From the NCBI GenBank assembly GCA_039028835.1, contig JBCCHK010000004.1:2497-66496 (forward strand): DNA of 64,000 bases, written 5' to 3'. How positions within the stretch are numbered: the first letter of the stretch is position 1; every line of letters begins with the position of its first letter. This document shows, one piece after another, positions 1-64,000 of the stretch. The notes under the pieces were generated by a model, which searched no databases, had not been told where the DNA came from, and was given only the letters and a program-made list of their open reading frames with translations. Made by a program: the position numbers and the translations under genes. Source of the DNA: Pseudomonadota bacterium. GTDB lineage: Bacteria; Pseudomonadota; Alphaproteobacteria; JBCCHK01.

Positions 1-2
1 TG

Positions 3-2177
3 TTGTGTGCAGGTCGCTCTTTTTATGGGTTTGGTTATCGCCTGATTCCGCTACCGTTCGCGTTGTTGTTCATCTGTGGTGGTTTCGCCATGCGCGGGGA
101 CAACATCCAGCAAGGCAACCAGATGGGTGGCCAGGTGGGTTATCTCGTGCGTCATCTTTCTGATCGCTGGTTGAGTGCTTATGATTGGTGGACCCAAACA
201 AGCCTGTGGGGCGGGGTGTTTATCTTGCTCGGGTTTGGTTTTTGGCTCATGACCAGCAATCTGCGCCGGGCGGACATCAAGCTCGGTGCGCGTGCGGGTC
301 GTTATATCGTCGAGCGGCTGCATCATCCGGCGCCGCCCCTCAGGCCGCAAAAGATTCAATGGGGCAAAGCATCGCCCGTCACATCGCCTGTACCCCCCAC
401 CCCAGCAGCACCCGTAGCAACGGGCGGCGGGAAGGGCGGCGGTTTTTCCAAGCTGTCTGCTGCGCAAGCGAAGGCGGGTAGCTCCTCATCGATCTCACCG
501 GCCTCACCGGTCGTCTCCGACATCTCCAGCAAGGCCGAAGGCTCGTCCCTGGCGGCCCTCAAGCAAAAACTACGCGAGAGAAAACAAGCGCGCGAAGAAA
601 AGCGCCAAGAAAAAAACAAAGAAAAACTCGAAGAAAAGCGTGCGCAAAAGCGTGAACAGAAAAAAAACCCACCGCCCATGACCCTCATGCATGACACGCA
701 AGAGGGCGAAGACCTCATGCCCTTACCGCCGATGACTTTGCTACCGGCCCCACCGCGCCGAATCGCGCCGCGCTCGGCCAAAGAATTGGCGAAAATAGGC
801 CAGCAACTGCAGAATGTGCTGTCGGACTTTTCTGTCTCCGGCGAGATCGTCGATTCCACCAGCGGTCCCGTGGTCACGGTGTTTGAGTTCGATCCTGCCC
901 CAGGGGTGAAGATCAGCCGCATTGTCGGCTTGGCCGATGACGTCGCGCGCTCTATGAGTGCGCTGTCTACCCGCATTGCCACGGTACGCGGGCGCAGTGT
1001 TTTGGGCATAGAACTGCCCAACCCGCAACGCCAGATGGTCAGCCTGCGCGAGGTGCTGGAGGATGTCCCGGCAGAGCAAGACGGCCTGATCCTCGCCCTT
1101 GGCAAAGACATTGCTGGCGCGCCGGTCTATGCCGACCTTGCGCGGATGCCCCACCTGCTGATTGCCGGGACGACCGGCTCGGGTAAGTCCATTGCGATTA
1201 ACGCGATGATTATGTCCCTGTTGTTTCGTCACCGCCCCGATCAGCTGCGCCTGATCTTGATCGATCCCAAGATGCTCGAGCTTAGCGTTTATGACCACAT
1301 TCCCCACCTGCTTACTCCTGTGGTTACCAGCCCGAAAAAAGCCGTGGTGGCTTTGAAATGGACAGTTGCGGAAATGGAAAGCCGCTATAAGAAAATGGCC
1401 CAGTTAGGTGTGCGCAACATCGATAGCTACAACCGGCAGATCAAAAACACGTCCGATCCGGTGATTACCCGGCGGGTGCAAACCGGTTTTGATCCTGAAA
1501 CCGGCGCGCCGGTCTTCGAAAGCCAGATGATCGACGCCAACCCCTTGCCTTATATCGTGGTGGTGGTGGATGAGATGGCGGACCTGATGATGGTGGCGGG
1601 CAAGGATGTAGAAATCGCGATCCAGCGCCTTGCGCAAATGGCACGCGCCGCTGGTATTCATATCATCATGGCCACCCAACGCCCGTCGGTGGATGTGGTA
1701 ACCGGCACGATCAAGGCGAATTTTCCCCACCGGATCAGTTTTCAAGTCGCCAGCAAGATAGACTCGCGCACGATCTTAGGGGAGGGCGGCGCAGAACAAT
1801 TGCTTGGTCGCGGGGATATGCTATATCTGGCGGGTGGCCAGCATGTCACCCGCGTCCATGGGGCATTCATCGATGATGCGGATGTGCTGCGCGTCATCCG
1901 TCATCTCAAACAGCAGGGCGATCCCGATTACATCAACGACGTGACCGAAGAACCTGAAGAGGCGATGCTCGGCGAGTCCGAGGGCGGGCAAGATGAGCTC
2001 TATACCCAAGCGGTGGAAGTGGTGCTGGATGCGGGCCGCGCCTCTACCAGTTATTTGCAGCGGCGTTTGCAGATTGGCTATAATCGGGCGGCGAATCTGA
2101 TGGAAATGATGGAAGCGCGCGGCGTGGTCTCCCCTGCGGGCGCGACGGGCAAACGGGAAATTTTACAGCCGCGTTAA
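3..2177 (+). CDS. ftsK: DNA translocase FtsK; the ORF is open to the left edge, so the N-terminus is probably truncated
   Basis: N-terminal TM helices, a Pro/Lys/Glu-rich linker, Walker A GTTGSGKS, Walker [13 protein letters not shown], and a C-terminal gamma winged helix ([19 protein letters not shown]). Confidence 0.9.
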
Positions 2178-2195
2178 ATCTCTCGTTGCTAAGTA

Positions 2196-2216
2196 TTTTC
2201 TATATTTTATAGAAAA
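2196..2216. repeat. Perfect 9-bp inverted repeat TTTTCTATA-ttt-TATAGAAAA between convergent ftsK and the downstream minus-strand gene
   Basis: Read directly from the sequence. The arms contain the ATAGAAA/TTTCTAT word that recurs through the window. Confidence 0.7.
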
Positions 2217-2234
2217 AAATCAAGGGTATAATCT

Positions 2235-3284
2235 CTAAGAGCGCGGTAAGGGCACGGTCAGCAAGTGATCGCGCAATATCTCATACAAGCGTGCCGAGGC
2301 GGCCTGTAGCTCTTGCGTGCTGCCGCTATTTTCTAAAATAAACACAGTGATATAATCGCCATCTAAAAAGATGATTGCTCCAATATTCGCACGGATCACC
2401 TCCTTTGCACAGGTCATAACCCCATAGGCGGCGGCGTAGCGATCCCGCCGGGTGCGGTCTTGCCACGAAAGTGGCGCTTTTGCGCCGGGGCAAAGCTGGG
2501 TGACGATCCGCCCGGCCATTGTGATCACATGATCGGGATCTGTGTCCGGCGGGCGGGTGCTTTGCAGCACCTGCCCCTTGCCTGGTAGGTCGGTGGCAAA
2601 GCGATGGGTGAGGGTAAAGCCCCCCGGCGCCCAGCCGTCATAGCTTTCCAAAAGGGTCACACCCTGACCGCTATTGTATAAAAAATCGCGGATTTCCTGG
2701 GCAGGAATCACGCCTGCGCGCGGCAGGGTTGCCGTGCCAGTCCGCGCGCACGCCCGCAGGTGATCCAGGGCGGCAAAGGTGCCGGTCAGGTCGATCGGGA
2801 TGATGTGGGTGTGCAGCATTACCGCCGCTGTCCGCCCGCGGCGAAAGGGCTCTAAGGCCTGCGCATCAGAAATATCGATCGCGAGGGTATGATCGTCCAT
2901 GACCCAGCCCGGGCGCGTTTGTAAATCCCCGTCATCGATGATGAGGTCTGCGGCGGCCAGCAGCGCGGGCGGCTCATAAAAAAAGTCTGGCGTGGTGATG
3001 ATAAGGCTTACCCGGCCGGTGGGATCATACTCGATCACAAGCGTTGGCAAAGGGGTTTGCAAACGGTCTTGCCCAGGCGCGCTTTGCCGGGTTACCGCGC
3101 AGCCATGAAACAGCCCACCGTGATCGGTGCGCAGAGCCCCGCCGCGCCAACCTTTAACATCGATCGCTGATGGCGTGATGGGTTGCGCGGTGGCGGCGGA
3201 AAAAACAAGGCAAAGATAGAAAAAAACACCAATACAAACATATCCGAGGTAAAAACGCCTGATAGAGAAAAGTCCGTTTTTCAT
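2235..3284 (-). CDS. Hypothetical exported protein; start trimmed to MKNGLFSIRR
   Basis: A hydrophobic signal-like segment (YVCIGVFFYLCLVFSAATAQ) follows the internal Met. That ATG overlaps the stop of the upstream XdhC-like gene. I recognise no domain. Confidence 0.5.
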   Translation of the reverse strand: MKNGLFSIRRFYLGYVCIGVFFYLCLVFSAATAQPITPSAIDVKGWRGGALRTDHGGLFHGCAVTRQSAPGQDRLQTPLPTLVIEYDPTGRVSLIITTPDFFYEPPALLAAADLIIDDGDLQTRPGWVMDDHTLAIDISDAQALEPFRRGRTAAVMLHTHIIPIDLTGTFAALDHLRACARTGTATLPRAGVIPAQEIRDFLYNSGQGVTLLESYDGWAPGGFTLTHRFATDLPGKGQVLQSTRPPDTDPDHVITMAGRIVTQLCPGAKAPLSWQDRTRRDRYAAAYGVMTCAKEVIRANIGAIIFLDGDYITVFILENSGSTQELQAASARLYEILRDHLLTVPLPRS

Positions 3285-3985
3285 GCCCGGGATGCATGAC
3301 GGGCTTGGGTGAGTTGCGCGAGGATCGAAAGGGCAATCTCTGCGGGTGATTGAGCACCGATGGCAAGGCCAGCGGGGCCGCAAAGACGCGCGCATTGCGT
3401 CGCTGTAAAGCCCTGCTCGGCCAGCCGCGCCAGTCGCGCGGCATGGGTCCGGCGCGAGCCCAGGGCAGCAATATAGAAACTCTCGCTCATAAGTGCAAAG
3501 GCAAGGGCTGGATCATCCAGCTTAGGATCGTGGCTAAGACTGACGATGGCGCTGCGAGAATCTGGCGCAAATCGCTGCAAGCCCTCCTGCGGCCAGCAAT
3601 GCCAAAGGTCTTGATCCGGGTGACGGGTTTGGCTGGCAAAGGTTTGGCGCGGATCGATGATAACAACCTGATAGCCGGCAAGCTGCGCCATGGGCGCGAG
3701 CACTTGGGCGATATGCACCGCGCCGATGATCGCAAGCCGCCAGGCGGGACCGATCGGTGTGATAAACACATCCCCGACCATCACCCCGCGGTCTATACGC
3801 AGGGCCTCCTCAACCCCCTCACACAAGGCGGGGGTGAGATCAAGATCACCGATGATCCGGCGCGTTTCTCCTGTTTTTGGGCATTCGATGACCGCCTCGC
3901 GTGCGCCATCCAGTTCGGTCAGCAAGGCCCCCTGCCCGCCGCGTTCGCGTAAGGATAGAAAAGACTCAAAGACCGCGCGGCGCAC
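3281..3985 (-). CDS. XdhC/CoxI-family molybdoenzyme maturation (accessory) protein
   Basis: Rossmann-like segment RLAIIGAVHIAQVLAPMAQLAGYQVVIIDPR, then SLSHDPKLDDPAL and the AALGSRRTH pattern typical of the XdhC family. Confidence 0.75.
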   Translation of the reverse strand: MRRAVFESFLSLRERGGQGALLTELDGAREAVIECPKTGETRRIIGDLDLTPALCEGVEEALRIDRGVMVGDVFITPIGPAWRLAIIGAVHIAQVLAPMAQLAGYQVVIIDPRQTFASQTRHPDQDLWHCWPQEGLQRFAPDSRSAIVSLSHDPKLDDPALAFALMSESFYIAALGSRRTHAARLARLAEQGFTATQCARLCGPAGLAIGAQSPAEIALSILAQLTQARHASRA

Positions 3986-3995
3986 CGGACGGCAC

Positions 3996-4976
3996 TCACG
4001 TCACCGTGTTAGACGGCTTGCCGGCAACGAAGTTTTCTAGATGGTCGATGACCTGGTCGCACAGGGTAGAAATCGCCTCAAACGACGCCCAGGCCACGTG
4101 CGGAGTGAGAATAAAGTTTGATCGCCGCGCGGCCAGTTTCATCAGACGATGATCGGCCGGCGGTGGCTCGGGAGTGGTGACATCGAACGCCGCACCGGCA
4201 ATCAGGCCCTCATCTAAAGCATGCTCTAAGGCGGCCTCATCCACCAGACCGCCGCGCGCGGTATTCACCAAGAGCGGCTTTTTCTTCATTTGCGCGAACT
4301 CGGCCGCGCCGATCAGCCCGCGGGTGCTGTCCAAAAGTGGACAATGCAGGGTTATCACGTCGCTGGTCTCAACAACCTCCTGGAAAGGCGTAAAACCGCC
4401 CTCGGGTGCAGGCACGCCGGTCATATCTGCGCGGCCCTTGTGGGCCGCGAACACCACATCCATAGAAAAAGCGCGCCCGAGTTGCGCCACCCGAGAGCCC
4501 AAAATGCCCTCGCCAAAAATCCCCAAACGCGAGCCCGCAAGATCGGCAATCGGATGATCGAAGAAGCAAAATTGTCCGGCCTGTTGCCACTTGCCTTGAA
4601 CCACATCAGCGCTGTAGGGCAGGACGCTGCGGCGCAGGGCGAGAATCAGCGCAAAAGTATGCTCGGGCACGGTGTTGATCGCATAGCCGCGCACGTTCGA
4701 GACGACGATGCCCGCCTCACGACAGGCGGCGATATCGATATTGTCATAGCCGGTGGCGGCGATGGCGATCATTTTTAACTTAGGCAGTTGGGCGATCATC
4801 TCGCCGGTGATGCGCACCTTGTTGACCACCGCAAGATCGGCCCCCGCGAGACGCTCGACGACCTGCTCAGGGGCTGTGCGCGGATGGTTTGTCCAGGTGT
4901 GCTCGAACGACGGGGCGCGGATGGTCAGATGAGCAGGTACGGTATCGCGGTCAAGAAAGACAATATGGCGAGTCAT
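3996..4976 (-). CDS. D-isomer-specific 2-hydroxyacid dehydrogenase (glycerate dehydrogenase / hydroxypyruvate reductase-like)
   Basis: NAD-binding motif LGIFGEGILGSRVA, the catalytic-region pattern NTARGGLVDE, and TPHVAWAS near the C-terminus. Confidence 0.85.
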   Translation of the reverse strand: MTRHIVFLDRDTVPAHLTIRAPSFEHTWTNHPRTAPEQVVERLAGADLAVVNKVRITGEMIAQLPKLKMIAIAATGYDNIDIAACREAGIVVSNVRGYAINTVPEHTFALILALRRSVLPYSADVVQGKWQQAGQFCFFDHPIADLAGSRLGIFGEGILGSRVAQLGRAFSMDVVFAAHKGRADMTGVPAPEGGFTPFQEVVETSDVITLHCPLLDSTRGLIGAAEFAQMKKKPLLVNTARGGLVDEAALEHALDEGLIAGAAFDVTTPEPPPADHRLMKLAARRSNFILTPHVAWASFEAISTLCDQVIDHLENFVAGKPSNTVT

Positions 4977-5032
4977 GTCGCTCCTTGGTTTTTTAGGTTA
5001 GCAAGGGTGAGGATCGGCCCAACAAGGGCTTG

Positions 5033-5560
5033 CTAAAGGTGTGATTGTGCTTCCTGGGCTAGGTCCATATAGCTCTTAATATCATAGGTAATATAGTCAT
5101 AGTCTGCTTGGGTCAAATCGCGCAGTTTGCGTGCCGGCTTACCGGCCCAGACCTCCCCTGAGGGGATGCGCTTGCCGGGCGGGACCAGGGCGCCGGCGGC
5201 CACCATCGCATCAGACTCGACCACGGCGCCATCGAGTACGGTCGCGCCGATGCCAATCAGGCTACGTGCTCCGATCTGGCAACCGTGGACACAAGCCTGG
5301 TGGCCGATTACCACATCGTGCGCGATGTGTGTCTCGCCGGTCTTGCCGCTCGAGATATGGATCACGGCGCCGTCTTGGATCGTGCAGCGATCACCGATGC
5401 GGATGATATTCACGTCCCCGCGCATGACCGCGCCAAACCACACGTTGACATCATCGCCGAGCACGACGTCACCGGTGACAACGCACCCCGGTGCGAGAAA
5501 CACGCGCGCGCCCAAGGTTGGTGAGACTCCCTTGTAGGGGCGAATGTATGCACAGGTCAT
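5033..5560 (-). CDS. Gamma-class carbonic anhydrase family (left-handed beta-helix, hexapeptide-repeat) protein
   Basis: Hexapeptide repeats throughout, the pattern VWFGAVMRGD...IRIGDRCTIQDGAVIH, and a length of about 175 aa typical of the YrdA/CaiE/PaaY family. Confidence 0.85.
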   Translation of the reverse strand: MTCAYIRPYKGVSPTLGARVFLAPGCVVTGDVVLGDDVNVWFGAVMRGDVNIIRIGDRCTIQDGAVIHISSGKTGETHIAHDVVIGHQACVHGCQIGARSLIGIGATVLDGAVVESDAMVAAGALVPPGKRIPSGEVWAGKPARKLRDLTQADYDYITYDIKSYMDLAQEAQSHL

Positions 5561-5574
5561 GGTTGGGGCTCCTT

Positions 5575-5610
5575 ATCAGGCGTTTCATCAGGCATTTCAT
5601 CAGGCGTTCG
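5575..5610. repeat. 12-bp tandem repeat x3 (ATCAGGCGTTTC / ATCAGGCATTTC / ATCAGGCGTTCG) spanning the fdhA stop codon and the fdhA to gamma-CA spacer
   Basis: Read directly. The fdhA TGA (complement of 5600-5602) lies in the third unit. The AAGGAG RBS of the gamma-CA gene lies immediately beside it. Confidence 0.8.
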
Positions 5611-8548
5611 TGGTCGGCGCGGGGCTGGTCACCATCTCCAGCCGCGCTGCGCAGTATTTGAATTCGGGAATCTTGCCGTGGGGATCGAGCTCGGCAATGG
5701 TGAGCAGGTTGGCCGCCGCCTCGGCAAAAGCAAAGGGAATAAACAAACAGCCCATCGAGACATGGCGATCGGGCACGGCCGCAAGCTCGATGGTGCCGCG
5801 GCGGGTGCGCACCCGCACCGGCGTACCGGCGGTCAATCCCGCGCGCGCTAATTCCCGCGGGTGGAGATAGACCGCCGGGCTGGGTTCGAGTTGGTCTAGC
5901 ACCTTGGCGCGGCGGGTCATGGCGCCGGTGTGCCAGTGCTCTAGCAGGCGGCCAGTGGATAGAATCAGGGGATAGTCCGGGTCTGGCGGCTCGGCGGGGC
6001 CGGACAAGGTAGCCGGCACCAAGGTGCCGCGGCCATCATCGGTGGGGAATCCGTCGGCAAAGATGATCTCCTGGCCAGGATCGTCTTCGTGCTCGACGGG
6101 GTAGGTGACGGACCCCTCGCGGCTGACCCGGTCCCACGACAGCCCCTTGATCGATGGCATGGTCTCGCGCATTTCGGCAAAGATATCTGCCACGGTTTCA
6201 TAGCCCCAATCGAGCCCGAGGCGTTGCGCCATTTGACCAATGATCCACCAGTCGGGCTTGGCCTCGCCTGGCAAGGGCAGGACTTGCCGTCCTCGCTGGA
6301 CTCGCCGGTCGGTGTTGGTAAAGGTGCCGTCTTTCTCGAAGAAGGATGAGGCGGGCAGGATCACGTCGGCGTAGCTCGCTGTTTCAGTGATAAACAGGTC
6401 TTGCACGACGAGATGCTCAAGGCGCGAAAGGCCGGTGCGGGCGTGGGTGAGGTCCGGGTCCGACATGGCCGGATTCTCCCCTTGGATATACATGCCCTTG
6501 ATCGTGCCATCAAAGGCGGCATTGATGATCTCCACCACGGTCAAGCCGGGGCTTGGGGCCAGTTCGGTCTGCCAGAAATCGGCAAAGTGATCGCGCACCG
6601 AGTCCTGGATGACCTTTTGATAGTCCGGCAGCATCATTGGAATGAGGCCGGCATCAGAGGCCCCTTGGACGTTGTTTTGTCCGCGCAGGGGATGCAGGCC
6701 CGTGCCCGCCCGGCCAACCTGCCCGGTGATGAGCGCAAGATCGATCAGACAGCGGGCGTTATCGGTGCCGTGGGCGTGTTGGCTGATGCCCATGCCCCAG
6801 AAGATCATCGCCGCCTTGGCGCCGCCAAACAGGCGAGCGGCGGCCCTCAGGGTTTCGGCGTCGATCCCGCACAGGGGTGCCATGGCCTCAGGCGAGGTCT
6901 GAGCGGTGGCCTTATGCAGGGCGTCGATGCCGTGGGTGTGGGCACGGATGTAGGCCTCATCAGCCAGGCCCTCGCGCAGAATCACGTGGATCATGGCATT
7001 GAGCAGGGCCACGTCAGTGCCCGGCTTAAAGCGCATGTCAATGTGTGCGTGACGGCTGAGTTCTTGGCCGCGGGGATCGGCGAGAATCAATTTCGCGCCG
7101 CGCTTAAGGGCATTTTTGAGGAAGGTTGCGGCGACCGGGTGATTGACGGTGGGGTTCGCGCCGATCAGCAACATCACATCAGAATCTTTACAGGCGCGTA
7201 CCGGGGCAGTGACCGCGCCCGAGCCGATAGTCTCCATCAGTGCGGCGACCGAGGCGGCGTGGCACAACCGGGTGCAATGATCCACGTTGTGGGTGCCAAA
7301 GCCGGTGCGCACGAGTTTTTGAAACAGGTAGGCTTCTTCGTTCGATCCCTTGGCCGAGCCAAAGCCAGCCAGGGCGTCCGCGCCGTGCGCGGCTTTGATC
7401 TGGGCAAGGCCGTTGCCGGCGCGATCCAGCGCCTCCTCCCAGCTGGCCGCGCGAAAGCGGGCGCGGATTTCTTCTGGGTCGCTAGGCAATTCAGGGGTCT
7501 TGGGGGCGTCATCTCGGCGAATGAGGGGAGTGGTGAGCCGATCCGGGTGCGCGCCGTAGTCAAAACCAAAGCGCCCTTTAACGCACAGACGGCTTTGGTT
7601 GGCCGGGCCGGGCCGGCCTTCGGCGGCGATGATCTGATCGTCCTTGACGTGATAGCGCACCTGGCAGCCCACCCCGCAGTAGGGGCACAGGGTATCGACG
7701 TGCCGGTCGGGGGTGGCGGTGCGCTTGTGGGTCGTCTCATCCAGCACACTGGCGGGCATCAGCGCGCCGGTGGGGCAAGCCTGGACACACTCGCCGCAGG
7801 CAACGCAGGTGGAGTGCCCCATAGGATCGTCCATGTCAAAAACGATCTTGCTGCCCTGCCCGCGATGGGCCATGCCGATCACGTCGTTGACCTGTTCTTC
7901 GCGGCAAGCCCTCACGCACAACCCGCAGTGGATGCAGGCATCCAGTTGCACGGCCATGGCCGGGTGGGAAAAGTCTGGCGCGGGAGGGGCGGGATCGCCA
8001 CTTATGTTATGGCCGTTATGGCTGGTGCCGCCACTCGCGCTCTTATTTGCGTCATGGTCTGCGCCGTTGGTTTTATGAGCGGCGGGAAAGCGGCTTTCGG
8101 TGACGTTGAGTTTGCTTGCGGTGCGTAGAAGTTTGTTGGTGGGATCGTGGGGGGCGCGGGGTTGATCGGCGAGCAGGAGCTCGGCCACCAGTTCGCGGGC
8201 GCGGCGCGGGCGGCTTGATTGGGTGTCGATGACCATGCCGGGCGCGGCGGGACGGACGCAGGAGGCAACCAGGGCCCGCTCGCCTTCGATGGCGACCATG
8301 CAGATGCGGCAGTTGCCATCGGGGCGGTAGCCGGGTTTGTGGCATAGGTGGGGCAGTTCGTCGCCGGTGCGGCGCACGAGCTCCCAGAGGGTCTCCCCGG
8401 GTTGTATAGTGACGGTCTCCCCGTTCAGGGTGAGGGTTTGCTCGGGCGTTTGCGGGGGCGTTTGAGCGTCCGCTTGGGCGTCGTCTGCGGTCTTGTCTTG
8501 GGGGGCTGTTTTTTTGGCGGTAGGCATGGCGGGTGGGGTCTTGCGCAC
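5600..8548 (-). CDS. Formate dehydrogenase alpha subunit (molybdopterin oxidoreductase with N-terminal 2Fe-2S and 4Fe-4S domains), Cys-type
   Basis: Cys clusters CHKPGYRPDGNCRIC, CIHCGLCVRAC, CVACGECVQACP and CPYCGVGC, plus the catalytic-region motif HCTRLCHAASV with Cys, not TGA. The start could be GTG 8548 or ATG 8527. Confidence 0.9.
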   Translation of the reverse strand: MRKTPPAMPTAKKTAPQDKTADDAQADAQTPPQTPEQTLTLNGETVTIQPGETLWELVRRTGDELPHLCHKPGYRPDGNCRICMVAIEGERALVASCVRPAAPGMVIDTQSSRPRRARELVAELLLADQPRAPHDPTNKLLRTASKLNVTESRFPAAHKTNGADHDANKSASGGTSHNGHNISGDPAPPAPDFSHPAMAVQLDACIHCGLCVRACREEQVNDVIGMAHRGQGSKIVFDMDDPMGHSTCVACGECVQACPTGALMPASVLDETTHKRTATPDRHVDTLCPYCGVGCQVRYHVKDDQIIAAEGRPGPANQSRLCVKGRFGFDYGAHPDRLTTPLIRRDDAPKTPELPSDPEEIRARFRAASWEEALDRAGNGLAQIKAAHGADALAGFGSAKGSNEEAYLFQKLVRTGFGTHNVDHCTRLCHAASVAALMETIGSGAVTAPVRACKDSDVMLLIGANPTVNHPVAATFLKNALKRGAKLILADPRGQELSRHAHIDMRFKPGTDVALLNAMIHVILREGLADEAYIRAHTHGIDALHKATAQTSPEAMAPLCGIDAETLRAAARLFGGAKAAMIFWGMGISQHAHGTDNARCLIDLALITGQVGRAGTGLHPLRGQNNVQGASDAGLIPMMLPDYQKVIQDSVRDHFADFWQTELAPSPGLTVVEIINAAFDGTIKGMYIQGENPAMSDPDLTHARTGLSRLEHLVVQDLFITETASYADVILPASSFFEKDGTFTNTDRRVQRGRQVLPLPGEAKPDWWIIGQMAQRLGLDWGYETVADIFAEMRETMPSIKGLSWDRVSREGSVTYPVEHEDDPGQEIIFADGFPTDDGRGTLVPATLSGPAEPPDPDYPLILSTGRLLEHWHTGAMTRRAKVLDQLEPSPAVYLHPRELARAGLTAGTPVRVRTRRGTIELAAVPDRHVSMGCLFIPFAFAEAAANLLTIAELDPHGKIPEFKYCAARLEMVTSPAPTTNA

Positions 8549-8689
8549 GGTGTGGCGGGTTGATGAGTGGTGCTATCTCACAGCTTAGCAAAACCGCCCT
8601 TTGGGTGTAAGGGGGCAGATAAAGAGGCGAGGGGCACTTTGCTCTCTCACTCTTAACGTGATCCTGCTTTAAGCAGATTGGGGATCACT

Positions 8690-9535
8690 GGCAAAAATAT
8701 GAAATTATGAATCAGAAATTTTATCAATTTTTTCTATGAGGATTTTCTCTATGAGATCAGTATAGAAATTTTGAATATTGCTTAATGATCCCTTCCGAAT
8801 TTTTACCCTTACGGCTGACCCTTTTACTTTATATTCTTTTTCAAGAAAGTCTATGTCATATTTTGCGAGATTCAAGGATCGTCCGCCGTGAACGATAGCA
8901 TTTCGTCTGCAATATATCCAGTCGGCGTAGCCGATGACTGAAGTGGGGATAGATTTATCTTGTTTCTTAAACTGTTCCGTAATTACACCTTTGTTGGGAT
9001 TAACCCGAGATGTCTGATAGATTTTGGGATTAATGTCTAATGACTCGAAAAGTTTCTTAAGTTTTGTGCTATGCCTTTTTCTTAAAACATTGGTACGCAA
9101 GGTGTTTTTCAAATTTTCCAAGACTCTCTGCTTTGGATCCTCATCTGAGAGAAAAATTTCATATAGTTGCTTTTCTGAGAGAGTTTCTTTTTCGTGTTTT
9201 TGTAAAAGTTCTTCTTGTAAAATCGGTGAGATTTCGACTCTATCGAGAAGAATCTTATCGATGAGATGATCGAAACGATCTACAGCACTTGCGAAAATAA
9301 GTTTGGTTATATGAATTCGTTTTTTATCTGGGGAAATACCCTCTACTATACCCGAGGCATCCCCTATATCTTCTTTCAGAAAATTCTTGAATTCCTCAAT
9401 ATGAGAGTTTGTTTCTTTTGGCATGCGAAAAATCGCCCGTGAGTGAGAATCAATTTTTGAACGTATCCCCCAGATATCGAAAGATAGACCCGAATACACG
9501 CCCTTTGATAATGTTTGCCATTGTAGCATCCGAGT
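8690..9535. other. Compositionally atypical AT-rich segment (hand counts of three 60-nt lines give 25-35% GC, against about 60% in the flanks)
   Basis: Direct base counting of lines 8701, 8761 and 8821. The composition shifts abruptly at both ends. I saw no flanking tRNA, integrase or clear direct repeats. Confidence 0.65.
8705..9529 (-). CDS. Hypothetical protein with a C-terminal HEPN-like Rx4H motif (CRRNAIVHGG)
   Basis: It is the only long ORF in the AT-rich segment and is Lys/Glu/Ile/Leu-rich, so predicted helical. The RNAIVH motif is encoded at 8888-8905. An alternative start is Met36 (MPKETNSH). Confidence 0.55.
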   Translation of the reverse strand: MLQWQTLSKGVYSGLSFDIWGIRSKIDSHSRAIFRMPKETNSHIEEFKNFLKEDIGDASGIVEGISPDKKRIHITKLIFASAVDRFDHLIDKILLDRVEISPILQEELLQKHEKETLSEKQLYEIFLSDEDPKQRVLENLKNTLRTNVLRKRHSTKLKKLFESLDINPKIYQTSRVNPNKGVITEQFKKQDKSIPTSVIGYADWIYCRRNAIVHGGRSLNLAKYDIDFLEKEYKVKGSAVRVKIRKGSLSNIQNFYTDLIEKILIEKIDKISDS

Positions 9536-9750
9536 GACCTGCTTGCTTAGGCACTTTTCCCAAATATCCGGTCACGCGTCGTTTCGCCTGCAAGAAGAAT
9601 CCTTTGGCAAGAATCTTCGGGACGACTCAAAAAAAGGCTTCAAAAAGCACCCTTAGGGACTCCACATCAGCCCATAGGTCATCTACTGTAACGGGGCCTT
9701 GATCGGGGCCTTCGATTAAGGGCTGTTTTCTTCAACCACGAGCCCGAGTC

Positions 9751-10911
9751 ATGACAAACCTCATCGGTCTTGCCTTGATCGTTTTGCTCAGCGTGGGGGG
9801 GCTGCACGTGCGCGCCCGCGCCCTTCCGGGAATCACCACCGGCACCCTGACGGCCTACGGGATGGCTCTGACCGTGATCCCCGCGGCCCTCGCTGCAGTG
9901 GCCGTCTATGCCCTTGATATCCCTGGGTTTGTCATCATCGCCCTAGCGGCTGTGGGCGGCGCAGCGGCCCTCTTGAGCCTTCCCTCCACCGCCGCGTTGC
10001 GCAAACGCATCGACCGCATCGCCATCGTCTTACTCGCCGCCTGTGCTGGGCTTGCCATCATCATCACCCTGGGTATTGTTCTCTCACTGTTGTTTGAGGC
10101 TTTGCGCTTTTTTTCCTTTGTTGCGCCGTGGGATTTTTTCTTCGGCACCGTGTGGGACCCGCGCTTTTCTTCCTCGGGGGACATGACCGAGGTCGGCCAG
10201 TTTGGCTTGTTGCCGCTCTTGTGGGGGACGCTTTATATCTCGGTGGTGGCCTTGTTGTTGGCCGTGCCGATTGGCCTTTTGTGTGCGCTTTACTTGGCCG
10301 AGTACGCCACCTACTGGCAACGGGCAACCCTCAAGCCTGCGCTGGAGGTGCTTGCGGGGATTCCCACCGTGGTCTATGGCTTTTTTGCCCTGGTGGTGGT
10401 GGGCCCCGCCATCAGCAATGCAGGCGATGCTCTCTTGGGCATTCAGGCCAGCGCTTCTAATGCCCTGGCCGCCGGGCTGGTGCTCGGGGTCATGCTGATT
10501 CCTTTCGTCTCGTCTTTGAGCGATGATATGCTGGTCTCGGTGCCGCGTAGCATGCGCGATGGCGCACTCGCACTAGGGGCCACCCGCGGTGAGGCCTTAA
10601 GCCAGGTCATCTTGCCGGCCGCCGCGCCGGGCATTGCCGCAGGGATTTTGCTCGCCGCCTCCCGCGCCGTGGGCGAGACCATGATCGTCGTCATGGCGGC
10701 GGGAATCGTTGCGAGCATCGATCTCAATCCCTTTGCGTCTATGACCACGATCACGGTCAAGATCGTCCATCAGCTGACCGGCGATCAGGTCTTTAACAGC
10801 CCCCAATCGTTGGTTGCTTTTGCGCTCGGGCTCACCTTGTTTGTCATGACTTTGGCGATGAACGTGATCGCCCTGCAGGTCGTGCGAAAGCATCGGCGCC
10901 ACCGTGAATAG
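9751..10911 (+). CDS. pstC: Phosphate ABC transporter permease PstC
   Basis: Multi-TM permease with the PstC-type extended N-terminus, followed by pstA and pstB. The 8-bp overlap with pstA suggests coupling. Confidence 0.88.
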   Translation: MTNLIGLALIVLLSVGGLHVRARALPGITTGTLTAYGMALTVIPAALAAVAVYALDIPGFVIIALAAVGGAAALLSLPSTAALRKRIDRIAIVLLAACAGLAIIITLGIVLSLLFEALRFFSFVAPWDFFFGTVWDPRFSSSGDMTEVGQFGLLPLLWGTLYISVVALLLAVPIGLLCALYLAEYATYWQRATLKPALEVLAGIPTVVYGFFALVVVGPAISNAGDALLGIQASASNALAAGLVLGVMLIPFVSSLSDDMLVSVPRSMRDGALALGATRGEALSQVILPAAAPGIAAGILLAASRAVGETMIVVMAAGIVASIDLNPFASMTTITVKIVHQLTGDQVFNSPQSLVAFALGLTLFVMTLAMNVIALQVVRKHRRHRE

Positions 10912-12226
10912 CCCATCCCCCCCGCCTGCGCCAGCGCAGACCGCAATCACCGCGGCCCAAACGGCGCGCATCGCACAAAAGCGTCATGCGCGCAACACGT
11001 GGCTGCGCCGTTGCGGGCTTGCCGGTATTCTCTTGAGCATCTCGTTGATCGTCATCCTGTTCGGCGCGGTGTTGACGATTGGCCTGAGTGCCTTTTGGCA
11101 GACGCGCATCTTGCTCGAGCTCGATCTGTCCATCGAGCGCATCGATCCCGATCAGACCGGCGATGCGCAGATCATCAGCAAAGCGAATTATCGCGCCATT
11201 GTACAAGAAGCCATCGTCGAGAAGGCGCAGCAGGTCACCGGCGCACTCAGCCGCCAGGACCGGCGGGCGATTCGCGCGCTGGTCTCTAAAATCGCTCCCT
11301 ACCTCGTGCGTGACCAGGTGCTGGACAATCGCGCGCTCATCGGCACCCGGGCGGCGTTGTGGCTGCCGGCCAACAATGACGTGGATGCGTGGGTCAAGGG
11401 CAAGATTCGCCGAGATATAGAAGAATCACGCCGCCCGATCAACGCCCTGCAAGCGCGGGTGATCGACGATTTGATGGCGACGGGACGACTGGATCGCTTT
11501 TTCAATACGGACTTTTTTACCCGCGCGGCCTCCAGCTATCCTGAGGTCTCGGGCCTCGCTTCCGCGATGGTTGGCTCGCTGATGATGGTTTTGATCGTAG
11601 TGGCCCTCGCCCTGCCGCTGGGGGTTGCCGCGGCAATTTATTTAGAGGAGTTTGCCCGCCCCTCGCGCTGGGTGAGTTTGATAGAAATCAACATCAACAA
11701 CCTCGCCGCCGTGCCGTCGATTGTCTTTGGTGTCCTAGGTTTGGCGGTGTTTATTAACTGGTTTCACTTGCCGCGCTCTACGCCGATTGTCGGCGGGCTG
11801 GTGCTCACGCTGATGACCCTGCCGACGATCATCATCGCCGCGCGCGCGGCCCTGCAGGCTGTGCCTCATTCGATTCGGCAAGCGGCCTTTGGTCTGGGCG
11901 CCTCGAAGGTGCAAACCGTGTTCCATCACGTCTTGCCCGTCGCGATCCCCGGAATTATCACCGGGCTGATTATCGGCATCACCCAAGCGGTGGGAGAAAC
12001 CGCACCGCTGATTATGATCGGCATGGCCGCCTTTATCCCTGAAGCGAGTTTTGACCCCCTCTCGCCGGCCACCGCTTTGCCGGTGCAGGTCTATATGCTG
12101 GCCGGATTGCCCGGGCGCGGGTATACCGAACTGGCGGGCGCGACGATTATCTTGTTGCTGGTCTTGGTCTTGAGTCTCAATAGCTTGGCGGCATTCCTGC
12201 GTCATCGTTTTCAAAAGAGGCTGTAG
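10904..12226 (+). CDS. pstA: Phosphate ABC transporter permease PstA (long form with a large periplasmic loop)
   Basis: Permease core IYLEEFARPSRWVSLIEININNLAAVPSIVFG. It abuts the pstB start codon. Confidence 0.88.
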   Translation: MNSPSPPPAPAQTAITAAQTARIAQKRHARNTWLRRCGLAGILLSISLIVILFGAVLTIGLSAFWQTRILLELDLSIERIDPDQTGDAQIISKANYRAIVQEAIVEKAQQVTGALSRQDRRAIRALVSKIAPYLVRDQVLDNRALIGTRAALWLPANNDVDAWVKGKIRRDIEESRRPINALQARVIDDLMATGRLDRFFNTDFFTRAASSYPEVSGLASAMVGSLMMVLIVVALALPLGVAAAIYLEEFARPSRWVSLIEININNLAAVPSIVFGVLGLAVFINWFHLPRSTPIVGGLVLTLMTLPTIIIAARAALQAVPHSIRQAAFGLGASKVQTVFHHVLPVAIPGIITGLIIGITQAVGETAPLIMIGMAAFIPEASFDPLSPATALPVQVYMLAGLPGRGYTELAGATIILLLVLVLSLNSLAAFLRHRFQKRL

Positions 12227-13018
12227 ATGAACGCCGCTCGATCAAACAACCCCAAAGACGGCATCGTAAAAATGAGCACCCACGACGTGAGTGTTTATTA
12301 TGGTGACAAGCTCGCCTTGAAAAACGTTTCATTGCTCGTCAAGAATAGCGAAGTGCTGTCTTTAATCGGCCCTTCGGGGTGCGGCAAGTCGACCTTTTTG
12401 CGCTGTTTGAATCGGATGAACGACACGATCTTAAGCTGCCGGGTCACCGGGGTTGTGACCTTAGATGGTGAGGATGTTTACCAGCCATCGATGGATATCG
12501 TCAACCTGCGCCGCCGGGTGGGCATGGTGTTTCAGCGGCCCAATCCCTTTCCCAAATCTATCTATGACAACGTTGCGTACGGCCCGCGCATTCACGGCAT
12601 GAGCCGCAACCGCGATGAGCTCGATGGGATTGTCGAGCAAAGCTTGCAATCGGCGGGTTTGTGGGACGAGGTGAGCGATCGCCTGACCGCCCCGGCTACC
12701 GATCTATCCGGCGGCCAACAGCAACGGCTGTGCATTGCCCGCGCCATTGCCCCCAACCCTGAGGTCATCTTGATGGATGAGCCGTGCTCGGCGCTCGATC
12801 CGATTGCCACTGCGCACGTCGAAAACCTGATAGAAAAACTGCGAGAGACCTATGCGATTGTCATCGTAACCCATAACATGCAACAAGCCGCGCGTGTCAG
12901 TCAGCAGACCGCCTTTTTTCATCTGGGTGAGATGGTCGAGTGTCGCAAAACCAGCAATCTGTTTACCACGCCTGAGGATAAACGCACTCAAGGATACATT
13001 ACAGGCCGTTATGGTTAG
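12227..13018 (+). CDS. pstB: Phosphate ABC transporter ATP-binding protein PstB
   Basis: Walker [10 protein letters not shown], signature [14 protein letters not shown], Walker [12 protein letters not shown], and a PstB-typical C-terminal end ([10 protein letters not shown]). Confidence 0.95.
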
Positions 13019-13020
13019 CA

Positions 13021-13080
13021 TTTTTTCTATTATCATTTTTCTATTATCATTCTTTCTATTTTTTCTATTTTCTATCATCC
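13021..13080. promoter_or_regulatory. Array of five direct TTCTAT words (CTAT at 13027, 13041, 13056, 13065, 13072), including a TTTTTCTATTATCA duplication, in the pstB-tkt spacer
   Basis: Read directly. The region is almost pure A/T and lies 25-85 bp upstream of the tkt start. Its function is unknown. Confidence 0.5.
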
Positions 13081-13104
13081 CTATAGTATAAGGATATCAA
13101 CGTT

Positions 13105-15150
13105 TTGTCTGCCGCTCCCAAAGATCGCCTCAAAAAAGACCACGCTAAGACCAGCCCCCTTGCCAACGCTCTACGCATGCTCAGCGTAGACGCGGTGCAG
13201 GCGGCAAACGCCGGCCACCCGGGCATGCCCATGGGCATGGCCGATGTGGCAACCGTATTGTTCGAGCGTTTTCTACGCTTTGACCCGCTTAATCCCACCT
13301 GGCCTGATCGAGATCGGTTTATTCTTTCCGCCGGTCATGGCTCGATGCTGCTGTATAGCCTGTTGCACCTGACGGGCTATCAGGCGATCACCCTTGAGGA
13401 CATCAAAAACTTTCGTCAGCTTGGCTCGATCTGCGCTGGGCATCCCGAATATGACCCTAACGCTGGAATAGAAATCACCACCGGCCCCCTAGGCCAGGGC
13501 TTGGCCTCGGCGGTGGGGATGGCCCTCGCCGAGCGCATGCTTCATGCCCGGGTCGGGGATGGATTGGTGGACCATCGCACCTTTGTCATCGCCGGGGACG
13601 GGGACTTGATGGAAGGGATCAGCCACGAGGCCGCTTCGCTCGCCGGTCACTTGGGCCTAGGGCGGCTCATCGTGCTATTTGATGATAATCGCATTTCCAT
13701 CGACGGCGCGACAAACCTTACGGTGAGCGATGACACCCAAGCGCGCATGGCCGCCTATGGCTGGGATGTACAGGCGATCGATGGCCATGACCCGGTAGCC
13801 ATCGAGCGCGCCATTGCATCGGCTTTGCACGCCCAAAACCGCCCCTCGATCATCTGTTGTCGCACCACCATCGGCTTTGGTGCCGATCAAAAGGCAGGCA
13901 CCGCCGCGGCCCATGGCGCTCCCTTGGGCGAGGAAGAGGTCGCCGCCGCACGGCGCAACTTGGACTGGCCCCATCCGCCCTTTGTGATCCCGCAAGATAT
14001 CCGCGATGCGTGGCTTGCCATCGGCCAACGGGGGCAAGCGGCCTATCAGGCCTGGCATAAGCGTTACGCCGCCGCGGACCCCGCGCATAAGGCGTGGCTG
14101 GAGGGGCCGGGCGGCGGTGATGACCTGGTCGCAGGGCTGGGCTTGGAAGACTTAGCCCAAGAGATTGCATCCCAGACCATGGCCACCCGCCAGGCCTCAG
14201 GGAAGGTGCTGGCCCATGTGAACTTGCCGGCCTTGGTTGGCGGCTCCGCCGATCTCACGCCGTCTAACAACACCCGCCACGCCGATGCAGTGGACGTAAC
14301 GCGCGATGACTATGCTGGGGATTACGTGCGCTTTGGGGTGCGTGAGCACGCCATGGCTGCCATGGCCAGCGGCCTTGCCTTACACGGCGCGTTCATTCCT
14401 TTCGTCGGCACCTTTCTCACCTTCAGCGACTATGCTCGTCCGGCCATTCGCCTGGCCGCGTTGATGCAGGTGCGGGTGATTTACGTCATGACCCACGATG
14501 GGATCGGCTTGGGAGAAGACGGCCCCACCCACCAGCCCATCGAGCACTTAGAAAGCCTGCGCCTGATTCCCGGGGTGCGGGTGTTTCGTCCGGCCGATGC
14601 CTTTGAGACCATCCAGGCTTGGGCAATGGCCCTGGCCTATCAGGGACCGAGCATCCTCGCGCTTTCGCGCCAGGGATTGCCGCCTCTCCCGCGTCACGAT
14701 GGGGCGGGCGCACGGCGCGGCGCCTACCTGGTGCGCACGCCGAGCGGGGCAAGCGGGGCGAAGGGAGCGGGCTCGGCGGGAAGCGCGCTCGCGCCACGCC
14801 GGGTGACGATTCTGGCCACCGGCTCTGAGGTCGCTCTTGCCCTGGCCGCCGCCGAGACCCTAGAGGCCGAAGGGATCGGCGTAGCGGTCGTATCAGTCCT
14901 GTGCCGGGAGGTCTTCGCCGAACAAGAGCCGGCCTATCGCCGCGCAGTGCTGGGCGAGGGGCCGCGCGCCGCGATTGAAGCCGGACGGCCCGAGGGCTGG
15001 GCTGGGCTGGTCGGTGAGGACGGTCTTCTTATCGGTATGAATACCTTTGGCGCATCCGCTCCGGCGAAGGCCCTGTATGAGCACTATGGCCTTACGGGTC
15101 CGGCCCTGGCGCAACGTTTGCGGACGTGGCTTGGCGAGCTGCGCCGCTGA
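13105..15150 (+). CDS. tkt: Transketolase (TTG start in the ORF track)
   Basis: Motifs SVDAVQAANAGHPGMPMGMADV, the TPP motif GDGDLMEGISHEA, and MTHDGIGLGEDGPTHQP. It contains a Gly/Ala/Ser-rich insertion (PSGASGAKGAGSAGSALAP). Confidence 0.95.
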   Translation: MSAAPKDRLKKDHAKTSPLANALRMLSVDAVQAANAGHPGMPMGMADVATVLFERFLRFDPLNPTWPDRDRFILSAGHGSMLLYSLLHLTGYQAITLEDIKNFRQLGSICAGHPEYDPNAGIEITTGPLGQGLASAVGMALAERMLHARVGDGLVDHRTFVIAGDGDLMEGISHEAASLAGHLGLGRLIVLFDDNRISIDGATNLTVSDDTQARMAAYGWDVQAIDGHDPVAIERAIASALHAQNRPSIICCRTTIGFGADQKAGTAAAHGAPLGEEEVAAARRNLDWPHPPFVIPQDIRDAWLAIGQRGQAAYQAWHKRYAAADPAHKAWLEGPGGGDDLVAGLGLEDLAQEIASQTMATRQASGKVLAHVNLPALVGGSADLTPSNNTRHADAVDVTRDDYAGDYVRFGVREHAMAAMASGLALHGAFIPFVGTFLTFSDYARPAIRLAALMQVRVIYVMTHDGIGLGEDGPTHQPIEHLESLRLIPGVRVFRPADAFETIQAWAMALAYQGPSILALSRQGLPPLPRHDGAGARRGAYLVRTPSGASGAKGAGSAGSALAPRRVTILATGSEVALALAAAETLEAEGIGVAVVSVLCREVFAEQEPAYRRAVLGEGPRAAIEAGRPEGWAGLVGEDGLLIGMNTFGASAPAKALYEHYGLTGPALAQRLRTWLGELRR

Positions 15151-15232
15151 TTGCGCCCCTTGCTTGACTTTGCCGCACCAGGTAGCCTGACGCTCAGAGA
15201 AAAAACGTGCCGCTGGGAGGTGGGCGCACTCG

Positions 15233-15262
15233 CTCGATCATTCATATCTCGATCATTCATAT
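15233..15262. repeat. Perfect 15-bp tandem duplication (CTCGATCATTCATAT x2) directly upstream of the gap RBS
   Basis: Read directly. It is followed by AAGGAT and the ATG at 15277. Confidence 0.85.
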
Positions 15263-15276
15263 AAGGATTATCCGTC

Positions 15277-16278
15277 ATGCCCACTCGTGTTGCCATCAAC
15301 GGCTTTGGCCGCATCGGTCGATTGGTGTTACGTGCCGCCGCGAGGCGCGAGGCCATCGAGGTCGTTGCCATTAACGATCTTGCCAGTATCGAGGCGAATG
15401 CTCACCTTCTTCGTTATGACAGCGTCCATGGTCGCCTCGCCGCCACGGTGGACACCCAAGGGGATCAGCTGATCTTGGATGGTCATTCGATCAAGGTCTG
15501 CCAAGAGTCCGACCCGCGCAAACTGCCGTGGAAGGACCTGAAGATCGATGTGGTGCTGGAATGCTCGGGCCGATTCACCAAGCGCACCGAGGCGATGGCC
15601 CACCTGGAGGCGGGTGCGGGCAAGGTATTGATTTCTGCCCCGGCGAGCGATGAGGACCTCACCGTCGTCTACGGCGTCAATCACGACAAAATCACCGCCG
15701 CGCATACGATCATCTCTAATGCGTCCTGCACCACCAACTGTCTTGCCCCTGTGGCCCACGTCCTGCACCAGGCGGTGGGGATTACAAGCGGGTTTATGAC
15801 CACCGTGCATAGCTACACGGGCGATCAACGGATCGTCGATACCATGCATGCGGACCTGGCGCGGGCGCGGGCGGCGGCCTGTTCTATGATTCCGACCTCT
15901 ACCGGCGCGGCACGCGCGGTCGGCAAGGTTCTGCCCGAGCTCAGCGGCCGCCTCGATGGGGTGGCAATTCGGGTGCCGACGCCCAACGTGTCGATGATCG
16001 ATTTTTGCTTTGTGGCGGCCAAGACCACCGATGCGGATGAGATCAATCAAGCCATTCGCAGCGCAAGCAAGGGCGCGCTTACAGGTATTTTGGGCTGGTA
16101 TGATGAACCGTTGGTATCGGTTGATTTTAATGGCGATGCCCGTTCGTCCGTGTTTTCTATAGAAGGCACCAAGGTCATGGATGGCACCTTGGTGCGGGTG
16201 TTGAGTTGGTATGATAATGAGTGGGGCTTTTCCAATCGCATGTGCGATACCGCATTGGCGATGAGAGCTGCCAAATAA
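15277..16278 (+). CDS. gap: Glyceraldehyde-3-phosphate dehydrogenase
   Basis: Motifs INGFGRIGR, the active site SNASCTTNCLAP, and WYDNEWGFS. Confidence 0.96.
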   Translation: MPTRVAINGFGRIGRLVLRAAARREAIEVVAINDLASIEANAHLLRYDSVHGRLAATVDTQGDQLILDGHSIKVCQESDPRKLPWKDLKIDVVLECSGRFTKRTEAMAHLEAGAGKVLISAPASDEDLTVVYGVNHDKITAAHTIISNASCTTNCLAPVAHVLHQAVGITSGFMTTVHSYTGDQRIVDTMHADLARARAAACSMIPTSTGAARAVGKVLPELSGRLDGVAIRVPTPNVSMIDFCFVAAKTTDADEINQAIRSASKGALTGILGWYDEPLVSVDFNGDARSSVFSIEGTKVMDGTLVRVLSWYDNEWGFSNRMCDTALAMRAAK

Positions 16279-16308
16279 AACTATAGAAAAATAGAAAGTT
16301 TCCAGACA

Positions 16309-17097
16309 ATGCGCCGAAATAAAATACGTGACATATGGAAAAAAGATGGCACTGTCATCAATGGCTGGTTGGGGATTCCGGACTCCTTTGCCGCAGAGGT
16401 GATGGCCCAGCAAGGATGGGACTCCCTCACCATCGATACCCAGCATGGCCTGGCCGATCACGGCGATTCCATCGCCATGCTACAAGCAATCTCGACCACC
16501 GATACGGTGCCGCTGGCGCGCGCCGCTTGGCTTGATGAGGCGTGGATCATGCGCCTGCTGGATGCTGGATGCTATGGCATCATCTGCCCCATGATTAACG
16601 ATGGCGCGCAGGCCGAGCGATTCGTCACCAGCTGCCGCTATCCTCCTGGTGGGCGGCGCAGTTTTGGCCCCATCCGTGCGAGTCTCTATGGCGGGGCGGA
16701 TTACGCAAGCAAGGCAAACGAGGAAATTGTCACCCTTGCGATGGTCGAAACCAGCGGGGCCCTAGACCACATCGATGACATTATGACCACCCCGGGCCTG
16801 GATGGGGTGTATGTGGGGCCTGCCGATCTTGCCAATTCACTAGGGGCCACGCCGCAGTTCGATCCCGATGATCCGGTGGTCACCGAGGCGATCGAGATGA
16901 TCGTCAAAAAAAGCATCGAGCATAAAATTAAAGCCGGTATTCATACCGGTAGCCCGGCCTATGCCAAGAAAATGATCGGTCTTGGCTATCGCTTCGTGAC
17001 AATCCTTTCCGATGCGCGCTTGCTTGCTATGGGGGCGACCAGCACCCTTGCGGCCATGCGTGAAGGGGTGGTGGCGAGAGGTTCGGACACCTATTGA
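16309..17097 (+). CDS. HpcH/HpaI-family aldolase (2-keto-3-deoxy-acid aldolase-like)
   Basis: Length of about 260 aa and patterns typical of the family: GWLGIPDSFAAEVMAQQGWDSLTIDTQHG, MVETSGALDHIDDI and VGPADL. Confidence 0.78.
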   Translation: MRRNKIRDIWKKDGTVINGWLGIPDSFAAEVMAQQGWDSLTIDTQHGLADHGDSIAMLQAISTTDTVPLARAAWLDEAWIMRLLDAGCYGIICPMINDGAQAERFVTSCRYPPGGRRSFGPIRASLYGGADYASKANEEIVTLAMVETSGALDHIDDIMTTPGLDGVYVGPADLANSLGATPQFDPDDPVVTEAIEMIVKKSIEHKIKAGIHTGSPAYAKKMIGLGYRFVTILSDARLLAMGATSTLAAMREGVVARGSDTY

Positions 17098-17116
17098 TCT
17101 GCACCCCATTGATCCG

Positions 17117-18100
17117 ATGACGAAGATAGAAAACGATGCGCATATCTCGATCCTCGGCGGGATCGATCCCGTTGGCATTGCGCTTATCAAAAAGGCCGGT
17201 ATCGCTTATGATGTGGTCGACGACCAAGACGAGGCGGCGGTCACTGCGGTGCTGGGCCATACCGATGCGGTCATCTGCCGAGTCGCGCCGTTCGGTGCCG
17301 AGCATATTGCCCGTGCGCCGCGTCTTCGGGTCGTGTCCCGCCACGGGGTGGGCTATGACAGTGTCGATGTGGCGGCCCTGACCGCGCGCAAGATTCCCCT
17401 CACCATCGTCGGCAACGTGAATGCCTTATCTGTGGCCGAACATGCGTTTATGTTGATGATTGCGCTGGCGCGGCAAATCCGTAACGCCGATCGTGCCGTG
17501 CGCGAGAATCGTTGGCGCATTCAAGGCGAGGTCACCACCATCGAGCTTGCGGGCAAGACCTTGCTTTTACTCGGCTTTGGCCGGATCGGCCAGAGGCTCG
17601 CGCCGCGCGCAAAAGCCTTTGGCATGACGGTGCAGGCCTATGATCCCTTTGCCGATGAGACGCTCATGCAAAAGGCGGATGTGGCGCGGGTAGAGACCCT
17701 AAGCCCGCAGGCCCTCGGCGCGGCGGACGTGATCTCGGTGCATGTTCCCTATACCCAAAAGACCCACCACCTGATCGATGGGGATTTTCTATCCCACATG
17801 CATCCGCGGTCTTTTTTAATCTGTACGGCGCGTGGCGGGATCATCGACGAGGCCGCTTTGTGCAAGGCCCTTAAGGCTGGAGGCATTGCCGGGGCAGGCT
17901 TAGACGTGTTTGCGCGTGAGCCTTTGCCGCCCGATGATCCCTTGCGTACGCTGGATTCGGTGCTGCTCACCCCCCACCAGGCCAGCCTGACGGTTGAGTG
18001 CCTGCAGGCCATGGCGCGGGTCTCGGCGCAGAACTGTTTGGATGCGTTGACGGGGACGCTGGATCCGGCCTTGGTGGTCAACCGCGAGGTCCTGGCCTAA
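17117..18100 (+). CDS. D-isomer-specific 2-hydroxyacid dehydrogenase (phosphoglycerate dehydrogenase-like); start trimmed to MTKIEND
   Basis: NAD-binding motif LLLLGFGRIGQRLA, plus CTARGGIIDE and LTPHQAS. The trimmed start removes the overlap with the upstream aldolase gene. Confidence 0.8.
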   Translation: MTKIENDAHISILGGIDPVGIALIKKAGIAYDVVDDQDEAAVTAVLGHTDAVICRVAPFGAEHIARAPRLRVVSRHGVGYDSVDVAALTARKIPLTIVGNVNALSVAEHAFMLMIALARQIRNADRAVRENRWRIQGEVTTIELAGKTLLLLGFGRIGQRLAPRAKAFGMTVQAYDPFADETLMQKADVARVETLSPQALGAADVISVHVPYTQKTHHLIDGDFLSHMHPRSFLICTARGGIIDEAALCKALKAGGIAGAGLDVFAREPLPPDDPLRTLDSVLLTPHQASLTVECLQAMARVSAQNCLDALTGTLDPALVVNREVLA

Positions 18101-18110
18101 GGCGGGCCCC

Positions 18111-20069
18111 ATGAATCGCATCATCCCATCTCTCTCGCGCCGCCGTTTTCTTCTCGGCGCGACGGCGATGGGGCTGCACCCCTTTACCCTTCATGCCGCC
18201 AGCGACCAGGTGCACCTGCGCCTGATCGAAACCACCGATGTGCATGTGCACCTCCTTGCTTACGATTATTATGCCGACCAGCCCGTCGATACGGTGGGCC
18301 TGGCGCGCACCGCAAGCCTGATCGAGCAGGTTCGCGCCGAGGCCGGAGGTGGTGAGGGGACCTTGCTCCTTGATGCCGGGGATTTTCTGCAAGGCAGTCC
18401 CTTGGGCGATTATGCTGTGCGCGCCGCCCCGCGCGATGCGCCCCATCCGGTCATGGCAGCGATGAATGCGCTGGGGTACGATGCCGCCGCGATTGGCAAT
18501 CACGAGTTTAATTACGGTTTGGATTTTCTTACCCATGCCCTTGCCGGGGCGCGGTTTCCGGTACTCTGCGCGAATGTGTTGCGTGGCACCATCCCGGCAG
18601 CACCGCCCTTGTTTACCCCTTATATTTTGCTGGATCGGCATCTTAGAGATGGCGCGGGGCAAACCCATATCTTGCGCGTTGGGGTGATCGGCTTTGTGCC
18701 GCCCCAGATCATGCGATGGGATCACCATCACCTGACGGGCAAGGTCATGGCGATCGATATCCTCGCCGCCGCCGAACGCTACCTGCCGGAGATGCGGGAG
18801 CGTGGCGCGGATCTGATTATCGCCCTTGCCCACACGGGCATCGGCTCGGCGCGGGCCCATGCTGGGATGGAGAATGCCGCTGTACCATTAGCGCGGATGC
18901 CGCTCATCGATGGGGCGTTATTGGGACACAGCCACCGGGTCTTTCCCGGGCCGGACTATCGCGGTTTTCGCGCAGTGGATATCGATGCCGGCACTGTCAG
19001 CGGCACCCCGGCGGTCATGGCCGGCTTTTGGGGATCGCACATGGGCCTGATCGATCTGTTGCTGGGGCGTGATGGTGGGCGGTGGCGGATTCTCGCCAGC
19101 GAGAGCGTCGCGCGCCCGATTGCCACGGCGCAAAGACCGTCCCGGGCGTTGGTCCCCAGCGCGCCATCTGTGCGCCGCGCCGTACACAAGGCTCATACAG
19201 GCGCCCTTGCCTACCTGCGCCGTCCGGTGGGCACAAGCCAAGCGCCGCTTCATTCCTATTTTGCCCTGGTCGCCCCCAGTACGGCGGTGGCCCTGATTAA
19301 CCAGGCGCAGGCATGGTCCGTGCGCACCCATCTTGCTGGCACGGCTTGGCAAGATTGGCCGGTGCTCTCCGCTGCGGCGCCGTTTCGGGTCGGCTATGGT
19401 GGGCCGGAGAATTACACCGATATCCCTGCAGGTGCGATCACAATGCGCAATCTGGCGGACCTGTATCGCTATCCCAACACCGTTCAGGCCTTAGACATCA
19501 ATGGTGCGGTGCTGCGGGCTTGGTTGGAGCGTTCGGCGTCGATGTTCGCCCGTTTGATTCCCCGCGAGACCGAACAAACTCTGATTGATCCGAGGTTTCG
19601 CGCCTATAATTTCGATGTCATTAGCGGTGTGCGTTATCAGATCGATCTCTCAAAGCCCGCGCGATATCACCCCCGAGGCGGGTTGGTCAATAAAACCGCA
19701 CGGCGGGACACCGCCCATCGAATTGTAGACCTGCGTTTTGCGGACCGGCCCGTCACCAACGAGGACCGTTTTGTCTTGGCCACCAACAGTTTTCGCGCCA
19801 GCGGCGGCGGCCGGTTTCCTGTCGGCGATCATAGGGTCATCCTGCGCACCCCGGAGACCAACCGCCGCGCCATTGAACGCTATGTGCAGGCGCATCAGGG
19901 GATCATGGCCACGCACCATGACACGTGGTCTTTGCGGGCGATGCCTGGCACCAGCGCGGTCTTTACAACGGGTCCCGGCGCGGCGCGTTATGCGGCCCGA
20001 TCGGGTCTTGCCCTCACTGAACTGGGTCTTAATCGCGCAGGGTATCTGCGCTACCGTCTTGATCTATAG
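18111..20069 (+). CDS. Periplasmic 2',3'-cyclic-nucleotide 2'-phosphodiesterase / 3'-nucleotidase (CpdB, 5'-nucleotidase family) with a Tat signal
   Basis: Twin-arginine motif SRRRFLLGATA, metallophosphoesterase motifs TTDVHVHL, DAGDFLQGS, GNHEFNYG and GHSH, and a C-terminal 5'-nucleotidase domain. Confidence 0.8.
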   Translation: MNRIIPSLSRRRFLLGATAMGLHPFTLHAASDQVHLRLIETTDVHVHLLAYDYYADQPVDTVGLARTASLIEQVRAEAGGGEGTLLLDAGDFLQGSPLGDYAVRAAPRDAPHPVMAAMNALGYDAAAIGNHEFNYGLDFLTHALAGARFPVLCANVLRGTIPAAPPLFTPYILLDRHLRDGAGQTHILRVGVIGFVPPQIMRWDHHHLTGKVMAIDILAAAERYLPEMRERGADLIIALAHTGIGSARAHAGMENAAVPLARMPLIDGALLGHSHRVFPGPDYRGFRAVDIDAGTVSGTPAVMAGFWGSHMGLIDLLLGRDGGRWRILASESVARPIATAQRPSRALVPSAPSVRRAVHKAHTGALAYLRRPVGTSQAPLHSYFALVAPSTAVALINQAQAWSVRTHLAGTAWQDWPVLSAAAPFRVGYGGPENYTDIPAGAITMRNLADLYRYPNTVQALDINGAVLRAWLERSASMFARLIPRETEQTLIDPRFRAYNFDVISGVRYQIDLSKPARYHPRGGLVNKTARRDTAHRIVDLRFADRPVTNEDRFVLATNSFRASGGGRFPVGDHRVILRTPETNRRAIERYVQAHQGIMATHHDTWSLRAMPGTSAVFTTGPGAARYAARSGLALTELGLNRAGYLRYRLDL

Positions 20070-20205
20070 GTCCCAGTAGCGCAAGCAGGGGGGATATGCT
20101 AAAATCCGCCCACATCGCTCTTGCTTTGCGCTAGAAAACCGCACGAGCACGGGGGGCGAAGCAAACGATAAAAGAAACGACGAAACAAAATAATTTGTTT
20201 GTGAG

Positions 20206-20886
20206 ATGAAGCAAACCGTGATGATGGATGACGACCAACAGATCCGCGATGCCCTTGTTGTGGCCATGCTTGGCCATGCGGGCCGTCACGGTTGGGGTGA
20301 GTCGGCCCTTGCGATGGCCGAAGAAGAGGTCATAAAAACCCTGCCTGCCCGCGCCCAAGCCATGGTTTTGAGTGCCTTTAGTGGGCGCAGTGAACAGGTC
20401 GCAGAACACGTGTTTGACTGGCTCAATCGGGAGATGATCGCCCGGGTGACTCGCGCCCGGGACTTTGCCAAACAGTCTGTGCGGGAGAAAATATCCCGCC
20501 TGATCGAGGTCCGCTTTGCGATTCTTGCGGCTCATGACGCGGGTGCTCGAGCCTGGATGCGTTATCTATTGCCGCCGCCGCGTAGCGCGCGCGCCCTTGT
20601 CTGTGCGGGGCGTGCGGCTGATGCTATTTGGCGCGCCGCTGGGGATCGCAGCACGGATTCTAATTATTATACCAAGCGCGGGTTGCTCTTGCCGATTTTG
20701 GCCGCCTCGGGTGTCTATTGGCTTTCTAATCCCGATTCTGATCATTTGGGGCGTTTTATTCGCCGTGCAGTGAATGCGGCAGCCAAACCGCCACCGCTTC
20801 CGCCCTTTTCGCTCATTCGTGACACGATGGAGCGGGCGTTTTTATATGCGGGAGGTATGAAAAACACTTCCGCTAAAACTCGGTAA
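20206..20886 (+). CDS. COQ9-family protein (the rpsU-divergently-transcribed type)
   Basis: Size and helical pattern (RDALVVAMLGHAGRHGWGESAL, RIEVRFAIL, YYTKRGLL, YWLSN) resemble bacterial COQ9-like proteins. This is from memory of the family and has not been searched. Confidence 0.5.
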   Translation: MKQTVMMDDDQQIRDALVVAMLGHAGRHGWGESALAMAEEEVIKTLPARAQAMVLSAFSGRSEQVAEHVFDWLNREMIARVTRARDFAKQSVREKISRLIEVRFAILAAHDAGARAWMRYLLPPPRSARALVCAGRAADAIWRAAGDRSTDSNYYTKRGLLLPILAASGVYWLSNPDSDHLGRFIRRAVNAAAKPPPLPPFSLIRDTMERAFLYAGGMKNTSAKTR

Positions 20887-20898
20887 TACAGGCCCCCT

Positions 20899-21117
20899 AT
20901 GTCCAAAGAAGAACTCCTCACGATGACCGGCACGGTCATAGAAAAATTACCCTCTGCTACCTTTCGGGTGCGCCTAGAAAATGATCATGAGATCATCGCG
21001 CATACCGCCGGGCGGATGCGTAAGAATCGTATCCGCGTCATGGCAGGCGATAAGGTGGATATAGAAATGACACCCTATGACCTGAAAAAAGGTCGGGTTG
21101 TCTATCGTCATAAATAA
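20899..21117 (+). CDS. infA: Translation initiation factor IF-1
   Basis: 72-aa S1-like protein with [44 protein letters not shown]. Confidence 0.96.
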
Positions 21118-21131
21118 AACCTATACTTTTT

Positions 21132-21569
21132 ATGAATCTCTATCCCTGGGTGCTTTCTTTGCACGTCTTTTCTGCCTTTGCGTGGATGGCGGGCTTGTGG
21201 TATTTGCCTCGGCTTTTTGTCTATCACCAACCCACGGCGCACGACCCAAGCGCCGAGCCCTCGCCGACCTTGATGCTGATGGCGCGGCGGTTGTTGCGGG
21301 TGATTATGAATCCCGCCGCCCTGGCGGTGTGGGTCTTTGGTTTTATCCTGCTCACCCTTAATCCGGCGATTATGGCGCAGCCCTGGTTTCACCTTAAACT
21401 CACGTTGGTGGTGGGAATGAGTGTTTTTCACATGGTGTTGGCACGCCATCGGCGGTTGCTTGCCGAAGGTCGCTCCACGCGCTCGGCGCGATTTTACCGG
21501 CTCCTTAATGAGGTGCCGACAGTGCTGCTGCTTGGGATTCTCATCAGCGTGCTGGTGCGGCCCTTTTAA
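21132..21569 (+). CDS. hemJ: Protoporphyrinogen IX oxidase HemJ (UPF0093/CopD-like)
   Basis: Four TM segments and the signature WMAGLWYLPRLFVYH. Length is about 145 aa. Confidence 0.8.
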   Translation: MNLYPWVLSLHVFSAFAWMAGLWYLPRLFVYHQPTAHDPSAEPSPTLMLMARRLLRVIMNPAALAVWVFGFILLTLNPAIMAQPWFHLKLTLVVGMSVFHMVLARHRRLLAEGRSTRSARFYRLLNEVPTVLLLGILISVLVRPF

Positions 21570-22090
21570 GCGTTGTGGCTGGCGTGGCTGCTGGTCTTTT
21601 TCTGCTTTGCGCTGCGACGCAGGATCATGTTGCGCCGCACGGGCGAGAGATAATCGACGAAAAGTTTTCCCTTAAGGTGGTCGATCTCGTGCTGTAGGCA
21701 ACGAGCGAGCAAGCCTTGCGCGTCGAGCGTACAAGACTCCCCCGCAAGATCAAGATAGCGCACCGAGCAAGAAACGGGCCGGGTGATGTCGGCAAACTGG
21801 TCGGGCAAAGACAGACACCCTTCCTGTTTGATATCCATGTCCCCAGAGGTCTGAGTCAATTCAGGATTAATCAGCTTGAGCGGTTCGCCCACCTCATGCT
21901 CTAAATGAATCACGATTAATTGTTTGTTGATGCCGATTTGTGGAGCGGCCAGGCCGATGCCGCGGGCGTGATACATGGTGTCCACCATGTCATTGAGCAA
22001 GGTGTGTGTTTTTTTATCGATCTTAGCGACTGGTTTTGCTTTGCGGCGCAACGCTTTGTGCGGCGCGATAAGAATAGGATAGAGGGTCAT
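21566..22090 (-). CDS. def: Peptide deformylase
   Basis: Motifs GIGLAAPQIG, EGCLS and QHEIDHL. Its stop overlaps the hemJ stop within a TTAA sequence. Confidence 0.95.
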   Translation of the reverse strand: MTLYPILIAPHKALRRKAKPVAKIDKKTHTLLNDMVDTMYHARGIGLAAPQIGINKQLIVIHLEHEVGEPLKLINPELTQTSGDMDIKQEGCLSLPDQFADITRPVSCSVRYLDLAGESCTLDAQGLLARCLQHEIDHLKGKLFVDYLSPVRRNMILRRSAKQKKTSSHASHNA

Positions 22091-23334
22091 CCGATTTTGC
22101 GGGGCGGCTCTTTTGGGGTGATATCTTGTTCGGTGCCTTGCGCGACGGTGATTTGGGGCTGGCGGGTTGTGGTGTCGATAGGGGAAAGGTTAGGCAGGTT
22201 TTTTTTCGCAAGGTCTTCAAACTTGCGGACCGCAGGATAAAGATTATGATCGAGCGAACCGATGGCATTATTATAAGAGTCCACCGACTTATCCAATCTC
22301 TCGCCCAGTTTCACCAGGTGGCCCGCCATGACCGCCAGGCGGTCATGGACGTTGCGACTTTGTTCGAGGATGTCTTTGATCCGCCCAAGAAAGGCGGTTT
22401 GTTTCCAGCTGATTTCTATCGCGCGTAAAATACCGATCAGGGTGGTCGGGGTGGCAAACAGGATGTTTTCCCGGACACCAAGCTCGATCAATTCATGATC
22501 GTGCTGCAGGGCGGTAAGATAAAGGCCGTCTGAGGGAATATATAAAACCGTAAAGTCCAGTTCTTGGTCCATACCTTGCCAATAGGCTTTTTTCGCAAGT
22601 TCTCGCATCCGTGCGCGCACGTTGCGGGTGAGAAGGTCGATATGATTTTTTTTCTCTTGCGCGTCATCAGTGCGCAGGAAGGCATCATAGGCATCGAACG
22701 GTGTTTTGGCATCGACCGCCACCGCGCGATCGCCGGGCATATAGATAATCAGATCAGGCCGGCCAGATGAGAGGGAGGGCTGTGATTCATAGCTGTAGTG
22801 TTCGCCCAACCCGGCAATCTCCAGCACCCGCTTGAGGTGCATTTCCCCCCACTTGCCGCCTTCACTGGGGGAGCGTAGGGCGTTTGTCAGGCGTTGGGTT
22901 TCTTGCCGTGTTTTTTCTTGTAGGGTGCCCATGTCCTTAAGGCGGTCATTGACGCTGTGGATCGATTCATTGAGATTTTGTAGGGTTTGACCGACGGGGG
23001 TGACCATTTTTTCCACGGTTTTTTCTCGCTCAGCCAGCGTATCGCGGGCCCGCTCTAAGTGACGGGTGAGCTCGGATTGCGCCAGGCGCATCAGATTTTG
23101 CTGGCTTTGATCTAAAACCTCACCTGCGAGGCTTTTGAAAGAGTCACGCAAGGCGTCATCCTGGCGGCTTTGCTGCGCGAGGCGCTCACGCGCGTCTGTC
23201 AGGCGATCCCGCAGGCGCAGGGCATAAAACGCCAAGACAAGACAGCCCCCAAGTGCGCCGATGGCCATAAGACCGACCGCCAAGGGAAAGGCCAGGGACA
23301 AGGATTGGACGAGGGAAACCATGGCCGTCATCAT
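22087..23334 (-). CDS. rmuC: DNA recombination protein RmuC
   Basis: N-terminal TM helix, a long coiled coil, and the RmuC nuclease-like C-terminal domain (DLIIYMPGDRAVAVDAKTP, FTVLYIPSDG). It overlaps def by 4 bp. Confidence 0.85.
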   Translation of the reverse strand: MMTAMVSLVQSLSLAFPLAVGLMAIGALGGCLVLAFYALRLRDRLTDARERLAQQSRQDDALRDSFKSLAGEVLDQSQQNLMRLAQSELTRHLERARDTLAEREKTVEKMVTPVGQTLQNLNESIHSVNDRLKDMGTLQEKTRQETQRLTNALRSPSEGGKWGEMHLKRVLEIAGLGEHYSYESQPSLSSGRPDLIIYMPGDRAVAVDAKTPFDAYDAFLRTDDAQEKKNHIDLLTRNVRARMRELAKKAYWQGMDQELDFTVLYIPSDGLYLTALQHDHELIELGVRENILFATPTTLIGILRAIEISWKQTAFLGRIKDILEQSRNVHDRLAVMAGHLVKLGERLDKSVDSYNNAIGSLDHNLYPAVRKFEDLAKKNLPNLSPIDTTTRQPQITVAQGTEQDITPKEPPRKIG

Positions 23335-23451
23335 AGCATGATATTTTTGCCGCGATTATGGGATATCCCCGAGGATCGGGGCAAAACAGGCAAAACAGGC
23401 AAGGGGGGCAAGATATGATACGCTGGTGCGATGAGGACACGCTAAAAAAGC

Positions 23452-24816
23452 ATGATGAATCCCACCCCTCCCCATGAGAGCCCTCTCGATTCTGCGGTGA
23501 ACCCGCGCGGCGCGATGCGCGCCAGCGTGATGCGGTTGCAAGACCGCGCCCAGGCTCTCACGCCACCGCAGCCGCGCCAGGCGATCACGGCTGCTGAGAC
23601 TCTCACTGTGGCGCGTTCGCTGGCCCGCGGCCAGCGTCATGAGGCGGTGTTGCATCGTTTGCGCGATCGCTTGGCGGTGGATGAGGGGGCCGGTTTACCG
23701 CGCCAGGCCTGGCGTCTTGCGCCGCTGGTGTGGTCTTTGGGCTTGCATGAGGAAGATCAGACGCCGCGCCTTAAGGCGATCCTCGCCAACTACCAGGCGG
23801 CGATGGGTGAGGACTTTTTTGCCTATTTGCTCGAATCTTATCTGCTGAGCTACCAGCCTGGCTCCCTGCTGACATCGCAAAGTGCGCGCCTGTTGCAAAC
23901 CTTCTTGCCGCCGGCAGACAACCCATGGGCGGTACTACAGCGCAAGAGCGGGTTTCTAGAGCCCCTGGCGGGCCATAGAAAAGTCACCCAGGCCCTGTTG
24001 CTCACAGGGCTTTCGGTGCCGGAGACTCTCACGCAATTGGCGCACGGCCAAGAGCGTAGCCGCTTTGTTCAGGCCCTCATCAACGATCTGCCGGCGGTGG
24101 TGCAGGACCTGCCGTGGAGTCAGGTACGAGCGGAAGGATTGCGCGCCCTTCTTGCTCAAATCACCGATCATGCGGACGTGTGTCGCCTCGCCAGGACATT
24201 GCCCCATAGCTTGGTGCGTGGGCGGGGATTGGTGTGGGACCCTTGTGCGCGGGTGGTCTTCGACTTTTTGCTCTATCACTTTGGTGATCCGCGGCGGGAT
24301 GCTAAGCCTTGGCAAGAAATCGATGTTGCCTTGCCGCTCGGGTTTGCCTGGGCGATGCGGGCGGATATCGACCGGTTTTATGAAGACGGCGACCCGCACG
24401 GTTCTTTTTGGCGGACACTGTGGGGACAAGGTCATCTGATGGGGGTGTGGTGCGCGGACTCCGCTGCGCAAACCACGAACACAGCTGGCGCGGATGCGTC
24501 TGCTAACCTCGGGGTTGCCCGCTATGATGGAGTCGGCGCGGTATTGCTCATCCAGGTTGGCGAGCGCGTGCTGGCGGATATCGCCGCACAGGGAGTCTTG
24601 CGGGTTTGGCCCAAGACCAGCCGCCATGCGCCCCGGTTGTGGCAAGCGGTGTACCAGGCCAAAGACTTAGAGAAAGGACACTGGTGGCAAAGAGGCCGGG
24701 GGCGCACGTTTTTACTGGGTGATGCCTACCATCGACGTCGCTTGCGCAAGATTCTCGAGGCTGAATTAAAGACGGAGATTCCCCTCATCGGCGAGGTTGA
24801 GGGGATTTTAACCTGA
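23452..24816 (+). CDS. Hypothetical protein (454 aa, Arg/Leu/Ala-rich), no domain recognised
   Basis: Long ORF with GC-rich third codon positions, transcribed divergently from rmuC. The opposite-strand ORFs look like GC shadows. Confidence 0.5.
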   Translation: MMNPTPPHESPLDSAVNPRGAMRASVMRLQDRAQALTPPQPRQAITAAETLTVARSLARGQRHEAVLHRLRDRLAVDEGAGLPRQAWRLAPLVWSLGLHEEDQTPRLKAILANYQAAMGEDFFAYLLESYLLSYQPGSLLTSQSARLLQTFLPPADNPWAVLQRKSGFLEPLAGHRKVTQALLLTGLSVPETLTQLAHGQERSRFVQALINDLPAVVQDLPWSQVRAEGLRALLAQITDHADVCRLARTLPHSLVRGRGLVWDPCARVVFDFLLYHFGDPRRDAKPWQEIDVALPLGFAWAMRADIDRFYEDGDPHGSFWRTLWGQGHLMGVWCADSAAQTTNTAGADASANLGVARYDGVGAVLLIQVGERVLADIAAQGVLRVWPKTSRHAPRLWQAVYQAKDLEKGHWWQRGRGRTFLLGDAYHRRRLRKILEAELKTEIPLIGEVEGILT

Positions 24817-25902
24817 AGGCGTGGGCGATGGCGCGGACGGCGGTTCGGGGGATGATGCGGACGGCGGTTCAGGCGACGGTTCGGGTGATGGTTTGGATCG
24901 TGGCGGCGGCAGATTTGGGACGACCTTGCGCACGGCGGCGGCGGCCCGTTGCATATCCAGCAAGGGCGAGTATTTCCAGGTATCGATCGGCACAGTCATG
25001 GATCGAGTGATTCCCAAGGTCTTAAGGTGCATGTGAAACCTGCTGAACTTGTTCTCGCTATCGACGCCCCATCGCATGGGCGGGTTGAGAATATAGATGG
25101 GTTTGCCAGTAGAAGCCGCTTCGCTCACCATATTGATGCTGTCGGCGGTGACGAAAATGTGCGAAGCCGCCTCTAGAAATCCGAAATAGGGGTTGCGGAC
25201 GCCATCTTCTTGGCGCGGCGACCAAAACATCCGCGTGGGGATGAGCTTTTTGATCATCTCATCGAGCTCTGGCGGGGTGCGATGGCTGGCGGTAATCAGT
25301 AGCGAAAGGCCCACATCAGCAAGCTGTTGGGCGAGCCCCGCGATAAAGTCCCGATCATAGTTATAGACCTTATTAGGGCCGCCGATGAGCACTGCCCCGA
25401 ACCCGCCTGGCGGTGGCGCGCCTAAGTTGAGCTCGGCAAAGCCCTGCTTGAGACGCTCGGGCGTACAGCGGTGGAGTGCGCCGGTGGTCTTCAGGGTGTT
25501 GGTGCCAGAAATATCGTCGTGACTGGGGCAGATAATCAGTGAAAAATCCTTATGACCGCGGCCAGGGTCCTGAATATAGACGAGCTTGGTTTTGCCGGCG
25601 CTGAGTTGCCTGATGGATCGCGCAATGGGCACACTTCGCCGGCCCGAGGCAATCAAAAGGTCAGGCCATGGCGGATGGATATTGACGCTCGCAAGGGCCT
25701 GCCTTGCAGAGCCATAAGGGGCAACCAGAGACCACGGGAAGGGCAAAACCACCCGCAAAACGTGGGGGACAACCCCCAGAGCGTCCGCCAACCCCAAGCA
25801 TTGGTTTTCCATGCCAGGCGTGCCGTCGGTGATCACCCAATAGGGCGGAAAAACCTCGGGCGTCTGCGTGTTAGACGGTGCAGGATTGTCAGACACGATC
25901 AA
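24808..25902 (-). CDS. ELM1/DUF1022-family protein (mitochondrial-fission ELM1-like putative GT-B enzyme) with a Pro/Ser/Glu repeat tail
   Basis: N-terminal WVITDGTPGMENQCLGLADALG and overall length match the bacterial ELM1 family as I remember it. The C-terminal tail reads PSPEPSPEPPSASSPEPPSAPSPTPSG. Confidence 0.65.
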   Translation of the reverse strand: MIVSDNPAPSNTQTPEVFPPYWVITDGTPGMENQCLGLADALGVVPHVLRVVLPFPWSLVAPYGSARQALASVNIHPPWPDLLIASGRRSVPIARSIRQLSAGKTKLVYIQDPGRGHKDFSLIICPSHDDISGTNTLKTTGALHRCTPERLKQGFAELNLGAPPPGGFGAVLIGGPNKVYNYDRDFIAGLAQQLADVGLSLLITASHRTPPELDEMIKKLIPTRMFWSPRQEDGVRNPYFGFLEAASHIFVTADSINMVSEAASTGKPIYILNPPMRWGVDSENKFSRFHMHLKTLGITRSMTVPIDTWKYSPLLDMQRAAAAVRKVVPNLPPPRSKPSPEPSPEPPSASSPEPPSAPSPTPSG

Positions 25903-26058
25903 GCAAACCTATGAAACGGGATGGATGATGATGCCCAGATGACGATACCCCAGCGGCGTGGGAGAATGATCTATCATATTTTTGACATCATGGGACATAA
26001 GGAGTGTATACAGCCAAAAGAGAACATAGAAAAGTCTTAAAAAAGAATGCGCAAAGGT

Positions 26059-27444
26059 CTAGCAAAGATCAAAACGGGTGAGAGTCTTTGTTTGTCTAGC
26101 CTGCAGGGCGTCCTCATCGTGGTCTTCGATCATCTCGTTAAAGAGCTTATACCAGTTGATCTTGGCCGCAAGATGGATAAAGACCGACCCCAGCCCCAAG
26201 GCGGCCCGATCCATAAAAACAAACTCGCCGGGTGGTTTGACACCGCCGTGTTTGCGCAGTTCTATGTGGACTTTTTGCGCTTCGGCACGGCCATAAACCT
26301 CGCCGCCGCGAGGATCGATGAGACGACGCCGGTTATCGAGCACGGGACCAAAGATAAAGCGCGCCCAAATATCCAGCGTGCCGATCAGCTCTTTGTTCAG
26401 GTCGCGAAATCCCCACATCTCATAGGCTTCGGCGGTCATTTTGGCGTCATCGGTTTGCAAGGCACGGTATAAGGTAATCACCCCGGAAACCAACTTCGGC
26501 GGGAAAATACGCACACAACCAAAGTCCAGCAGGTTGAGCGTCCCCTCAGGCGCATGGGTATCGGGGTTTGTCTGTTTGCTGATGACGCTGTAGTTGCCTG
26601 CGTGGGGATCACCGTGCAAGACGCCATAGCGATACAAAGGCACGTACCAGGCTTGGAAGATGTTATAGGCAACCTGATCGCGCAGCTTTTGCGGCATGTC
26701 CTTAAGGGTCATAACATGTTGTCCCTCAAGCCAAGTGGCGGTCATGAGCCGGTCAGTGGACAGGGCCTCTAGGGGCTGAGGGATACGCACGCCTTCAAGG
26801 TCCGCAAACATATGGCGATAGAGGGCCATGTGTTGTCGTTCGCGCTGGTAGTCCAATTCTTCCCACAGCCGCCCGGCGATCTCGTCAAAAATCTCATCGG
26901 TGGCAATGGCCTTATCATAACGCTCGAAAATATTGAGTAAGAGCTTAAGGTTGCGCAGGTCCGCATCGACCGCTGTAGCCATGTCGGGGTATTGCAGCTT
27001 GCAGGCCACCAGGTGGCCCTCTTGGGTGCGGGCTTTGTGGACTTGCCCAAGGGAGGCGGCAGCGGTGGCTTGTCGGGGAAACTCGGCAAACAAGGATTGC
27101 CAGTCCTGGCCCAGCTCGAAAGCCATGCGCCGCTTCACAAAGGGCCAGCCCATGGGCGGGGCGTTGGATTGAAGGTCGCCAAAGGCCTGGGCGTATTCAG
27201 TGGGCACCGCATGGGGAATCATCGCCAGGATTTGGGCAACCTTCATGATCGGGCCCTTAAGCTCGCCTAAGATGGTTTTGATCTCGTCGGCGTGGGCCGT
27301 GCGGTCGATATCGATGCCAAAATAGCGCATGCCAGCGAGTTTGGTAGCAAGGCTGCCGACCGAGGAGCCGACTTTGGCATAGCGCTTAACCCGGCCCGAA
27401 AGGGCGCTCGTCCGCGATGACGGGGCCAGGTTATCTGGGGTCAT
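26059..27444 (-). CDS. ABC1/ADCK/UbiB-family atypical kinase; start trimmed to MTPDNLAPSS
   Basis: ABC1 motifs AAASLGQVHKA, HGDPHAGN and LLDFG. It lacks the C-terminal TM helices of canonical UbiB. The trimmed ATG forms an ATGA overlap with the upstream 49-codon ORF. Confidence 0.82.
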   Translation of the reverse strand: MTPDNLAPSSRTSALSGRVKRYAKVGSSVGSLATKLAGMRYFGIDIDRTAHADEIKTILGELKGPIMKVAQILAMIPHAVPTEYAQAFGDLQSNAPPMGWPFVKRRMAFELGQDWQSLFAEFPRQATAAASLGQVHKARTQEGHLVACKLQYPDMATAVDADLRNLKLLLNIFERYDKAIATDEIFDEIAGRLWEELDYQRERQHMALYRHMFADLEGVRIPQPLEALSTDRLMTATWLEGQHVMTLKDMPQKLRDQVAYNIFQAWYVPLYRYGVLHGDPHAGNYSVISKQTNPDTHAPEGTLNLLDFGCVRIFPPKLVSGVITLYRALQTDDAKMTAEAYEMWGFRDLNKELIGTLDIWARFIFGPVLDNRRRLIDPRGGEVYGRAEAQKVHIELRKHGGVKPPGEFVFMDRAALGLGSVFIHLAAKINWYKLFNEMIEDHDEDALQARQTKTLTRFDLC

Positions 27445-27590
27445 AAAAGCGCGGCCGCGAGAATCAGCAACACAACGCCGGTCAAAATCGTGCATACAGT
27501 GCCGATCCGTAGCAAGGTACGCCCAATATGAAGGCGTCCATCCAGCATGGATTGATACAGCTTGTCTTGGTCTTTTGAGGCCCGGGCCAT
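27441..27590 (-). CDS. Candidate small membrane protein, 49 aa (MARASKDQDKLYQSMLDGRLHIGRTLLRIGTVCTILTGVVLLILAAALL); not in the ORF track because it is under 60 aa
   Basis: My own translation. AAGGA lies about 9 nt upstream of the ATG. It has a C-terminal hydrophobic helix, and its TGA stop overlaps the ATG of the ABC1 kinase gene. Confidence 0.35.
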   Translation of the reverse strand: MARASKDQDKLYQSMLDGRLHIGRTLLRIGTVCTILTGVVLLILAAALL

Positions 27591-27670
27591 ACAGCGATTA
27601 TCCTTGGAGTTCGTGTGAAGGGACGGCTCTATCCTAGCGTGTTTTGCCGGACTTGTTGAGGGGGATCGGA

Positions 27671-28729
27671 TTATTTTGCCGATGGGTGGGATTTATCAAA
27701 TCCCGCCGCCAGGGCTTGGGTGAGCGCATCGGCCAAGGTGCTGGTTAACGTGGCAAGCACCGCTCTAAGGTCCTCGCGTCCGTCGTGTAGGTCCGCAGCG
27801 GCGGCATGAAGGGCCGGAGCATCTATATGCTGGTCGATCTCCTGGTGTAGCCGCCAGGCCAGCCAAGGGACAAGGCGGCGGCGGCGGCGCGCGTCCAGCG
27901 CGCCACTTTGGCGGCGCGCGTCCAGCCAGGCGATCAAGGCCTGTGAAAAGTCCTTACAGCCCTCACCGGTCAGGCTGGAGACCAACCACACCCGCTGCCT
28001 GTCTTCGGGCGTGCGGCTGTGTTGAAAATCTTGCGCGGCTTGCCGGGCATAGTCCAATAAATCGCCGTCGGCCTTGTTAACCAAGACAAAGTCAGCGCGA
28101 TCATTCAGCCCGCGCTTGAGGGCTTGCAGTCCGTCGCCACTGCCTGGCTGGCCCAGCAACAACAGGGCATCACACAGGGAACTTGCGATGTCTTCTGCCT
28201 GGCCGGCCCCTAAGGTCTCGATGATGATCCAGTCATAGCCTGCGCCCTCGAACAGCTCGATGACCTCACGGGTGGCGTGGGCGATGCCGCCGGACGCGCC
28301 TGCGCTGGTGGCCGGGCGGACGAAAGCATCCTCGTGGGTTGCCAGGCGGGTCATGCGGGTTTTGTCAGCCAAAATCGCGCCCCGCGCGTCCACTTGGGTG
28401 AGGGCGCCAGGATCGATCGCCAGGACCGCGACGCGCCCGGGGTGAGCAAGCAGGTGTTGGCCTAAAGCTTCGATGAACGTGGACTTGCCCACGCCTGCGG
28501 GGCCGGTAATGGCCAGCCGAAAGGTGGGTTTGGGCTTGCTGTGGGTGCGCAGGTGCGCCAGCAGCGCTTGCGCGGTGCGGTGATCGGGCGGATGGCCTGA
28601 TTCTAAAAGGGTAATGGCGCGCGCGAGGGCCGCACGGTCACCGCGCGTGATGGCCTTGCCCCAATCGGCAAGGTTTGTGCGTTGGGCCGCGGTGTTTGTC
28701 GTCGTGTGGCTTACACCCGAGTTGCTCAT
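27671..28729 (-). CDS. MeaB/ArgK-type G3E-family GTPase (methylmalonyl-CoA mutase-associated GTPase-like)
   Basis: P-loop [24 protein letters not shown], and the NKxD motif VNKADG. Its ATG overlaps the ispG TGA stop. Confidence 0.85.
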
Positions 28730-29829
28730 GGCTGTTTAACCTCGGCCGCTTGCTGTTCGATGAGCTGGACCAGATGATCGACGATCTTCGGGTCCTTCAG
28801 GCGATGGTCTGCCAAACCACTGACATAGATTTGATGGGTCCCCTTCCCGCCGCCGGTGATCCCCACATCAGTGAGCAAGGCCTCGCCGGGGCCGTTCACC
28901 ACACAGCCGATGACTGAGACCTTAAGGGGCACCGTAATATGGGCGAGTCGATCCTCCAACACTTTGACCGTTTCGATGACATCGAACTGCTGCCGGGCAC
29001 AGGACGGGCAGGCGATGATCTGCACCCCGCGAGAGCGCAGACTCAAAGACTTGAGAATCTCGAATCCGGCCTTGATTTCTTGCACCGGATCGGCGGCAAG
29101 AGACACGCGAATCGTATCGCCGATCCCTTCCAGCAGCAGGCTACCGATGCCAATCGCACTTTTTACAGTGCCGCCGAACTGCGAACCTGCTTCGGTAATA
29201 CCGACGTGCAAGGGATAATCGCAGGCCTGGGCGAGCAAGCGGTAGGCCTGGCGGGCAAGGAAGATGTCCGAGGCCTTGCAGCTGATCTTAAAGTTAAAAA
29301 AGTCATGGTCTTCTAACAAAGCAATGTGACGCTGAGCGCTTTCCAGCATCGCCTCGGGCGTCGGGCCGCGGTACTTATCGAGCAAGTCGCGCTCCAGGCT
29401 CCCAGCATTGACGCCGATGCGGATGCTACAGCCGTGATCGCGCGCGGCGTGGATGACCTCGCGCACGCGATCATCCTTGCCGATATTGCCAGGGTTAATC
29501 CGCAGGCACGCCGCGCCTGCTTGGGCGGCCTCGATGGCCCGGCGGTAGTGAAAATGAATGTCGGCCACAATCGGCACCGTCGCGGCGCGCACGATCTGCG
29601 CGAGGGCTGCGGTGGAGTCCTCATCGGGACATGAAACTCGGACAATGTCCGCGCCCGCTTCGGTCAGGGCGGCAATCTGCCGGTTGGTGGCGTCGATATC
29701 CGTGGTGAGGGTGTTGGTCATGGACTGCACAGTGATCGGCGCATCGCCGCCGACGGGAACGTCGCCCACGGTGATTTGTCGGCAAACGCGCCGGGGAATA
29801 TCGCGAAAGGAACTATAGGGGCTGGTCAT
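28726..29829 (-). CDS. ispG: 4-hydroxy-3-methylbut-2-en-1-yl diphosphate synthase IspG (GcpE); start trimmed to MTSPYSS
   Basis: Motifs [32 protein letters not shown] and GCVVNGPGE. Confidence 0.95.
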
Positions 29830-30577
29830 CAGGGGAAACTCGCAGAGAAACTCGATCGTCCTTTTTGATCGTCCGGGGCTCAAGGACACGGGCATAAAGG
29901 CCAAAATCGCGCCGCTGAAAGGTCCCGCGCAACACCTTGAGAATATCCATATCATACACCCCGCGCTCGGGGTGGGTGTGGGTGGCACAGCAACGGTCGA
30001 TCCGCATGATGACGGTCATCTCGGCGCTGCCGACGGTCAAGGTTTTGCCGACCCAGTCGCGCTCGATAAAGGGCGTATCGGTTTTAATGAGCAGGTTGGC
30101 GCGAAACCGGCGGGGATCGACCGGTGCGCCCAGCTCCTTTTCTAAGGCGCGCAGGGAGGCGGTGGTAATCAACGAGATAAAAGGTTCTTGCCGGTCTGAT
30201 AAATGCCCGCCGGGCGGAGCTTCGATCAGGCGCACAGGCCGCTCCAGCACGTCAGAAAAAAACCCATCGATCACCCCCCAGCCCTGGGTGCGGTGGGCTT
30301 GGGCACGCAGGCGATTCGTATCGTCATAGACGGTAAGGGTCTCATCGGCGTAGTCGGCCCTGAATTGGGCGAGCTCCGGGGTGGCCACTTGCGCCTCTAA
30401 AAGGTGCTTGCCGATCCAGGTAGGATGGTTGGGGTCATAGACGGTCTTGGGCCGGGCGAGCGCGAAACGGCGGTCGCCGAGGACCCCGCGCTGGGGTATA
30501 AGGGAAAGGGCCTTCGTTGTCTGGGCGCGCAGACTCTTGACCGGGTGGACGAATAAACCTTGGACGGAAAAAGACAT
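29813..30577 (-). CDS. MOSC-domain protein (MOSC_N beta-barrel plus MOSC); start trimmed to [15 protein letters not shown]
   Basis: A typical MOSC_N start ([12 protein letters not shown]), DRRFAL, and a conserved Cys region (IDRCCATH). GGAG lies 7 nt upstream of the chosen ATG. Confidence 0.78.
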
Positions 30578-31184
30578 GTCGGACTCCACAGCAGAGATCA
30601 CCATACGCGATGTTACCATCCAGCGCACGGGACAAGTGATCGTCTCGGGCATCTCGGCTCGTTTGGGCGGGGGACAACTTTGGGCGATTACGGGCCCCAA
30701 CGGATGTGGTAAGACGAGCTTGTTGCGGGTTTTGGCGGGATTATTGTCTCCTGCTGTGGGCACTGTCTCGGTCACCGGCGCACTGTGTTACTTAGATGGT
30801 CGAGGGTGGGATCCTCGTCACCGGGTGGCAAGCGGCTTGCTTTGGTGGGGGCGGCTTCATCATGCCCAGATCACGGCCCACAAGGTGCAGGCGGCTCTTG
30901 CCGATTGGCATCTTACCCACCTTTTACAGGTCCGGCTGGGGACCTTGTCGTCTGGGCAGAGACGCCAGGTGAGTTTAGCCCGCGCCAGCTTGATCTCGAC
31001 ACCGATTTTACTGTTGGATGAGCCTTTTTTCGGCTTAGATGATCCGGCGGCCAGTCGGCTTGCCCGGTACCTGGACGATCATCGCGCCCGCGGTGGGCTT
31101 GCGGTGGTGGCAACCCCGACCCTTCAGATCCTTGATCGGAATCCCTTAAGGGCGGAAGGCATCCAAGAGCTTCGCTTGGCCTGA
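30576..31184 (+). CDS. ABC transporter ATP-binding protein, CcmA (heme exporter)-like; start trimmed to [10 protein letters not shown]
   Basis: Walker A GPNGCGKTSLL, signature LSSGQRRQVSLA, Walker B LLLDEP, and a length of about 200 aa as in CcmA. No ccmB or ccmC is adjacent. Confidence 0.62.
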   Translation: MSDSTAEITIRDVTIQRTGQVIVSGISARLGGGQLWAITGPNGCGKTSLLRVLAGLLSPAVGTVSVTGALCYLDGRGWDPRHRVASGLLWWGRLHHAQITAHKVQAALADWHLTHLLQVRLGTLSSGQRRQVSLARASLISTPILLLDEPFFGLDDPAASRLARYLDDHRARGGLAVVATPTLQILDRNPLRAEGIQELRLA

Positions 31185-31217
31185 GATTGCAAGCCCGAGG
31201 TCGCAAGCCCGAGGCTT

Positions 31218-32150
31218 TTAGGCGGGGCAGTTGTTTTGTTGGGCGAGGGCGCTGGCCCGTTCGCGTAAGGGGGTTGCCCCATCGGGATAGACAGATAGCA
31301 CCGCACGAAAGGTCCGGCACGCCTCTTCGTTGCGTCCGGCAGTAAGCAGGGTGGTGCCCAACTTAAACAGGCTGTCGGCGCTCTTGGCGCCATCGGGGCG
31401 ATCACGATAGCCGGTCGCAAAGGCGGCAATGGCGGCGTCGGTGTTGCCGTTGACCACGGCAATCTCACCGATCCAGTAGTAGGCATCGCTCACCAAGGGG
31501 TGCTCGGGGTAGGTCTCGATAAAGGCGCGGAATTGGTCATAGGCACTATCGTAGTCGGTGCTGGCCAGCAGATTATAGGCGGTATCGAAATCCATCTGGG
31601 GGTCGCCGGTGGCGATGCCCCCCTCGCTTGGCACAATAAGGGTCCCCAGGGTGCCCTCCTGGGCGTTTTGGGTTGCGCCCAGAGCGCCACCGCTGGCGGC
31701 TGGAGCGGCGGCCATGCCCATACCGTCCTGGGTCATGCCCTCTTGTCCTGTTGCGCCGGGTGGTGGGCTTTGGGGCGTCCCTGGTTGCGCGAGCCCCCCT
31801 TGATTAAGGGCGCTAGCGCGGCCACCGCCCGTGAGGGGGGTGGCCTGGGGCACCCCCCCGGTTATCGGCTGGGTTGGCGCGGCAGGCTGGGTGAGGGTAT
31901 TTTGCTGTAGCTGGTTTTGCAGTTGACGAATTTGGAAGTTCAGTTGCTCGATCATCCCCGTCATACGCTGGAGCTCCTGCTCGAACACCGCCATGCGGTT
32001 TTCGATTTGCACGATGTAAGCGGAGGACACGGTGCCTGCTTGTTGCGCGGTTTGTTGCGCGGCACTTTGGCGCGGGGCAAGGCCGAGCACCAGGCCAAGA
32101 CTCAGGCCAAGGCTTAGGAAAACAAAAACATACCGGATGGAAAAAGACAT
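31218..32150 (-). CDS. Tol-Pal system protein CpoB/YbgF-like (signal peptide, coiled coil, Gln/Gly/Pro-rich linker, C-terminal TPR)
   Basis: Signal sequence FVFLSLGLSLGLVLGLAPRQSAA, a coiled coil (MAVFEQELQRMTGMIEQLNFQIRQLQNQL), and a TPR segment YDSAYDQFRAFIETYPEHPLVSDAYYWIGE. Confidence 0.72.
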   Translation of the reverse strand: MSFSIRYVFVFLSLGLSLGLVLGLAPRQSAAQQTAQQAGTVSSAYIVQIENRMAVFEQELQRMTGMIEQLNFQIRQLQNQLQQNTLTQPAAPTQPITGGVPQATPLTGGGRASALNQGGLAQPGTPQSPPPGATGQEGMTQDGMGMAAAPAASGGALGATQNAQEGTLGTLIVPSEGGIATGDPQMDFDTAYNLLASTDYDSAYDQFRAFIETYPEHPLVSDAYYWIGEIAVVNGNTDAAIAAFATGYRDRPDGAKSADSLFKLGTTLLTAGRNEEACRTFRAVLSVYPDGATPLRERASALAQQNNCPA

Positions 32151-32363
32151 GAAAAACCTCATCAGGCAGGACAGTGACGAAAAGACTATCACTAAAAAGA
32201 TAGGGAAAGAAGGCAAGGCATCCCGGATATCAAGACAAGATCATAGCAAAATCAGTGAAAAGAAAAATTAATGGCTAAAGCAAAACCATTCTCAGGTCTT
32301 GTTTGCTTGCACGAGGCGGGCGTTTCGTTATCATCGGTTTTTTCATGATCGTGGTTTTCGTTT

Positions 32364-33140
32364 ATGCCTCGTGTTTACATCTCCGATGACCTCCGCGAGG
32401 GGGGGCAGCTCACCCTAGCAGACCCACTGCATCATCGGTTGCGGCGGGTCTTACGCTTACGTGATGGTGCCCGGATCGAACTGTTTAACGAGCGTCAGGG
32501 AAGCTGGACGGCGCAGCTCCAGGGGGATCGCCTCAAGGTGCTGACGGCCATTGCCCCCGCCCGGGTCGAAAGGCCGATGAGTCTGGCGTTCGCCCCGATC
32601 AAAGGGGCGCGACAAGCCGCCGTGATCGAAAAGGCGACAGAACTGGGGGTTACCGCTTTTGTGCCGATCCACACCGCCCGCACCGTGGCCGGTTTTACCC
32701 CAGCGCGGTTTTCTGATCGCGCCATTGCTGCGGCCGAGCAGTGTGGTCGCCATTCGATACCCGTCTTTGATGCGCCGATCCCGTTCGCTGATTGGCAACC
32801 CACCACGTGGGTGGTGGTTTGCGCGGAATGGGGGCCGGCCCATCCCATGCTAGAGGTGGGGCAGATTCTCAAAGACCAGCCCGTCACTCTTTTCATTGGT
32901 CCTGAGGGTGGATTGACTCTTGAAGAACGCGCGCGGTTAGAAACGTTACCGCAGGTCTACTTTGCGAGCCTGGGATCCTCTATCCTACGGGCGGACACCG
33001 CCGCAGTTGCAGCTCTCGCGCTCTGGCGTTGTGCCCATGATCGGGATCGACCGCCCCGCCGTGCCCAAGCCTTGTATGCGCAAGGGCCTTGTGAACAGGC
33101 CCTTTGTGAGCAGGATGAACCTTCTGGATATCGCTCATGA
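32364..33140 (+). CDS. rsmE: 16S rRNA (uracil1498-N3)-methyltransferase RsmE
   Basis: PUA-like N-terminus (HHRLRRVLRLRDGARIELFN) and the SPOUT C-terminal motifs IGPEGGLTLEE and LGSSILRADTA. Confidence 0.85.
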   Translation: MPRVYISDDLREGGQLTLADPLHHRLRRVLRLRDGARIELFNERQGSWTAQLQGDRLKVLTAIAPARVERPMSLAFAPIKGARQAAVIEKATELGVTAFVPIHTARTVAGFTPARFSDRAIAAAEQCGRHSIPVFDAPIPFADWQPTTWVVVCAEWGPAHPMLEVGQILKDQPVTLFIGPEGGLTLEERARLETLPQVYFASLGSSILRADTAAVAALALWRCAHDRDRPPRRAQALYAQGPCEQALCEQDEPSGYRS

Positions 33141-34483
33141 CCGATAACGCCCCCATCACAGACCAAAGGGACATGGTTGCCTATCTTCAAGGGGGAAGTA
33201 AACCGCCTACCGATTGGCGGATCGGCACCGAGCATGAAAAGTTTGCCTTCGATAAAAGGACCCTGCGCCCGCTCGGCTACCACGGCGAGAGGGGCATCGC
33301 CAAGATCTTGGATGAGATGCAACGCTTTGGTTGGCAAGCCCAGCGCGAAGAGGGCAACATCATCGCGCTGGTGAACGAGTCGGGGGCCTCGATTTCCTTA
33401 GAGCCAGGCGGCCAGCTGGAGCTTTCTGGCGCGCCTCTTGCGTCCGTGCATGAAACCTGCGCCGAGGTGCGCACCCACCTGGCGCACATGCGTGAGGTCT
33501 GTGAGGTCCTAGGGGTTGGCCTGTTAGGGGCCGGACATCTGCCGCGTTGGTCGCTGGAGGATATCGAGTGGATACCCAAGGCGCGCTATGGCTTGATGCG
33601 TCGTTATATGCCTGAGCGCGGTGGGCATGGCTTGGAGATGATGAAGCGCACCTGCACCGTCCAGGTCAATCTCGATTTCGCGGACGAGGCCGATATGGTG
33701 CGTAAGATGCGGGTGGGCTTGGCCCTCCAGCCCATCGCCACCGCGTTGTTTGCCAACTCGCCCTTTAAGGAGGGTGCGCCCGCTGGCTACGCCAGCTATC
33801 GCAGTCACCTATGGCAGGACGTGGACCCGGATCGCACCGGCGGGCTCGATCTGGCGTTTGAGCCCGGCTTTGGTTTTGAGCGATACGTGGACTACGCCTT
33901 AGATGTACCGATGTACTTCGTTTATCGCGACGGGCGATATATCGATGCGCTGGGACAATCCTTTCGTGACTTTATGGCCGCGCGCTTGCCGGCCTTGCCC
34001 GGAGAGGTGCCGACCATAAGGGACTTTGCCGATCATCTGACGGTCGTGTTTACCGATGTGCGTCTCAAGCGCTTTATCGAGATGCGCGGGGCGGATAGCG
34101 GGCCGTGGCGTGTTTTATGTGCCTTGCCCGCCTTTTGGGTCGGCTTGTTGTATGATGAGCAGGCCCTCAGCGCGGCAACGGACCTAACCAAAGCGTGGAC
34201 TGCCGATCAACGCCAAGAACTCCGCTCTCAGGCAAGCCTTGCAGGTCTTGCCGGGCGGTTTGCTGGTAAGCCGCTTGCTGATCTGGCGCGCCAGGTGCTC
34301 GCGATTGCACAGCAAGGGCTGGGGCGGCGTGCGCAGACTCTCGGCGAGAGCGAAGCCGCGTTTCTCGCCCCCTTACATGAGCGTGCACAAGAGGGAAAAA
34401 GCCCGGCTGATCTCCTGTTGGCGGCCTATCACACCACCTGGGACGGCTCGGTCGATCCAATCTACCGCACGCAAGCATATTAA
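33137..34483 (+). CDS. gshA: Glutamate-cysteine ligase, plant/alphaproteobacterial type (GCS2 family)
   Basis: Motifs RIGTEHEKF, SLEPGGQLELSGAP and MKRTCTVQVNLDF, with a length of about 450 aa. It overlaps rsmE by 4 bp. Confidence 0.85.
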   Translation: MTDNAPITDQRDMVAYLQGGSKPPTDWRIGTEHEKFAFDKRTLRPLGYHGERGIAKILDEMQRFGWQAQREEGNIIALVNESGASISLEPGGQLELSGAPLASVHETCAEVRTHLAHMREVCEVLGVGLLGAGHLPRWSLEDIEWIPKARYGLMRRYMPERGGHGLEMMKRTCTVQVNLDFADEADMVRKMRVGLALQPIATALFANSPFKEGAPAGYASYRSHLWQDVDPDRTGGLDLAFEPGFGFERYVDYALDVPMYFVYRDGRYIDALGQSFRDFMAARLPALPGEVPTIRDFADHLTVVFTDVRLKRFIEMRGADSGPWRVLCALPAFWVGLLYDEQALSAATDLTKAWTADQRQELRSQASLAGLAGRFAGKPLADLARQVLAIAQQGLGRRAQTLGESEAAFLAPLHERAQEGKSPADLLLAAYHTTWDGSVDPIYRTQAY

Positions 34484-34560
34484 GCTATGATACCCACAAG
34501 TCTATAGGGCCTTCGCTGCCCAGGCGGGCCTTTATCAGTAGACCCGTCCGACCAGGACCC

Positions 34561-34893
34561 ATGACGATGACTTCTAAGGCTCCTTCCTGCACGAAAGCGG
34601 TTCTAGCGGAAAAAGTCCACGATCACGTGGGCCTATCCAAACGAGAAGCCGCACGCTTGGTGGATCAGTTCTTTGCAGAAATTAGCAAGACCCTGGCGCT
34701 CGGGCGCGAGGTCAAGTTGCCGCACTTTGGCACCTTAAAAACCCAGCGTCGTCAGTCACGGATCGGGCGCAACCCGCAAACGGGCAAGGAATATCTCATT
34801 CCCACCCGCCAGGTTGTCGTGTTCCGAGCCTCGCCGATGCTGAAAACCAAATTGAACAACCCACTGACCAAGAAACCGCACAAGAGGCGATAA
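34561..34893 (+). CDS. ihfA: Integration host factor subunit alpha
   Basis: HU/IHF fold pattern with LSKREAARLVDQFFAEI and RIGRNPQTGKEYLIPTRQVVVFRAS. Confidence 0.9.
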   Translation: MTMTSKAPSCTKAVLAEKVHDHVGLSKREAARLVDQFFAEISKTLALGREVKLPHFGTLKTQRRQSRIGRNPQTGKEYLIPTRQVVVFRASPMLKTKLNNPLTKKPHKRR

Positions 34894-35474
34894 TGGCCAA
34901 ACAACCCGACGCCTATCAAACCATCGGTGAAGCCGCCCGTGCGCTGGCCATGCCGACTCATGTTTTGCGCTTTTGGGAGACGAAATTTGCCGCCCTCAAG
35001 CCGCGCAAAGGGGCTGGCGGCCGCCGTTATTACCGGCCCGAGGATATGAAAGTCCTGTTTGAAATCCGCCGGTTGCTCCAAGAGGAGGGTTACACCATCA
35101 AAGGCGCGCAAAAGCATCTGGCGCAGAATCTCACCAGTAGCGCCGGGAGCACTAATAAAGCCGCCAACCGTGCCGCCGGGGGCGGAGCGGTCCCCACGAC
35201 GCTGACCCCGTCGCCCACGTTAAGTCCCCAAACGCCATCATCAGCCCCCCCATCAGCCCCCCCATCAGCGGCATCCTCGCCTCCCCGGCCCTACCTGCGC
35301 GAGGTCCCTGTGAATACTGCCGCCCCCGCCACCGCCCAAACATCATCCATGCAGTCCCTTCCTCCCTCCCAGAGGGTATCAACAAAGCCGGCCTCGCCCT
35401 CTGCGGTGGCGGAGTTACAAGACCTACTGGCGATGGTGCGGCAGGAGTTGGCGCGCGCCCGGCGATACCTCTAA
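34893..35474 (+). CDS. MerR-family transcriptional regulator (the type found downstream of ihfA in Alphaproteobacteria)
   Basis: HTH segment YQTIGEAARALAMPTHVLRFWETKF, then YYRPEDM, and a low-complexity Pro/Ser/Ala tail. Confidence 0.8.
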   Translation: MAKQPDAYQTIGEAARALAMPTHVLRFWETKFAALKPRKGAGGRRYYRPEDMKVLFEIRRLLQEEGYTIKGAQKHLAQNLTSSAGSTNKAANRAAGGGAVPTTLTPSPTLSPQTPSSAPPSAPPSAASSPPRPYLREVPVNTAAPATAQTSSMQSLPPSQRVSTKPASPSAVAELQDLLAMVRQELARARRYL

Positions 35475-35480
35475 CGCGCC

Positions 35481-36080
35481 ATGAGCAAGCCCCCTTACGA
35501 GATATGGATCGATCAGGCGTTGCGTCGTGTCGTTCGCCAGGCCCTGGTGTGTGCCCAGCAAGGTCAGCACGCGCCGCCCCATTACTATCTCACCGTGGAT
35601 GTGGCCGCCGAAGGTGTGGATATCCCTGGTTTTCTTCGCGCCCGTTACCCAGATCGGATCACCATCGTCCTACAGCACCAATTTACCGATCTTGAGGTCC
35701 GCGAGGAGGATTTTTCTGTCACGCTCGCGTTTGATGGTAAACCGGCGCGCTTGACTGTGCCTTTTGCGGCGTTGCTGAGTTTCGTCGATCCTGCTGCCGA
35801 GTTTCAAATCCAGCTCAAACGGTTCACGCAAAGCCCTGAAGAAACGGGAGAAACCGACTCCGTCGTCGTTCCATCGCCCGAGACCTCCGTGCCGATCACG
35901 GTCACCCGATCGAGCAACAAACAAGCCAAAACACCGATCAAAGAACCCACAGAAAAATCTATAGAAAAACCCATAGAAAAAAAGACGCAAAAGCGTGCCG
36001 CCCGCGCATCCGCCACCTTGCCCGCACCTTCTGCCGACAAGGTTGTGAACCTAGAGGCGTTTCGTAAAAAAGACTCATGA
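35481..36080 (+). CDS. SspB-like ClpXP adaptor (alphaproteobacterial stringent-starvation-protein-B family)
   Basis: The N-terminal domain (YEIWIDQALRRVVRQAL, ITIVLQHQFTDLEV, FSVTLAFDGKPARLTVPFAAL) matches alpha-type SspB. A disordered tail follows, with a C-terminal segment (VVNLEAFRKKD) that is presumably ClpX-binding. Confidence 0.68.
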   Translation: MSKPPYEIWIDQALRRVVRQALVCAQQGQHAPPHYYLTVDVAAEGVDIPGFLRARYPDRITIVLQHQFTDLEVREEDFSVTLAFDGKPARLTVPFAALLSFVDPAAEFQIQLKRFTQSPEETGETDSVVVPSPETSVPITVTRSSNKQAKTPIKEPTEKSIEKPIEKKTQKRAARASATLPAPSADKVVNLEAFRKKDS

Positions 36081-36979
36081 ACGAAACGGTCGATCCGGTC
36101 GATGCGGGGGTCCGCGTTGATCGCTGGCTCCGTAAGCGATTTCCAGACCTGCCCCTGGCGCGGGTGCATCGCCTGATCCGTCGCGGCGATGTGCGCATGG
36201 ATCGCCGCCGGGTGCAAGCGGGCACCCGGCTTATCGCCGGGGCGGTGTTGCGTCTGCCGCCCACCTTGGCCGCGGACTCGCTGACCGATCCAGCGACCTC
36301 ACGCGCCCGCCGTCCGCCGCTCCGCGCCCAACAGGTCCAGCAGGTGCGCCACTGGCTGATCTATCGTGATGATCGGGTGCTCGCGATTAACAAGCCGCTC
36401 GGTCTGGCAAGCCAAGGGGGCACCAAGGTGCGTTGGTCGCTCACTGATTTGTTGGAGGGCTTGCGCTTTGAGTGTGCTCAGCGGCCTTTGATTGTTCATC
36501 GGCTCGATCGGGCGACCGGCGGGGTGATGATCCTTGCCCGGGACTTACCTGCGGCGCGCTTGCTGGCTAAACAGTTCCGCACCCGCCAGGTGCAAAAAAC
36601 CTACTGGGCGCTCACAAACCGGCCACCGACCAGGCGCAAGGGCACCATCACAGCGCCGATCGACGGCTTAGCAGCGCACACGGACTATCGGGTGTTGATG
36701 CAAAGCGCTAGGGGTTGCTGGCTTGCGCTCTTCCCGCGGACCGGGCGTATGCACCAGCTGCGCATCCACCTCGCACAGCTGGGCTGTCCGATCATCGGTG
36801 ATCGAAAGTACAACGGCTGCAAGGCGCGGGTCCTGCATCTGCATGCCCGGCGGTTGGTGCTCACCCATCCCCAAGGCGGGCGATTATCGATCCGCGCGGG
36901 CTTGGCCCCATCATTGGTAGAATCTTGGCAAGCCCATGGTTTTCTATTACACCTAAAGCAACCTGCCCCAGCGTCATGA
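36077..36979 (+). CDS. RluA/RluC-family 23S rRNA pseudouridine synthase with an N-terminal S4 domain
   Basis: S4-like RVDRWLRKRF and the catalytic motif HRLDRATGGVM. It overlaps the upstream gene by 4 bp. Confidence 0.85.
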   Translation: MNETVDPVDAGVRVDRWLRKRFPDLPLARVHRLIRRGDVRMDRRRVQAGTRLIAGAVLRLPPTLAADSLTDPATSRARRPPLRAQQVQQVRHWLIYRDDRVLAINKPLGLASQGGTKVRWSLTDLLEGLRFECAQRPLIVHRLDRATGGVMILARDLPAARLLAKQFRTRQVQKTYWALTNRPPTRRKGTITAPIDGLAAHTDYRVLMQSARGCWLALFPRTGRMHQLRIHLAQLGCPIIGDRKYNGCKARVLHLHARRLVLTHPQGGRLSIRAGLAPSLVESWQAHGFLLHLKQPAPAS

Positions 36980-37013
36980 CAACAATGCGATAGAAATCGT
37001 GGAATAGAAATCT

Positions 37014-38807
37014 ATGAACATTCGTAACTTTGCCATTATTGCCCACATCGATCACGGCAAGTCGACTCTTGCTGATCGCTTGATCCAGCAATGTGGCGGC
37101 TTGCAAGAACGAGACATGCGCAAGCAGGTTTTGGACTCGATGGACTTAGAACGCGAGCGTGGCATCACCATCAAGGCGCAAACGGTGCGCCTTGCCTATC
37201 AAGCTCAAAACGGCCAGGACTATCAACTTAACTTGATGGACACACCCGGCCATGTGGACTTTGCTTATGAGGTAAGCCGCTGTATGGCCGCGTGTGAGGG
37301 ATCGATTCTGGTGGTGGATGCCACTCAAGGGGTGGAAGCGCAAACCCTTGCCAACGTCTATCAGGCCATCGATGCCGGGCATGAGATCATTCCGGTGATT
37401 AACAAAATCGACTTACCCGCCTCGGACCCGGCTGCGGTAAAAAAGCAGATACAAGACGTGATCGGATTATCCGGTGATGATGCCATCGACGTGTCGGCTA
37501 AGACGGGTCAGGGGATTGATGAATTACTAGAAGCGTTGGTTGCTCGCCTGCCGCCGCCACAAGAGAGCGATCCCGATGCACCCCTGCAGGCCCTCTTGAT
37601 CGACAGCCGCTATGATGCCTATTTGGGTGTGGTGATGCTGGTACGCATCCGCCAAGGCACCCTCAGGCGCGGCGGTAAAATTCGCTTTGCCAGCACCAAA
37701 GCCGTGCACACCGTGGAGAAGGTCGGCTATACCACGCCAAAGCCGGTGGCTATCGATGCGCTGTATCCCGGTGAGGTGGGTTTTATCGTCGCAGGCATCA
37801 AGGACATCGGCCAAACTCTGATCGGCGATACCCTGACGGACGATCTTAAGACGCCGCCGCCGCCGCTGGCCGGGTTTCGGCGGAGCGAGCCGGTTGTATA
37901 TTGCGGCTTGTTTCCGGTCGATTCAGGCGATTTAGGGCGGCTGCGCAATGCGCTCGGGCGCCTTTCGCTTAATGATACGGGTCTGCGCTGGGAGCCAGAG
38001 AAGTCCACGGCCCTGGGGCATGGCTTTCGTCTGGGGTGTTTGGGTTTGTTGCATCTGGAGGTCATCCAAGAGCGTTTGATCCGTGAATTCGATATAGATT
38101 TGTTTACCGCCGCGCCTTCGGTGTTGTATCGGGTGCACGGGCGGGGCGGCTCGGTGCGCCCGGTTCATAATCCCGCAGACTTACCGGACCCGACGCAGAT
38201 AGAAAAGATCGAAGAGCCCTGGCTTACGGCAACGATCATCAGCCCCGCCGATCACGTCGGCGGGATCATCACGTTGTGTCAAGACCGTCGTGGGGTGCAA
38301 AAAGACATTGCCTACAGCGGCACACGGGCGGTCATTCGCTATGATCTGCCGCTTAATGAGGTCATCTATGATTTTTACGATCAACTCAAGTCTCTTTCTC
38401 ACGGCTATGCCAGCTTGGATTATCAGGTCGACGCCTACCGCGAGGGGGATCTGGTGAAGATGACGATTCTTGTCAATCACGAGCCGGTCGATGCCCTTGC
38501 CAACATCGTGCATCGTCGTGGAGCGCAACGGCTCGGGCGCCAGGTGTGCGAGCGGCTTGTGGATCTTATTCCGCGCCAGCTCTATAAAATTGCTGTACAA
38601 GCGGCCATTGGCGGTAAAATTATTGCCCGCGAGACGGTCTCGGCTATGCGCAAGGATGTGACCGCCAAGTGTTACGGCGGTGATGTGACGCGCAAGCGTA
38701 AATTACTAGAAAAACAAAAGGCCGGGAAAAAGCGAATGATGCGCCACGGCAAGGTGGAAATCCCGCAAAATGCCTTTATCGAGGTGCTACGCCACCAAGA
38801 CTCTTGA
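37014..38807 (+). CDS. lepA: Translation elongation factor 4 (LepA)
   Basis: G motifs [17 protein letters not shown] and NKIDL, plus the LepA-specific C-terminal domain ([14 protein letters not shown]). Confidence 0.97.
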
Positions 38808-39405
38808 TCGATGCGCCTGCTACCAGATGGGGATGATCGGTCAGAGATAGAAAAGGTAGATCGGACGGCGCATTACCATAGCCGTAGATGCGATCAAAGG
38901 GGCCGTGCGCCCTCAGCCATGTTTTTATCAGCGCGGCCTTGTCTTGCCGCACACAGTTCACGTCATCAAGGGCCCCGGTTAGAATACCGTTTTCTATCTT
39001 AAGGCGAGTCGCAAGGTAGGCTTCAAGGCCAAAGGTTTTTTGCAAAATAGGGGCGATAAACACATCGCATGCGCCGGTCGCAATTAAAATCTCATCCCCG
39101 TCCTGGCGATGACGCGCAAGGGCGGCCAGGCCGCGACGATGCCAGGAAAAACGGGTGTTCAGGGCGGCGTGCTGGGCTGCGGCCACCGATGCCCCAGGCA
39201 GGAGTGCGCCGAGCAACCGGCGCTTAAAGCGGGTGCGTCGGTCCTCCGGCTTGGTTTTTTTATGAGATGGCCGGACCATCGCAGCAGTCGCGATGAGGAT
39301 GGCCCGGTGTACGGCGCCCGCCCCGCATAACGCCACGAGCCACGGCACCAGAGTATCGCGCCGGGTTAAGGTCTTATCAAAATCGAAAACAGCCAAGGTG
39401 CGCAT
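38776..39405 (-). CDS. HAD-IB family hydrolase (phosphoserine-phosphatase-like); start trimmed to [13 protein letters not shown]
   Basis: HAD motif I DFDKTL and a C-terminal [13 protein letters not shown]. It overlaps the 3' end of lepA convergently by 32 bp. Confidence 0.7.
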
Positions 39406-39413
39406 CACGCCGA

Positions 39414-40340
39414 TCAGGATTGAAATTGATAGTATAGAAAAGCGATATAAGATAAGAGCAAAACACCGCCAACCCATCGCGCACCCGGTCGAAAGGTCAT
39501 CAACGCCAGGGCAAAACTCGTTGGCAGGAGCATTGCTCCGGTCAAGACAAACAGCGACGGATCAAACATCATCGGATGGATCGCCGCTGCGCCCCCTAGG
39601 ATGATCGTGATGTTAAAGATGTTCGAGCCTAAAATATTACCCAAGGCCACGGCAAACTGATTGTGCCGCACGGCAATGATGCAGGTCACAAGCTCCGGCA
39701 GGGATGTCCCGATCGCCACCACACTGATCGCCAGAATCGCGTGGGGAATCCCCAAGGCGCTGCCGGTGGCGAGCACGCCCTCCACCAAAAAATGTGCTCC
39801 GAGCGCAAGGCCAAAGCCGCCACCAATCAATGCTGTTACACTTAAAGCCAGCGAAGCATTCTCACCTGTTGCCGGCACATCGGCTTGATGCTTGTGGTAA
39901 CTCCAGAAGATATAGCCGCCGTGTCCTGCGACCAAGATAAGGCCCACCCAGCGGGGAATCATGCCGATCAGCAATAGAAAAATCAGCACGCCGGCAAGGA
40001 TGAGCATAACAATACAGTCGCTGGCAAATTGTGCCGGTTTGTGATGTTTTAAGATTGGCCCGACCAGCAAGGTAACGCCAAGCACGAGTCCGACATTGGC
40101 GATGTTAGAGCCTGCCGCATTGCCCACCGCAATATCGGCATAGCCGCCGAGGTTGGCATAGATGCTCGCCACCAATTCGGGCAAAGAGGTCCCAAAGGCC
40201 ACCATGGTCAAGCCGATGATGGCAGGCGGAAGCCGCAAGATCATCGCCAGGCGTACAGCGGCGTGGACCGTGAAGGTGCCGCCGACCAGCAAAATCACAA
40301 GCCCGCCGATCAGCTGGACAAAGGGGAGCAAAAGGGACAC
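39414..40340 (-). CDS. CaCA-family cation/calcium antiporter (YrbG-like)
   Basis: About 10 TM helices and two alpha-repeat motifs (GTSLPELVASI and GTSLPELVTCI). Confidence 0.85.
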   Translation of the reverse strand: MSLLLPFVQLIGGLVILLVGGTFTVHAAVRLAMILRLPPAIIGLTMVAFGTSLPELVASIYANLGGYADIAVGNAAGSNIANVGLVLGVTLLVGPILKHHKPAQFASDCIVMLILAGVLIFLLLIGMIPRWVGLILVAGHGGYIFWSYHKHQADVPATGENASLALSVTALIGGGFGLALGAHFLVEGVLATGSALGIPHAILAISVVAIGTSLPELVTCIIAVRHNQFAVALGNILGSNIFNITIILGGAAAIHPMMFDPSLFVLTGAMLLPTSFALALMTFRPGARWVGGVLLLSYIAFLYYQFQS

Positions 40341-40480
40341 GGGAATCTCGCGGAATAAAGAAAAAGGGCCGCCGCAAAATTGATGATATCATAGGCTTTG
40401 CTGATAGGGGTGGCCGCAAGCCCGTCAGGTTTCGCCCCCAAGATTGTGGTAGGCCTAGGCATGAAGGCTTATAAGTGAGG

Positions 40481-40516
40481 CTTACAGCAAGGTTTACAGC
40501 AAGGTTTACATAAGCG
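40481..40516. repeat. 12-bp tandem repeat TTACAGCAAGGT x2 plus a degenerate third unit, in the divergent spacer between the antiporter gene and dgt
   Basis: Read directly. Confidence 0.8.
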
Positions 40517-40533
40517 TTATCAAAAGAGTTCTC

Positions 40534-40563
40534 TATGGTATTGGTCGTGATGGTATTGATCGT
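40534..40563. repeat. 15-bp tandem duplication ATGGTATTGGTCGTG / ATGGTATTGATCGTG
   Basis: Read directly, with one mismatch between the units. Confidence 0.8.
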
Positions 40564-40616
40564 GCCTCTCATGGATTGCCCGAAGCGACACGCGAGTCTC
40601 CAAGCAAGGCTGCACG

Positions 40617-41798
40617 ATGTCTCTTGACCGGCCGGTGGCGTGGCCCAAAGCGTCGGCGCGTGCGCCCTATGCCTGCAATCCGCCGCCGCGTTTAGGGCAA
40701 GACAATCAGGGATTTGATCGACGTACCACCTTTCAGCGGGACCGAGACCGGATTTTGCATGCCAACGCCTTTCGCAAGCTCCAGGGCAAGACGCAAGTCT
40801 TCTCGCAAGCCTTTTCCGACGGGCAAAACGACTACTACCGCACCCGCCTCACCCACTCGCTTGAGGTCGCGCAGATTGCGCGCGGCGCGGCGCGGGCCTT
40901 GGCGGTCGATGAAGACCTGACCGAGGCTATTGCATTGGCCCACGATTTGGGTCACCCACCCTTTGGTCACACTGGCGAAGAGGTGCTGGACGATTTTTGT
41001 GCGCCAGTCGGCGGCTTCGATCACAACGTCCAGGCATTGCGGATCGTCATCGAGCTAGAGCGCATGTACGCGGCGTTCGATGGATTGGGATTGAGCCCGG
41101 CATGTTTGGAGGGGCTCATCAAGCATAACGGGCCGATCCGTGATCCTGCGGAGATGAAAATGGGGGCCTTGTTGGGGGCCTACGATCAAGCCTATGAACT
41201 GGATTTATCGCACCAAACCAGCCTAGAGGGGCAGATCGCCGCCTGGGCGGATGACGTGGCTTACCTGGCCCATGACTTTCAAGATGGGGTGCGTAGCGGG
41301 GTGTTAGACCCGCAGGTCCATGCGCCGTTGATTGTGCCGATCCGTGACGTGGTAAACGCCCAATACCCTGGTGTGCACCCCCAACGCCTGGCGTTCGAAG
41401 TTGCGCGGCGGCTAATCGATGCATGTTGGCGGGATATGATCGGTCATACCCGCAAGCAGCTTCTTGCAGCGGATATCCAAAGCCTTGCCGCAGTGCGCGA
41501 CCACCCGGACCTTTTGGTGGCCAACAGCCCCGCCCTGCAGTCTGATAAAAAGGCCCTGCGGGCCTTTATGAAAGAGCACCTGTATCATCATGACTCGTTG
41601 ACGGCCCATCGCGCCCAGGTGCCAGATATCATCATGGGCCTAACGGCGCACTATCAGGCGGGTCATTTGCCCCCCGATTGGCAGGATCGCCTGGAAAAAC
41701 AAGACCCAAAGCGGGTGGTCGCGGACTATATCGCCGGGATGACTGACCGTTTTGCCTTACAACGCTATAAGCAGATCACTGATCCGTCGACAGGGTAG
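40617..41798 (+). CDS. Deoxyguanosinetriphosphate triphosphohydrolase-like HD-domain protein
   Basis: Motifs FQRDRDRILH, RTRLTHSLEVAQI and AHDLGHPPFGH, plus the C-terminal YIAGMTDRFA. Confidence 0.9.
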   Translation: MSLDRPVAWPKASARAPYACNPPPRLGQDNQGFDRRTTFQRDRDRILHANAFRKLQGKTQVFSQAFSDGQNDYYRTRLTHSLEVAQIARGAARALAVDEDLTEAIALAHDLGHPPFGHTGEEVLDDFCAPVGGFDHNVQALRIVIELERMYAAFDGLGLSPACLEGLIKHNGPIRDPAEMKMGALLGAYDQAYELDLSHQTSLEGQIAAWADDVAYLAHDFQDGVRSGVLDPQVHAPLIVPIRDVVNAQYPGVHPQRLAFEVARRLIDACWRDMIGHTRKQLLAADIQSLAAVRDHPDLLVANSPALQSDKKALRAFMKEHLYHHDSLTAHRAQVPDIIMGLTAHYQAGHLPPDWQDRLEKQDPKRVVADYIAGMTDRFALQRYKQITDPSTG

Positions 41799-41864
41799 GC
41801 AATACAGGATACCTAAACCCAAGCGCAATGTTCGGCTTGTCGTGAGTCTTATGATCGGTTATGA

Positions 41865-42878
41865 GTGAGTATGGCTGAAAAGAACGCAACATCCCGATTT
41901 TCTATTATCTCGGCAATCGTCGGCGTATTTGTCTTCGTCGGCCTTATCGGCTTTGGCTATTTGCAGTATCGCGCCTACGTCACCCACGGGCATTTTTTCA
42001 TGCCAACCATCGAGGGCATTACGGAAGTCACAACCCCGCCAGTTGATCCTGATGGCCAGCCGATCCCCAACCAAGACAGCGTCATTCTCGGCGAGAATGT
42101 GGCCAGCGAGGAGGTTGTGCTCACCCAGCCCAGCCAAACGCCGGTCGAGCTGGTGCGTCCACAAGAGGATGAGGGCACCCCAACCATGACGGATGCCATG
42201 ACGGACACGATGACGGGCGAAACGGTGGCGCAAACCCAAAGCGCGCAAACCCAAAGCGATGGACAAGACACTAGGCAGGACAACACACAAGACGACGGAC
42301 AGGCGATCCAGGGCACCAGCACCCAAGGTGATACCTCGTCCTATGCGACGGCGTCACCCTTACCTGAGCAGGACACACAAGCACTACCCCAGGTGGCGCT
42401 TTCCCAACGTCCAGCCCTACAAGACGCTGGAGCGGACGACGCGCCGGCCGTCGCGGCCACCGATGCGGGTGAGGTCGCTCAGGCCGATATGCCCGCTAGT
42501 GCCCAGGGTCATGAGGCCCAAGCCACGCCGGACGCGCTTGCCACGTCCGCCACACCTGCCAGCGATGAGATGTCGGGGGACGCCGCCGATGATATTTCTG
42601 ATGATGCCACCTCTGATGATACTGTGGGGGTGTCCAGCGGCTATCGCATCCAGTTGGCGTCGGTCGATTCTCGCGCCGGAGCCGAGCGTGAATGGCAACG
42701 CCTGGCACCGCGGCTCGAAGAACTCCTGGCCGAGGCGAGGCCGCGCTACCAATCGGCGCAGGTGCGCGGCGTGACCTGGTACCGGATTCAGGTGCCGGTC
42801 GATGATCTCGCTGCAGGTCAGGCCTTGTGCGAGCAGATCAAGTCTCGTCAGATTCCTTGCCTAGTGTTGGCTCCCTGA
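41865..42878 (+). CDS. SPOR-domain protein (N-terminal TM helix, acidic/Thr/Gln-rich linker, C-terminal SPOR)
   Basis: C-terminal segment SGYRIQLASVDSRAGAEREWQRL...VTWYRIQV. It precedes nagZ, a common order in alphaproteobacteria. Confidence 0.75.
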   Translation: MSMAEKNATSRFSIISAIVGVFVFVGLIGFGYLQYRAYVTHGHFFMPTIEGITEVTTPPVDPDGQPIPNQDSVILGENVASEEVVLTQPSQTPVELVRPQEDEGTPTMTDAMTDTMTGETVAQTQSAQTQSDGQDTRQDNTQDDGQAIQGTSTQGDTSSYATASPLPEQDTQALPQVALSQRPALQDAGADDAPAVAATDAGEVAQADMPASAQGHEAQATPDALATSATPASDEMSGDAADDISDDATSDDTVGVSSGYRIQLASVDSRAGAEREWQRLAPRLEELLAEARPRYQSAQVRGVTWYRIQVPVDDLAAGQALCEQIKSRQIPCLVLAP

Positions 42879-43840
42879 GATCAGCGGTCATTCTCAGCTG
42901 CGCCGGTACGCGGCTTACACCACGGGAAGCGATCCTTTTCGCCCGGCTCAAGCCCGCTGGGGTTTTCCTTTTCAAACGCAATTGCCGCACCCCTGAGCAA
43001 CTCGCTCGGCTCGTGCGTGAGATCCGCCAAGTAGCTGGGCCCGGGCCAGCGGGGCCAGGACCCACAGGTGATGACATCCTCATTGGCATCGACCAAGAAG
43101 GGGGCCGGGTTGCCCGGATGCGCCCGCCCGCCTGGCGGTCTTTACCGGCACCCGGTTGGTTGCGGGATGTGCCCCGGCGGCATCGGGAACGCGCCGCCCG
43201 CGCTCACGCCCGTCGTACTGTGGCAATGCTGCGCCCTGCGGGGATTAACGCCAATGCTACCCCCCTGCTGGACTTGGCGATTCCTGGCGCGGACGCGATC
43301 ATCGGTGATCGCGCCCTAGGCGACACCGTGCGCGACGTTGTTGATCTTGCGCGAATCATTCACGAAGAACACCTGGCGGGCGGCGTCTTGCCCATTATCA
43401 AGCACCTGCCGGGCCATGGCCGGGTCATGGGTGATCCCCACGACCGTGCTATCCGCATCACGGCGGATCATAGGACCCTGGTGCGAGAGGATTTTGCACC
43501 CTTTCGCGCCTTTGCGGACGCGCCTGCGGGGCTGGTGGGGCACCCGATCTACCCGGTGATTGATCCGCACAAGCCGGCGAGCCTATCATCGGCGGTGATC
43601 GAGCGGTGGATTCGCCAAGAAATCGGCTTTACCGGCCTTTTAATCAGCGATGATCTGGCCATGGGGGCGTTGCGTGGGCCGATGGCGCGGCGGGTGCAGG
43701 CAAGCCTGGCGGCCGGTTGCGATTTGGCATTGTATTGTCGCGGGCGGCTGGTGGTGATGGAAAACATCGGCCAAGCCGCGCCGGTTCTGACGGGCGCGGC
43801 CTTGGATCGTTTCAATCGGGCGATGGCTTTGTTGCGATAA
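42827..43840 (+). CDS. nagZ: Beta-N-acetylhexosaminidase NagZ (GH3); start uncertain (ATG 42827 or TTG 42857)
   Basis: Motifs IDQEGGRVAR, KHLPGHGR and ISDDLAMGAL. Confidence 0.8.
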   Translation: MRADQVSSDSLPSVGSLRSAVILSCAGTRLTPREAILFARLKPAGVFLFKRNCRTPEQLARLVREIRQVAGPGPAGPGPTGDDILIGIDQEGGRVARMRPPAWRSLPAPGWLRDVPRRHRERAARAHARRTVAMLRPAGINANATPLLDLAIPGADAIIGDRALGDTVRDVVDLARIIHEEHLAGGVLPIIKHLPGHGRVMGDPHDRAIRITADHRTLVREDFAPFRAFADAPAGLVGHPIYPVIDPHKPASLSSAVIERWIRQEIGFTGLLISDDLAMGALRGPMARRVQASLAAGCDLALYCRGRLVVMENIGQAAPVLTGAALDRFNRAMALLR

Positions 43841-44324
43841 TCTCGGCAAAATTGCAGGGTTTATGGCGCGCATCCAGTTGCAAGCGGAGGATCTGATCCC
43901 ACGCATCACGGCAAGCCCCCGGTGAGCCTGGCAGGCAAAACACCAAGCCATCCCCGATCCAACCGGCAAAACAACGGGACTGAATGGCGGACGTGCCAAT
44001 CTGTTCATAGCTGATCCGGCGAAACAGTTCGCCAAAGCCGTCGATGGGGCACGTTAGCAGCGGCATCACTGCCTGGACCGTGACATCGCGCGGACGAAAG
44101 CCGGTGCCACCGGTGGTGAGGATCACCTGGGTTCCTTCAGCCAGCCAGGGGCGGATACAGCCTTGGATCGCGACAATCTCATCGGGCACGATGGCCTTAT
44201 GGCTAAGGATGTGACCGCTTTCGTGCACCTGCTCTTGCAAAAAACCGCCGGATCGGTCGGTGCGCGGGGTGCGGGTATCGCTGATCGTCAGCACCCCGAT
44301 CTTGAGGGGGATGAACATGGTCAC
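43812..44324 (-). CDS. moaB: Molybdenum cofactor biosynthesis protein B (MoaB/MogA family)
   Basis: Motifs IGVLTISDTR and TTGGTGFRPRDVT. Length is about 170 aa. Confidence 0.85.
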   Translation of the reverse strand: MTMFIPLKIGVLTISDTRTPRTDRSGGFLQEQVHESGHILSHKAIVPDEIVAIQGCIRPWLAEGTQVILTTGGTGFRPRDVTVQAVMPLLTCPIDGFGELFRRISYEQIGTSAIQSRCFAGWIGDGLVFCLPGSPGACRDAWDQILRLQLDARHKPCNFAEIIATKPSPD

Positions 44325-46030
44325 GGCAGGTCCTCAGGGGACAGGACGGGCCATCGATTGGAGGCCAGAGTCTCCAATGACGGTGTCGGCAGTTCTAAAA
44401 GATGACGATAAATCCAGTAATTCGCCATGATCCGTTCGATATACTGGCGGGTTTGAATCCATGGGATGCTGTGGATCGCCAGCAAGGGATCGGATTGATC
44501 GGCACTGATCTCTTGGTACTTGGCGCGGTGTTTTTTGACTTGGGTGGGCCCCGCATTATAAGAGGCAATCGTATAGATCAGGTCCCCCTCTTCGGCCACC
44601 AGGATCGACTTGAAGTAGGCCTTACCAAGCTCGACGTTGACATTGGGATCGAGCAGGATGCGCCGCTGGGCGGTGGTGCGATAACGATCACCGGTGACCG
44701 CCTTGGCGGCGATGGGGCGGACTTGCATGAGGCCGTAGGCTTGGCGATTGCTGACCGCATCGGGGCGAAAACGGGACTCTTGGCGGATGATGGCGTGAAT
44801 CAGGGCACTGCTGACCGGGTGCTGGGCATGCCAGGGCCCCATGGGATACAAGGCTGCGGCGTAGGAGGTGTTCTCCTCATCGGTGACGATACTGCCGACA
44901 AACAAGGCCGCCCGGGGCAGCAAGAAGGTGTAGGCGAACACAGCGATATCGCGCAAGAGCTCGGGGTCATCCCGGTGAGCTTGTGCGAGGTACATGAGCT
45001 CGAGCTCGGCGCGGTCCATGCGCCCGACCTGGACAAGTCCTAAGGCGCGCGCACCAGCGGGGTGATCGGTGATGGTGCGCATGATGCCCTGGTTTAGGGG
45101 CGGCATGGCAAGGGACCAGACCTCCAGATCACCACCCAGCGCGAGCGAAAGCTGGCCATAAAAGGTTAAGGGAAACTGGGCGGCGCGAAGCAGCCAGGTG
45201 CGTAGTTTTTCCGGTTGTTCCGCGCGCAGCCAAGCTCGACCAGCCCAAAAGGCGGTGCGCGCCTTCGTCCAAGCATCGCCACACTCGGCGTCGTAGGCTT
45301 GCTCAAAATGCACGGCGGCAACGCCGTAGCTTTGCATGCGCCAGGCGACCAATCCGGCGATCCACCGTGCGGTGGGATCGTTATGGGTGGCAAGGGCGTC
45401 CGCGGCGGTATCGCCAGCCTTATCAAACAGCCCCTCGATGTAATAGCTTTGCGCAACCAGCCCCATGAGGTAGGCATATTCGTCCGCCCGTAGGCGATTG
45501 CGTTGGCTCGCCAGGTTCTGGCGGGTGGCGGTCGGGCGGGAGCGGCTGAGGTCGCGCCGGGTTTGGCGAGTGAGGTTGCGCACGACGCTGTTGCGGTCAG
45601 GCGGCTCGCAGTCGATGGCGCCAAAGTTCTCCCCTTGGCCGCTGGCGACGGGTAACTCGATGGTGGGTCGCGGCAAGCTCGGCTGATTGCCGCGGCGGCG
45701 ATTGCCCAGTCGCTGGATTTGCCGGGAGCCAGGCTGGTCAGCATAGAGCGCAAGCCAGTCGCGGAGTTCTTGATAGGTCGATCGCCAGCCGGTCGGGTGC
45801 ATGTAGCGTTGAAACAGGACATGGCCCATGAGCCGCCGGTCCTCCAGCTGGTTGATGAGGATATCGGCGTCCTGCCAGTGGGCGGCTTCTTGGATTTCAA
45901 AAATGCGTCGATAGCGTTCGGCGTCGTTGGGTTCGATCAGCCACGGGTTGGCGATTCCCCAAAGGTTTTGCGCCTGCGCGGCGGGACTCGTTGCGATCAA
46001 CCCCGCGATAATAAGCAGGGCGAGTCTCAT
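44321..46030 (-). CDS. Soluble lytic murein transglycosylase (Slt70-like)
   Basis: Signal peptide [20 protein letters not shown], a superhelical N-terminal domain, and catalytic motifs IIRQESRFRPDAVS, GLMQV and ASYNAGP. Confidence 0.82.
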   Translation of the reverse strand: MRLALLIIAGLIATSPAAQAQNLWGIANPWLIEPNDAERYRRIFEIQEAAHWQDADILINQLEDRRLMGHVLFQRYMHPTGWRSTYQELRDWLALYADQPGSRQIQRLGNRRRGNQPSLPRPTIELPVASGQGENFGAIDCEPPDRNSVVRNLTRQTRRDLSRSRPTATRQNLASQRNRLRADEYAYLMGLVAQSYYIEGLFDKAGDTAADALATHNDPTARWIAGLVAWRMQSYGVAAVHFEQAYDAECGDAWTKARTAFWAGRAWLRAEQPEKLRTWLLRAAQFPLTFYGQLSLALGGDLEVWSLAMPPLNQGIMRTITDHPAGARALGLVQVGRMDRAELELMYLAQAHRDDPELLRDIAVFAYTFLLPRAALFVGSIVTDEENTSYAAALYPMGPWHAQHPVSSALIHAIIRQESRFRPDAVSNRQAYGLMQVRPIAAKAVTGDRYRTTAQRRILLDPNVNVELGKAYFKSILVAEEGDLIYTIASYNAGPTQVKKHRAKYQEISADQSDPLLAIHSIPWIQTRQYIERIMANYWIYRHLLELPTPSLETLASNRWPVLSPEDLP

Positions 46031-46962
46031 GGGGTGGCTGCGCGGAGTTGCTGCTGGGTGGCGCGTAGGTCTTGCCAGGCGCGGCGTTTTTGGTGGGGTT
46101 GGCGTAGCAAAAAGGCCGGGTGGTAGGTCACAATGGTCGGTACCGTTTGTGCCGGCACGGTTTGCGCCGTCTCGGCATGCGGTTCGTCGGTGAGCGGCAG
46201 GTTCCAGGATTTCCCGCGCATCGCGCCGACCGCCAACGTGACCTCCAGCAGGCTTTGCGCGGCGACCCGTCCAGCGAGTAAAATCACCTTAGGTCTGGCG
46301 AGAACAATATGGCGGCGGATAAACGGCATGCACATGGCGATCTCGTGCGGATCAGGGTCGCGGTTGCCAGGAGGGCGCCAGGGAATCATGTTGGCGATGT
46401 AAACCCCTTGGGCCGGGTCCGCCGCCAGGCGGTCGCGTCCGATCGCGCGTAGCATCTGATCGAGCAGGCGGCCCGAGCGGCCCACAAAAGGCTTGCCTTG
46501 TTTGTCTTCTTCTGCGCCGGGGGCCTCGCCGATGACCATTAACTCGGCCCCTGCGACCCCGTCACTGAAAACGCAGTTTTGCGCCGTGATCTTAAGCGGG
46601 CAGTCATCAAAAGCCTTAAGGGCCTCGTGTAGCTCGGGCAGTCCTTTTGCCGCTAAAGCCATTGCGGTGGCGGTTTGGATCGCTTGGGCTTGGTTGGGTG
46701 GTGGTGGGTTTTTCGCTTTAGGCACGGTCGGTGATGAGACCAAAGAGGAGGACGATGGGCGGGGCGGCGGCGGGGACGTCAACTGAGCTGGGGTGTTTGA
46801 GGTTGGTTGAGGGGGTGTGTTTGGGGCGTGGGATTCGGACTTTCGTGGGCCGGGGGGACAATCTTGGATGGTTTCGGTGACGCCCATCAGGCGATACCAA
46901 GACAGCAACGCCTGTAGGTCTTTTTGAGGATCGGGCGATCCGTCGCGATGGGAGCCTTTCAT
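46027..46962 (-). CDS. Family-4 uracil-DNA glycosylase with a Pro-rich N-terminal extension
   Basis: Motifs [20 protein letters not shown] and YHPAFLLR. Confidence 0.85.
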
Positions 46963-47840
46963 TGTTTGGCAGGTTTGCTGCGAACCGTGTCCGAATAGGC
47001 CTCGGAGAGTCTTTTGGTGATATCCCCCGGGGTGAAGGTGAGGTCATCGATGCATCCCACGGGGGTGACTTCGGCGGCGGTGCCGACGATGAAGACCTCT
47101 TGCGCTTGGGCGAGTTCGGCAGGGGCGATGCGGCGAACGCGAACAGGGATCTGCAGCTCTTGGGCGAGCGTGAGGATGGTTTGGCGGGTCAGACCATTGA
47201 GAAAACTGTCCGGGTCAGGGGTGTGCAAGACGCCGTCGATAATCAAAAAAATATTCGCGCCGGTGGCCTCGGCAACATTACCGCGATAATCCAAGGTCAG
47301 GGCGTCTTGGTAGCCTTCTTTTTCTGCCCGATGCTTCGCGAGGGTTAAAATCGCATAGCCGCCTGCCCATTTGGCTTGGGTTGGTGAGGTGTCCGGAGCA
47401 GGGCGGCGCCAGCTGGAGGTTTGCATGCGGATGCCGCGGGTTTTAATCTCTGGGTTGAAATAGCTCGGCCAAGTCCAGGCGGCAATGGCGACATGGATGG
47501 TGGTATCTTGCGCCGAGACGGCCATCATTTCCGACCCGCGCCAGGCGACGGGCCGCAGATAGCCGTCGGTCAGGTTATTCGCGCGCAACACCTGTTGGCA
47601 CGCTTCATCCAGTTCATCGCGGCTGTAGGGGATACTCATGTCCAAAAACATCGCCGAGTCGATAAGTCGTTGTGAGTGATCGGTGAGGCGAAAGATCTCG
47701 CCGTTATAGGCGCGATTGCCTTCAAACACGCAACTGGCGTAGTGCAATCCGTGGCTTAGAACATGCAACTGGGCCTCGCGCCACGCCACGAGCTGGCCGT
47801 CAAGCCATATATATCCATCACGTTGGTCGAAGCTGGGCAT
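46959..47840 (-). CDS. ilvE: Branched-chain amino acid aminotransferase
   Basis: Fold-type IV PLP pattern with HYASCVFEGNRAY, KWAGGYA, EATGANIF and TPxxxxFLNGLTR. It is the first gene of a minus-strand run (ilvE, udg, slt, moaB) in which each gene overlaps the next by 4 bp. Confidence 0.9.
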   Translation of the reverse strand: MPSFDQRDGYIWLDGQLVAWREAQLHVLSHGLHYASCVFEGNRAYNGEIFRLTDHSQRLIDSAMFLDMSIPYSRDELDEACQQVLRANNLTDGYLRPVAWRGSEMMAVSAQDTTIHVAIAAWTWPSYFNPEIKTRGIRMQTSSWRRPAPDTSPTQAKWAGGYAILTLAKHRAEKEGYQDALTLDYRGNVAEATGANIFLIIDGVLHTPDPDSFLNGLTRQTILTLAQELQIPVRVRRIAPAELAQAQEVFIVGTAAEVTPVGCIDDLTFTPGDITKRLSEAYSDTVRSKPAKQ

Positions 47841-47971
47841 GAGGGTGTTCCAAAATCACGTCACACTCTTGTTATCGCGATTGAGGGCGAAGGTGTCAAC
47901 AACCTAACCGCCCACCCTTTAGGCTTGCTTGGTTCGGACGTGGGCCAATGGATAGAAGGCGGGCTCCTCAC

Positions 47972-48002
47972 AGAAAAGCCCTTAGCCATAGGCTAAGGGC
48001 TT
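47972..48002 (-). terminator. Rho-independent terminator downstream of the H1-like gene
   Basis: A 12-bp perfect stem, AAGCCCTTAGCC-ata-GGCTAAGGGCTT, followed on the minus strand by TTTTCTGTG. Confidence 0.65.
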
Positions 48003-48022
48003 CACTGTAAGGGCCGGGCGCG

Positions 48023-48634
48023 TTACTTTCGCACGCCGAAGGTATTGGGGGCGGTGCGGGTAAAGACCGTTCCCTTGCGCACGTAGGTTGTGAGCGATGC
48101 CACGATGGAGCGACGTTGTTTTGCCGTATCGGGCTTTCTAAGGCTCTTGATAATATCAGAGATATGCATGGGGCCTCGGTTTTTCTTGATCGCCTCATAG
48201 ATATCGTTCATCGTCGAGCCACTCCGCAGGCCTGACGCGGTCTTTACCGCCGCTTTTTTTCTTGCTGCGGTTTTCCGGGTGGTTTTTTTGGCCGCGGCTT
48301 TCCGGGTAGTTTTTTTGGCCGTAGTTTTCCCGGTAGTTTTTTTCGCGGCGGTTTTCCGAGTGGTTTTTTTGGCCGCGGTTTTCCCGGTGGTTTTTTTTGC
48401 GGCGGTTTTCCGAGTGGTTTTTTTGGCCGCAGTTTTCCCGGTGGTTTTTTTCACGGCGGTTTTCCGGGTGGTTTTTTTCGCGGCGGTTTTGGTTGCCTTT
48501 TTCGGCTTGGAAAGTGTTTTGAGCACTTTGGTGAGTTCTTTCTTCGCCGCCTGTTGACGTTTTACCAGGCGGTTAAGAGCTTTGATGGCGTCATCACATT
48601 TTTCAATAGACGCCTTAATTTGACGAGCGGACAT
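48023..48634 (-). CDS. Lysine-rich histone-H1-like repeat protein with a C-terminal winged-helix-like domain
   Basis: About ten repeats of AAKKTT(R/G)KT in the centre, an N-terminal coiled segment, and a C-terminal globular segment MNDIYEAIKKNRGPMHISDIIKSL... Confidence 0.7.
   Translation of the reverse strand: MSARQIKASIEKCDDAIKALNRLVKRQQAAKKELTKVLKTLSKPKKATKTAAKKTTRKTAVKKTTGKTAAKKTTRKTAAKKTTGKTAAKKTTRKTAAKKTTGKTTAKKTTRKAAAKKTTRKTAARKKAAVKTASGLRSGSTMNDIYEAIKKNRGPMHISDIIKSLRKPDTAKQRRSIVASLTTYVRKGTVFTRTAPNTFGVRK
48254..48499. repeat. Coding tandem repeat with a 24-bp unit (48-bp super-unit alternating R/G), about 10 copies
   Basis: On the plus strand the DNA reads GGTTTTTTTGGCCGCGGTTTTCCSGGT-like units. 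It translates to KTAAKKTT(R/G). Confidence 0.85.
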
Positions 48635-48785
48635 AGATTCCTCTGGGATGTTGTGAAGGGGGGTTGGGTTGGATGAGGGCGATGACGCCTAAGAGGTTTA
48701 TCAAAGTCATAGGCTTGAAAATCATCGATGAAGATATTGGCATGGTGCGGGATTGAATTCCTTTGCTGAGCTATCTTACCCATCG

Positions 48786-48827
48786 AGTCATGGCTATTCA
48801 GTCATGGTTATCGAGTTATGGCCACCG
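48786..48827. repeat. Degenerate 14-bp tandem repeat x3 (AGTCATGGCTATTC / AGTCATGGTTATCG / AGTTATGGCCACCG)
   Basis: Read directly. It lies about 150-190 bp upstream of the H1-like gene start. Confidence 0.7.
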
Positions 48828-48838
48828 ATTGTAGGGGG

Positions 48839-48852
48839 CTGTCTATAGACAG
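48839..48852. repeat. Perfect 14-bp palindrome CTGTCTATAGACAG
   Basis: Read directly. It could be an operator-type dyad. Confidence 0.7.
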
Positions 48853-49510
48853 TCCTGACATTGAGGATCGATGGTACAGGGGATAGAGCGCAATCACTTG
48901 GCAAAGAGTTAAAAAGATCACGGTTAGGTGATCGGTGAGCCAACGATGGTATATCGTTAACCGGTCTTTCCCGCGACCAAAGCTTTTATACCTATAGATG
49001 TAAACCTCTTAAACAAAATGACCTCACCAAAAAAGGACTCTTGAGATCAACGAGCGAAACAAATCCGCCAGACCAACTCAAGAGTAGATGTGGTGGGCTT
49101 GATAGTTCTAAAATTAGCTATATCCCTATCGATCTATCTTGAACATAGAATAGGTCTGATAGACTTGGTCTCATGACTATAAAGCCTGGATTTACTATAC
49201 CGATGTGTGGTGTTTTGATAATGGCGGGAAAGGGTTTTTGCCTTTTATAGGTGAGTTTTTCCACACAAAATCGATAATTTTATAGATTTTTTTCTAAAAT
49301 GACTCGCCAAAAGGATATCTTGTCGTGTTTTTTGTGCAGAGCATCGAATCGATAGCGCAAGAAGGAACGCCAACAAGAAGGGCAAGCAGGGGATATATAA
49401 GTGCTTTTGACGGTGATGTTATATCAGGCAAGCACAAGTGACAGTCGTAGCATCACATCCTCGATCATCGATATCTCACATCGATGCCGATCCATGGTGC
49501 TAAAAACGGT

Positions 49511-50383
49511 TTAACCAGACTCGAGCCAGATCTGACAACAGCGTTTGGCCATCGCCCGGACCCGGGCGATATAATTCGTGCGCACGCCGCTCGCAAGCGA
49601 CGTGCGCGCATCGATCAGGTTAAACAAATGGCTGGCCTTGAGGCATTGCTCGTAGGCGGGAATGGCAAGATCCTTGTCCAGGCAGATTTGGGCTTGGTTT
49701 TCTGCATCATCAAAATGACGCCGCAAGAGCGCCAGATCGCTATGCTCAAAACTATAGGTCGATTGTTCTTTTTCTGCGCGCCAGAAAATATCACGATAGG
49801 TTTTTGAGTTCGGCGCACCTGGCGGGTTATAGGGGATATCAAAAACATTATCCAGGCCAAAAATATGCAACGCGAGACGTTCCAGGCCATAGGTTAATTC
49901 CACAGGAATACGCTTGCAATCAAACCCGCCCATCTGCTGGAAATAGGTAAACTGCGTAATCTCCATGCCCTGGCACCAGACCTCCCACCCCAGACCTGCC
50001 GCCCCTAAGGTCGGGCTCTCCCAATCGTCTTCCACAAAGCGCACATCATTGGCTTGCTGGTCGATCCCTAACCTTGCCAGACTCGCAAGGTAGGTGTCTT
50101 GAATGTCCTCAGGTGAGGGGCGGATAAAGACCTGGTATTGCAGATGCTGATACAGACGATTGGGATTATCGCCGTAACGGCCATCGGCCGGTCGCCGCGA
50201 GGGCTGAAGATAAGCGCAAGCCCAATGATCGTCCGGCCCCAAGGCGCGTAACGTCGTTGCCGGATGAAACGTGCCCGCGCCGACCTCCATATCATAAGGG
50301 GTGATGAGCGCACACCCTTGCGCGCCCCAAAAACTGTTCAGGCGCGTGATGATATCTTGCAAACACGTGGGACGAGAGGTCAT
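49511..50383 (-). CDS. glyQ: Glycine-tRNA ligase alpha subunit
   Basis: Highly conserved sequence LQDIITRLNSFWGAQGCALITPYDMEVGAGTFHP...YQYQVFIRPSP. Confidence 0.96.
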   Translation of the reverse strand: MTSRPTCLQDIITRLNSFWGAQGCALITPYDMEVGAGTFHPATTLRALGPDDHWACAYLQPSRRPADGRYGDNPNRLYQHLQYQVFIRPSPEDIQDTYLASLARLGIDQQANDVRFVEDDWESPTLGAAGLGWEVWCQGMEITQFTYFQQMGGFDCKRIPVELTYGLERLALHIFGLDNVFDIPYNPPGAPNSKTYRDIFWRAEKEQSTYSFEHSDLALLRRHFDDAENQAQICLDKDLAIPAYEQCLKASHLFNLIDARTSLASGVRTNYIARVRAMAKRCCQIWLESG

Positions 50384-50605
50384 AAAAGGCCCGTAGATGA
50401 GTTAACCCGAACGTGCCACAGCCCCCCCGTCTTCGCAAGGTAGCCTGCGGGCAGTCTGTCGGCAGGGCGATGATGCAAGGCATGGATAGCGCGGCTTTGT
50501 GCCCCGTGATACACTCGCATGAGCATACCCTTGCGGCGACGTGCAACGCCGCAAAGGCATCGCCAAGACGCCACACCGCAAACACCATATCAAGGGCGTT
50601 ACGCA

Positions 50606-50671
50606 AAGACGTCACAGCAAGACGTCACCCCAAGGCGTCATAGCAAGACAGCACACTCAAGACAGCAAGCA
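50606..50671 (+). promoter_or_regulatory. Five direct repeats with a 13-14 bp period (AAGACGTCACAGC, AAGACGTCACCCC, AAGGCGTCATAGC, AAGACAGCACACTC, AAGACAGCAAGC) ending 15 bp before the OmpA-like gene start
   Basis: Read directly, with unit starts at 50606, 50619, 50632, 50645 and 50659. The first two units carry the GACGTC palindrome. Confidence 0.55.
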
Positions 50672-50685
50672 AGAAAGCAAGGTTT

Positions 50686-51798
50686 ATGAGGTACGATATC
50701 TTGAACACACCCCCCAATCCAAACCCGGCAGGGCAAGGCTGGAGAGGGTTCGTTTTCGCCACCTTTATGGTCCTGATTACGCCGTCCATCATGGCGCAGG
50801 AGATCATCACCCCCCGCAGTCCCGCGCCCGCCCGGGCTCCTTTTGAGATTGACTACACCGCCTTGCGCGATGTGGCCTTAAGCGCAGGTCCCGGCTCGGT
50901 GATCCGGCCTGAGGGCGATGTCTTGACCCGCACAGAGGCCAGTGCCCCTGCCGCCAATGCTTCTGCGGCTTCTGCGGCCACGACGGTGCGCCCGCCTGCG
51001 CCGCAGACCCAGCAAGCCCCGCAAACAGCCCGGGTAGCTCCTGCCGTGACGCCTGCGGCAACGCCCGAGCCGGAGCTGACCGGTGGGGCTGATGTATCAG
51101 GCACGACGACGGACACGACGATGGACACAGTGACGGACACAGTGATGGATATGGGTGAAGAACCGCCGCGCCAACCGGCCCCATCGGCAACAGTGGCCAC
51201 AACGACCGCGCCAGCAGAGCCGACTGAGCCCGCCGCGCCGCCCGAGCCGCTTGTCACCGAGGTCGCACGGGAGCCAAGCCAAGAGGCTGAACAAGAGATC
51301 GAACCAATCGCCGAACAAATGGCCGAACAAGAGACCGAGCAAGACTCGGCTCGGGCCCTGGTGAATGACATTGTGCGAGCCGAACAAACCCCGCCAGACC
51401 AGACAGCATCCCCTTCCGCCCAGCTCGCGCGGGCCCCTGCACCGTCAGCGCCATCGGTGGATGTCATCAAGACCGCCCGGGGCGATGACCTGTATCGCAT
51501 CGTCTTCCCGCAAGACAGTGCCGAGCTGGATCAAAACAGCGTCGATCTGCTCACTCATATTGCCCGCGAACTCACCGCTGCACCGGACGTACGGGCAACG
51601 ATTAACGCCTATGCCGCCCTTTCCAGTGACAGCCAGCTGGCGCGCGTATCGCGACGCCTGTCTTTAACCCGGGCGCTGGAGGTGCGCACCCGGCTGATCG
51701 AATCCGGTGTGGGTGCCGCGCAGATCAGCCTGCGTGCCTTCACCGTCCCCACAGATGATGAGATTGGGGCCCGGGTCGATGTTACGATCCCGCAGTAA
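50686..51798 (+). CDS. OmpA-family peptidoglycan-binding protein with a signal peptide and a long Pro/Ala/Thr/Glu-rich linker
   Basis: Signal sequence GFVFATFMVLITPSIMAQE, and a C-terminal OmpA_C-like domain (FPQDSAELDQNSVDLL...SRRLSLTRALEVRTRLIESGV). Confidence 0.75.
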   Translation: MRYDILNTPPNPNPAGQGWRGFVFATFMVLITPSIMAQEIITPRSPAPARAPFEIDYTALRDVALSAGPGSVIRPEGDVLTRTEASAPAANASAASAATTVRPPAPQTQQAPQTARVAPAVTPAATPEPELTGGADVSGTTTDTTMDTVTDTVMDMGEEPPRQPAPSATVATTTAPAEPTEPAAPPEPLVTEVAREPSQEAEQEIEPIAEQMAEQETEQDSARALVNDIVRAEQTPPDQTASPSAQLARAPAPSAPSVDVIKTARGDDLYRIVFPQDSAELDQNSVDLLTHIARELTAAPDVRATINAYAALSSDSQLARVSRRLSLTRALEVRTRLIESGVGAAQISLRAFTVPTDDEIGARVDVTIPQ

Positions 51799-51824
51799 CC
51801 CGATGTCCTAAGGGAGCGTTTGCC

Positions 51825-52925
51825 GTGGACACCTTTTCCAGCGCAAAATATCTCACCCGGATGTCTCTGTTTATCGCCGGCGTCGTGGTGGTATTGGTGG
51901 TGCTCGCGCCGCGTTTTCTTCCCGTTTTGCAGGCCAATTTTTGGTTTAACGGCTTTATCCTCGCGCTCAGCCTGTTTGGCATCGTCCACGCCTTTGCCAA
52001 GGTCTCGAGTTTGCACCGGGAAGGCCGATGGCTTGATAAGGCCCTTTCGCCTTCCTCGGTGCCCGAGCGCACCAAGCCCGACATCCTTCATCCCATCGCC
52101 ATCCAGCTGCAAACCCATGGTCGCATTCAAGACGGCGCTGGGGCGGCAGACCGAGTTGCGCAGCGGCTCGATGAATCCCGCCAGGTCGCCCGCTATCTGG
52201 TTGGTTTGTTGGTGTTTTTAGGCTTGCTCGGCACCTTTTGGGGGTTGTTGCGAACGATTTTTGCCGTCGGCGGCACCATCGAAGCCCTCACCATTCAAAG
52301 CGATGTCGCCCAAGTCTTTGCCGAGCTCCGGGACGGCTTGCAAGCCCCCTTATCGGGGATGGGGATCGCCTTTAGTTCATCCTTATTTGGTCTGGCAGGG
52401 TCCCTGGTGGTGGGCTTTTTAGAATTGCAGGTCAACCAGGCCTGTAACGCCTTTCTTGCCCATATAGAAGACCGCACCCAAAGCACCTCTTCATCGACAA
52501 CCTTTGCCTCCCAAGCGCCGCCGTCCTCCCCGGCCATGGACGCGGCCCTCATGACCCAGGCCGCTGAGGTGGCCCATAACCTGGCGCAATCGCTGGCCAC
52601 GCAACAAAAACAAAGTGCGAGCTGGCAACAGCACATGGCCGGCCTGGCGCGCGAACTGGCCCAGCTTAATCAGCACCTTAAAGCCAACGGTGAGGCTCTC
52701 CAGGAAATGAGTGTCGCACAAAGCGAATTACGCGCAGGCCTGGCACGCGCATTAAAAACAGCCACCCCTGCGTCCTCCTCTAGCCAGGGTGTAGAAAACC
52801 TTGCAGAACAATTAGACAAACTCATCATCGAGATCAGCCGAGGCCGTCAACAAACCGTTAACGATCTGCGGAGCGAGTTGCGTATTTTGGGTCGCGCCTT
52901 GACTCTGCCGCATAACAAAAAATAG
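51825..52925 (+). CDS. MotA/TolQ/ExbB-family proton-channel protein with a C-terminal tail of about 150 aa (Ser-rich and coiled coil); GTG start
   Basis: Four predicted TM helices and the family motif PLSGMGIAFSSSLFGLAGSLVVGFLELQV. AGGGAG lies about 8 nt upstream of the GTG. Confidence 0.7.
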   Translation: MDTFSSAKYLTRMSLFIAGVVVVLVVLAPRFLPVLQANFWFNGFILALSLFGIVHAFAKVSSLHREGRWLDKALSPSSVPERTKPDILHPIAIQLQTHGRIQDGAGAADRVAQRLDESRQVARYLVGLLVFLGLLGTFWGLLRTIFAVGGTIEALTIQSDVAQVFAELRDGLQAPLSGMGIAFSSSLFGLAGSLVVGFLELQVNQACNAFLAHIEDRTQSTSSSTTFASQAPPSSPAMDAALMTQAAEVAHNLAQSLATQQKQSASWQQHMAGLARELAQLNQHLKANGEALQEMSVAQSELRAGLARALKTATPASSSSQGVENLAEQLDKLIIEISRGRQQTVNDLRSELRILGRALTLPHNKK

Positions 52926-52927
52926 TC

Positions 52928-54262
52928 ATGCCGATGCGGCGTTACGTTTCAACCCAACGCATCACCAACGACTCGATCTGGCCTGGCTTTGTCGATGCGC
53001 TGTCGACGCTGTTAATGGTCATCATCTTTATTTTGATGATTTTTGCGGTTGCTCAATTTTTTCTCGCGCAAACTGTCACAGGCCGTGATGAGGTGGTCGC
53101 GCGGTTGATGGATGATATCGAGCAGTTGGAGCAAAAAATCACCCTTGCAGGCGTCGAACAAGACCAACTAGAGCGTAATCTCTCAAGTGCGCAAGAACGC
53201 ATCGATGAGGTCGTCGGCCAGCGCGACCTTTTATCCGATCGTCTGCAGAGTCTAGAAATCGACCTGCGCGGATCGTCCGCGCAGGTCAGCCAGTTAGAAA
53301 ATCAAACCACTCATTTAAGCGCGCAGGTCCAGGAACAACGCCAAGCTCGTGAGACCTTGCGAGCGCAGCTGCAAGCGCGCACCCAAGACCTGGAACAAGA
53401 AAATCAAACCATGCGCGAAGGGGCGCAAGCCGATGCCGCGCAACTGGCAAGCCTGCGCGAGGCTTTGGGAGCGAGCCAAAAACGGCTAGAAAATCTCTGG
53501 CGGGATCGGCGAGCCAACGAGCAAGTTTTTCGCCAGGATATCCAAGACCTAGAACATAGGGTCACCGAACTGACCACCCTGCTGGCGCGACGAAACCTTT
53601 CCCTAGACGAACGGCGTCGGGCACTCTTGCGCACCCGAGCCGAAAGCCGTTCCTTACAAGATAGTTTAGACGATGTGGCAGGGCAGTTGTTACAAGTGCA
53701 GCAAGCTCTGGAGATGAGCGAGGCCGCTGTCTCATCTCGCGATATAGAAATCACCAACCTCACCTCGCGGATTAACCAAGGACTCATACGTAAGGTCGAA
53801 GAATTAAACCGCTACCGCTCAGAGTTTTTTGGCCGCGTGCGTGATGTGATCGGCGCCCGTGATGATATTCAAATCGTCGGTGATCGGTTTGTCCTCTCAG
53901 CCGAGGTGCTGTTTCCTTCAGGCTCGGCGCGACTCACGCCCGAGGGCACGGTGCGGCTTGAGGAAATTGCGCAAACCGTTTTGAGGGTCGCCCAGACCCT
54001 GCCCGATGATGTGCCCTGGGTCTTGCGGGTGGATGGTCATACTGACCGGGTGCCGATCAACACGCCGCGCTACCCCAGCAATTGGGAACTCTCCACCAGC
54101 CGCGCGACCTCGGTGGTGCGCTTTTTAATCTCCCAAGGATTTCCGGCGGACCGTCTGGCCGCCGCTGGCTTTGCCGATCAAAAACCCATCGATCCGGCGG
54201 ATACGCCCCAGGCCTATAGCCTTAATCGGCGCATCGAGTTGCGCATCGACCAAGGTCAATAA
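52928..54262 (+). CDS. MotB-like protein: N-terminal TM helix with a conserved Asp, a coiled coil of about 250 aa, and a C-terminal OmpA/MotB peptidoglycan-binding domain
   Basis: N-terminal WPGFVDALSTLLMVIIFILMIF, a heptad-rich Gln/Leu/Arg/Glu region, and the C-terminal pattern FPSGSARL...VDGHTDRVP...SNWELSTSRATSVVRFL...NRRIELRI. It starts 3 nt after the MotA-like stop. Confidence 0.8.
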   Translation: MPMRRYVSTQRITNDSIWPGFVDALSTLLMVIIFILMIFAVAQFFLAQTVTGRDEVVARLMDDIEQLEQKITLAGVEQDQLERNLSSAQERIDEVVGQRDLLSDRLQSLEIDLRGSSAQVSQLENQTTHLSAQVQEQRQARETLRAQLQARTQDLEQENQTMREGAQADAAQLASLREALGASQKRLENLWRDRRANEQVFRQDIQDLEHRVTELTTLLARRNLSLDERRRALLRTRAESRSLQDSLDDVAGQLLQVQQALEMSEAAVSSRDIEITNLTSRINQGLIRKVEELNRYRSEFFGRVRDVIGARDDIQIVGDRFVLSAEVLFPSGSARLTPEGTVRLEEIAQTVLRVAQTLPDDVPWVLRVDGHTDRVPINTPRYPSNWELSTSRATSVVRFLISQGFPADRLAAAGFADQKPIDPADTPQAYSLNRRIELRIDQGQ

Positions 54263-54280
54263 AAAGTCCCATAAAAAAAT

Positions 54281-54916
54281 CTATAACAGCGAGCCATCCG
54301 GGCCGGTGATTCGGATGGGGAGTTTATCATCGAAAATCGGGTCGATCGCGCGTGAGGGTAACGTCTGGCCTATCAGGGCCGCGTCATTTTTTGCGCGGTT
54401 GGCAGCCAGTTGTTCTGCGGTGACCTGCAGACCCACGACAATGGCATGGGACTGCACGATCAACACGGGATCGACGATGCCCATGTCGATCTGTGCCGCT
54501 TGGGTAATGGTCAGGCGCCCGCGCCCAAGCTCTGGGGCGCCCTCGATGGGCAGGACGCTCTTGGCGATGATCCTATCGTTGTTATCGATGATCCCGATGA
54601 AGACCGCCCCTGCCACCGTATCGCCAGTAAAGGCCGGGCTTACGTTGAAGATTACCGGCAACACAAAGCTAATCGTCAATTCATTATTTTTTGCGTAAGT
54701 GCATTGACCGCGATAAGCCCCCAAACGGGCTTGGTAGAGGACCTCGCCCTCGTCGCTCACAACGTCCATGGTTTGGGTCCCCTGGACTTGCGCGATCGGC
54801 AGGCAGCGATAGGTAATCTCGTTTTGGGGTTCTTGGGAGCTCGTGCAACTGGTAAACCCCAACATCACCCCCAGCAACAAGGCATAGATGAACAAGATAG
54901 GAAAGTTATGGGTCAT
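54281..54916 (-). CDS. Hypothetical lipoprotein; start trimmed to MTHNFPILFIY
   Basis: Signal plus lipobox-like LLLGVMLGFTSC. The mature part looks beta-rich, and I recognise no domain. Confidence 0.45.
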   Translation of the reverse strand: MTHNFPILFIYALLLGVMLGFTSCTSSQEPQNEITYRCLPIAQVQGTQTMDVVSDEGEVLYQARLGAYRGQCTYAKNNELTISFVLPVIFNVSPAFTGDTVAGAVFIGIIDNNDRIIAKSVLPIEGAPELGRGRLTITQAAQIDMGIVDPVLIVQSHAIVVGLQVTAEQLAANRAKNDAALIGQTLPSRAIDPIFDDKLPIRITGPDGSLL

Positions 54917-55057
54917 TATCGATCCGCTATCGGTTGGTAAGTAGGGGGCCGTCATCCTTTGGTCATGGCGTGGTGATCCTAACATAAAGGGCATCGTTTA
55001 CATATCGCAAGCCGAGTTCTATCATCGGGGGATGATCTTTTTTAATCCCGGCGTTGT

Positions 55058-56035
55058 ATGACTCTGCCTTTGTTGACCGTTTTGCTGGCCGACCCGCGCG
55101 GTTTTTGCGCTGGCGTGAGTCGTGCGATTAGGATCGTCGAGCGTGCCCTGGAGATTTACGGCGCACCGATCTACGTCCGTCATGAGATTGTCCACAACCG
55201 CCATGTGGTGGATCGTCTGGCCGCGTTGGGGGCGGTTTTTGTCCATGAGTTAGATGAGATCCCCCCTGATTCGGTGGTGATCTTCTCCGCCCACGGGGTG
55301 CCCAAGTCCGTGCCTGAACAGGCCAAGGCGCGCGCGTTGATCGTGCTGGATGCCACGTGTCCCCTGGTCAGCAAAGTCCACGTCGAGGCCATGGGGTACG
55401 ATAAAAAAGATATCCACGTTGTCTTGATCGGCCATGCCGGTCATCCCGAGGTGGAGGGCACCATGGGCCAGGTACCGGACGGGTCTATGACCTTGGTGGA
55501 GTCCTTAATCGATGTGGCGCGGCTCACCTTTTCGCCCGACCAGCCGCTCGCCTACGTCACCCAAACGACCCTATCGGTGGATGACACCCAGGTGATTATC
55601 GATGCGCTGCGTGTGCGCTATCCGCACATTAAGGGGCCGAGCAAGCAAGACATTTGTTATGCCACCACCAACCGCCAGGCGGCGGTGAAGACCATGGCCC
55701 CGCGCTGTGATGGGTTCGTGGTGATCGGGGCCTACAACTCGTCTAATTCCATGCGCCTGGTGGAGGTCGCGAAAACCGCCGGATGTGCGAACGCCCAACT
55801 CATTACCGAGCCCGCCCAGCTCACCCAAGCGTGGCTTTCTGGCGTTACGACTTTGGGCGTGACAGCGGGCGCGTCAGCGCCAGAGGTGTTGGTGCAACGT
55901 TTGCTGGCCCGTCTACGGAACTGGCGGACGGTGCGGGTGCAGGATGTTCAGGTGGCATCTGAGGACGTAGATTTCAAGATTCCCGCCAGTTTGCGCGAGC
56001 CCCCCACACCGGTGGCGATAAGCTCGAACGGCTGA
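55058..56035 (+). CDS. ispH: 4-hydroxy-3-methylbut-2-enyl diphosphate reductase IspH (LytB)
   Basis: Motifs ADPRGFCAGV, HEIVHN, DATCPLVSKVH and SSNSMRL. Confidence 0.95.
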   Translation: MTLPLLTVLLADPRGFCAGVSRAIRIVERALEIYGAPIYVRHEIVHNRHVVDRLAALGAVFVHELDEIPPDSVVIFSAHGVPKSVPEQAKARALIVLDATCPLVSKVHVEAMGYDKKDIHVVLIGHAGHPEVEGTMGQVPDGSMTLVESLIDVARLTFSPDQPLAYVTQTTLSVDDTQVIIDALRVRYPHIKGPSKQDICYATTNRQAAVKTMAPRCDGFVVIGAYNSSNSMRLVEVAKTAGCANAQLITEPAQLTQAWLSGVTTLGVTAGASAPEVLVQRLLARLRNWRTVRVQDVQVASEDVDFKIPASLREPPTPVAISSNG

Positions 56036-57288
56036 GCGACGGATATCGCCGTGGGTGTTTCCTGCCACGCCAGGCAGGCCACCTGATGACAGCGAGTGCA
56101 GGACTCCCGCCAGTTTAGATACGGCGTCTGGCACGCGCTGCACACCCAAGCAGGCGGCAGAGGCGCCAAGCCTGCCTGGTTACGGTAATTCGAGGCCTTC
56201 TCGGGGTTGCCCTGGGCGTCTTCCACCTCAGCGAGCAAACGTAAGATCTGTTGATCGGCCCGCTTGGCAAGCGCGAGACGTAGGTGGCCGCGCGCCGCAG
56301 GGGCCATCTCGGCGGCCAGCTCGGCCTCGGCCAGCAGGACTTTGCCAGGCACGTAGGTCGGCAACAGGGTATGCAGATGCTCGAACGCCCGCACCCGCGC
56401 AAGGGCTTGGCCTACGGGTTGCGCCTCTTGCTTTTCTGGCTGGCGGCTGTGGGCATAGGCGCGGGCAATGTCCGGGTGCGGCGCAAGGATATACTTTTTT
56501 TCTAAAAACCGTTGGGCTTTTTTGGCCTGCTTGTTGTCCACGAGCAGACTCGCCAAGCAGGCAATGGCCGGAGGAAAGGTCGGGGTTTGCGCGAGGGCAG
56601 CGCGGGCACTTTGCAGCGCGGCGGGCAGATCGTCGTTCTTGGCCAGATGCCAAGCCCGGCCAATGGCCACGGTGGCCACGACCTGGGGCCCTTCAGGCAA
56701 GAGTTTTACGGCATCGATGGCGACTTTGTAGGCCTCATCCCAACGCGCGGTATCGAGCAGCAACCGCAGGCGGGTGCGCGCCAGCCAGGGGCTACGCTGA
56801 TCGAGTTGCGCGGCCTCATCGCACAAGGACAGGGCGCGTTCGGTGGCGCTGTCCTGCACGGCAAGCTCGATCAGGCCTCGCAGGCCCATAAAGCGCGTTT
56901 CTTCCCACTGACACAGGTCTTCAAAGGTTTTGATCGCCTCGGTTCCTTCGGCCTTTTGTGCTTGGATGAGGGCTGCGAGCTTTGGATCGGCCTTGCGCCG
57001 GGTCGGCAGAGCCGTCTGCCCCGCAGACAGGAGGGTTAAATCGCGCAAAAAGGTCTGTTGTTGGTGGCGCTGACGGCGTGCTTGCCGGGCCAGGCGGGCC
57101 CGATACCACAGCCCCGTGAGCCAACTAAGCACCAGGGCAAGTACCAAAACAATGAGGGCCAGGACCAGAGCACTGGTTTCGATCACAAAGCCAAACCAGG
57201 CCATGGTGATCTGCCCAGGATGAAAAGACAGCCACACGGCCACCAGGCCAATCACAGCGATTTTAATCAGGGTCCAGGGACTCATCAT
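55948..57288 (-). CDS. HemY-like protein (HemY_N membrane domain plus TPR, with a C-terminal zinc ribbon)
   Basis: N-terminal double TM segment (IKIAVIGLVAVWLSF...ALIVLVLALVLSWL), TPR-like helices, and CSACQTPYLNWRESCTRCH. It overlaps the 3' end of ispH by 88 bp. Confidence 0.78.
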   Translation of the reverse strand: MMSPWTLIKIAVIGLVAVWLSFHPGQITMAWFGFVIETSALVLALIVLVLALVLSWLTGLWYRARLARQARRQRHQQQTFLRDLTLLSAGQTALPTRRKADPKLAALIQAQKAEGTEAIKTFEDLCQWEETRFMGLRGLIELAVQDSATERALSLCDEAAQLDQRSPWLARTRLRLLLDTARWDEAYKVAIDAVKLLPEGPQVVATVAIGRAWHLAKNDDLPAALQSARAALAQTPTFPPAIACLASLLVDNKQAKKAQRFLEKKYILAPHPDIARAYAHSRQPEKQEAQPVGQALARVRAFEHLHTLLPTYVPGKVLLAEAELAAEMAPAARGHLRLALAKRADQQILRLLAEVEDAQGNPEKASNYRNQAGLAPLPPAWVCSACQTPYLNWRESCTRCHQVACLAWQETPTAISVAQPFELIATGVGGSRKLAGILKSTSSDAT

Positions 57289-57297
57289 GCATCTTGG

Positions 57298-58500
57298 CTA
57301 TGGTGCCGCCAGGGCCGTGAGGGCCACCAGCGCAGCAAGGGTGCGGTGCGCGTTCTCAAGCCAGGTGACGTTGGTCGTCGCTAAGGCCGGATCGTCTGTG
57401 ACCATGGTGATAGCCTTAGCAAGCGCACCATCAACAAGGGCTTGGGCGGCTTGCTGATAGAGCCCTTGCGGCGCGTCTTGCCGGCGGATAGTAATCAGAT
57501 TGGCGAGCTCGCCGCGCCAGCCCCCCGGCGGGGGCGGTTCGGCAAGGCTGGTCGCAAGCGTGGCCACTGGCGTGATCGGCCGCGGCGGCAGGGTGATATC
57601 GCGCATGGCCGCCAGCGGACGGAGCGCGTCGATCAAAGGGTCTAAGTCTGGCGCAGGGGTAGCGGTGAGCAGCAAAGCGCGGGTGTGACTGGCGGCGATT
57701 TGAATGAGCAGGGACGATGGATCTTGTGTGGTATTTTGGGTTTCTTCATTTTGGGCGTCTTCTTGAGCGCGCTCTTGTTGCAGGTTTTCTTGGTTGGCGA
57801 TTCGATCCTCAAGACTGGCCAGGTTGTCTTCCATCGCCGCGAGCGTGCCCGCCAGGGTGTCTTGCATGAGCAGGGCAAGACGCTCTTGGTCAAGGGCGGC
57901 CGCGGCTTGGGTGCTGGGCTCTATCGCGGTGGTTGCCGTGCGGGTGCGCAGGTCTTGTAGCTGCGCGGTGAGGTCGCGGATTGTCTGGCTATTTTGCTCT
58001 TGGTATTGCTCTTGTGTGGTGCTGTTTTGCGCGAGGCGCGCGGTCAGGCGTTCGTCTAGCTCCGTAAGGTCGCCCGCCAGATCATTCAGCTCGTCATTCA
58101 AGTCATCCAGGTGATCGTTGAGGTCGGCCAAACGTTGGGGCAGGGCCTCATGTTCAGCGGCATGGGTGGCGGCATGGGTGGCTGTCTCGTTCGTGTTTTG
58201 CCCAGAAAAGAAGGCTACCACCGGCGCGACTCCTGGGATATCGGGCAAGCGGGCGATACCGATGGCACCGGCGATGGCCAGCCCGAGCCCTACCACCAGA
58301 CCGATCAGCAAAAGGCGTAGGGCGGATTTGATCCGAGAGGGTTTCTTGTCCGAGGAAGATGCCCCTGTAGGGGTTTTTCTGGCGGTTTTTTTGCCTGTGG
58401 TTGCGGGGGCCGCAGGCTTGGTCTCAGACGTCTCAGGGACAGAAGGTGATGAGTCGGTCACGGCGTTTTTCATAGGTCGAGGCGGGTGTGATGTCATCAT
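57298..58500 (-). CDS. Alphaproteobacterial Mic60 (mitofilin)-like / HemX-position membrane protein
   Basis: Architecture of an N-terminal TM helix, a long acidic coiled coil, and a conserved C-terminal domain. It sits between hemD and hemY-like, the position reported for alphaMic60. Confidence 0.55.
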   Translation of the reverse strand: MMTSHPPRPMKNAVTDSSPSVPETSETKPAAPATTGKKTARKTPTGASSSDKKPSRIKSALRLLLIGLVVGLGLAIAGAIGIARLPDIPGVAPVVAFFSGQNTNETATHAATHAAEHEALPQRLADLNDHLDDLNDELNDLAGDLTELDERLTARLAQNSTTQEQYQEQNSQTIRDLTAQLQDLRTRTATTAIEPSTQAAAALDQERLALLMQDTLAGTLAAMEDNLASLEDRIANQENLQQERAQEDAQNEETQNTTQDPSSLLIQIAASHTRALLLTATPAPDLDPLIDALRPLAAMRDITLPPRPITPVATLATSLAEPPPPGGWRGELANLITIRRQDAPQGLYQQAAQALVDGALAKAITMVTDDPALATTNVTWLENAHRTLAALVALTALAAP

Positions 58501-58556
58501 ACGCCCGCGCTTTGGTTATCACAATTGCAGATATCGGCGGCATAATGCCCGTCTGG

Positions 58557-59279
58557 CTAAGATCCCACGCGATCGATTAATGCTAAGACAGCCTCGGCGG
58601 TCGGGTGTGTGGCCGCAAAGGTGTTATGAAAACCGACCTGTGTTGCGGCTTTGGCCACTGCATCAGAAAGACATAAAAGTGGCATGCTTAGGGCCCGTTC
58701 AGGCGCAAAGCGGGCAAAGGTATAGGCGCTTTGAATAGAAAATAGAAAAACGCCATCAATCTTACCGTGATTGAGTTTATACCACGCACGCATAGAAAAA
58801 GACTCAACCGGCCTGGCATCATAAAGATCAAGACCAGTCGCAGAAATCCCATGCGCCCCCAGAATATCGACCAGACCAGGGCCAGCGGCGCGATTGCGGA
58901 CATGCAAGAGCGGACCAGAATCAGGTTGCGCGATGATGAGTCTGGTAAGAGATGTGGCATCCCCACCATCAGCGGTGTGTATCGTCGTCCACCCTGCCTT
59001 ACGCGCCACCAGCGCGGTGCGCGTACCCACTGTAAAGGCAAGCCCGTCACCGACCTGCCCGCCAGCTTGCCGCCATAGGCGCGGGGCATTGGCACTGGTG
59101 AAAATAAAGCCGCGCCAAAAATTTTTGTCAGATTGAGCCAAGGCTTCACCCAATCCCGGCGGAGAGAGCAAAACAATCTCCAACACCGGGGCGATCACTG
59201 CGCGGTGGCCGCGGGCGCGAATCCGGCGAGCAAAGCGTTGCGCGTCGGCAATAGGGCGGGTGACGAGCCAAGTTCCCAT
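58557..59279 (-). CDS. hemD: Uroporphyrinogen-III synthase
   Basis: HemD-like length and pattern (LVTRP...A..FA..IRARGH, FTSANA, FLFSIQSA), in hem-cluster context. Confidence 0.75.
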   Translation of the reverse strand: MGTWLVTRPIADAQRFARRIRARGHRAVIAPVLEIVLLSPPGLGEALAQSDKNFWRGFIFTSANAPRLWRQAGGQVGDGLAFTVGTRTALVARKAGWTTIHTADGGDATSLTRLIIAQPDSGPLLHVRNRAAGPGLVDILGAHGISATGLDLYDARPVESFSMRAWYKLNHGKIDGVFLFSIQSAYTFARFAPERALSMPLLCLSDAVAKAATQVGFHNTFAATHPTAEAVLALIDRVGS

Positions 59280-59329
59280 ATCACCAACCTGGCTATGAGC
59301 GCGGCCGCGCGGCGGCAGACAACCAGGGT

Positions 59330-60469
59330 CTAGGTAAAAAAATCAAGGACGATAGTCTCATAGGCCTCGGCCAGGCGGATGATGTCTTGGGTGCGGGCAT
59401 GCTCATCGATCTGATGAATCGATCCGCCGGGCAAGCCAAACTCGGCCACGGGACAGTAATTTTTAATAAAGCGCGCATCCGAGGTGCCGCCGCCGGTGGA
59501 TTTTTGTGGGGACAAGCCGGTAGATTTTTCTATACTGCGCACCAAGTGTTGCACAAACGTATCACAAGAACATAGAAAAGAATCGCTCTGGCTGATCGTT
59601 TCAATTTTAATGCGTGCGCCAACCTTCTCAGCGTGGTGATGAATCTGTTCGAGCAACGAGGCGACGGTGTGCCGATCATTAAAGCGAATGTTAAAACTCG
59701 CCACAGCACGGCTGGGCACGATATTGGTGGCCGTATTGCCCACGTCGATGCTGGTCACCTCCAGGTGCGAGGGCTCAAAATCATCACTCCCTTCATCGAG
59801 CGGCGATGCCAAGACTTGCGCAAAAAGGCGCACCAACCGATTAACCGGATTATCATGCTTGGCAGGGTAGGCGACATGGCCTTGCTGGCCGTGAACGGTC
59901 AAACGCGCACTCAAGGTGCCGCGGCGGCCAATTTTCAAGGTATCACCGAGCGCATCGGTGCTGGTCGGCTCGCCCACCAAGCACACATCGGGAATCTCAT
60001 CACGGTCTTGCAGCCAGGTCATGCACTTGGCGGTGCCGTTAATCGCCAGAGTTTCCTCATCGCCCGTTAAGATCACGCCGATTGTGGCCCGGCTCGGGTC
60101 TAGGGTGCTCACAAGGCGAGACGCCGCCGCAATAAAGGCCGCCACGCAGCCCTTCATGTCTGCCGCCCCGCGCGCAATCAGGACCCCATCGCGCACCTCC
60201 CCGGCAAAGGGATCGACCGACCACAGGCTTTCATCTCCGGCGGGCACCACGTCGGTGTGCCCCGCAAAGGCAAAGCTGCGGGTGCCTTTTCCCCAGCGGG
60301 CATAAAGATTATGGATCGGCGGCGAGGTCGGGTCTTCAAACAGCAACGGGTGACAGGTAAAGCCGATGCTTGCTAAGGCTTCTTGCGCGGTGGTAAGGGC
60401 TCCATCATCCGTCGGCGCAATGGAGCGCGACCGCACCAATTGCCTTGCAAGAGCGACCGGATCGATCAT
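59330..60469 (-). CDS. dapE: Succinyl-diaminopimelate desuccinylase
   Basis: M20 peptidase motifs [18 protein letters not shown] and TGDEE, and it is adjacent to dapD. Confidence 0.9.
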
Positions 60470-61302
60470 CGCAACAGGTCGTTGATCGCTGTTTTCGCGC
60501 GGGTCTGTGCGTCCACCGTCTTGACGATGACAGCGCAGGCCAGAGCCGGTCCCGGCGAGCCGTCGGGCAGAGGTTTGCCCGGCAAGCTGCCCGGTACCAC
60601 CACCGCGTAGGGCGGCACCTTGCCCCTGTGTATGGTGCCTGTTTGCCGATCGATGATCTTGGTGGATTGGCCGATAAACACCCCCATGGCCAAGACCGCG
60701 CCGGTGCCAACGATGACCCCTTCGGCGACTTCGCTACGGGCGCCGATAAAACAGTCGTCTTCGATAATCACAGGGCTGGCTTGCAACGGTTCGAGCACGC
60801 CGCCGATCCCTGCGCCGCCCGAGAGATGGACCCGCTTACCGATCTGAGCACAGGAGCCGACCGTCGCCCAGGTATCGATCATGGCTCCCTCATCCACATA
60901 GCCGCCGATGTTCACAAAACTGGGCATGAGGATCACGTCCTTGCCGATAAAAGCGCCGTGACGGACGCAGGTCGGCGGCACGGCGCGAAAGCTAGCCGCT
61001 TGGAAATCCTTTTCTTGCCAATCGGCAAACTTAGTCGGCACCTTGTCCCACCAGACCCCGCCATCGGGGCCGCCGGGCATAATCCGGCTTTCCTCTAGGC
61101 GGAAGGACAATAAAATGGCCATCTTGAGCCATTCGTTGACCTGCCAGGTCTCGCCGATTTTTTCTGCCACGCGGAGCGAGCCGTCGCTTAACCCGGTAAG
61201 CGCGGCGTGCACCCCATCGCGCACGTCGCCCGTGGTCTGTGAAGTGAGTGTCGCCCGATCAGTAAAGGCGGCGGTGATGAGTGCAGGGAGGTCTTGGGCC
61301 AT
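60466..61302 (-). CDS. dapD: 2,3,4,5-tetrahydropyridine-2,6-dicarboxylate N-succinyltransferase
   Basis: DapD N-terminal domain plus hexapeptide repeats ([43 protein letters not shown]). It overlaps dapE by 4 bp. Confidence 0.93.
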
Positions 61303-61392
61303 ACAAAAAGCGTCCTTATGGTGAGGGAACCTTGCTCGATATGGTGCGCGTTTTTCCCGTGTAACGCAATGCGCGCAGGGTCACAGAGTTTT

Positions 61393-62904
61393 CTATGCAC
61401 CGCGCGAGATACCGCGTAAATCTTCGGGCAGCAAATCTTGTGGGATATTTTGATAGCACACCGGACGCAGGAAGCGACGGACGGCCAAGGTGCCGACCGA
61501 GGTCGCGCCGAAGTTCGTGCTTGCCGGATAGGGGCCGCCGTGCACCATGCTGTCGGCGACCTCTACGCCGGTGGGAAAGCCGCCTGCGAGCACCCGCCCG
61601 GCCTTGCGCCGTAGGATCGGCAACAGCTCGGCCCCCATGGCGTGATCGTCCGGCGTCAGATGCATCGTGCAGGTCAACTGTCCCTCCAGAGACTCGGCCA
61701 TGGCGCGCATCTGCGCCACATCCGCCGCACGCACGATCACGCCATGGGGGCCGAAGACCTCCTGGGCGAGGACCTTGTTGGCCAGCCAGGTTGTCCCGTC
61801 GGTTTCGAACACGGCGGCTCTCGCCTCTCGCTTTTGGGCGGTGTCTGCAGTGATCTGGCGCACACCGGTCACGTCTGCGATCCGGGCACTGCTCGTGCGA
61901 TAGGCCTGGGCTATTGAATCGGTCAGCATGTTCTGTGCTACGCTGGCTGCCGCGGCTTTACCCGCCGCATCGATAAAAGCCTGGGCAGCCGGGCTTTCGA
62001 TCATGATGATGAGACCGGGATTGGTGCAGAACTGCCCCGCCCCCAAGGTTAAGGAGCCCACCCACCCGGCGGCAAGCTCTTGGGCGCTTTGCGCTAAGGC
62101 TTGAGGCAGAAGAAACACCGGGTTGATCGAGCCAAGCTCGCCAAAGAAGGGGATCGGCGCCTCGCGCTGGGCACACAGGTCAAACAAAGCGCGTCCGGCC
62201 TTGTGCGACCCGGTAAAGCCCACCGCCTGAATCAAGGGGTGCCCCACCAGGGCGTGCGCCACCGCATGGCTGTTGTCCTGGATGAACGAAAAGACCCCTG
62301 GCGGCATATCATGGGAGCGAACCGCCGCATCGATGGCTTGGGCGACGATCTCCCCCGTGCCGGGATGGGCCGGGTGGCCTTTGACGATGACAGGACAGCC
62401 AGCGGCCAAGGCACTGGCCGTATCGCCGCCCGCGGTGGAGAAAGCGAGGGGAAAGTTAGAGGCCCCAAAAACGGCCACCGGCCCGATGGGATGCTGGATG
62501 AGCCGCAAATCCGGGCGGGGCAACGGGGTGCGGTCCGGCAGGGCCGGATCGTGCTGGCGGTCAAGATAATCGCCCTTGCGGATATAGTCCGCAAAAAGGC
62601 GTAGCTGACCGACCGTCCGGCCGCGCTCGCCTTCAAGCCGTGCCTGCGGCAAACCGGTTTCGCGCATCGCAATCTCAGTTAAAGCTGCCCCGCGATCGTC
62701 GATCGCTTGGGCGATGGCATCCAGAAAGTCAGCGCGGGCCGCGCGGGAGAGGGTGCCGTAGCGCGTAAAGGCTTGCTCGGCGGCCTTACAGGCCTGCGCC
62801 GCCAAGTCCGGCGAGCCGATGCCGTAGGCATGGTCCTCAACGGTAAAGGTTTGCGGGCTTTGCACCCATTGTCCTGCGATCAGGTGGTTGCCGGTTATGC
62901 TCAT
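61393..62904 (-). CDS. NAD(P)-dependent aldehyde dehydrogenase (alpha-ketoglutaric semialdehyde dehydrogenase-like)
   Basis: ALDH motifs FTGSHKAGR, the Glu motif FGELGSINP, and the catalytic Cys motif GAGQFCTNPG. Confidence 0.85.
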   Translation of the reverse strand: MSITGNHLIAGQWVQSPQTFTVEDHAYGIGSPDLAAQACKAAEQAFTRYGTLSRAARADFLDAIAQAIDDRGAALTEIAMRETGLPQARLEGERGRTVGQLRLFADYIRKGDYLDRQHDPALPDRTPLPRPDLRLIQHPIGPVAVFGASNFPLAFSTAGGDTASALAAGCPVIVKGHPAHPGTGEIVAQAIDAAVRSHDMPPGVFSFIQDNSHAVAHALVGHPLIQAVGFTGSHKAGRALFDLCAQREAPIPFFGELGSINPVFLLPQALAQSAQELAAGWVGSLTLGAGQFCTNPGLIIMIESPAAQAFIDAAGKAAAASVAQNMLTDSIAQAYRTSSARIADVTGVRQITADTAQKREARAAVFETDGTTWLANKVLAQEVFGPHGVIVRAADVAQMRAMAESLEGQLTCTMHLTPDDHAMGAELLPILRRKAGRVLAGGFPTGVEVADSMVHGGPYPASTNFGATSVGTLAVRRFLRPVCYQNIPQDLLPEDLRGISRGA

Positions 62905-63935
62905 AGCTCGGAGTCCTTATTCCAATGGGTGACCATACGATGGGCCATGACGAACGCCGCCTTCATGGCACCCACCTCGGCCCGGTTTTGGCCGCTGATA
63001 TCAAACGCGGTACCGTGTGCTGGCGTGGTAACGGGCACAGGCAAGCCACCTTGTACCGTAACCCCGCGATCAAAGCCAAGCAACTTGAGCGCGATTTGTC
63101 CCTGGTCATGATACATGGTGACGACCGCATCGATCTCGCCCGCTATGGCCTTGAGGAACACGGTATCCGAAGGCCACGGGCCGGTCACGGTCATGCCCTT
63201 ATCGGCCATGGCGCGAACCGCCGGCGCGATGATCTCGATCTCTTCGGTACCGAAGTTCCCCCCGTCGCCTGCGTGGGGATTGAGTCCGGCGACCGCAACA
63301 CGCGGGTTCTCATAGCCTGCCCGGCGTAGCGTCTGATCGATCAAAAAGCTCGCGCGTTCGATCCGCGCACCGGTGATCGCGTCGGCCACGTCTTTAAGGG
63401 CGATGTGGCTGGTCACCCGACTGGTCCACATGGCATCTAGGGTGTTAAGTTCGGAAATATAGCCGCGCACCTCCAGTTTTTCTGCCATGTAATGGAGCTC
63501 ATCAGCATGACCAATGCCCGCCAGGTGCATCGAGGTCTTGTTCAACGGCGCGAAGACCAGAGCATCGATCGCTTTGTTCTTTATCAAGTCCAATGCGCGG
63601 TCAAGACAGCGCAAGGTAGATTGCCCCGAGGCTTTGCTATGGGTGGCGATGCTGACCTCGCTTGGCTGGATGGTGTGAAGGGCGTGCAGGGCAAAACCGT
63701 CATCGGGGGCAAAGACCGACGGTGGGGTGTCCTCATCACGCGAGACCTCCTGCATGACAAAGGGCTTGCCGGTTTGCTGTTGACCAAGCTCAAAGACGTG
63801 GCGATCGCCAATCAACAAAATATCAGCCCGCGCCCTCACGTCGGGGGCCGCCAGCAGTTTGGCAACCAGTTCAGGGCCGATGCCGCTGGGGTCGCCGGGA
63901 ATAATACCAATTTTGGGCGTCGTCTTTACCGTCAT
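62901..63935 (-). CDS. PdxA-family 4-hydroxythreonine-4-phosphate dehydrogenase-like enzyme (PdxA2 type, likely four-carbon acid-sugar catabolism)
   Basis: Motifs IGIIPGDPSGIGPEL, GLNPHAGDGG, YHDQG and TPAHGTAFDI. It overlaps the downstream ALDH gene by 4 bp. Confidence 0.82.
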   Translation of the reverse strand: MTVKTTPKIGIIPGDPSGIGPELVAKLLAAPDVRARADILLIGDRHVFELGQQQTGKPFVMQEVSRDEDTPPSVFAPDDGFALHALHTIQPSEVSIATHSKASGQSTLRCLDRALDLIKNKAIDALVFAPLNKTSMHLAGIGHADELHYMAEKLEVRGYISELNTLDAMWTSRVTSHIALKDVADAITGARIERASFLIDQTLRRAGYENPRVAVAGLNPHAGDGGNFGTEEIEIIAPAVRAMADKGMTVTGPWPSDTVFLKAIAGEIDAVVTMYHDQGQIALKLLGFDRGVTVQGGLPVPVTTPAHGTAFDISGQNRAEVGAMKAAFVMAHRMVTHWNKDSEL

Positions 63936-64000
63936 GGATTAGGGGTCTCCTGTCTCTCTTGAAGGGCGGCCTTGATGTTGTGGATGGCCGACGCCAGATG
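63932..64000 (-). CDS. 3' end of an unidentified gene running off the right edge (...HLASAIHNIKAALQERQETPNP*)
   Basis: My own translation. The frame is open to the window edge, and its TGA overlaps the pdxA-family ATG (ATGA). Confidence 0.3.
   Translation of the reverse strand, partial: HLASAIHNIKAALQERQETPNP

Follow-up and report, generated by a model that had tools for sequence, protein, structure and literature searches.

Between fdhA and pstC of an alphaproteobacterial contig (JBCCHK010000004.1) lies a short AT-rich segment that carries a single gene. What does this gene encode, where did it come from and could its product act alone? We addressed these questions in a 64,000-nucleotide (64-kb) stretch of the contig, hereafter referred to as the window. 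A preliminary description of the window had proposed that the segment is horizontally acquired and encodes an orphan, stand-alone effector with the motif of HEPN ribonucleases (RNases). Here we examine the composition of the segment, the family to which its protein belongs, the predicted structure of that protein and its relationship with known HEPN systems.

A compositionally foreign and intact gene

Both flanks are as first assigned: the left-hand neighbour matches TIGR01591, formate dehydrogenase alpha subunit, at 708 bits (cutoff 666), and the genes on the right form a phosphate-transporter operon that encodes PstC, PstA and PstB. Between them, the minus strand holds a single, intact open reading frame (ORF) of 274 aa (8705–9529), again as described. 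The GC content across 8600–9500 is 0.33–0.40 in 200-nt windows, as compared with 0.60–0.72 to the left and 0.61–0.70 to the right. The abrupt drop noted in the preliminary description is therefore confirmed, but its figure of about 25–35% GC is slightly too low as an average; individual 40-nt windows within the segment reach 0.17–0.25. The 720-nt interval that begins at 8691 is the GC minimum of the entire 64 kb (0.349, about 5 s.d. below the mean of 0.589; s.d. 0.046). The gene has a GC content of 0.35, against 0.59 for the 64-kb window, and a GC3 of 0.33, against 0.66–0.76 in fdhA, pstC, pstA, pstB and tkt. It is compositionally foreign and intact.

The real start of the gene is probably Met36 of the ORF (nt 9424), which would yield a protein of 239 aa. 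The step in GC content (9400–9424) coincides with the Met36 ATG, the alignments of all homologues begin at about residue 40 of the 274-aa ORF, and the public annotation calls the 239-aa form; these three observations together place the gene, in all likelihood, at 8705–9424. The 35 codons upstream of Met36 have no counterpart in any homologue, and their GC content of 0.43 resembles that of intergenic DNA. The features of the segment are as follows, with residues numbered in the 239-aa form unless stated otherwise.

8705–9424, minus strand: HEPN-like gene in its probable form, which begins at Met36 and encodes 239 aa (coordinates include the stop codon).
9425–9529, minus strand: 35 in-frame codons that reach upstream to the first ATG, probably a non-coding 5′ leader.
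8888–8905, minus strand: R-N-A-I-V-H codons of the Rx4H motif, with R174/H179 equivalent to R209/H214 of the 274-aa ORF.
9257–9271, minus strand: codons D52 to D56 of the motif VDRFDxxxD, with two invariant Asp residues, in the second long helix.
9062–9073, minus strand: codons H118 to K121 of the motif RHSxKL, conserved polar residues in the insert between core helices 2 and 3.
8587–8688, minus strand: two hairpins between the stop codon of the gene and the start of fdhA, one at 8658–8688 (GUGAUCC...GGAUCAC) and one a terminator-like stem at 8597–8613 followed by a U-run.
9425–9750, no strand assigned: divergent intergenic region between the HEPN-like gene and pstC, with an intermediate GC content of 0.49.

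Downstream of the gene, the minus-strand fold of 8549–8710 has a z score of −3.3, a value equalled by 0 of 200 shuffles. Upstream, the promoters of both the HEPN-like gene and pstC presumably lie in the divergent region (9425–9750); a search for sigma-70-like sites gave none on its minus strand, and no strong ribosome-binding site was recognized upstream of the HEPN-like gene. The region contains no conserved small ORF. An RNA antitoxin or guide, of the type III or AbiF-like kind, was considered and rejected, as the region contains no tandem repeat or array and no Rfam match, the RNA structure of the leader is ordinary (z = −0.09) and no flanking DNA is conserved among the family loci.

The gene stands alone at this site, consistent with the initial account. 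None of the classical features of a genomic island (integrase, tRNA target, direct repeats, attC) was found at the segment, the entire window contains no tRNA, and the repeats that flank the segment are not meaningful. There is no second gene or adjacent ORF in the segment, no MNT antitoxin, and no phage gene near the HEPN-like gene. Horizontal acquisition, as originally proposed, is supported by the extreme composition and by the presence of a similar one-ORF, low-GC block in unrelated high-GC hosts: at the family locus L149 the block has a GC content of 0.21–0.37 within surroundings of 0.70–0.76, and a block of the same anatomy occurs at L134. Family genes are AT-richer than their flanks or hosts in 42 of 44 loci. 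The HEPN-like gene is absent from all 80 pstC loci examined in other species, and fdhA lies near pstC in none of these 80; the closest PstC relatives, among 5.8 billion proteins, share 58–65% identity, and the sole other contig with the HEPN-like gene is 100% identical to the window.

The recurrence of a one-ORF unit of about 0.75–0.85 kb without a mobility gene, with the same anatomy at L149 and L134, could indicate that the AT-rich block itself is mobile, as an integron gene cassette or a TIR-bounded miniature element, with the protein as mere cargo. A hairpin lies directly after the stop codon, and integron cassettes are known to carry members of one HEPN family (PMC3710099). However, pairs of attC-like core sites are as frequent in the upstream controls as in the downstream regions (2 of 63 in each set) and do not occur in the window, and the 20-nt inverted pair at 8679–8698 and 9453–9472 is no better than that of shuffled sequences (p = 0.125). 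Moreover, flanking inverted repeats are at chance level throughout the family (p ≤ 0.05 at 5% of loci), and no flank DNA is common to the loci. Both the integron cassette and the TIR-bounded element were rejected on these grounds; a mobile block with the protein as cargo is largely refuted, and we give it hardly any credence.

Conserved residues and predicted fold

The codons at 8888–8905 read R-N-A-I-V-H, confirming the R-N-x-x-x-H match from which a HEPN protein had been proposed. By itself, the Rx4H motif is not beyond chance: shuffles of the HEPN-like protein contain Rx4-6H in 63% of cases and R[NDH]x3H in 4.4%. Only its invariance among family members gives it meaning. R174 and H179, which the preliminary description had singled out as R209 and H214, are conserved in every member of two alignments (40 of 40 and 66 of 66), and the residue directly after the motif arginine (N175) is Asn in 63 of the 66 members. 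The family motif around the two residues reads GYADWLYxRRNxIVHG, and the approximately 50 nt that surround it are the sole part of the gene with DNA-level similarity (about 80%) to other family loci.

Conservation extends beyond this motif. D52 and D56 are invariant in both the 40- and the 66-member sets, whereas in the RHSxKL motif K121 is invariant and H118 is present in at least 90% of the 40-member set (66 of 66 and 65 of 66, respectively, in the larger set). Other family motifs are NRxHLQKL and, within an insert of about 100 residues, PRVN..G. The window protein retains all seven family-invariant residues. It forms a long branch within the family and carries a Thr at the near-invariant Gln40, the only exception among 66 members, as well as a Ser in place of one near-invariant Asn. 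These two replacements suggest that the window protein may be under relaxed constraint.

The structure prediction advocated in the preliminary description, performed with AlphaFold2 on the 239-aa form (pLDDT 95, pTM 0.90), yielded a model that is helical except for one small hairpin, in agreement with the all-helical fold anticipated for a Lys/Glu/Ile/Leu-rich protein (K, E, I and L make up 42% of its residues). The model comprises helices at residues 3–28, 33–62 (which bears D52 and D56), 163–179 (with the motif at its end) and 211–238, and an insert of about 100 residues (63–162), consisting of short helices and the hairpin, separates the second and third core helices. The helix at 163–179 terminates exactly at H179, which is followed by G-G and a loop. 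In the published HEPN layout, the motif ends helix-3, a polar residue follows its arginine, an insert lies between helices 2 and 3, and helix-2 bears a conserved acidic residue, typically within E-x3-[KR], that is spatially near the motif (PMC3710099). [quoted passage not shown] In the model, D52 and D56 would correspond to the acidic residue of helix-2 (PMC3710099), although the family reads D-x3-D at this position and thereby differs from the usual E-x3-[KR].

Profile searches against HEPN families, also suggested at the outset, produced weak matches, mainly to PF18735 (RiboL-PSP-HEPN), but none at threshold and none for the window protein. PF18735 matches 5 of 40 members; the best match (E = 1.7e-4) covers residues 28–217 of that member and profile positions 36–181 of 191, and its score of 22 bits is under the gathering cutoff of 28.4. 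The window protein itself has no HEPN match in Pfam (PF18735 being absent at E ≤ 10) and no family match in PADLOC-DB 2.0 at E ≤ 10, and the family consensus sequence likewise matches no HEPN family in Pfam. PF18737, PF18739 and DUF4145 match one member each at E values of 0.04–0.12 (0.038 for PF18737), and, beyond PF18735, no family recurs more than twice among the weak matches (24 families matched, 40 members). All matches to established HEPN families are sub-threshold, with no Pfam gathering score reached. Of the two families to which the protein had been likened, RiboL-PSP-HEPN thus provides the best, if sub-threshold, Pfam match, whereas Abi_2 (PF07751) matches 0 of 40 members at E ≤ 0.1. 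In a Foldseek search of BFVD, the third match is a phage MAE_28990/MAE_18760-like HEPN model (probability 0.90, E = 0.16, TM 0.41/0.46). Against the Protein Data Bank (PDB), about 10 of the top 50 Foldseek matches come from entries for HEPN toxins of the HepT type; none of these chains is significant individually, nor is the best match overall (E = 0.5), and a search of PDB sequences with the family profile returned no HEPN chain.

A helical protein with a role other than that of a nuclease, such as ligand binding, nucleic-acid binding or regulation, would accommodate the sub-threshold HEPN matches, the poor discrimination of all-helical folds by fold searches and the chance frequency of Rx4-6H in shuffles. 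The R...H pair would then serve binding, and the likeness to HEPN would be superficial or non-catalytic; non-catalytic HEPN domains do exist. However, those domains have lost the motif (PMC3710099), whereas here R, N, H, D52, D56, H118 and K121 are invariant or nearly so, a pattern characteristic of active sites, and the weak matches lead repeatedly to catalytic HEPN families and to no other clan. We therefore regard a non-nuclease as unlikely. Judged by its predicted anatomy together with these weak matches, the family looks like a branch of the HEPN superfamily.

The family and its genomic neighbourhoods

The protein is not an orphan, as had been supposed. An exhaustive HMMER scan identified 76 relatives, counted as clusters at 50% identity among 1.84 billion representatives, of which 58 score below 1e-10, and metagenomes contain 67 further distinct copies. 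Ten clusters that were checked comprise one or two members apiece, all unnamed and from environmental or raw-read assemblies; the family is rare and previously unnamed. Searches of IMG/VR, PLSDB and INPHARED found no family member and PHROGs gave no match, so carriage by phages or plasmids was rejected; as PADLOC also gave none, nothing links the family directly to phages or known defence systems.

The neighbourhoods of family genes are hypervariable, with 121 Pfam families represented in 148 neighbours, and are often rich in restriction-modification genes. Restriction-modification genes, recombinases and helicase-nucleases recur; L-PSP domains, ParB and nucleotidyltransferases are not among the recurrent families (at least two occurrences) in the top 25 of the 121. 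DNA methyltransferases adjoin family genes at L082, L096, L110, L139, L151, L163 and L164, and a controller-like Xre-type HTH gene precedes the family gene at L082–L084, an arrangement that would suit a DNA-directed restriction-modification component, either an unrecognized restriction endonuclease or a controller, that in the window occurs without a methylase. At L110, L163 and L164, however, the adjacent C5 methylase is accompanied by an NgoPII-type restriction enzyme, so the restriction-modification pair is already complete. Most family loci, as well as the window, have no methylase, and a restriction enzyme unprotected in this way would be lethal. In addition, the fold has no PD-(D/E)xK, HNH, GIY-YIG or PLD features. 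We thus rejected an unrecognized restriction endonuclease, and consider a restriction-modification component of any kind very improbable.

In one clade of the family, the gene has a conserved, translationally coupled upstream partner of 63 aa. This partner is novel. Its existence raises the question of whether the window gene is a stranded or decaying toxin, left over from a two-gene module or a restriction-modification-linked cassette whose partner was lost on transfer, and now silent or non-functional cargo. The long branch of the window protein, its unique loss of Gln40 and the lack of a recognizable promoter or strong ribosome-binding site would all fit such decay. Nevertheless, the partner is limited to its one clade and never occurs in the clade of the window, which has more than 40 distinct members and no conserved neighbour. 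The partner profile finds nothing in the six frames of 8000–10500, with about 1 bit anywhere. The 35-codon extension matches neither this profile nor anything in the family loci, and we rejected the idea that it is a remnant of the partner, as the 'LSKGV' common to both is a chance match. Furthermore, nothing disrupts the ORF, and its product retains all seven of the invariant residues. A stranded toxin accordingly seems an improbable account of the gene.

Relationship with known HEPN systems and proposed activity

We consider it reasonably probable, on the strength of sequence conservation and the predicted model, that the segment is a horizontally acquired one-gene element encoding a solitary member of a rare, unnamed HEPN-superfamily family, and that this member is an RNase toxin or defence gene. 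As a one-gene defence or toxin element, the window gene is plausible.

Among described systems, RiboL-PSP-HEPN (PF18735), a bacterial family regarded as distant kin of AbiD and AbiF (Anantharaman et al. 2013, PMC3710099), resembles the present family in giving the best profile match, in its size (an HEPN domain of about 190 aa with a large insert) and in keeping the catalytic Rx4H motif. However, the window protein is a single-domain protein of 239 aa with no endoRNase L-PSP fusion and no adjacent ParB gene, and the family has extra invariant motifs of its own (NRxHLQKL, VDRFDxxxD, RHSxKL and GYADWLY). MAE_28990/MAE_18760-like HEPN proteins (PF18737) correspond to the structural match to a phage protein in BFVD, for which the Foldseek E value is only 0.16. 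MAE_28990 genes are reported beside DNA methylases, as are some members of the present family, although the window copy has no methylase nearby; ParB nuclease or ParA/Soj partners and the N-terminal fusion domains of MAE_18760 are absent. Abi_2 proteins (AbiD, AbiD1 and AbiF; PF07751), viewed in the 2013 survey as distant kin of RiboL-PSP-HEPN (PMC3710099), are single-gene HEPN abortive-infection proteins, as is proposed for the window gene, but PF07751 matches no member among the 40, and neither RNA repeats nor a structured RNA lies upstream of the gene.

HepT of the HepT–MntA system shares with the window protein a helical fold and an Rx4H RNase motif, and HepT-type chains are among the insignificant PDB matches. 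In contrast to HepT–MntA, an MNT nucleotidyltransferase gene is missing from the window; at 239 aa, with a 100-aa insert, the protein is longer than HepT (about 130–150 aa), and its motif (RNAIVHGG) runs H-G-G where HepT has H-x-Y (Rx4HxY). HepS, the 'HEPN Solo' abortive-infection protein of the Gifsy-1 prophage, is a single protein that both senses and kills: it is an auto-inhibited oligomer that is opened by a phage protein and then acts as an anticodon nuclease (PMC13043305). Like the window gene, HepS is a lone HEPN-motif protein with no partner or inhibitor gene. Unlike HepS, which is prophage-borne, the family was not found in the phage, viral-contig and plasmid collections searched, and the window protein has no significant sequence or fold match in a PDB copy that may lack the HepS structure.

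If the window gene is indeed a one-gene toxin or defence element, its product would be a metal-independent RNase whose active site combines D52 and D56 of helix 2 with R174, H179 and also N175 from the end of core helix 3. A homodimer would probably be needed to complete this site, as it is in other HEPN enzymes. The protein may be kept at a low level or as an auto-inhibited oligomer until a phage or stress cue switches it to the cleavage of tRNA, rRNA or mRNA, halting growth as an abortive-infection protein or toxin would; for this tolerance and triggering of a lone toxin, HepS serves as the precedent. The 100-residue insert, with its RHSxKL and PRVN..G motifs, is a likely sensing or substrate-binding part.

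A bolder version, which we put forward only tentatively and consider rather doubtful, is that the window gene is the first representative of a very rare and so far undescribed family of solo HEPN-like enzymes, encoded by a bare one-ORF cassette of about 0.75 kb that moves between distant bacteria with no recombinase, repeats or attC and is AT-richer than almost every host. Control of such a gene may be unconventional, for example through nucleoid-protein silencing of the AT-rich gene until infection, or through auto-inhibition by the 100-residue insert. In the sister clade, the 63-aa coupled partner would define a new toxin–antitoxin or regulator pairing.

The family is new, whereas the kind to which it probably belongs, HEPN-type toxin or defence, is already known; the window copy would be an ordinary instance of a widespread theme, that of HEPN toxins in genomic conflict, and would add no new principle. 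Neither Pfam nor NCBIfam, PADLOC or PHROGs has an entry for the family, so that current pipelines for annotation or for the detection of defence genes overlook it altogether; a model could be built from the family alignment and invariant residues reported here. The repeated occurrence of a one-ORF AT-rich block within GC-rich genomes offers a clean case for the movement of single genes without visible mobility machinery. Should the protein prove to be an active solo HEPN RNase, the few effectors known to act as one-protein abortive-infection systems or toxins would gain a further family, and the question that HepS answered for one case would arise again: how a lone toxin stays harmless, and what triggers it.

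The AT-rich block between fdhA and pstC

Nucleotides ~8690 to 9424 of the window are strongly AT-rich, with a GC content of 0.33–0.40 in 200-nt windows, against 0.60–0.72 over fdhA on the left and 0.61–0.70 within pstC on the right. Among all 720-nt windows in the 64 kb, the lowest value (0.349, at 8691) falls short of the mean (0.589) by ~5 standard deviations, and the GC3 of the HEPN-like gene is 0.33, compared with 0.66–0.76 in five neighbouring genes. On the flanks, the formate dehydrogenase alpha subunit (a TIGR01591 match above cutoff) and PstC, PstA and PstB were identified, in agreement with the AT-rich island between fdhA and pstC proposed in the preliminary description. As also noted there, no integrase is present at the block and no direct repeat near the gene, where the only repeats are short and unremarkable; the 64-kb window contains no tRNA gene, and no Rfam family at the gathering score. 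Read-through into fdhA is probably blocked by two hairpins 3′ of the stop codon (8658–8688, and 8597–8613 followed by a U-run; z = −3.3).

The coding features of the block are as follows (residues are numbered in the 239-residue form).

8705–9529, minus strand: 274-residue ORF, as noted earlier
8705–9424, minus strand: likely extent of the HEPN-like gene, 239 residues from Met36
8888–8905, minus strand: codons for R-N-A-I-V-H (R174 to H179)

The 274-residue ORF is present and its R-N-x-x-x-H motif is encoded where it was reported, with translation probably starting at Met36. R209 and H214 of the preliminary description correspond to R174 and H179 in the shorter form. The upstream GC step falls exactly on the Met36 ATG (nt 9424), all homologues align only from approximately residue 40 of the ORF onward, and the gene as publicly annotated has 239 residues; therefore, the gene most likely spans 8705–9424. 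The 35 codons upstream of Met36 have an intermediate GC content of 0.43, like intergenic DNA.

The gene lacks conserved synteny in distant relatives: neither fdhA nor the HEPN-like gene was found near pstC in any of 80 pstC loci of other species. The only other contig with the gene is a 4.9-kb Logan contig (SRR22824298), which is 100% identical to 6783–11717. The host lineage is unusually isolated, and the nearest PstC sequences in a set of 5.8 billion public proteins share 58–65% identity; they come from Reyranella/Vineibacter-like and other Alphaproteobacteria, and also from Halomonadaceae. That the block is a self-mobile cassette, as its single-gene form might suggest, is largely refuted and most improbable: the window contains no attC-like sites, family loci carry them at the control frequency, and inverted repeats flank family genes at chance level.

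Several further observations concern the window. No pstS precedes the pstC, pstA and pstB genes (9751–13018), and the 64 kb contain no PstS homologue, whereas six inspected relatives have a PstS-like ORF directly upstream of pstC; the expected position is taken up by the AT-rich gene and fdhA. PstC has 386 residues, as compared with ~459 in relatives, and similarity is detectable only from nt 10000. The GC content also dips briefly to 0.38–0.42 at 12900–13200 (the pstB end and the pstB–tkt intergenic region). The second-lowest GC in the window (0.33–0.46) occurs at 48640–49510, ~870 nt without an ORF of at least 50 residues, followed by glyQ (49511–50383, minus strand). Beside this stretch, 48023–48634 (minus strand) encodes a 203-residue Lys/Thr/Ala-rich protein with ~8 tandem KKTT(R/G)KTAA repeats and a globular C terminus, resembling histone H1 or a nucleoid protein.

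A rare protein family and its neighbourhoods

The window protein itself has no match in Pfam, NCBIfam, PADLOC or PDB sequences, and it was the sole result when 5.8 billion proteins were searched with a word index. The protein is nevertheless not the orphan it had been called. When 1.84 billion representatives were scanned exhaustively with HMMER, 76 relatives emerged (58 with E < 1e-10), with at most 45% identity and lengths mostly of 220–260 residues. A further 80 loci came from pattern matching in JGI metagenomes; together with otherwise fetched loci, they represent 67 distinct protein copies. Each of the ten clusters that we inspected is nameless and comprises one or two members; nine of them derive solely from assemblies of environmental samples or raw reads (JGI/IMG, ENA and Logan), and one from an NCBI record. 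These proteins thus form a genuine family that is very rare and lacks annotation. Searches of IMG/VR, PLSDB plasmids, INPHARED phages and PHROGs detected none of its members.

The GC content of the family gene is below that of its flanks in 42 of 44 loci, and two family loci, L149 (0.21–0.37 inside 0.70–0.76) and L134, have a one-ORF block like that of the window. The 148 neighbouring ORFs from 67 distinct loci represent 121 different Pfam families, indicating that there is no general partner. Recurrent neighbours include C5 methylases with NgoPII-type restriction enzymes, HsdM/N6 methylases, an ApaLI-type enzyme, ResIII helicases, MTES_1575 helicase-nucleases and serine recombinases, themes typical of conflict or variable regions. 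A DNA-directed accessory of restriction–modification systems, to which the methylases and restriction enzymes might point, is very unlikely. In addition, four unrelated loci (L131, L134, L148 and L166) have uvrB beside the family gene, and in L087 uvrC is found two genes upstream of it, which may reflect a preferred insertion neighbourhood or coincidence.

The sole conserved neighbour is a ~63-residue protein (MPILLGPFDPIKLIF...LSKG...EKEK) without a Pfam match, encoded so that its stop codon and the HEPN-like start overlap. This protein is a candidate for a new antitoxin or regulator, and the loci bearing it form a single clade.

L082:9820–10020, L087:5255–5446, L110:2140–2361, L163:2257–2466, L151:5750–5932 and others: ~63-residue partner, upstream and translationally coupled

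In this clade, the pair adjoins C5 DNA methylases (upstream of the pair in L110, L163 and L164; L082:11206–12942), and three loci add an NgoPII-type restriction enzyme, so that the pair travels with complete type II restriction–modification systems. An Xre-type HTH gene precedes the partner in L082–L084, and L082 is a dense island with two serine recombinases, an integrase, a type I restriction–modification system, an SNF2 helicase and Vsr.

The window protein belongs to a large partner-less clade; a partner profile search in six frames of 8000–10500 found nothing, and none of the small ORFs or flanking DNA of the window is common to other family loci. It forms a long branch in the family tree, is the sole member with Thr at the near-invariant Gln40, and has Ser in place of a near-invariant Asn, features that a stranded or decaying toxin that had lost its partner might show. 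Every invariant family residue is kept, and we consider such decay unlikely.

Conserved residues, predicted fold and relation to HEPN families

The Rx4-6H motif by itself is no evidence, as it occurs in 63% of shuffles of the window protein (the stricter R[N/D/H]x3H in 4.4%). Across the 40-member alignment, D52, D56, K121, G146, R174, H179 and Y221 are invariant, and the hallmark motif is GYADWLYxRRNxIVHG, with further near-invariant motifs NRxHLQKL, VDRFDxxxD, RHSxKL and PRVN..G. R and H likewise occur in every sequence of a second, 66-member set, with N following R in 63. At the DNA level, the window gene resembles other family loci solely over ~50 nt encoding the R...H motif.

An AlphaFold2 model (40-sequence alignment; mean pLDDT 95, pTM 0.90) is helical throughout, save one small hairpin.

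Residues 3–28 and 33–62: helices of the first hairpin, with D52 and D56 within 33–62
Residues 63–162: insert
Residues 163–179: helix with H179 exactly as its last residue
Residues 211–238: helix closing the bundle

In a HEPN survey, the residue following R is mostly N, D or H, helix-2 carries a conserved acidic residue, the motif ends helix-3, and an insert may separate helices 2 and 3 (PMC3710099). The helix order of the predicted model follows this layout, its acidic motif being D-x3-D and not the usual E-x3-[KR]. A non-catalytic helical protein, compatible with the helical prediction, appears improbable beside the invariance of R and H.

Matches to known families are all sub-threshold, yet point in one direction. 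Among 40 members scanned individually, RiboL-PSP-HEPN (PF18735) was matched by five (best E 1.7e-4) and was the only Pfam family matched by more than two; the best match, family member P0039, scored 22 bits against a 28.4-bit cutoff (residues 28–217 on profile positions 36–181 of 191). MAE_28990-like HEPN, Apea-like HEPN and DUF4145 had one match each, and Abi_2 none at E ≤ 0.1. Of the two kinships suggested earlier, RiboL-PSP-HEPN is thus the nearest family and Abi_2 is not supported. The window protein and family consensus had no HEPN match in Pfam, the family profile matched no HEPN chain among PDB sequences, and formal membership failed for every individual Pfam family. Foldseek against predicted viral structures gave an uncharacterized siphovirus protein as the best match (E 6e-3, TM 0.56) and a MAE_28990/MAE_18760-like HEPN annotation as the third (probability 0.90, E 0.16). 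Nothing was significant against the PDB (best E 0.5), where ~10 of the best 50 matching chains, none significant, belong to HEPN toxin (HepT-type) entries. We consider a HEPN-superfamily domain likely.

Proposed activity and implications

The HEPN-like gene is foreign, intact and solitary, and belongs to a conserved family with an invariant R-N-x3-H at a HEPN-typical position. We propose that the protein would act as a metal-independent RNase, with a putative catalytic centre of R174, N175 and H179 aided by D52 and D56; dimerization would probably complete this centre, as it does for other HEPN enzymes. The cell may tolerate it through weak expression or auto-inhibition until a phage or stress cue releases it, whereupon it would cleave cellular RNA and arrest growth. 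A single HEPN protein, HepS, is constitutively produced as a closed tetramer that a phage tail-tip protein opens, yielding an anticodon nuclease (PMC13043305). As no homology to HepS was found, the comparison is an analogy only, a possible likeness of mechanism and not of membership.

The preliminary observation is confirmed and its interpretation largely right: the gene is horizontally acquired and stands alone, with a HEPN-type motif, whereas HEPN membership and any defence role of the effector are inferred. The novelty is at the family level within a known kind, and will not surprise specialists; the family is of use in annotating genomes and a sensible choice for experiments.

What the first reader, a model, noticed from the sequence alone, without database searches (positions are those of the whole stretch)
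50686..54262. Orphan stator-like module: OmpA-like protein, MotA/ExbB-like channel with a coiled-coil tail, and MotB-like protein with a ~250-aa coiled coil
Three same-strand genes are tightly spaced, with gaps of 26 and 2 nt. Gene 2 has four TM helices and the MotA/TolQ/ExbB channel motif (GMGIAFSSSLFGLAGSLVVGF), followed by a cytoplasmic tail of about 150 aa that is Ser-rich and coiled coil. Gene 3 has the MotB-type TM helix with the conserved proton-carrying Asp (WPGFVDALSTLLMVIIF). It then has an unusually long heptad-rich segment (roughly aa 50-300) before a canonical OmpA/MotB peptidoglycan-binding domain. Gene 1 is a second peptidoglycan-binding OmpA-like protein with a long acidic low-complexity linker. 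Within the 64 kb there are no flagellar genes, no tolR/tolA/tolB/pal, no exbD/tonB, no gliding genes and no ZorC/ZorD-type genes. The neighbours are glyQ and ispH. Together this suggests an ion-driven 5:2-type motor tethered to peptidoglycan, with extended coiled coils on both sides of the membrane and an unknown output.
Basis: partly seen in the sequence, partly recalled or inferred. Interest (0 to 1): 0.75.

Follow-up and report, generated by a model that had tools for sequence, protein, structure and literature searches.

The report
Uncharacterised wall-anchored ion motor, Alphaproteobacteria
These three genes encode a non-flagellar relative of the flagellar, Ton/Tol and Zorya ion-driven motors; it is fixed to the cell wall by a very long rigid rod, it is conserved across many Alphaproteobacteria, databases mislabel it as flagellar MotA/MotB, and I found no study of what it drives.

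Summary
Three co-directional genes lie at 50686-51798, 51825-52925 and 52928-54262, with gaps of 26 and 2 nt, and they have the described domains.

- **Gene 2** is a four-TM A subunit. Its fold matches ExbB, ZorA and TolQ best. It carries a conserved helical cytoplasmic tail of about 130 aa.
- **Gene 3** is a MotB-type B subunit. It has an invariant TM Asp (D23), a proline-free coiled coil of about 260 aa, and a MotB/PomB-type peptidoglycan-binding domain.
- **Gene 1** is a secreted protein with an acidic Pro/Ala/Thr-rich linker and a degenerate OmpA-like domain.

The module is not unique to this genome. The gene 2/gene 3 pair defines a large family (947 clusters at 50% identity) found across Alphaproteobacteria. 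It was adjacent in 79 of 80 genomes and sits among housekeeping genes. It was absent from 72,556 plasmids and 2.9 million viral contigs. Gene 1 lies directly upstream in 44 of 80 loci.

It is neither a flagellar stator nor a Zorya system.

New here: the rod of the B subunit varies from about 20 to 80 nm across the family, and the variation comes in whole heptads at two independent sites. This indicates a continuous rigid rod that is too long to stand upright in the periplasm.

I found no paper on the family. The output and function remain unknown.

The parts
50686..51798 (+). Gene 1: a secreted accessory protein of 370 aa with a C-terminal OmpA-like domain. It is a frequent but not universal third member of the module.
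   Evidence: ORF. Pfam OmpA scores 33.4 bits, above the cut-off of 27.2. A homologous gene lies directly upstream of the A-subunit gene in 44 of 80 related loci. Sources name relatives only 'OmpA family protein'.
50686..50799 (+). Gene 1 N-terminal signal peptide (aa 1-38; hydrophobic core FVFATFMVLITPSIMA, likely cleavage after IMA).
   Evidence: This is the only hydrophobic segment in the protein. Homologues carry an equivalent AxA-Q site. The cleavage site itself is inferred.
50839..50871 (+). Gene 1 short conserved motif just after the signal peptide (window FEIDYTALRDV; family consensus V.VDLSVLD.LG).
   Evidence: A motif search found it in 15 of 45 family members, several of which are truncated at contig ends. 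Its function is unknown. A role as a docking peptide is inference only.
50872..51465 (+). Gene 1 acidic, low-complexity Pro/Ala/Thr/Glu-rich linker.
   Evidence: Residues 41-260 have pI 4.1 and contain 33 P, 43 A, 28 T and 21 E. The linker length varies widely among homologues.
51496..51795 (+). Gene 1 degenerate OmpA-like domain (aa 271-370).
   Evidence: A family profile matches solved OmpA-like domains at E = 4.6e-8. The Arg of LSxxRA is invariant, but the Asp of (G)HTD is replaced by YA.G.
51825..52925 (+). Gene 2: the A subunit (366 aa) of a MotA/ExbB/TolQ/ZorA-type ion-driven motor.
   Evidence: An AlphaFold2 model gives Foldseek PDB hits to ExbB (E 3.5e-4, TM-score 0.54), type I ZorA (1.3e-3) and TolQ, with weaker hits to MotA/PomA. 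The PADLOC ZorA3 profile matches at E 5.8e-14 over aa 122-199. The protein aligns end to end with a family of 947 clusters at 50% identity.
52185..52424 (+). Gene 2 TM3-TM4 channel core (aa 121-200), including the invariant GLLGTFWGL (T137) and AFSSSLFGL (S184-186).
   Evidence: Invariant columns in alignment A1 and hydropathy. This is the only stretch matched by the ZorA and MotA_ExbB profiles.
52530..52904 (+). Gene 2 conserved cytoplasmic helical tail (aa 236-360; two helices, 236-312 and 320-360).
   Evidence: AlphaFold2 secondary structure and heptad periodicity. The sequence is conserved across the family. ZorA1 and ZorA2 profiles extend into it. In some relatives the module is tandemly duplicated two to five times.
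52928..54262 (+). Gene 3: the B subunit (444 aa), a member of NCBIfam PRK09039 'peptidoglycan-binding protein'.
   Evidence: NF006543 scores 369.4 bits against a cut-off of 305. The gene lies immediately downstream of the A gene in 79 of 80 loci. There is a 2-nt gap and no Shine-Dalgarno sequence, which suggests translational coupling.
52979..53065 (+). Gene 3 TM helix (aa 18-46) with the invariant WPGFVD motif. The Asp23 codon is at 52994-52996.
   Evidence: W18, P19, G20, V22 and D23 are invariant in 20 homologues. It is the single hydrophobic segment.
53066..53851 (+). Gene 3 periplasmic coiled-coil rod (aa 47-308, about 36-39 nm if straight). It comprises an indel-free proximal segment, variable region 1, a conserved central island (aa 141-180), variable region 2 and an indel-free distal segment.
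   Evidence: There is no proline in 262 residues and the heptad score lies 9 sd above shuffles. AlphaFold2 predicts helices 19-166 and 170-308. Family-wide length variation is heptad-quantised.
53852..54259 (+). Gene 3 MotB-type peptidoglycan-binding domain (aa 309-444).
   Evidence: Pfam OmpA E 6.7e-16. The top Foldseek hits are the periplasmic domains of MotS, PomB and H. pylori MotB (E 5e-11, about 159 aligned columns). DGHTD and NRRIE are retained.

Best explanation
Genes 2 and 3 encode the A and B subunits of a non-flagellar, ion-driven (probably proton-driven) rotary motor of the MotAB/ExbBD/TolQR/ZorAB superfamily. It belongs to a distinct, vertically inherited family that is widespread in Alphaproteobacteria.

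**Shown here**
- Gene 2 has the A-subunit fold, four TM segments and invariant channel residues (T137, S184-186).
- Gene 3 has one TM helix with an invariant Asp (D23).
- A continuous, heptad-phased coiled-coil rod follows the TM helix, and then a MotB-type peptidoglycan-binding domain.
- The two genes are tightly coupled and co-inherited.

**Inferred by homology**
- Five A subunits surround a B dimer.
- Protonation and deprotonation of D23 drives the A pentamer to rotate around the B dimer.
- The B dimer is held still because its parallel two-stranded rod ends in a dimeric peptidoglycan-binding domain fixed to the cell wall.

**Inferred from geometry**
- The rod is about 36-39 nm here and about 20-80 nm across the family, but the distance from inner membrane to wall is only about 9 nm. 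The rod therefore cannot stand upright.
- The indel-free proximal part (about 9 nm) plausibly reaches the wall.
- The variable part would then run along the wall or obliquely, anchoring the motor at a lateral distance. It would act as a rigid tether or torsion bar.

**The tail**
The five conserved cytoplasmic tails of the A subunits probably bundle as in ZorA. They would form the rotating or signalling output toward an unidentified cytoplasmic or membrane partner.

**Gene 1**
It is a periplasmic accessory: a signal peptide, a short conserved docking-like motif, a disordered acidic linker and a degenerate OmpA-like domain. It probably adds a second link to the wall or to the rod.

**Physiological role**
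This is the least certain part. The context points to a housekeeping function in envelope mechanics or envelope surveillance, not to motility or phage defence.
For: **Fold and profiles**
- Foldseek on the gene 2 model gives ExbB, ZorA and TolQ as best hits, with MotA/PomA weaker.
- PADLOC ZorA profiles match at E 5.8e-14 to 4.6e-10, and ZorA1/ZorA2 alignments run into the tail.
- The B-subunit domain matches MotS, PomB and MotB periplasmic domains best.
- Gene 3 passes the curated cut-off of NCBIfam PRK09039.1-2.

**Conserved functional residues**
- D23 of the B subunit and T137 and S184-186 of the A subunit are invariant.

**Family and linkage**
- More than 7,900 homologues were found for each of gene 2 and gene 3.
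- There are 947 clusters at 50% identity with E <= 1e-30.
- The A and B genes are adjacent in 79 of 80 genomes.
- Gene 1 lies directly upstream in 44 of 80.

**Housekeeping, non-mobile context**
- Neighbours in Rhodospirillales-type loci are recognisable on reading the sequences as fba, thiE, efp and suhB. Neighbours in Rhodobacterales are a ClpA-like ATPase and an M23-type peptidase.
- Neighbours here are glyQ and ispH.
- No copy was found on 72,556 plasmids or in 2.9 million viral contigs.

**Continuous rod**
- The distance from the Asp to the RYRSEFF motif ranges from 159 to 579 aa. Of 59 distinct lengths, 33 fall in one class mod 7 (binomial p about 1e-13). The next classes are offset by +3 and +4. 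No other modulus shows enrichment.
- The heptad phase is constant over 200-230 residues in typical members.
- There are two independent variable regions, each quantised in heptads.

**Tail**
- It is conserved, helical and modular, with tandem duplications in some relatives.
Against: - Nothing was tested biochemically. The 5:2 stoichiometry, ion flow, rotation and peptidoglycan binding are all inferred from homology.
- Pfam MotA_ExbB is below threshold for gene 2 (15.4 against 22.9 bits).
- A family profile finds no solved A subunit by sequence alone. Assignment of the A subunit therefore rests on ZorA profiles and on a medium-confidence model (pLDDT 68.5).
- No partner or output is identified. 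The housekeeping-envelope role is based only on context.
- The window protein is a divergent member. Its closest relative is about 41% identical, and its rod has two stutters and an atypical length class.
- Whole-heptad indels would also be expected in any continuous coiled coil. They prove continuity, not a torque-bearing function.
Confidence: 0.65

Rival explanations
1. It is a minimal or ancestral Zorya-like anti-phage sensor. A ZorAB-type motor detects envelope perturbation through its wall anchor and signals through its tail to effectors encoded elsewhere.
For: - The best sequence-profile matches of gene 2 are to ZorA models: PADLOC ZorA3 at 5.8e-14 and ZorA1 at 4.6e-10, the latter extending into the tail. 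NCBIfam ZorA_2 and ZorA_4 are the only named hits for several family members.
- ZorB3 is the best PADLOC hit of gene 3.
- A C-terminal helical tail on the A subunit is the hallmark of ZorA (PMC11946911).
Against: - All NCBIfam ZorA hits are far below their cut-offs (23.5 against 100 bits).
- There are no ZorC, D, E, F or G genes, and no defence genes at all, next to the pair here or in the conserved neighbourhoods.
- Synteny with fba-thiE-efp-suhB is conserved across families, which indicates vertical inheritance and not a defence island.
- It is absent from all plasmids and viral contigs searched.
- The tail is about 130 aa, against about 500 aa in ZorA.
- The predicted cytoplasmic loop has no beta-hairpin, a feature described as unique to Zorya-type A subunits (PMC12505986).
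- ZorB has no long periplasmic rod.
Confidence: 0.1
2. It is a flagellar stator paralogue, as public annotation suggests ('flagellar motor protein MotA', 'chemotaxis protein MotB').
For: - NCBI and JGI give homologues these names.
- The domain of gene 3 is structurally closest to flagellar MotS, PomB and MotB periplasmic domains.
- Gene 2 has four TM segments, like MotA.
Against: - No curated flagellar MotA model matches gene 2 or four relatives, at E <= 0.1 for gene 2 and E <= 0.01 for the relatives.
- MotB, MotD and MotS models match gene 3 only through the OmpA domain and far below their cut-offs (106 against 283 bits).
- Pfam MotB_plug is not detected.
- The TM2-TM3 cytoplasmic loop is only about 60 aa with two short helices, so it lacks a MotA-type torque-generating interface.
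- No flagellar genes were found in the window, and none occur among the recurrent gene families of the 80 loci.
- A 20-80 nm rod between the TM helix and the wall-binding domain does not fit the fixed geometry of a stator docked on a basal body.
Confidence: 0.03
3. It is a Tol/Ton-like energiser. The motor uses the proton-motive force to pull on or extend a periplasmic transducer (the B rod, gene 1, or both) that acts on the wall or outer membrane during growth or division. TolR-, TolA- and Pal-like functions would be fused or redistributed.
For: - The closest folds for gene 2 are ExbB and TolQ.
- The TM3 motif GLLGTFWG resembles the ExbB/TolQ motif (from memory of those sequences, not tested).
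- The B subunit combines a TolR-like TM Asp, a TolA-like long helical segment and a Pal-like OmpA domain.
- Gene 1 has the TonB-like plan of an N-terminal element, a Pro-rich linker and a C-terminal binding domain.
- The context is housekeeping.
Against: - Gene 1 has a cleavable signal peptide, not a TM anchor that could insert into the motor.
- Gene 1 is missing from about 40% of loci, including all the Rhodobacterales loci recovered.
- There is no ExbD/TolR-type domain and no TonB/TolA gene nearby.
- The length of the gene 1 linker does not co-vary with rod length (rho 0.03).
- No outer-membrane partner is identified.
Confidence: 0.15
4. It is mainly a static structural tether between inner membrane and cell wall. 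The stator-like channel is vestigial or serves only to gate anchoring, and no mechanical work is done.
For: - The most elaborate and most variable part is the structural rod plus wall anchor.
- No output partner is evident.
Against: - The residues needed for ion translocation are invariant across a very large and old family: D23 in the B subunit, and the Thr and Ser residues of TM3 and TM4 in the A subunit. This argues for a working channel.
- The cytoplasmic tail is conserved in sequence, which a passive tether would not need.
Confidence: 0.07

Closest known systems
Zorya ZorA-ZorB (5:2 proton-driven motor of an anti-phage system; PMC11946911)
   Same: - The A subunit has a C-terminal cytoplasmic helical tail.
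- The B subunit has an N-terminal TM Asp and a peptidoglycan-binding domain and lacks a recognisable MotB plug.
- ZorA profiles give the best sequence matches to gene 2.
- Type I ZorA is among the best structural matches.
   Different: - There are no ZorC-G effectors, no defence-island or mobile context, and the family is vertically inherited among housekeeping genes.
- The tail is about 130 aa, against about 500 aa.
- Gene 2 has four predicted TM segments, against three reported for ZorA.
- No beta-hairpin is predicted in the cytoplasmic domain.
- The B subunit carries a 20-80 nm periplasmic coiled coil that ZorB lacks.
- Curated ZorA cut-offs are not reached.
Flagellar stators MotA-MotB, PomA-PomB and MotP-MotS
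   Same: - The A subunit has a four-TM topology.
- The B subunit has the invariant TM Asp.
- The peptidoglycan-binding domain is of the MotB, PomB or MotS type, including its N-terminal helix.
- The two genes are adjacent and coupled.
   Different: - No flagellar MotA model matches.
- The cytoplasmic loop is short and lacks a torque-generating interface.
- No MotB_plug is detected.
- A long rod of variable length replaces the short plug and linker.
- There is no linkage to flagellar genes.
ExbB-ExbD-TonB and TolQ-TolR-TolA-Pal
   Same: - They are the closest solved folds for the TM core of gene 2.
- They are housekeeping envelope systems.
- The idea is the same: an inner-membrane motor coupled to a long periplasmic element and an OmpA-type wall binder.
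   Different: - The B subunit is MotB-like and not ExbD/TolR-like.
- There is no TonB/TolA-type TM-anchored transducer.
- ExbB and TolQ have three TM segments and no C-terminal tail (from general knowledge of those families).
- Pfam MotA_ExbB is below threshold.
GldL-GldM / PorL-PorM (motor of type IX secretion and gliding)
   Same: It is a 5:2-type motor whose dimeric B-like subunit extends a long rigid periplasmic shaft (from general knowledge; reviewed in PMC9389320).
   Different: - The GldM shaft is built from globular domains, reaches outer-membrane components and has no wall-binding domain. Here the shaft is a two-stranded coiled coil that ends in a peptidoglycan anchor.
- There is no sequence relationship beyond a chance-level tail match (TIGR03513, E 0.007).
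NCBIfam PRK09039 'peptidoglycan-binding protein' (five sub-models, NF006542-NF006546)
   Same: Gene 3 is a member: NF006543 scores 369.4 bits against a cut-off of 305.
   Different: This is a database family with a generic name. A full-text search for 'PRK09039' found only two unrelated papers.

Membership tests
5:2 ion-driven motor superfamily (MotAB/ExbBD/TolQR/ZorAB/GldLM) | A subunit with the MotA/ExbB-type helical membrane fold | tested here: met
   The AlphaFold2 model of gene 2 gives Foldseek hits to ExbB (E 3.5e-4, TM-score 0.54 normalised to the target), ZorA, TolQ, MotA and PomA.
5:2 ion-driven motor superfamily (MotAB/ExbBD/TolQR/ZorAB/GldLM) | B subunit with a single N-terminal TM helix carrying a conserved Asp | tested here: met
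   D23 lies in the invariant WPGFVD motif in 20 of 20 homologues, and there is one hydrophobic segment.
5:2 ion-driven motor superfamily (MotAB/ExbBD/TolQR/ZorAB/GldLM) | Conserved polar (Thr/Ser) residues on the two channel-lining helices of the A subunit | tested here: met
   T137 (TM3) and S184-S186 (TM4) are invariant. They correspond to ZorA Thr147 and Ser184 as described in PMC11946911. This correspondence is by position in the motif, not by structural superposition.
5:2 ion-driven motor superfamily (MotAB/ExbBD/TolQR/ZorAB/GldLM) | A5B2 stoichiometry and ion-driven rotation | not testable with these tools
   No multimer prediction or experiment was available.
Flagellar stator MotA/MotB (PomAB, MotPS) | A subunit matches curated flagellar MotA models | tested here: not met
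   There was no NCBIfam MotA hit for gene 2 at E <= 0.1 or for four relatives at E <= 0.01. Pfam MotA_ExbB scores 15.4 bits, below the cut-off of 22.9.
Flagellar stator MotA/MotB (PomAB, MotPS) | Large TM2-TM3 cytoplasmic domain forming the torque-generating interface (4-5 helices) | tested here: not met
   The loop is about 60 aa with two short helices in the model. The criterion comes from PMC12505986.
Flagellar stator MotA/MotB (PomAB, MotPS) | MotB plug and short linker after the TM helix | tested here: not met
   No MotB_plug (PF13677) match appears among the Pfam hits at E <= 0.1. A coiled coil of about 260 aa follows the TM helix instead.
Flagellar stator MotA/MotB (PomAB, MotPS) | MotB-type (expanded) peptidoglycan-binding domain | tested here: met
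   The top Foldseek hits are the MotS, PomB and H. pylori MotB periplasmic domains at E 5e-11 to 1e-8.
Flagellar stator MotA/MotB (PomAB, MotPS) | Genomic or functional association with flagellar genes | tested here: not met
   None was found among 40 ORFs of at least 200 aa scanned in the 64-kb window, and none occur among the recurrent gene families of the 80 loci. The whole genome was not available.
Zorya ZorA/ZorB | Match to ZorA/ZorB profiles above curated thresholds | tested here: not met
   NCBIfam ZorA_2 scores 23.5 bits against a cut-off of 100, and ZorA_4 17.8 against 500. PADLOC ZorA3 matches at E 5.8e-14 but only over about 75 residues of a 780-position profile.
Zorya ZorA/ZorB | Long C-terminal cytoplasmic tail on the A subunit | tested here: inconclusive
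   A conserved helical tail is present, but it is about 130 aa and not about 500 aa. Some relatives carry two to five tandem tail modules.
Zorya ZorA/ZorB | Adjacent effector genes (ZorC/D, ZorE or ZorF/G) and a defence-island or mobile context | tested here: not met
   The neighbours are housekeeping genes here and in the related loci. No copy was found on plasmids or viral contigs.
ExbB-ExbD / TolQ-TolR | ExbD/TolR-type B subunit and an adjacent TonB or TolA gene | tested here: not met
   Gene 3 has an OmpA/MotB-type domain and no ExbD hit. No TonB or TolA gene is in the operon, and none occur among the recurrent gene families of the related loci.
ExbB-ExbD / TolQ-TolR | Pfam MotA_ExbB above the gathering score | tested here: not met
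   15.4 bits against 22.9.
NCBIfam PRK09039 peptidoglycan-binding protein (B subunit) | Whole-protein score above the curated cut-off | tested here: met
   NF006543 scores 369.4 bits against 305. The four sister sub-models score 262-304 bits, below their own cut-offs.
OmpA-like peptidoglycan-binding domain (gene 1) | Pfam OmpA above threshold and conserved Asp/Arg peptidoglycan-contact residues | tested here: inconclusive
   The Pfam score passes (33.4 against 27.2) and the profile matches solved OmpA-like domains (E 4.6e-8). The Arg of LSxxRA is invariant. The Asp of the HTD motif is not conserved in this subfamily.

The most novel reading that the evidence does not exclude
This would be a previously unrecognised class of housekeeping rotary motor, conserved across much of the Alphaproteobacteria and related to the lineage that gave rise to Zorya.

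Its axle would be a rigid, heptad-phased coiled-coil rod of 20-80 nm. The rod would lie in the periplasm and be pinned to the cell wall at a distance.

The motor would use the proton-motive force in one of two ways. It could apply torque or tension to the wall through the rod. Or it could hold itself on a stiff leash while its rotating cytoplasmic tail bundle drives or signals to an unknown partner. Either would be a new way of coupling membrane energy to envelope mechanics or envelope surveillance.
Probability: 0.3. Interest if true: 0.85.

Novelty: new variant of a known kind. Interest (0 to 1): 0.7.

Why it matters
Only a handful of outputs are known for 5:2 ion-driven motors: flagellar rotation, Ton import, Tol-Pal envelope maintenance, type IX secretion and gliding, myxobacterial gliding, and Zorya defence. 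Each new one has revealed a new way in which bacteria send membrane energy to another compartment.

This family is large, old and conserved in a major bacterial class. That class includes plant symbionts, pathogens, marine roseobacters and the relatives of mitochondria. Yet the family is annotated as 'flagellar MotA' and 'chemotaxis MotB', and I could find no paper on it.

Its architecture is distinctive. It combines a MotA-like topology, an ExbB/ZorA-like core, a ZorA-like short tail and a MotB-like wall anchor on a very long rod that changes length only in whole heptads.

That architecture gives clear experimental handles:
- the Asp mutant;
- insertions in the rod of heptad against non-heptad length;
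- truncations of the tail.

It would also allow the annotation to be corrected in thousands of genomes.

Tried and rejected
1. **Folded-back rod.** The AlphaFold2 monomer of gene 3 breaks the helix at aa 167-169, which suggested a hairpin. I rejected this for three reasons:
   - The two variable regions flanking the central island vary independently (Spearman 0.14, p 0.34). For example, one stays at 44 aa while the other ranges from 7 to 343 aa.
   - Each region is separately heptad-quantised.
   - Typical members keep a single heptad phase throughout.
2. **A Gly/Pro hinge at the rod midpoint.** No peak was found.
3. **Co-variation of the gene 1 linker length with rod length.** None was found (rho 0.03, n = 14).
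4. **Sequence-only link to solved structures.** A profile search of the A family against PDB sequences found only coiled-coil noise. Structure comparison was needed.
5. **The extra Pfam families listed for B homologues** (crescentin rod, among others). These are generic coiled-coil matches below threshold.
   - Zorya, stator and Tol/Ton reviews;
   - 'PRK09039';
   - 'MotA-like', 'MotB-like' and 'stator-like';
   - 'ZorAB-like';
   - MotA/TolQ/ExbB with Tn-seq in Alphaproteobacteria;
   - the Sinorhizobium Rgs/Tol-Pal interactome.

   None describes this family. RgsD is an unrelated fold. The Rhodospirillum rubrum curvature paper mentions MotB only in a reference.
7. **Plasmid and viral collections.** No relatives were found.
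8. **Identifying the organism.** GlyQ is at most 60% identical to any species representative recovered from the genome collection, and all the hits are Alphaproteobacteria. The source is a Logan assembly of run SRR22824298. No tRNA or Rfam element lies in the window.
9. **The downstream convergent 237-aa ORF (54281-54994).** It has no family match and no counterpart in any of the 80 loci. It is not part of the module.
10. **A search with the gene 1 domain profile.** It returned mostly short or partial 'OmpA family protein' entries and no informative name.

Full report
**What is in the sequence**

Three co-directional ORFs occupy 50686-51798 (gene 1, 370 aa), 51825-52925 (gene 2, 366 aa) and 52928-54262 (gene 3, 444 aa). 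Gene 2 starts at a GTG that lies 8 nt after a GGGAG Shine-Dalgarno sequence. Gene 3 starts 2 nt after the stop codon of gene 2 and has no Shine-Dalgarno sequence of its own, which suggests translational coupling. Upstream, glyQ is divergent. Downstream, an unrelated ORF is convergent, and ispH follows it. The scan found no convincing internal terminator.

**Gene 2, the A subunit**

Hydropathy shows four membrane segments at about aa 13-35, 39-63, 121-146 and 176-200. Sequence libraries barely recognise the protein:

- Pfam MotA_ExbB scores 15.4 bits, below its cut-off of 22.9.
- No NCBIfam flagellar MotA model matches. The best NCBIfam hits are ZorA sub-models, far below their cut-offs.
- PADLOC ZorA profiles match well over TM3-TM4 (ZorA3, E 5.8e-14). 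ZorA1 and ZorA2 profiles extend into the C-terminal tail.

An AlphaFold2 model built from 20 homologues has a mean pLDDT of 68.5, with 80-90 in the membrane helices. It is all-helical. Its best matches in the PDB are ExbB (E 3.5e-4, TM-score 0.54), type I ZorA and TolQ, followed more weakly by MotA and PomA. A sequence profile of the family finds none of these in the PDB, so the relationship is remote.

In the family alignment the motifs GLLGTFWGL (T137) and AFSSSLFGL (S184-186) are invariant. They lie on the two helices that line the ion path in ZorA (Thr147 and Ser184; PMC11946911).

After TM4 comes a short Ser/Thr-rich linker. Two conserved helices follow (236-312 and 320-360) with heptad periodicity. 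In some relatives this tail module is tandemly repeated two to five times, giving proteins of up to 614 aa.

**Gene 3, the B subunit**

Gene 3 passes the curated cut-off of NCBIfam PRK09039.1-2, 'peptidoglycan-binding protein' (369.4 against 305 bits). Its parts are:

- a basic cytoplasmic N-terminus of 17 aa;
- one TM helix carrying the invariant WPGFVD motif (D23);
- a proline-free helical stretch from aa 47 to 308 with strong heptad periodicity (0.62 against 0.43 +/- 0.02 in shuffles);
- an OmpA-type domain that keeps DGHTD and NRRIE.

The predicted domain is closest to the periplasmic domains of the flagellar stator proteins MotS, PomB and MotB, including their extra N-terminal helix (E 5e-11). 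No MotB plug is detected.

**The rod**

I measured the distance from the invariant Asp to the conserved RYRSEFF motif in 169 B subunits. It ranges from 159 to 579 residues.

- Of 59 distinct lengths, 33 fall into a single class modulo 7 (binomial p about 1e-13).
- The next most common classes are offset by +3 and +4, the classical stammer and stutter of coiled coils.
- No other modulus shows enrichment.
- In typical members a single heptad phase runs unbroken for 200-230 residues. The window protein has two +4 shifts, near aa 144 and 179. These explain its atypical length class.

An alignment of 112 rods shows five segments:

- an indel-free proximal segment (window aa 18-107);
- a first variable region;
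- a conserved island of about 39 aa (aa 141-180);
- a second variable region;
- an indel-free distal segment (aa 227-311).

The two variable regions change length independently (Spearman 0.14, p 0.34). Each changes in whole heptads: 9, 16, 23 ... 149 for the first and 7, 14, 42 ... 343 for the second. This rules out the hairpin hinted at by the monomer model and indicates one continuous coiled coil.

At about 0.15 nm per residue (general knowledge of coiled coils), the rod is about 36-39 nm here and about 20-80 nm across the family. [quoted passage not shown] The rod therefore cannot stand upright between membrane and wall. The indel-free proximal part beyond the membrane is about 60 residues, or about 9 nm.

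**Gene 1**

Gene 1 has:

- a signal peptide;
- a short motif just after it that recurs in relatives (V.VDLSVLD.LG; FEIDYTALRDV here);
- an acidic Pro/Ala/Thr/Glu-rich linker of variable length;
- a C-terminal OmpA-like domain.

The domain passes Pfam and matches solved OmpA-like domains. The Asp of the HTD motif is replaced in this subfamily, while the Arg of LSxxRA is invariant. Wall binding is therefore plausible but unproven.

**Distribution and context**

- Genes 2 and 3 each have more than 7,900 homologues. The closest to the window proteins are only about 41% identical over most of their length.
- An exhaustive profile search finds 947 clusters at 50% identity with E <= 1e-30, and the window protein aligns end to end with the profile.
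- In 80 genomes recovered with the A-subunit profile, the B gene lies immediately downstream in 79.
- These genomes include Rhodospirillales, Azospirillaceae, Kiloniellales, Kordiimonas, Acetobacteraceae, Rhodobacterales and Hyphomicrobiales-labelled MAGs.
- A gene 1 homologue lies directly upstream in 44 of 80, about 58% of the loci with enough upstream sequence. In the Rhodobacterales loci examined the upstream gene is an unrelated small cytoplasmic protein.

Recurrent neighbours are housekeeping genes. On reading the sequences, they are recognisable as aldolase, thiE, efp and suhB upstream, with an ABC transporter on the opposite strand. In Rhodobacterales the neighbours are a ClpA-like ATPase and an M23-type peptidase.

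No copy was found on 72,556 plasmids or in 2.9 million viral contigs. Forty ORFs of at least 200 aa scanned across the rest of the window all encode housekeeping functions or have no family match. None is a flagellar, Tol, Ton, gliding or Zor gene.

**Interpretation**

The well-supported reading is a distinct, vertically inherited family of non-flagellar 5:2-type ion-driven motors.

- Inferred by homology: five A subunits surround a B dimer, and proton passage through D23 turns the A ring around the B dimer. The B dimer is immobilised because its rod ends in a dimeric wall anchor.
- Inferred by analogy with ZorA: the five conserved tails form a rotating or signalling bundle in the cytoplasm.
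- Inferred from length alone: the rod acts as an oblique or wall-parallel tether or torsion bar.

Only context bears on the physiological role. Stable housekeeping synteny and the lack of mobility point to an envelope-related housekeeping function. They argue against phage defence.

Public names for relatives ('flagellar motor protein MotA', 'chemotaxis protein MotB') are not supported by any curated flagellar model or by the architecture.

**Comparison with known systems and novelty**

The family is a mosaic of a MotA-like four-TM topology, an ExbB/TolQ/ZorA-like core, a short ZorA-like tail and a MotB-type wall anchor. To these it adds a long rod with no counterpart in those systems.

It fails defining tests for flagellar stators, Zorya and Ton/Tol, as listed in the membership table. 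It meets the testable criteria for the 5:2 superfamily.

Ten full-text searches and six papers consulted yielded no description of it. A recent survey of MotAB relatives states that non-flagellar B subunits lack OmpA-type expanded wall-binding domains (PMC12505986). This family contradicts that statement.

I rate it a new variant of a known kind. The molecular identity is fairly secure. The output is unknown.

**Limits**

- There was no multimer prediction and no experiment.
- The whole genome was not available.
- Taxonomy rests on record titles.
- The A-subunit model is of medium confidence.
- Relatedness among sequences inflates raw counts. For that reason the heptad statistics use distinct lengths and not the raw protein count.

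Noticed in passing
window 50600-50680 (+), the glyQ / gene 1 divergent intergenic region: A run of short direct repeats lies just upstream of gene 1: AAGACGTCAC twice, 14 nt apart start to start, then AAGGCGTCAT, then AAGACAGCA twice. These may be regulator-binding sites. No sigma-70-like promoter was detected in this intergenic region.
   Followed up: no
window 48023-48634 (-): A 203-aa protein whose middle is a tandem lysine-rich repeat (KKTT[RG]KTAA, about 10 copies), flanked by unique N- and C-terminal parts. It looks like a histone H1- or AlgP-like DNA-binding tail. No Pfam family matched at E <= 1e-6.
   Followed up: no
window 57298-58500 (-), between a TPR (HemY-like) gene at 55948-57288 and hemD at 58557-59279: A 400-aa protein with an N-terminal TM segment and an acidic coiled-coil region, and no Pfam match. 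Its position next to hemD and a HemY-like gene is where alphaproteobacterial Mic60/mitofilin homologues have been reported. That is from memory and was not tested.
   Followed up: no
window 31218-32216 (-): A 332-aa TPR protein (TPR_16, TPR_6), the repeat types typical of CpoB/YbgF, the last gene of tol-pal clusters. It stands alone here, with no tol or pal genes beside it.
   Followed up: no
window 41865-46030: A small group of cell-wall genes lies 5-9 kb upstream of the module: a SPOR-domain protein (41865-42878), a GH3 NagZ-like hydrolase (42827-43840) and an SLT lytic transglycosylase (44321-46030). None of the three was looked for in the related loci.
   Followed up: no
window 20206-27495: Several genes have mitochondrial namesakes: COQ9 (20206-20886), ELM1 mitochondrial-fission-like (24808-25902) and an ABC1/UbiB kinase (26059-27495).
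   Followed up: no
whole window: The organism is a divergent alphaproteobacterium. GlyQ is at most 60% identical to any species representative recovered from the genome collection. Gene 2 is the sole member of its own 50%-identity cluster. The only other copy on record is a Logan assembly of run SRR22824298. There are no tRNA genes and no Rfam hits in 64 kb.
   Followed up: partly
window 54281-54994 (-): A convergent ORF ends 18 nt after gene 3. The 237-aa product (or 211 aa from an internal start) has a lipoprotein-like signal ending in GFTSC. It has no family match and no counterpart in any of the 80 related loci.
   Followed up: partly
related proteins P0241, P0276, P0278, P0324 (A-subunit relatives): Some A subunits carry two to five tandem copies of the tail module (485-614 aa). 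The cytoplasmic tail can therefore be lengthened modularly, which recalls the long ZorA tail.
   Followed up: partly
P0111: One close A-subunit relative comes from a eukaryotic protein set (EukProt g534.t1). It probably derives from a bacterial contaminant or symbiont.
   Followed up: no
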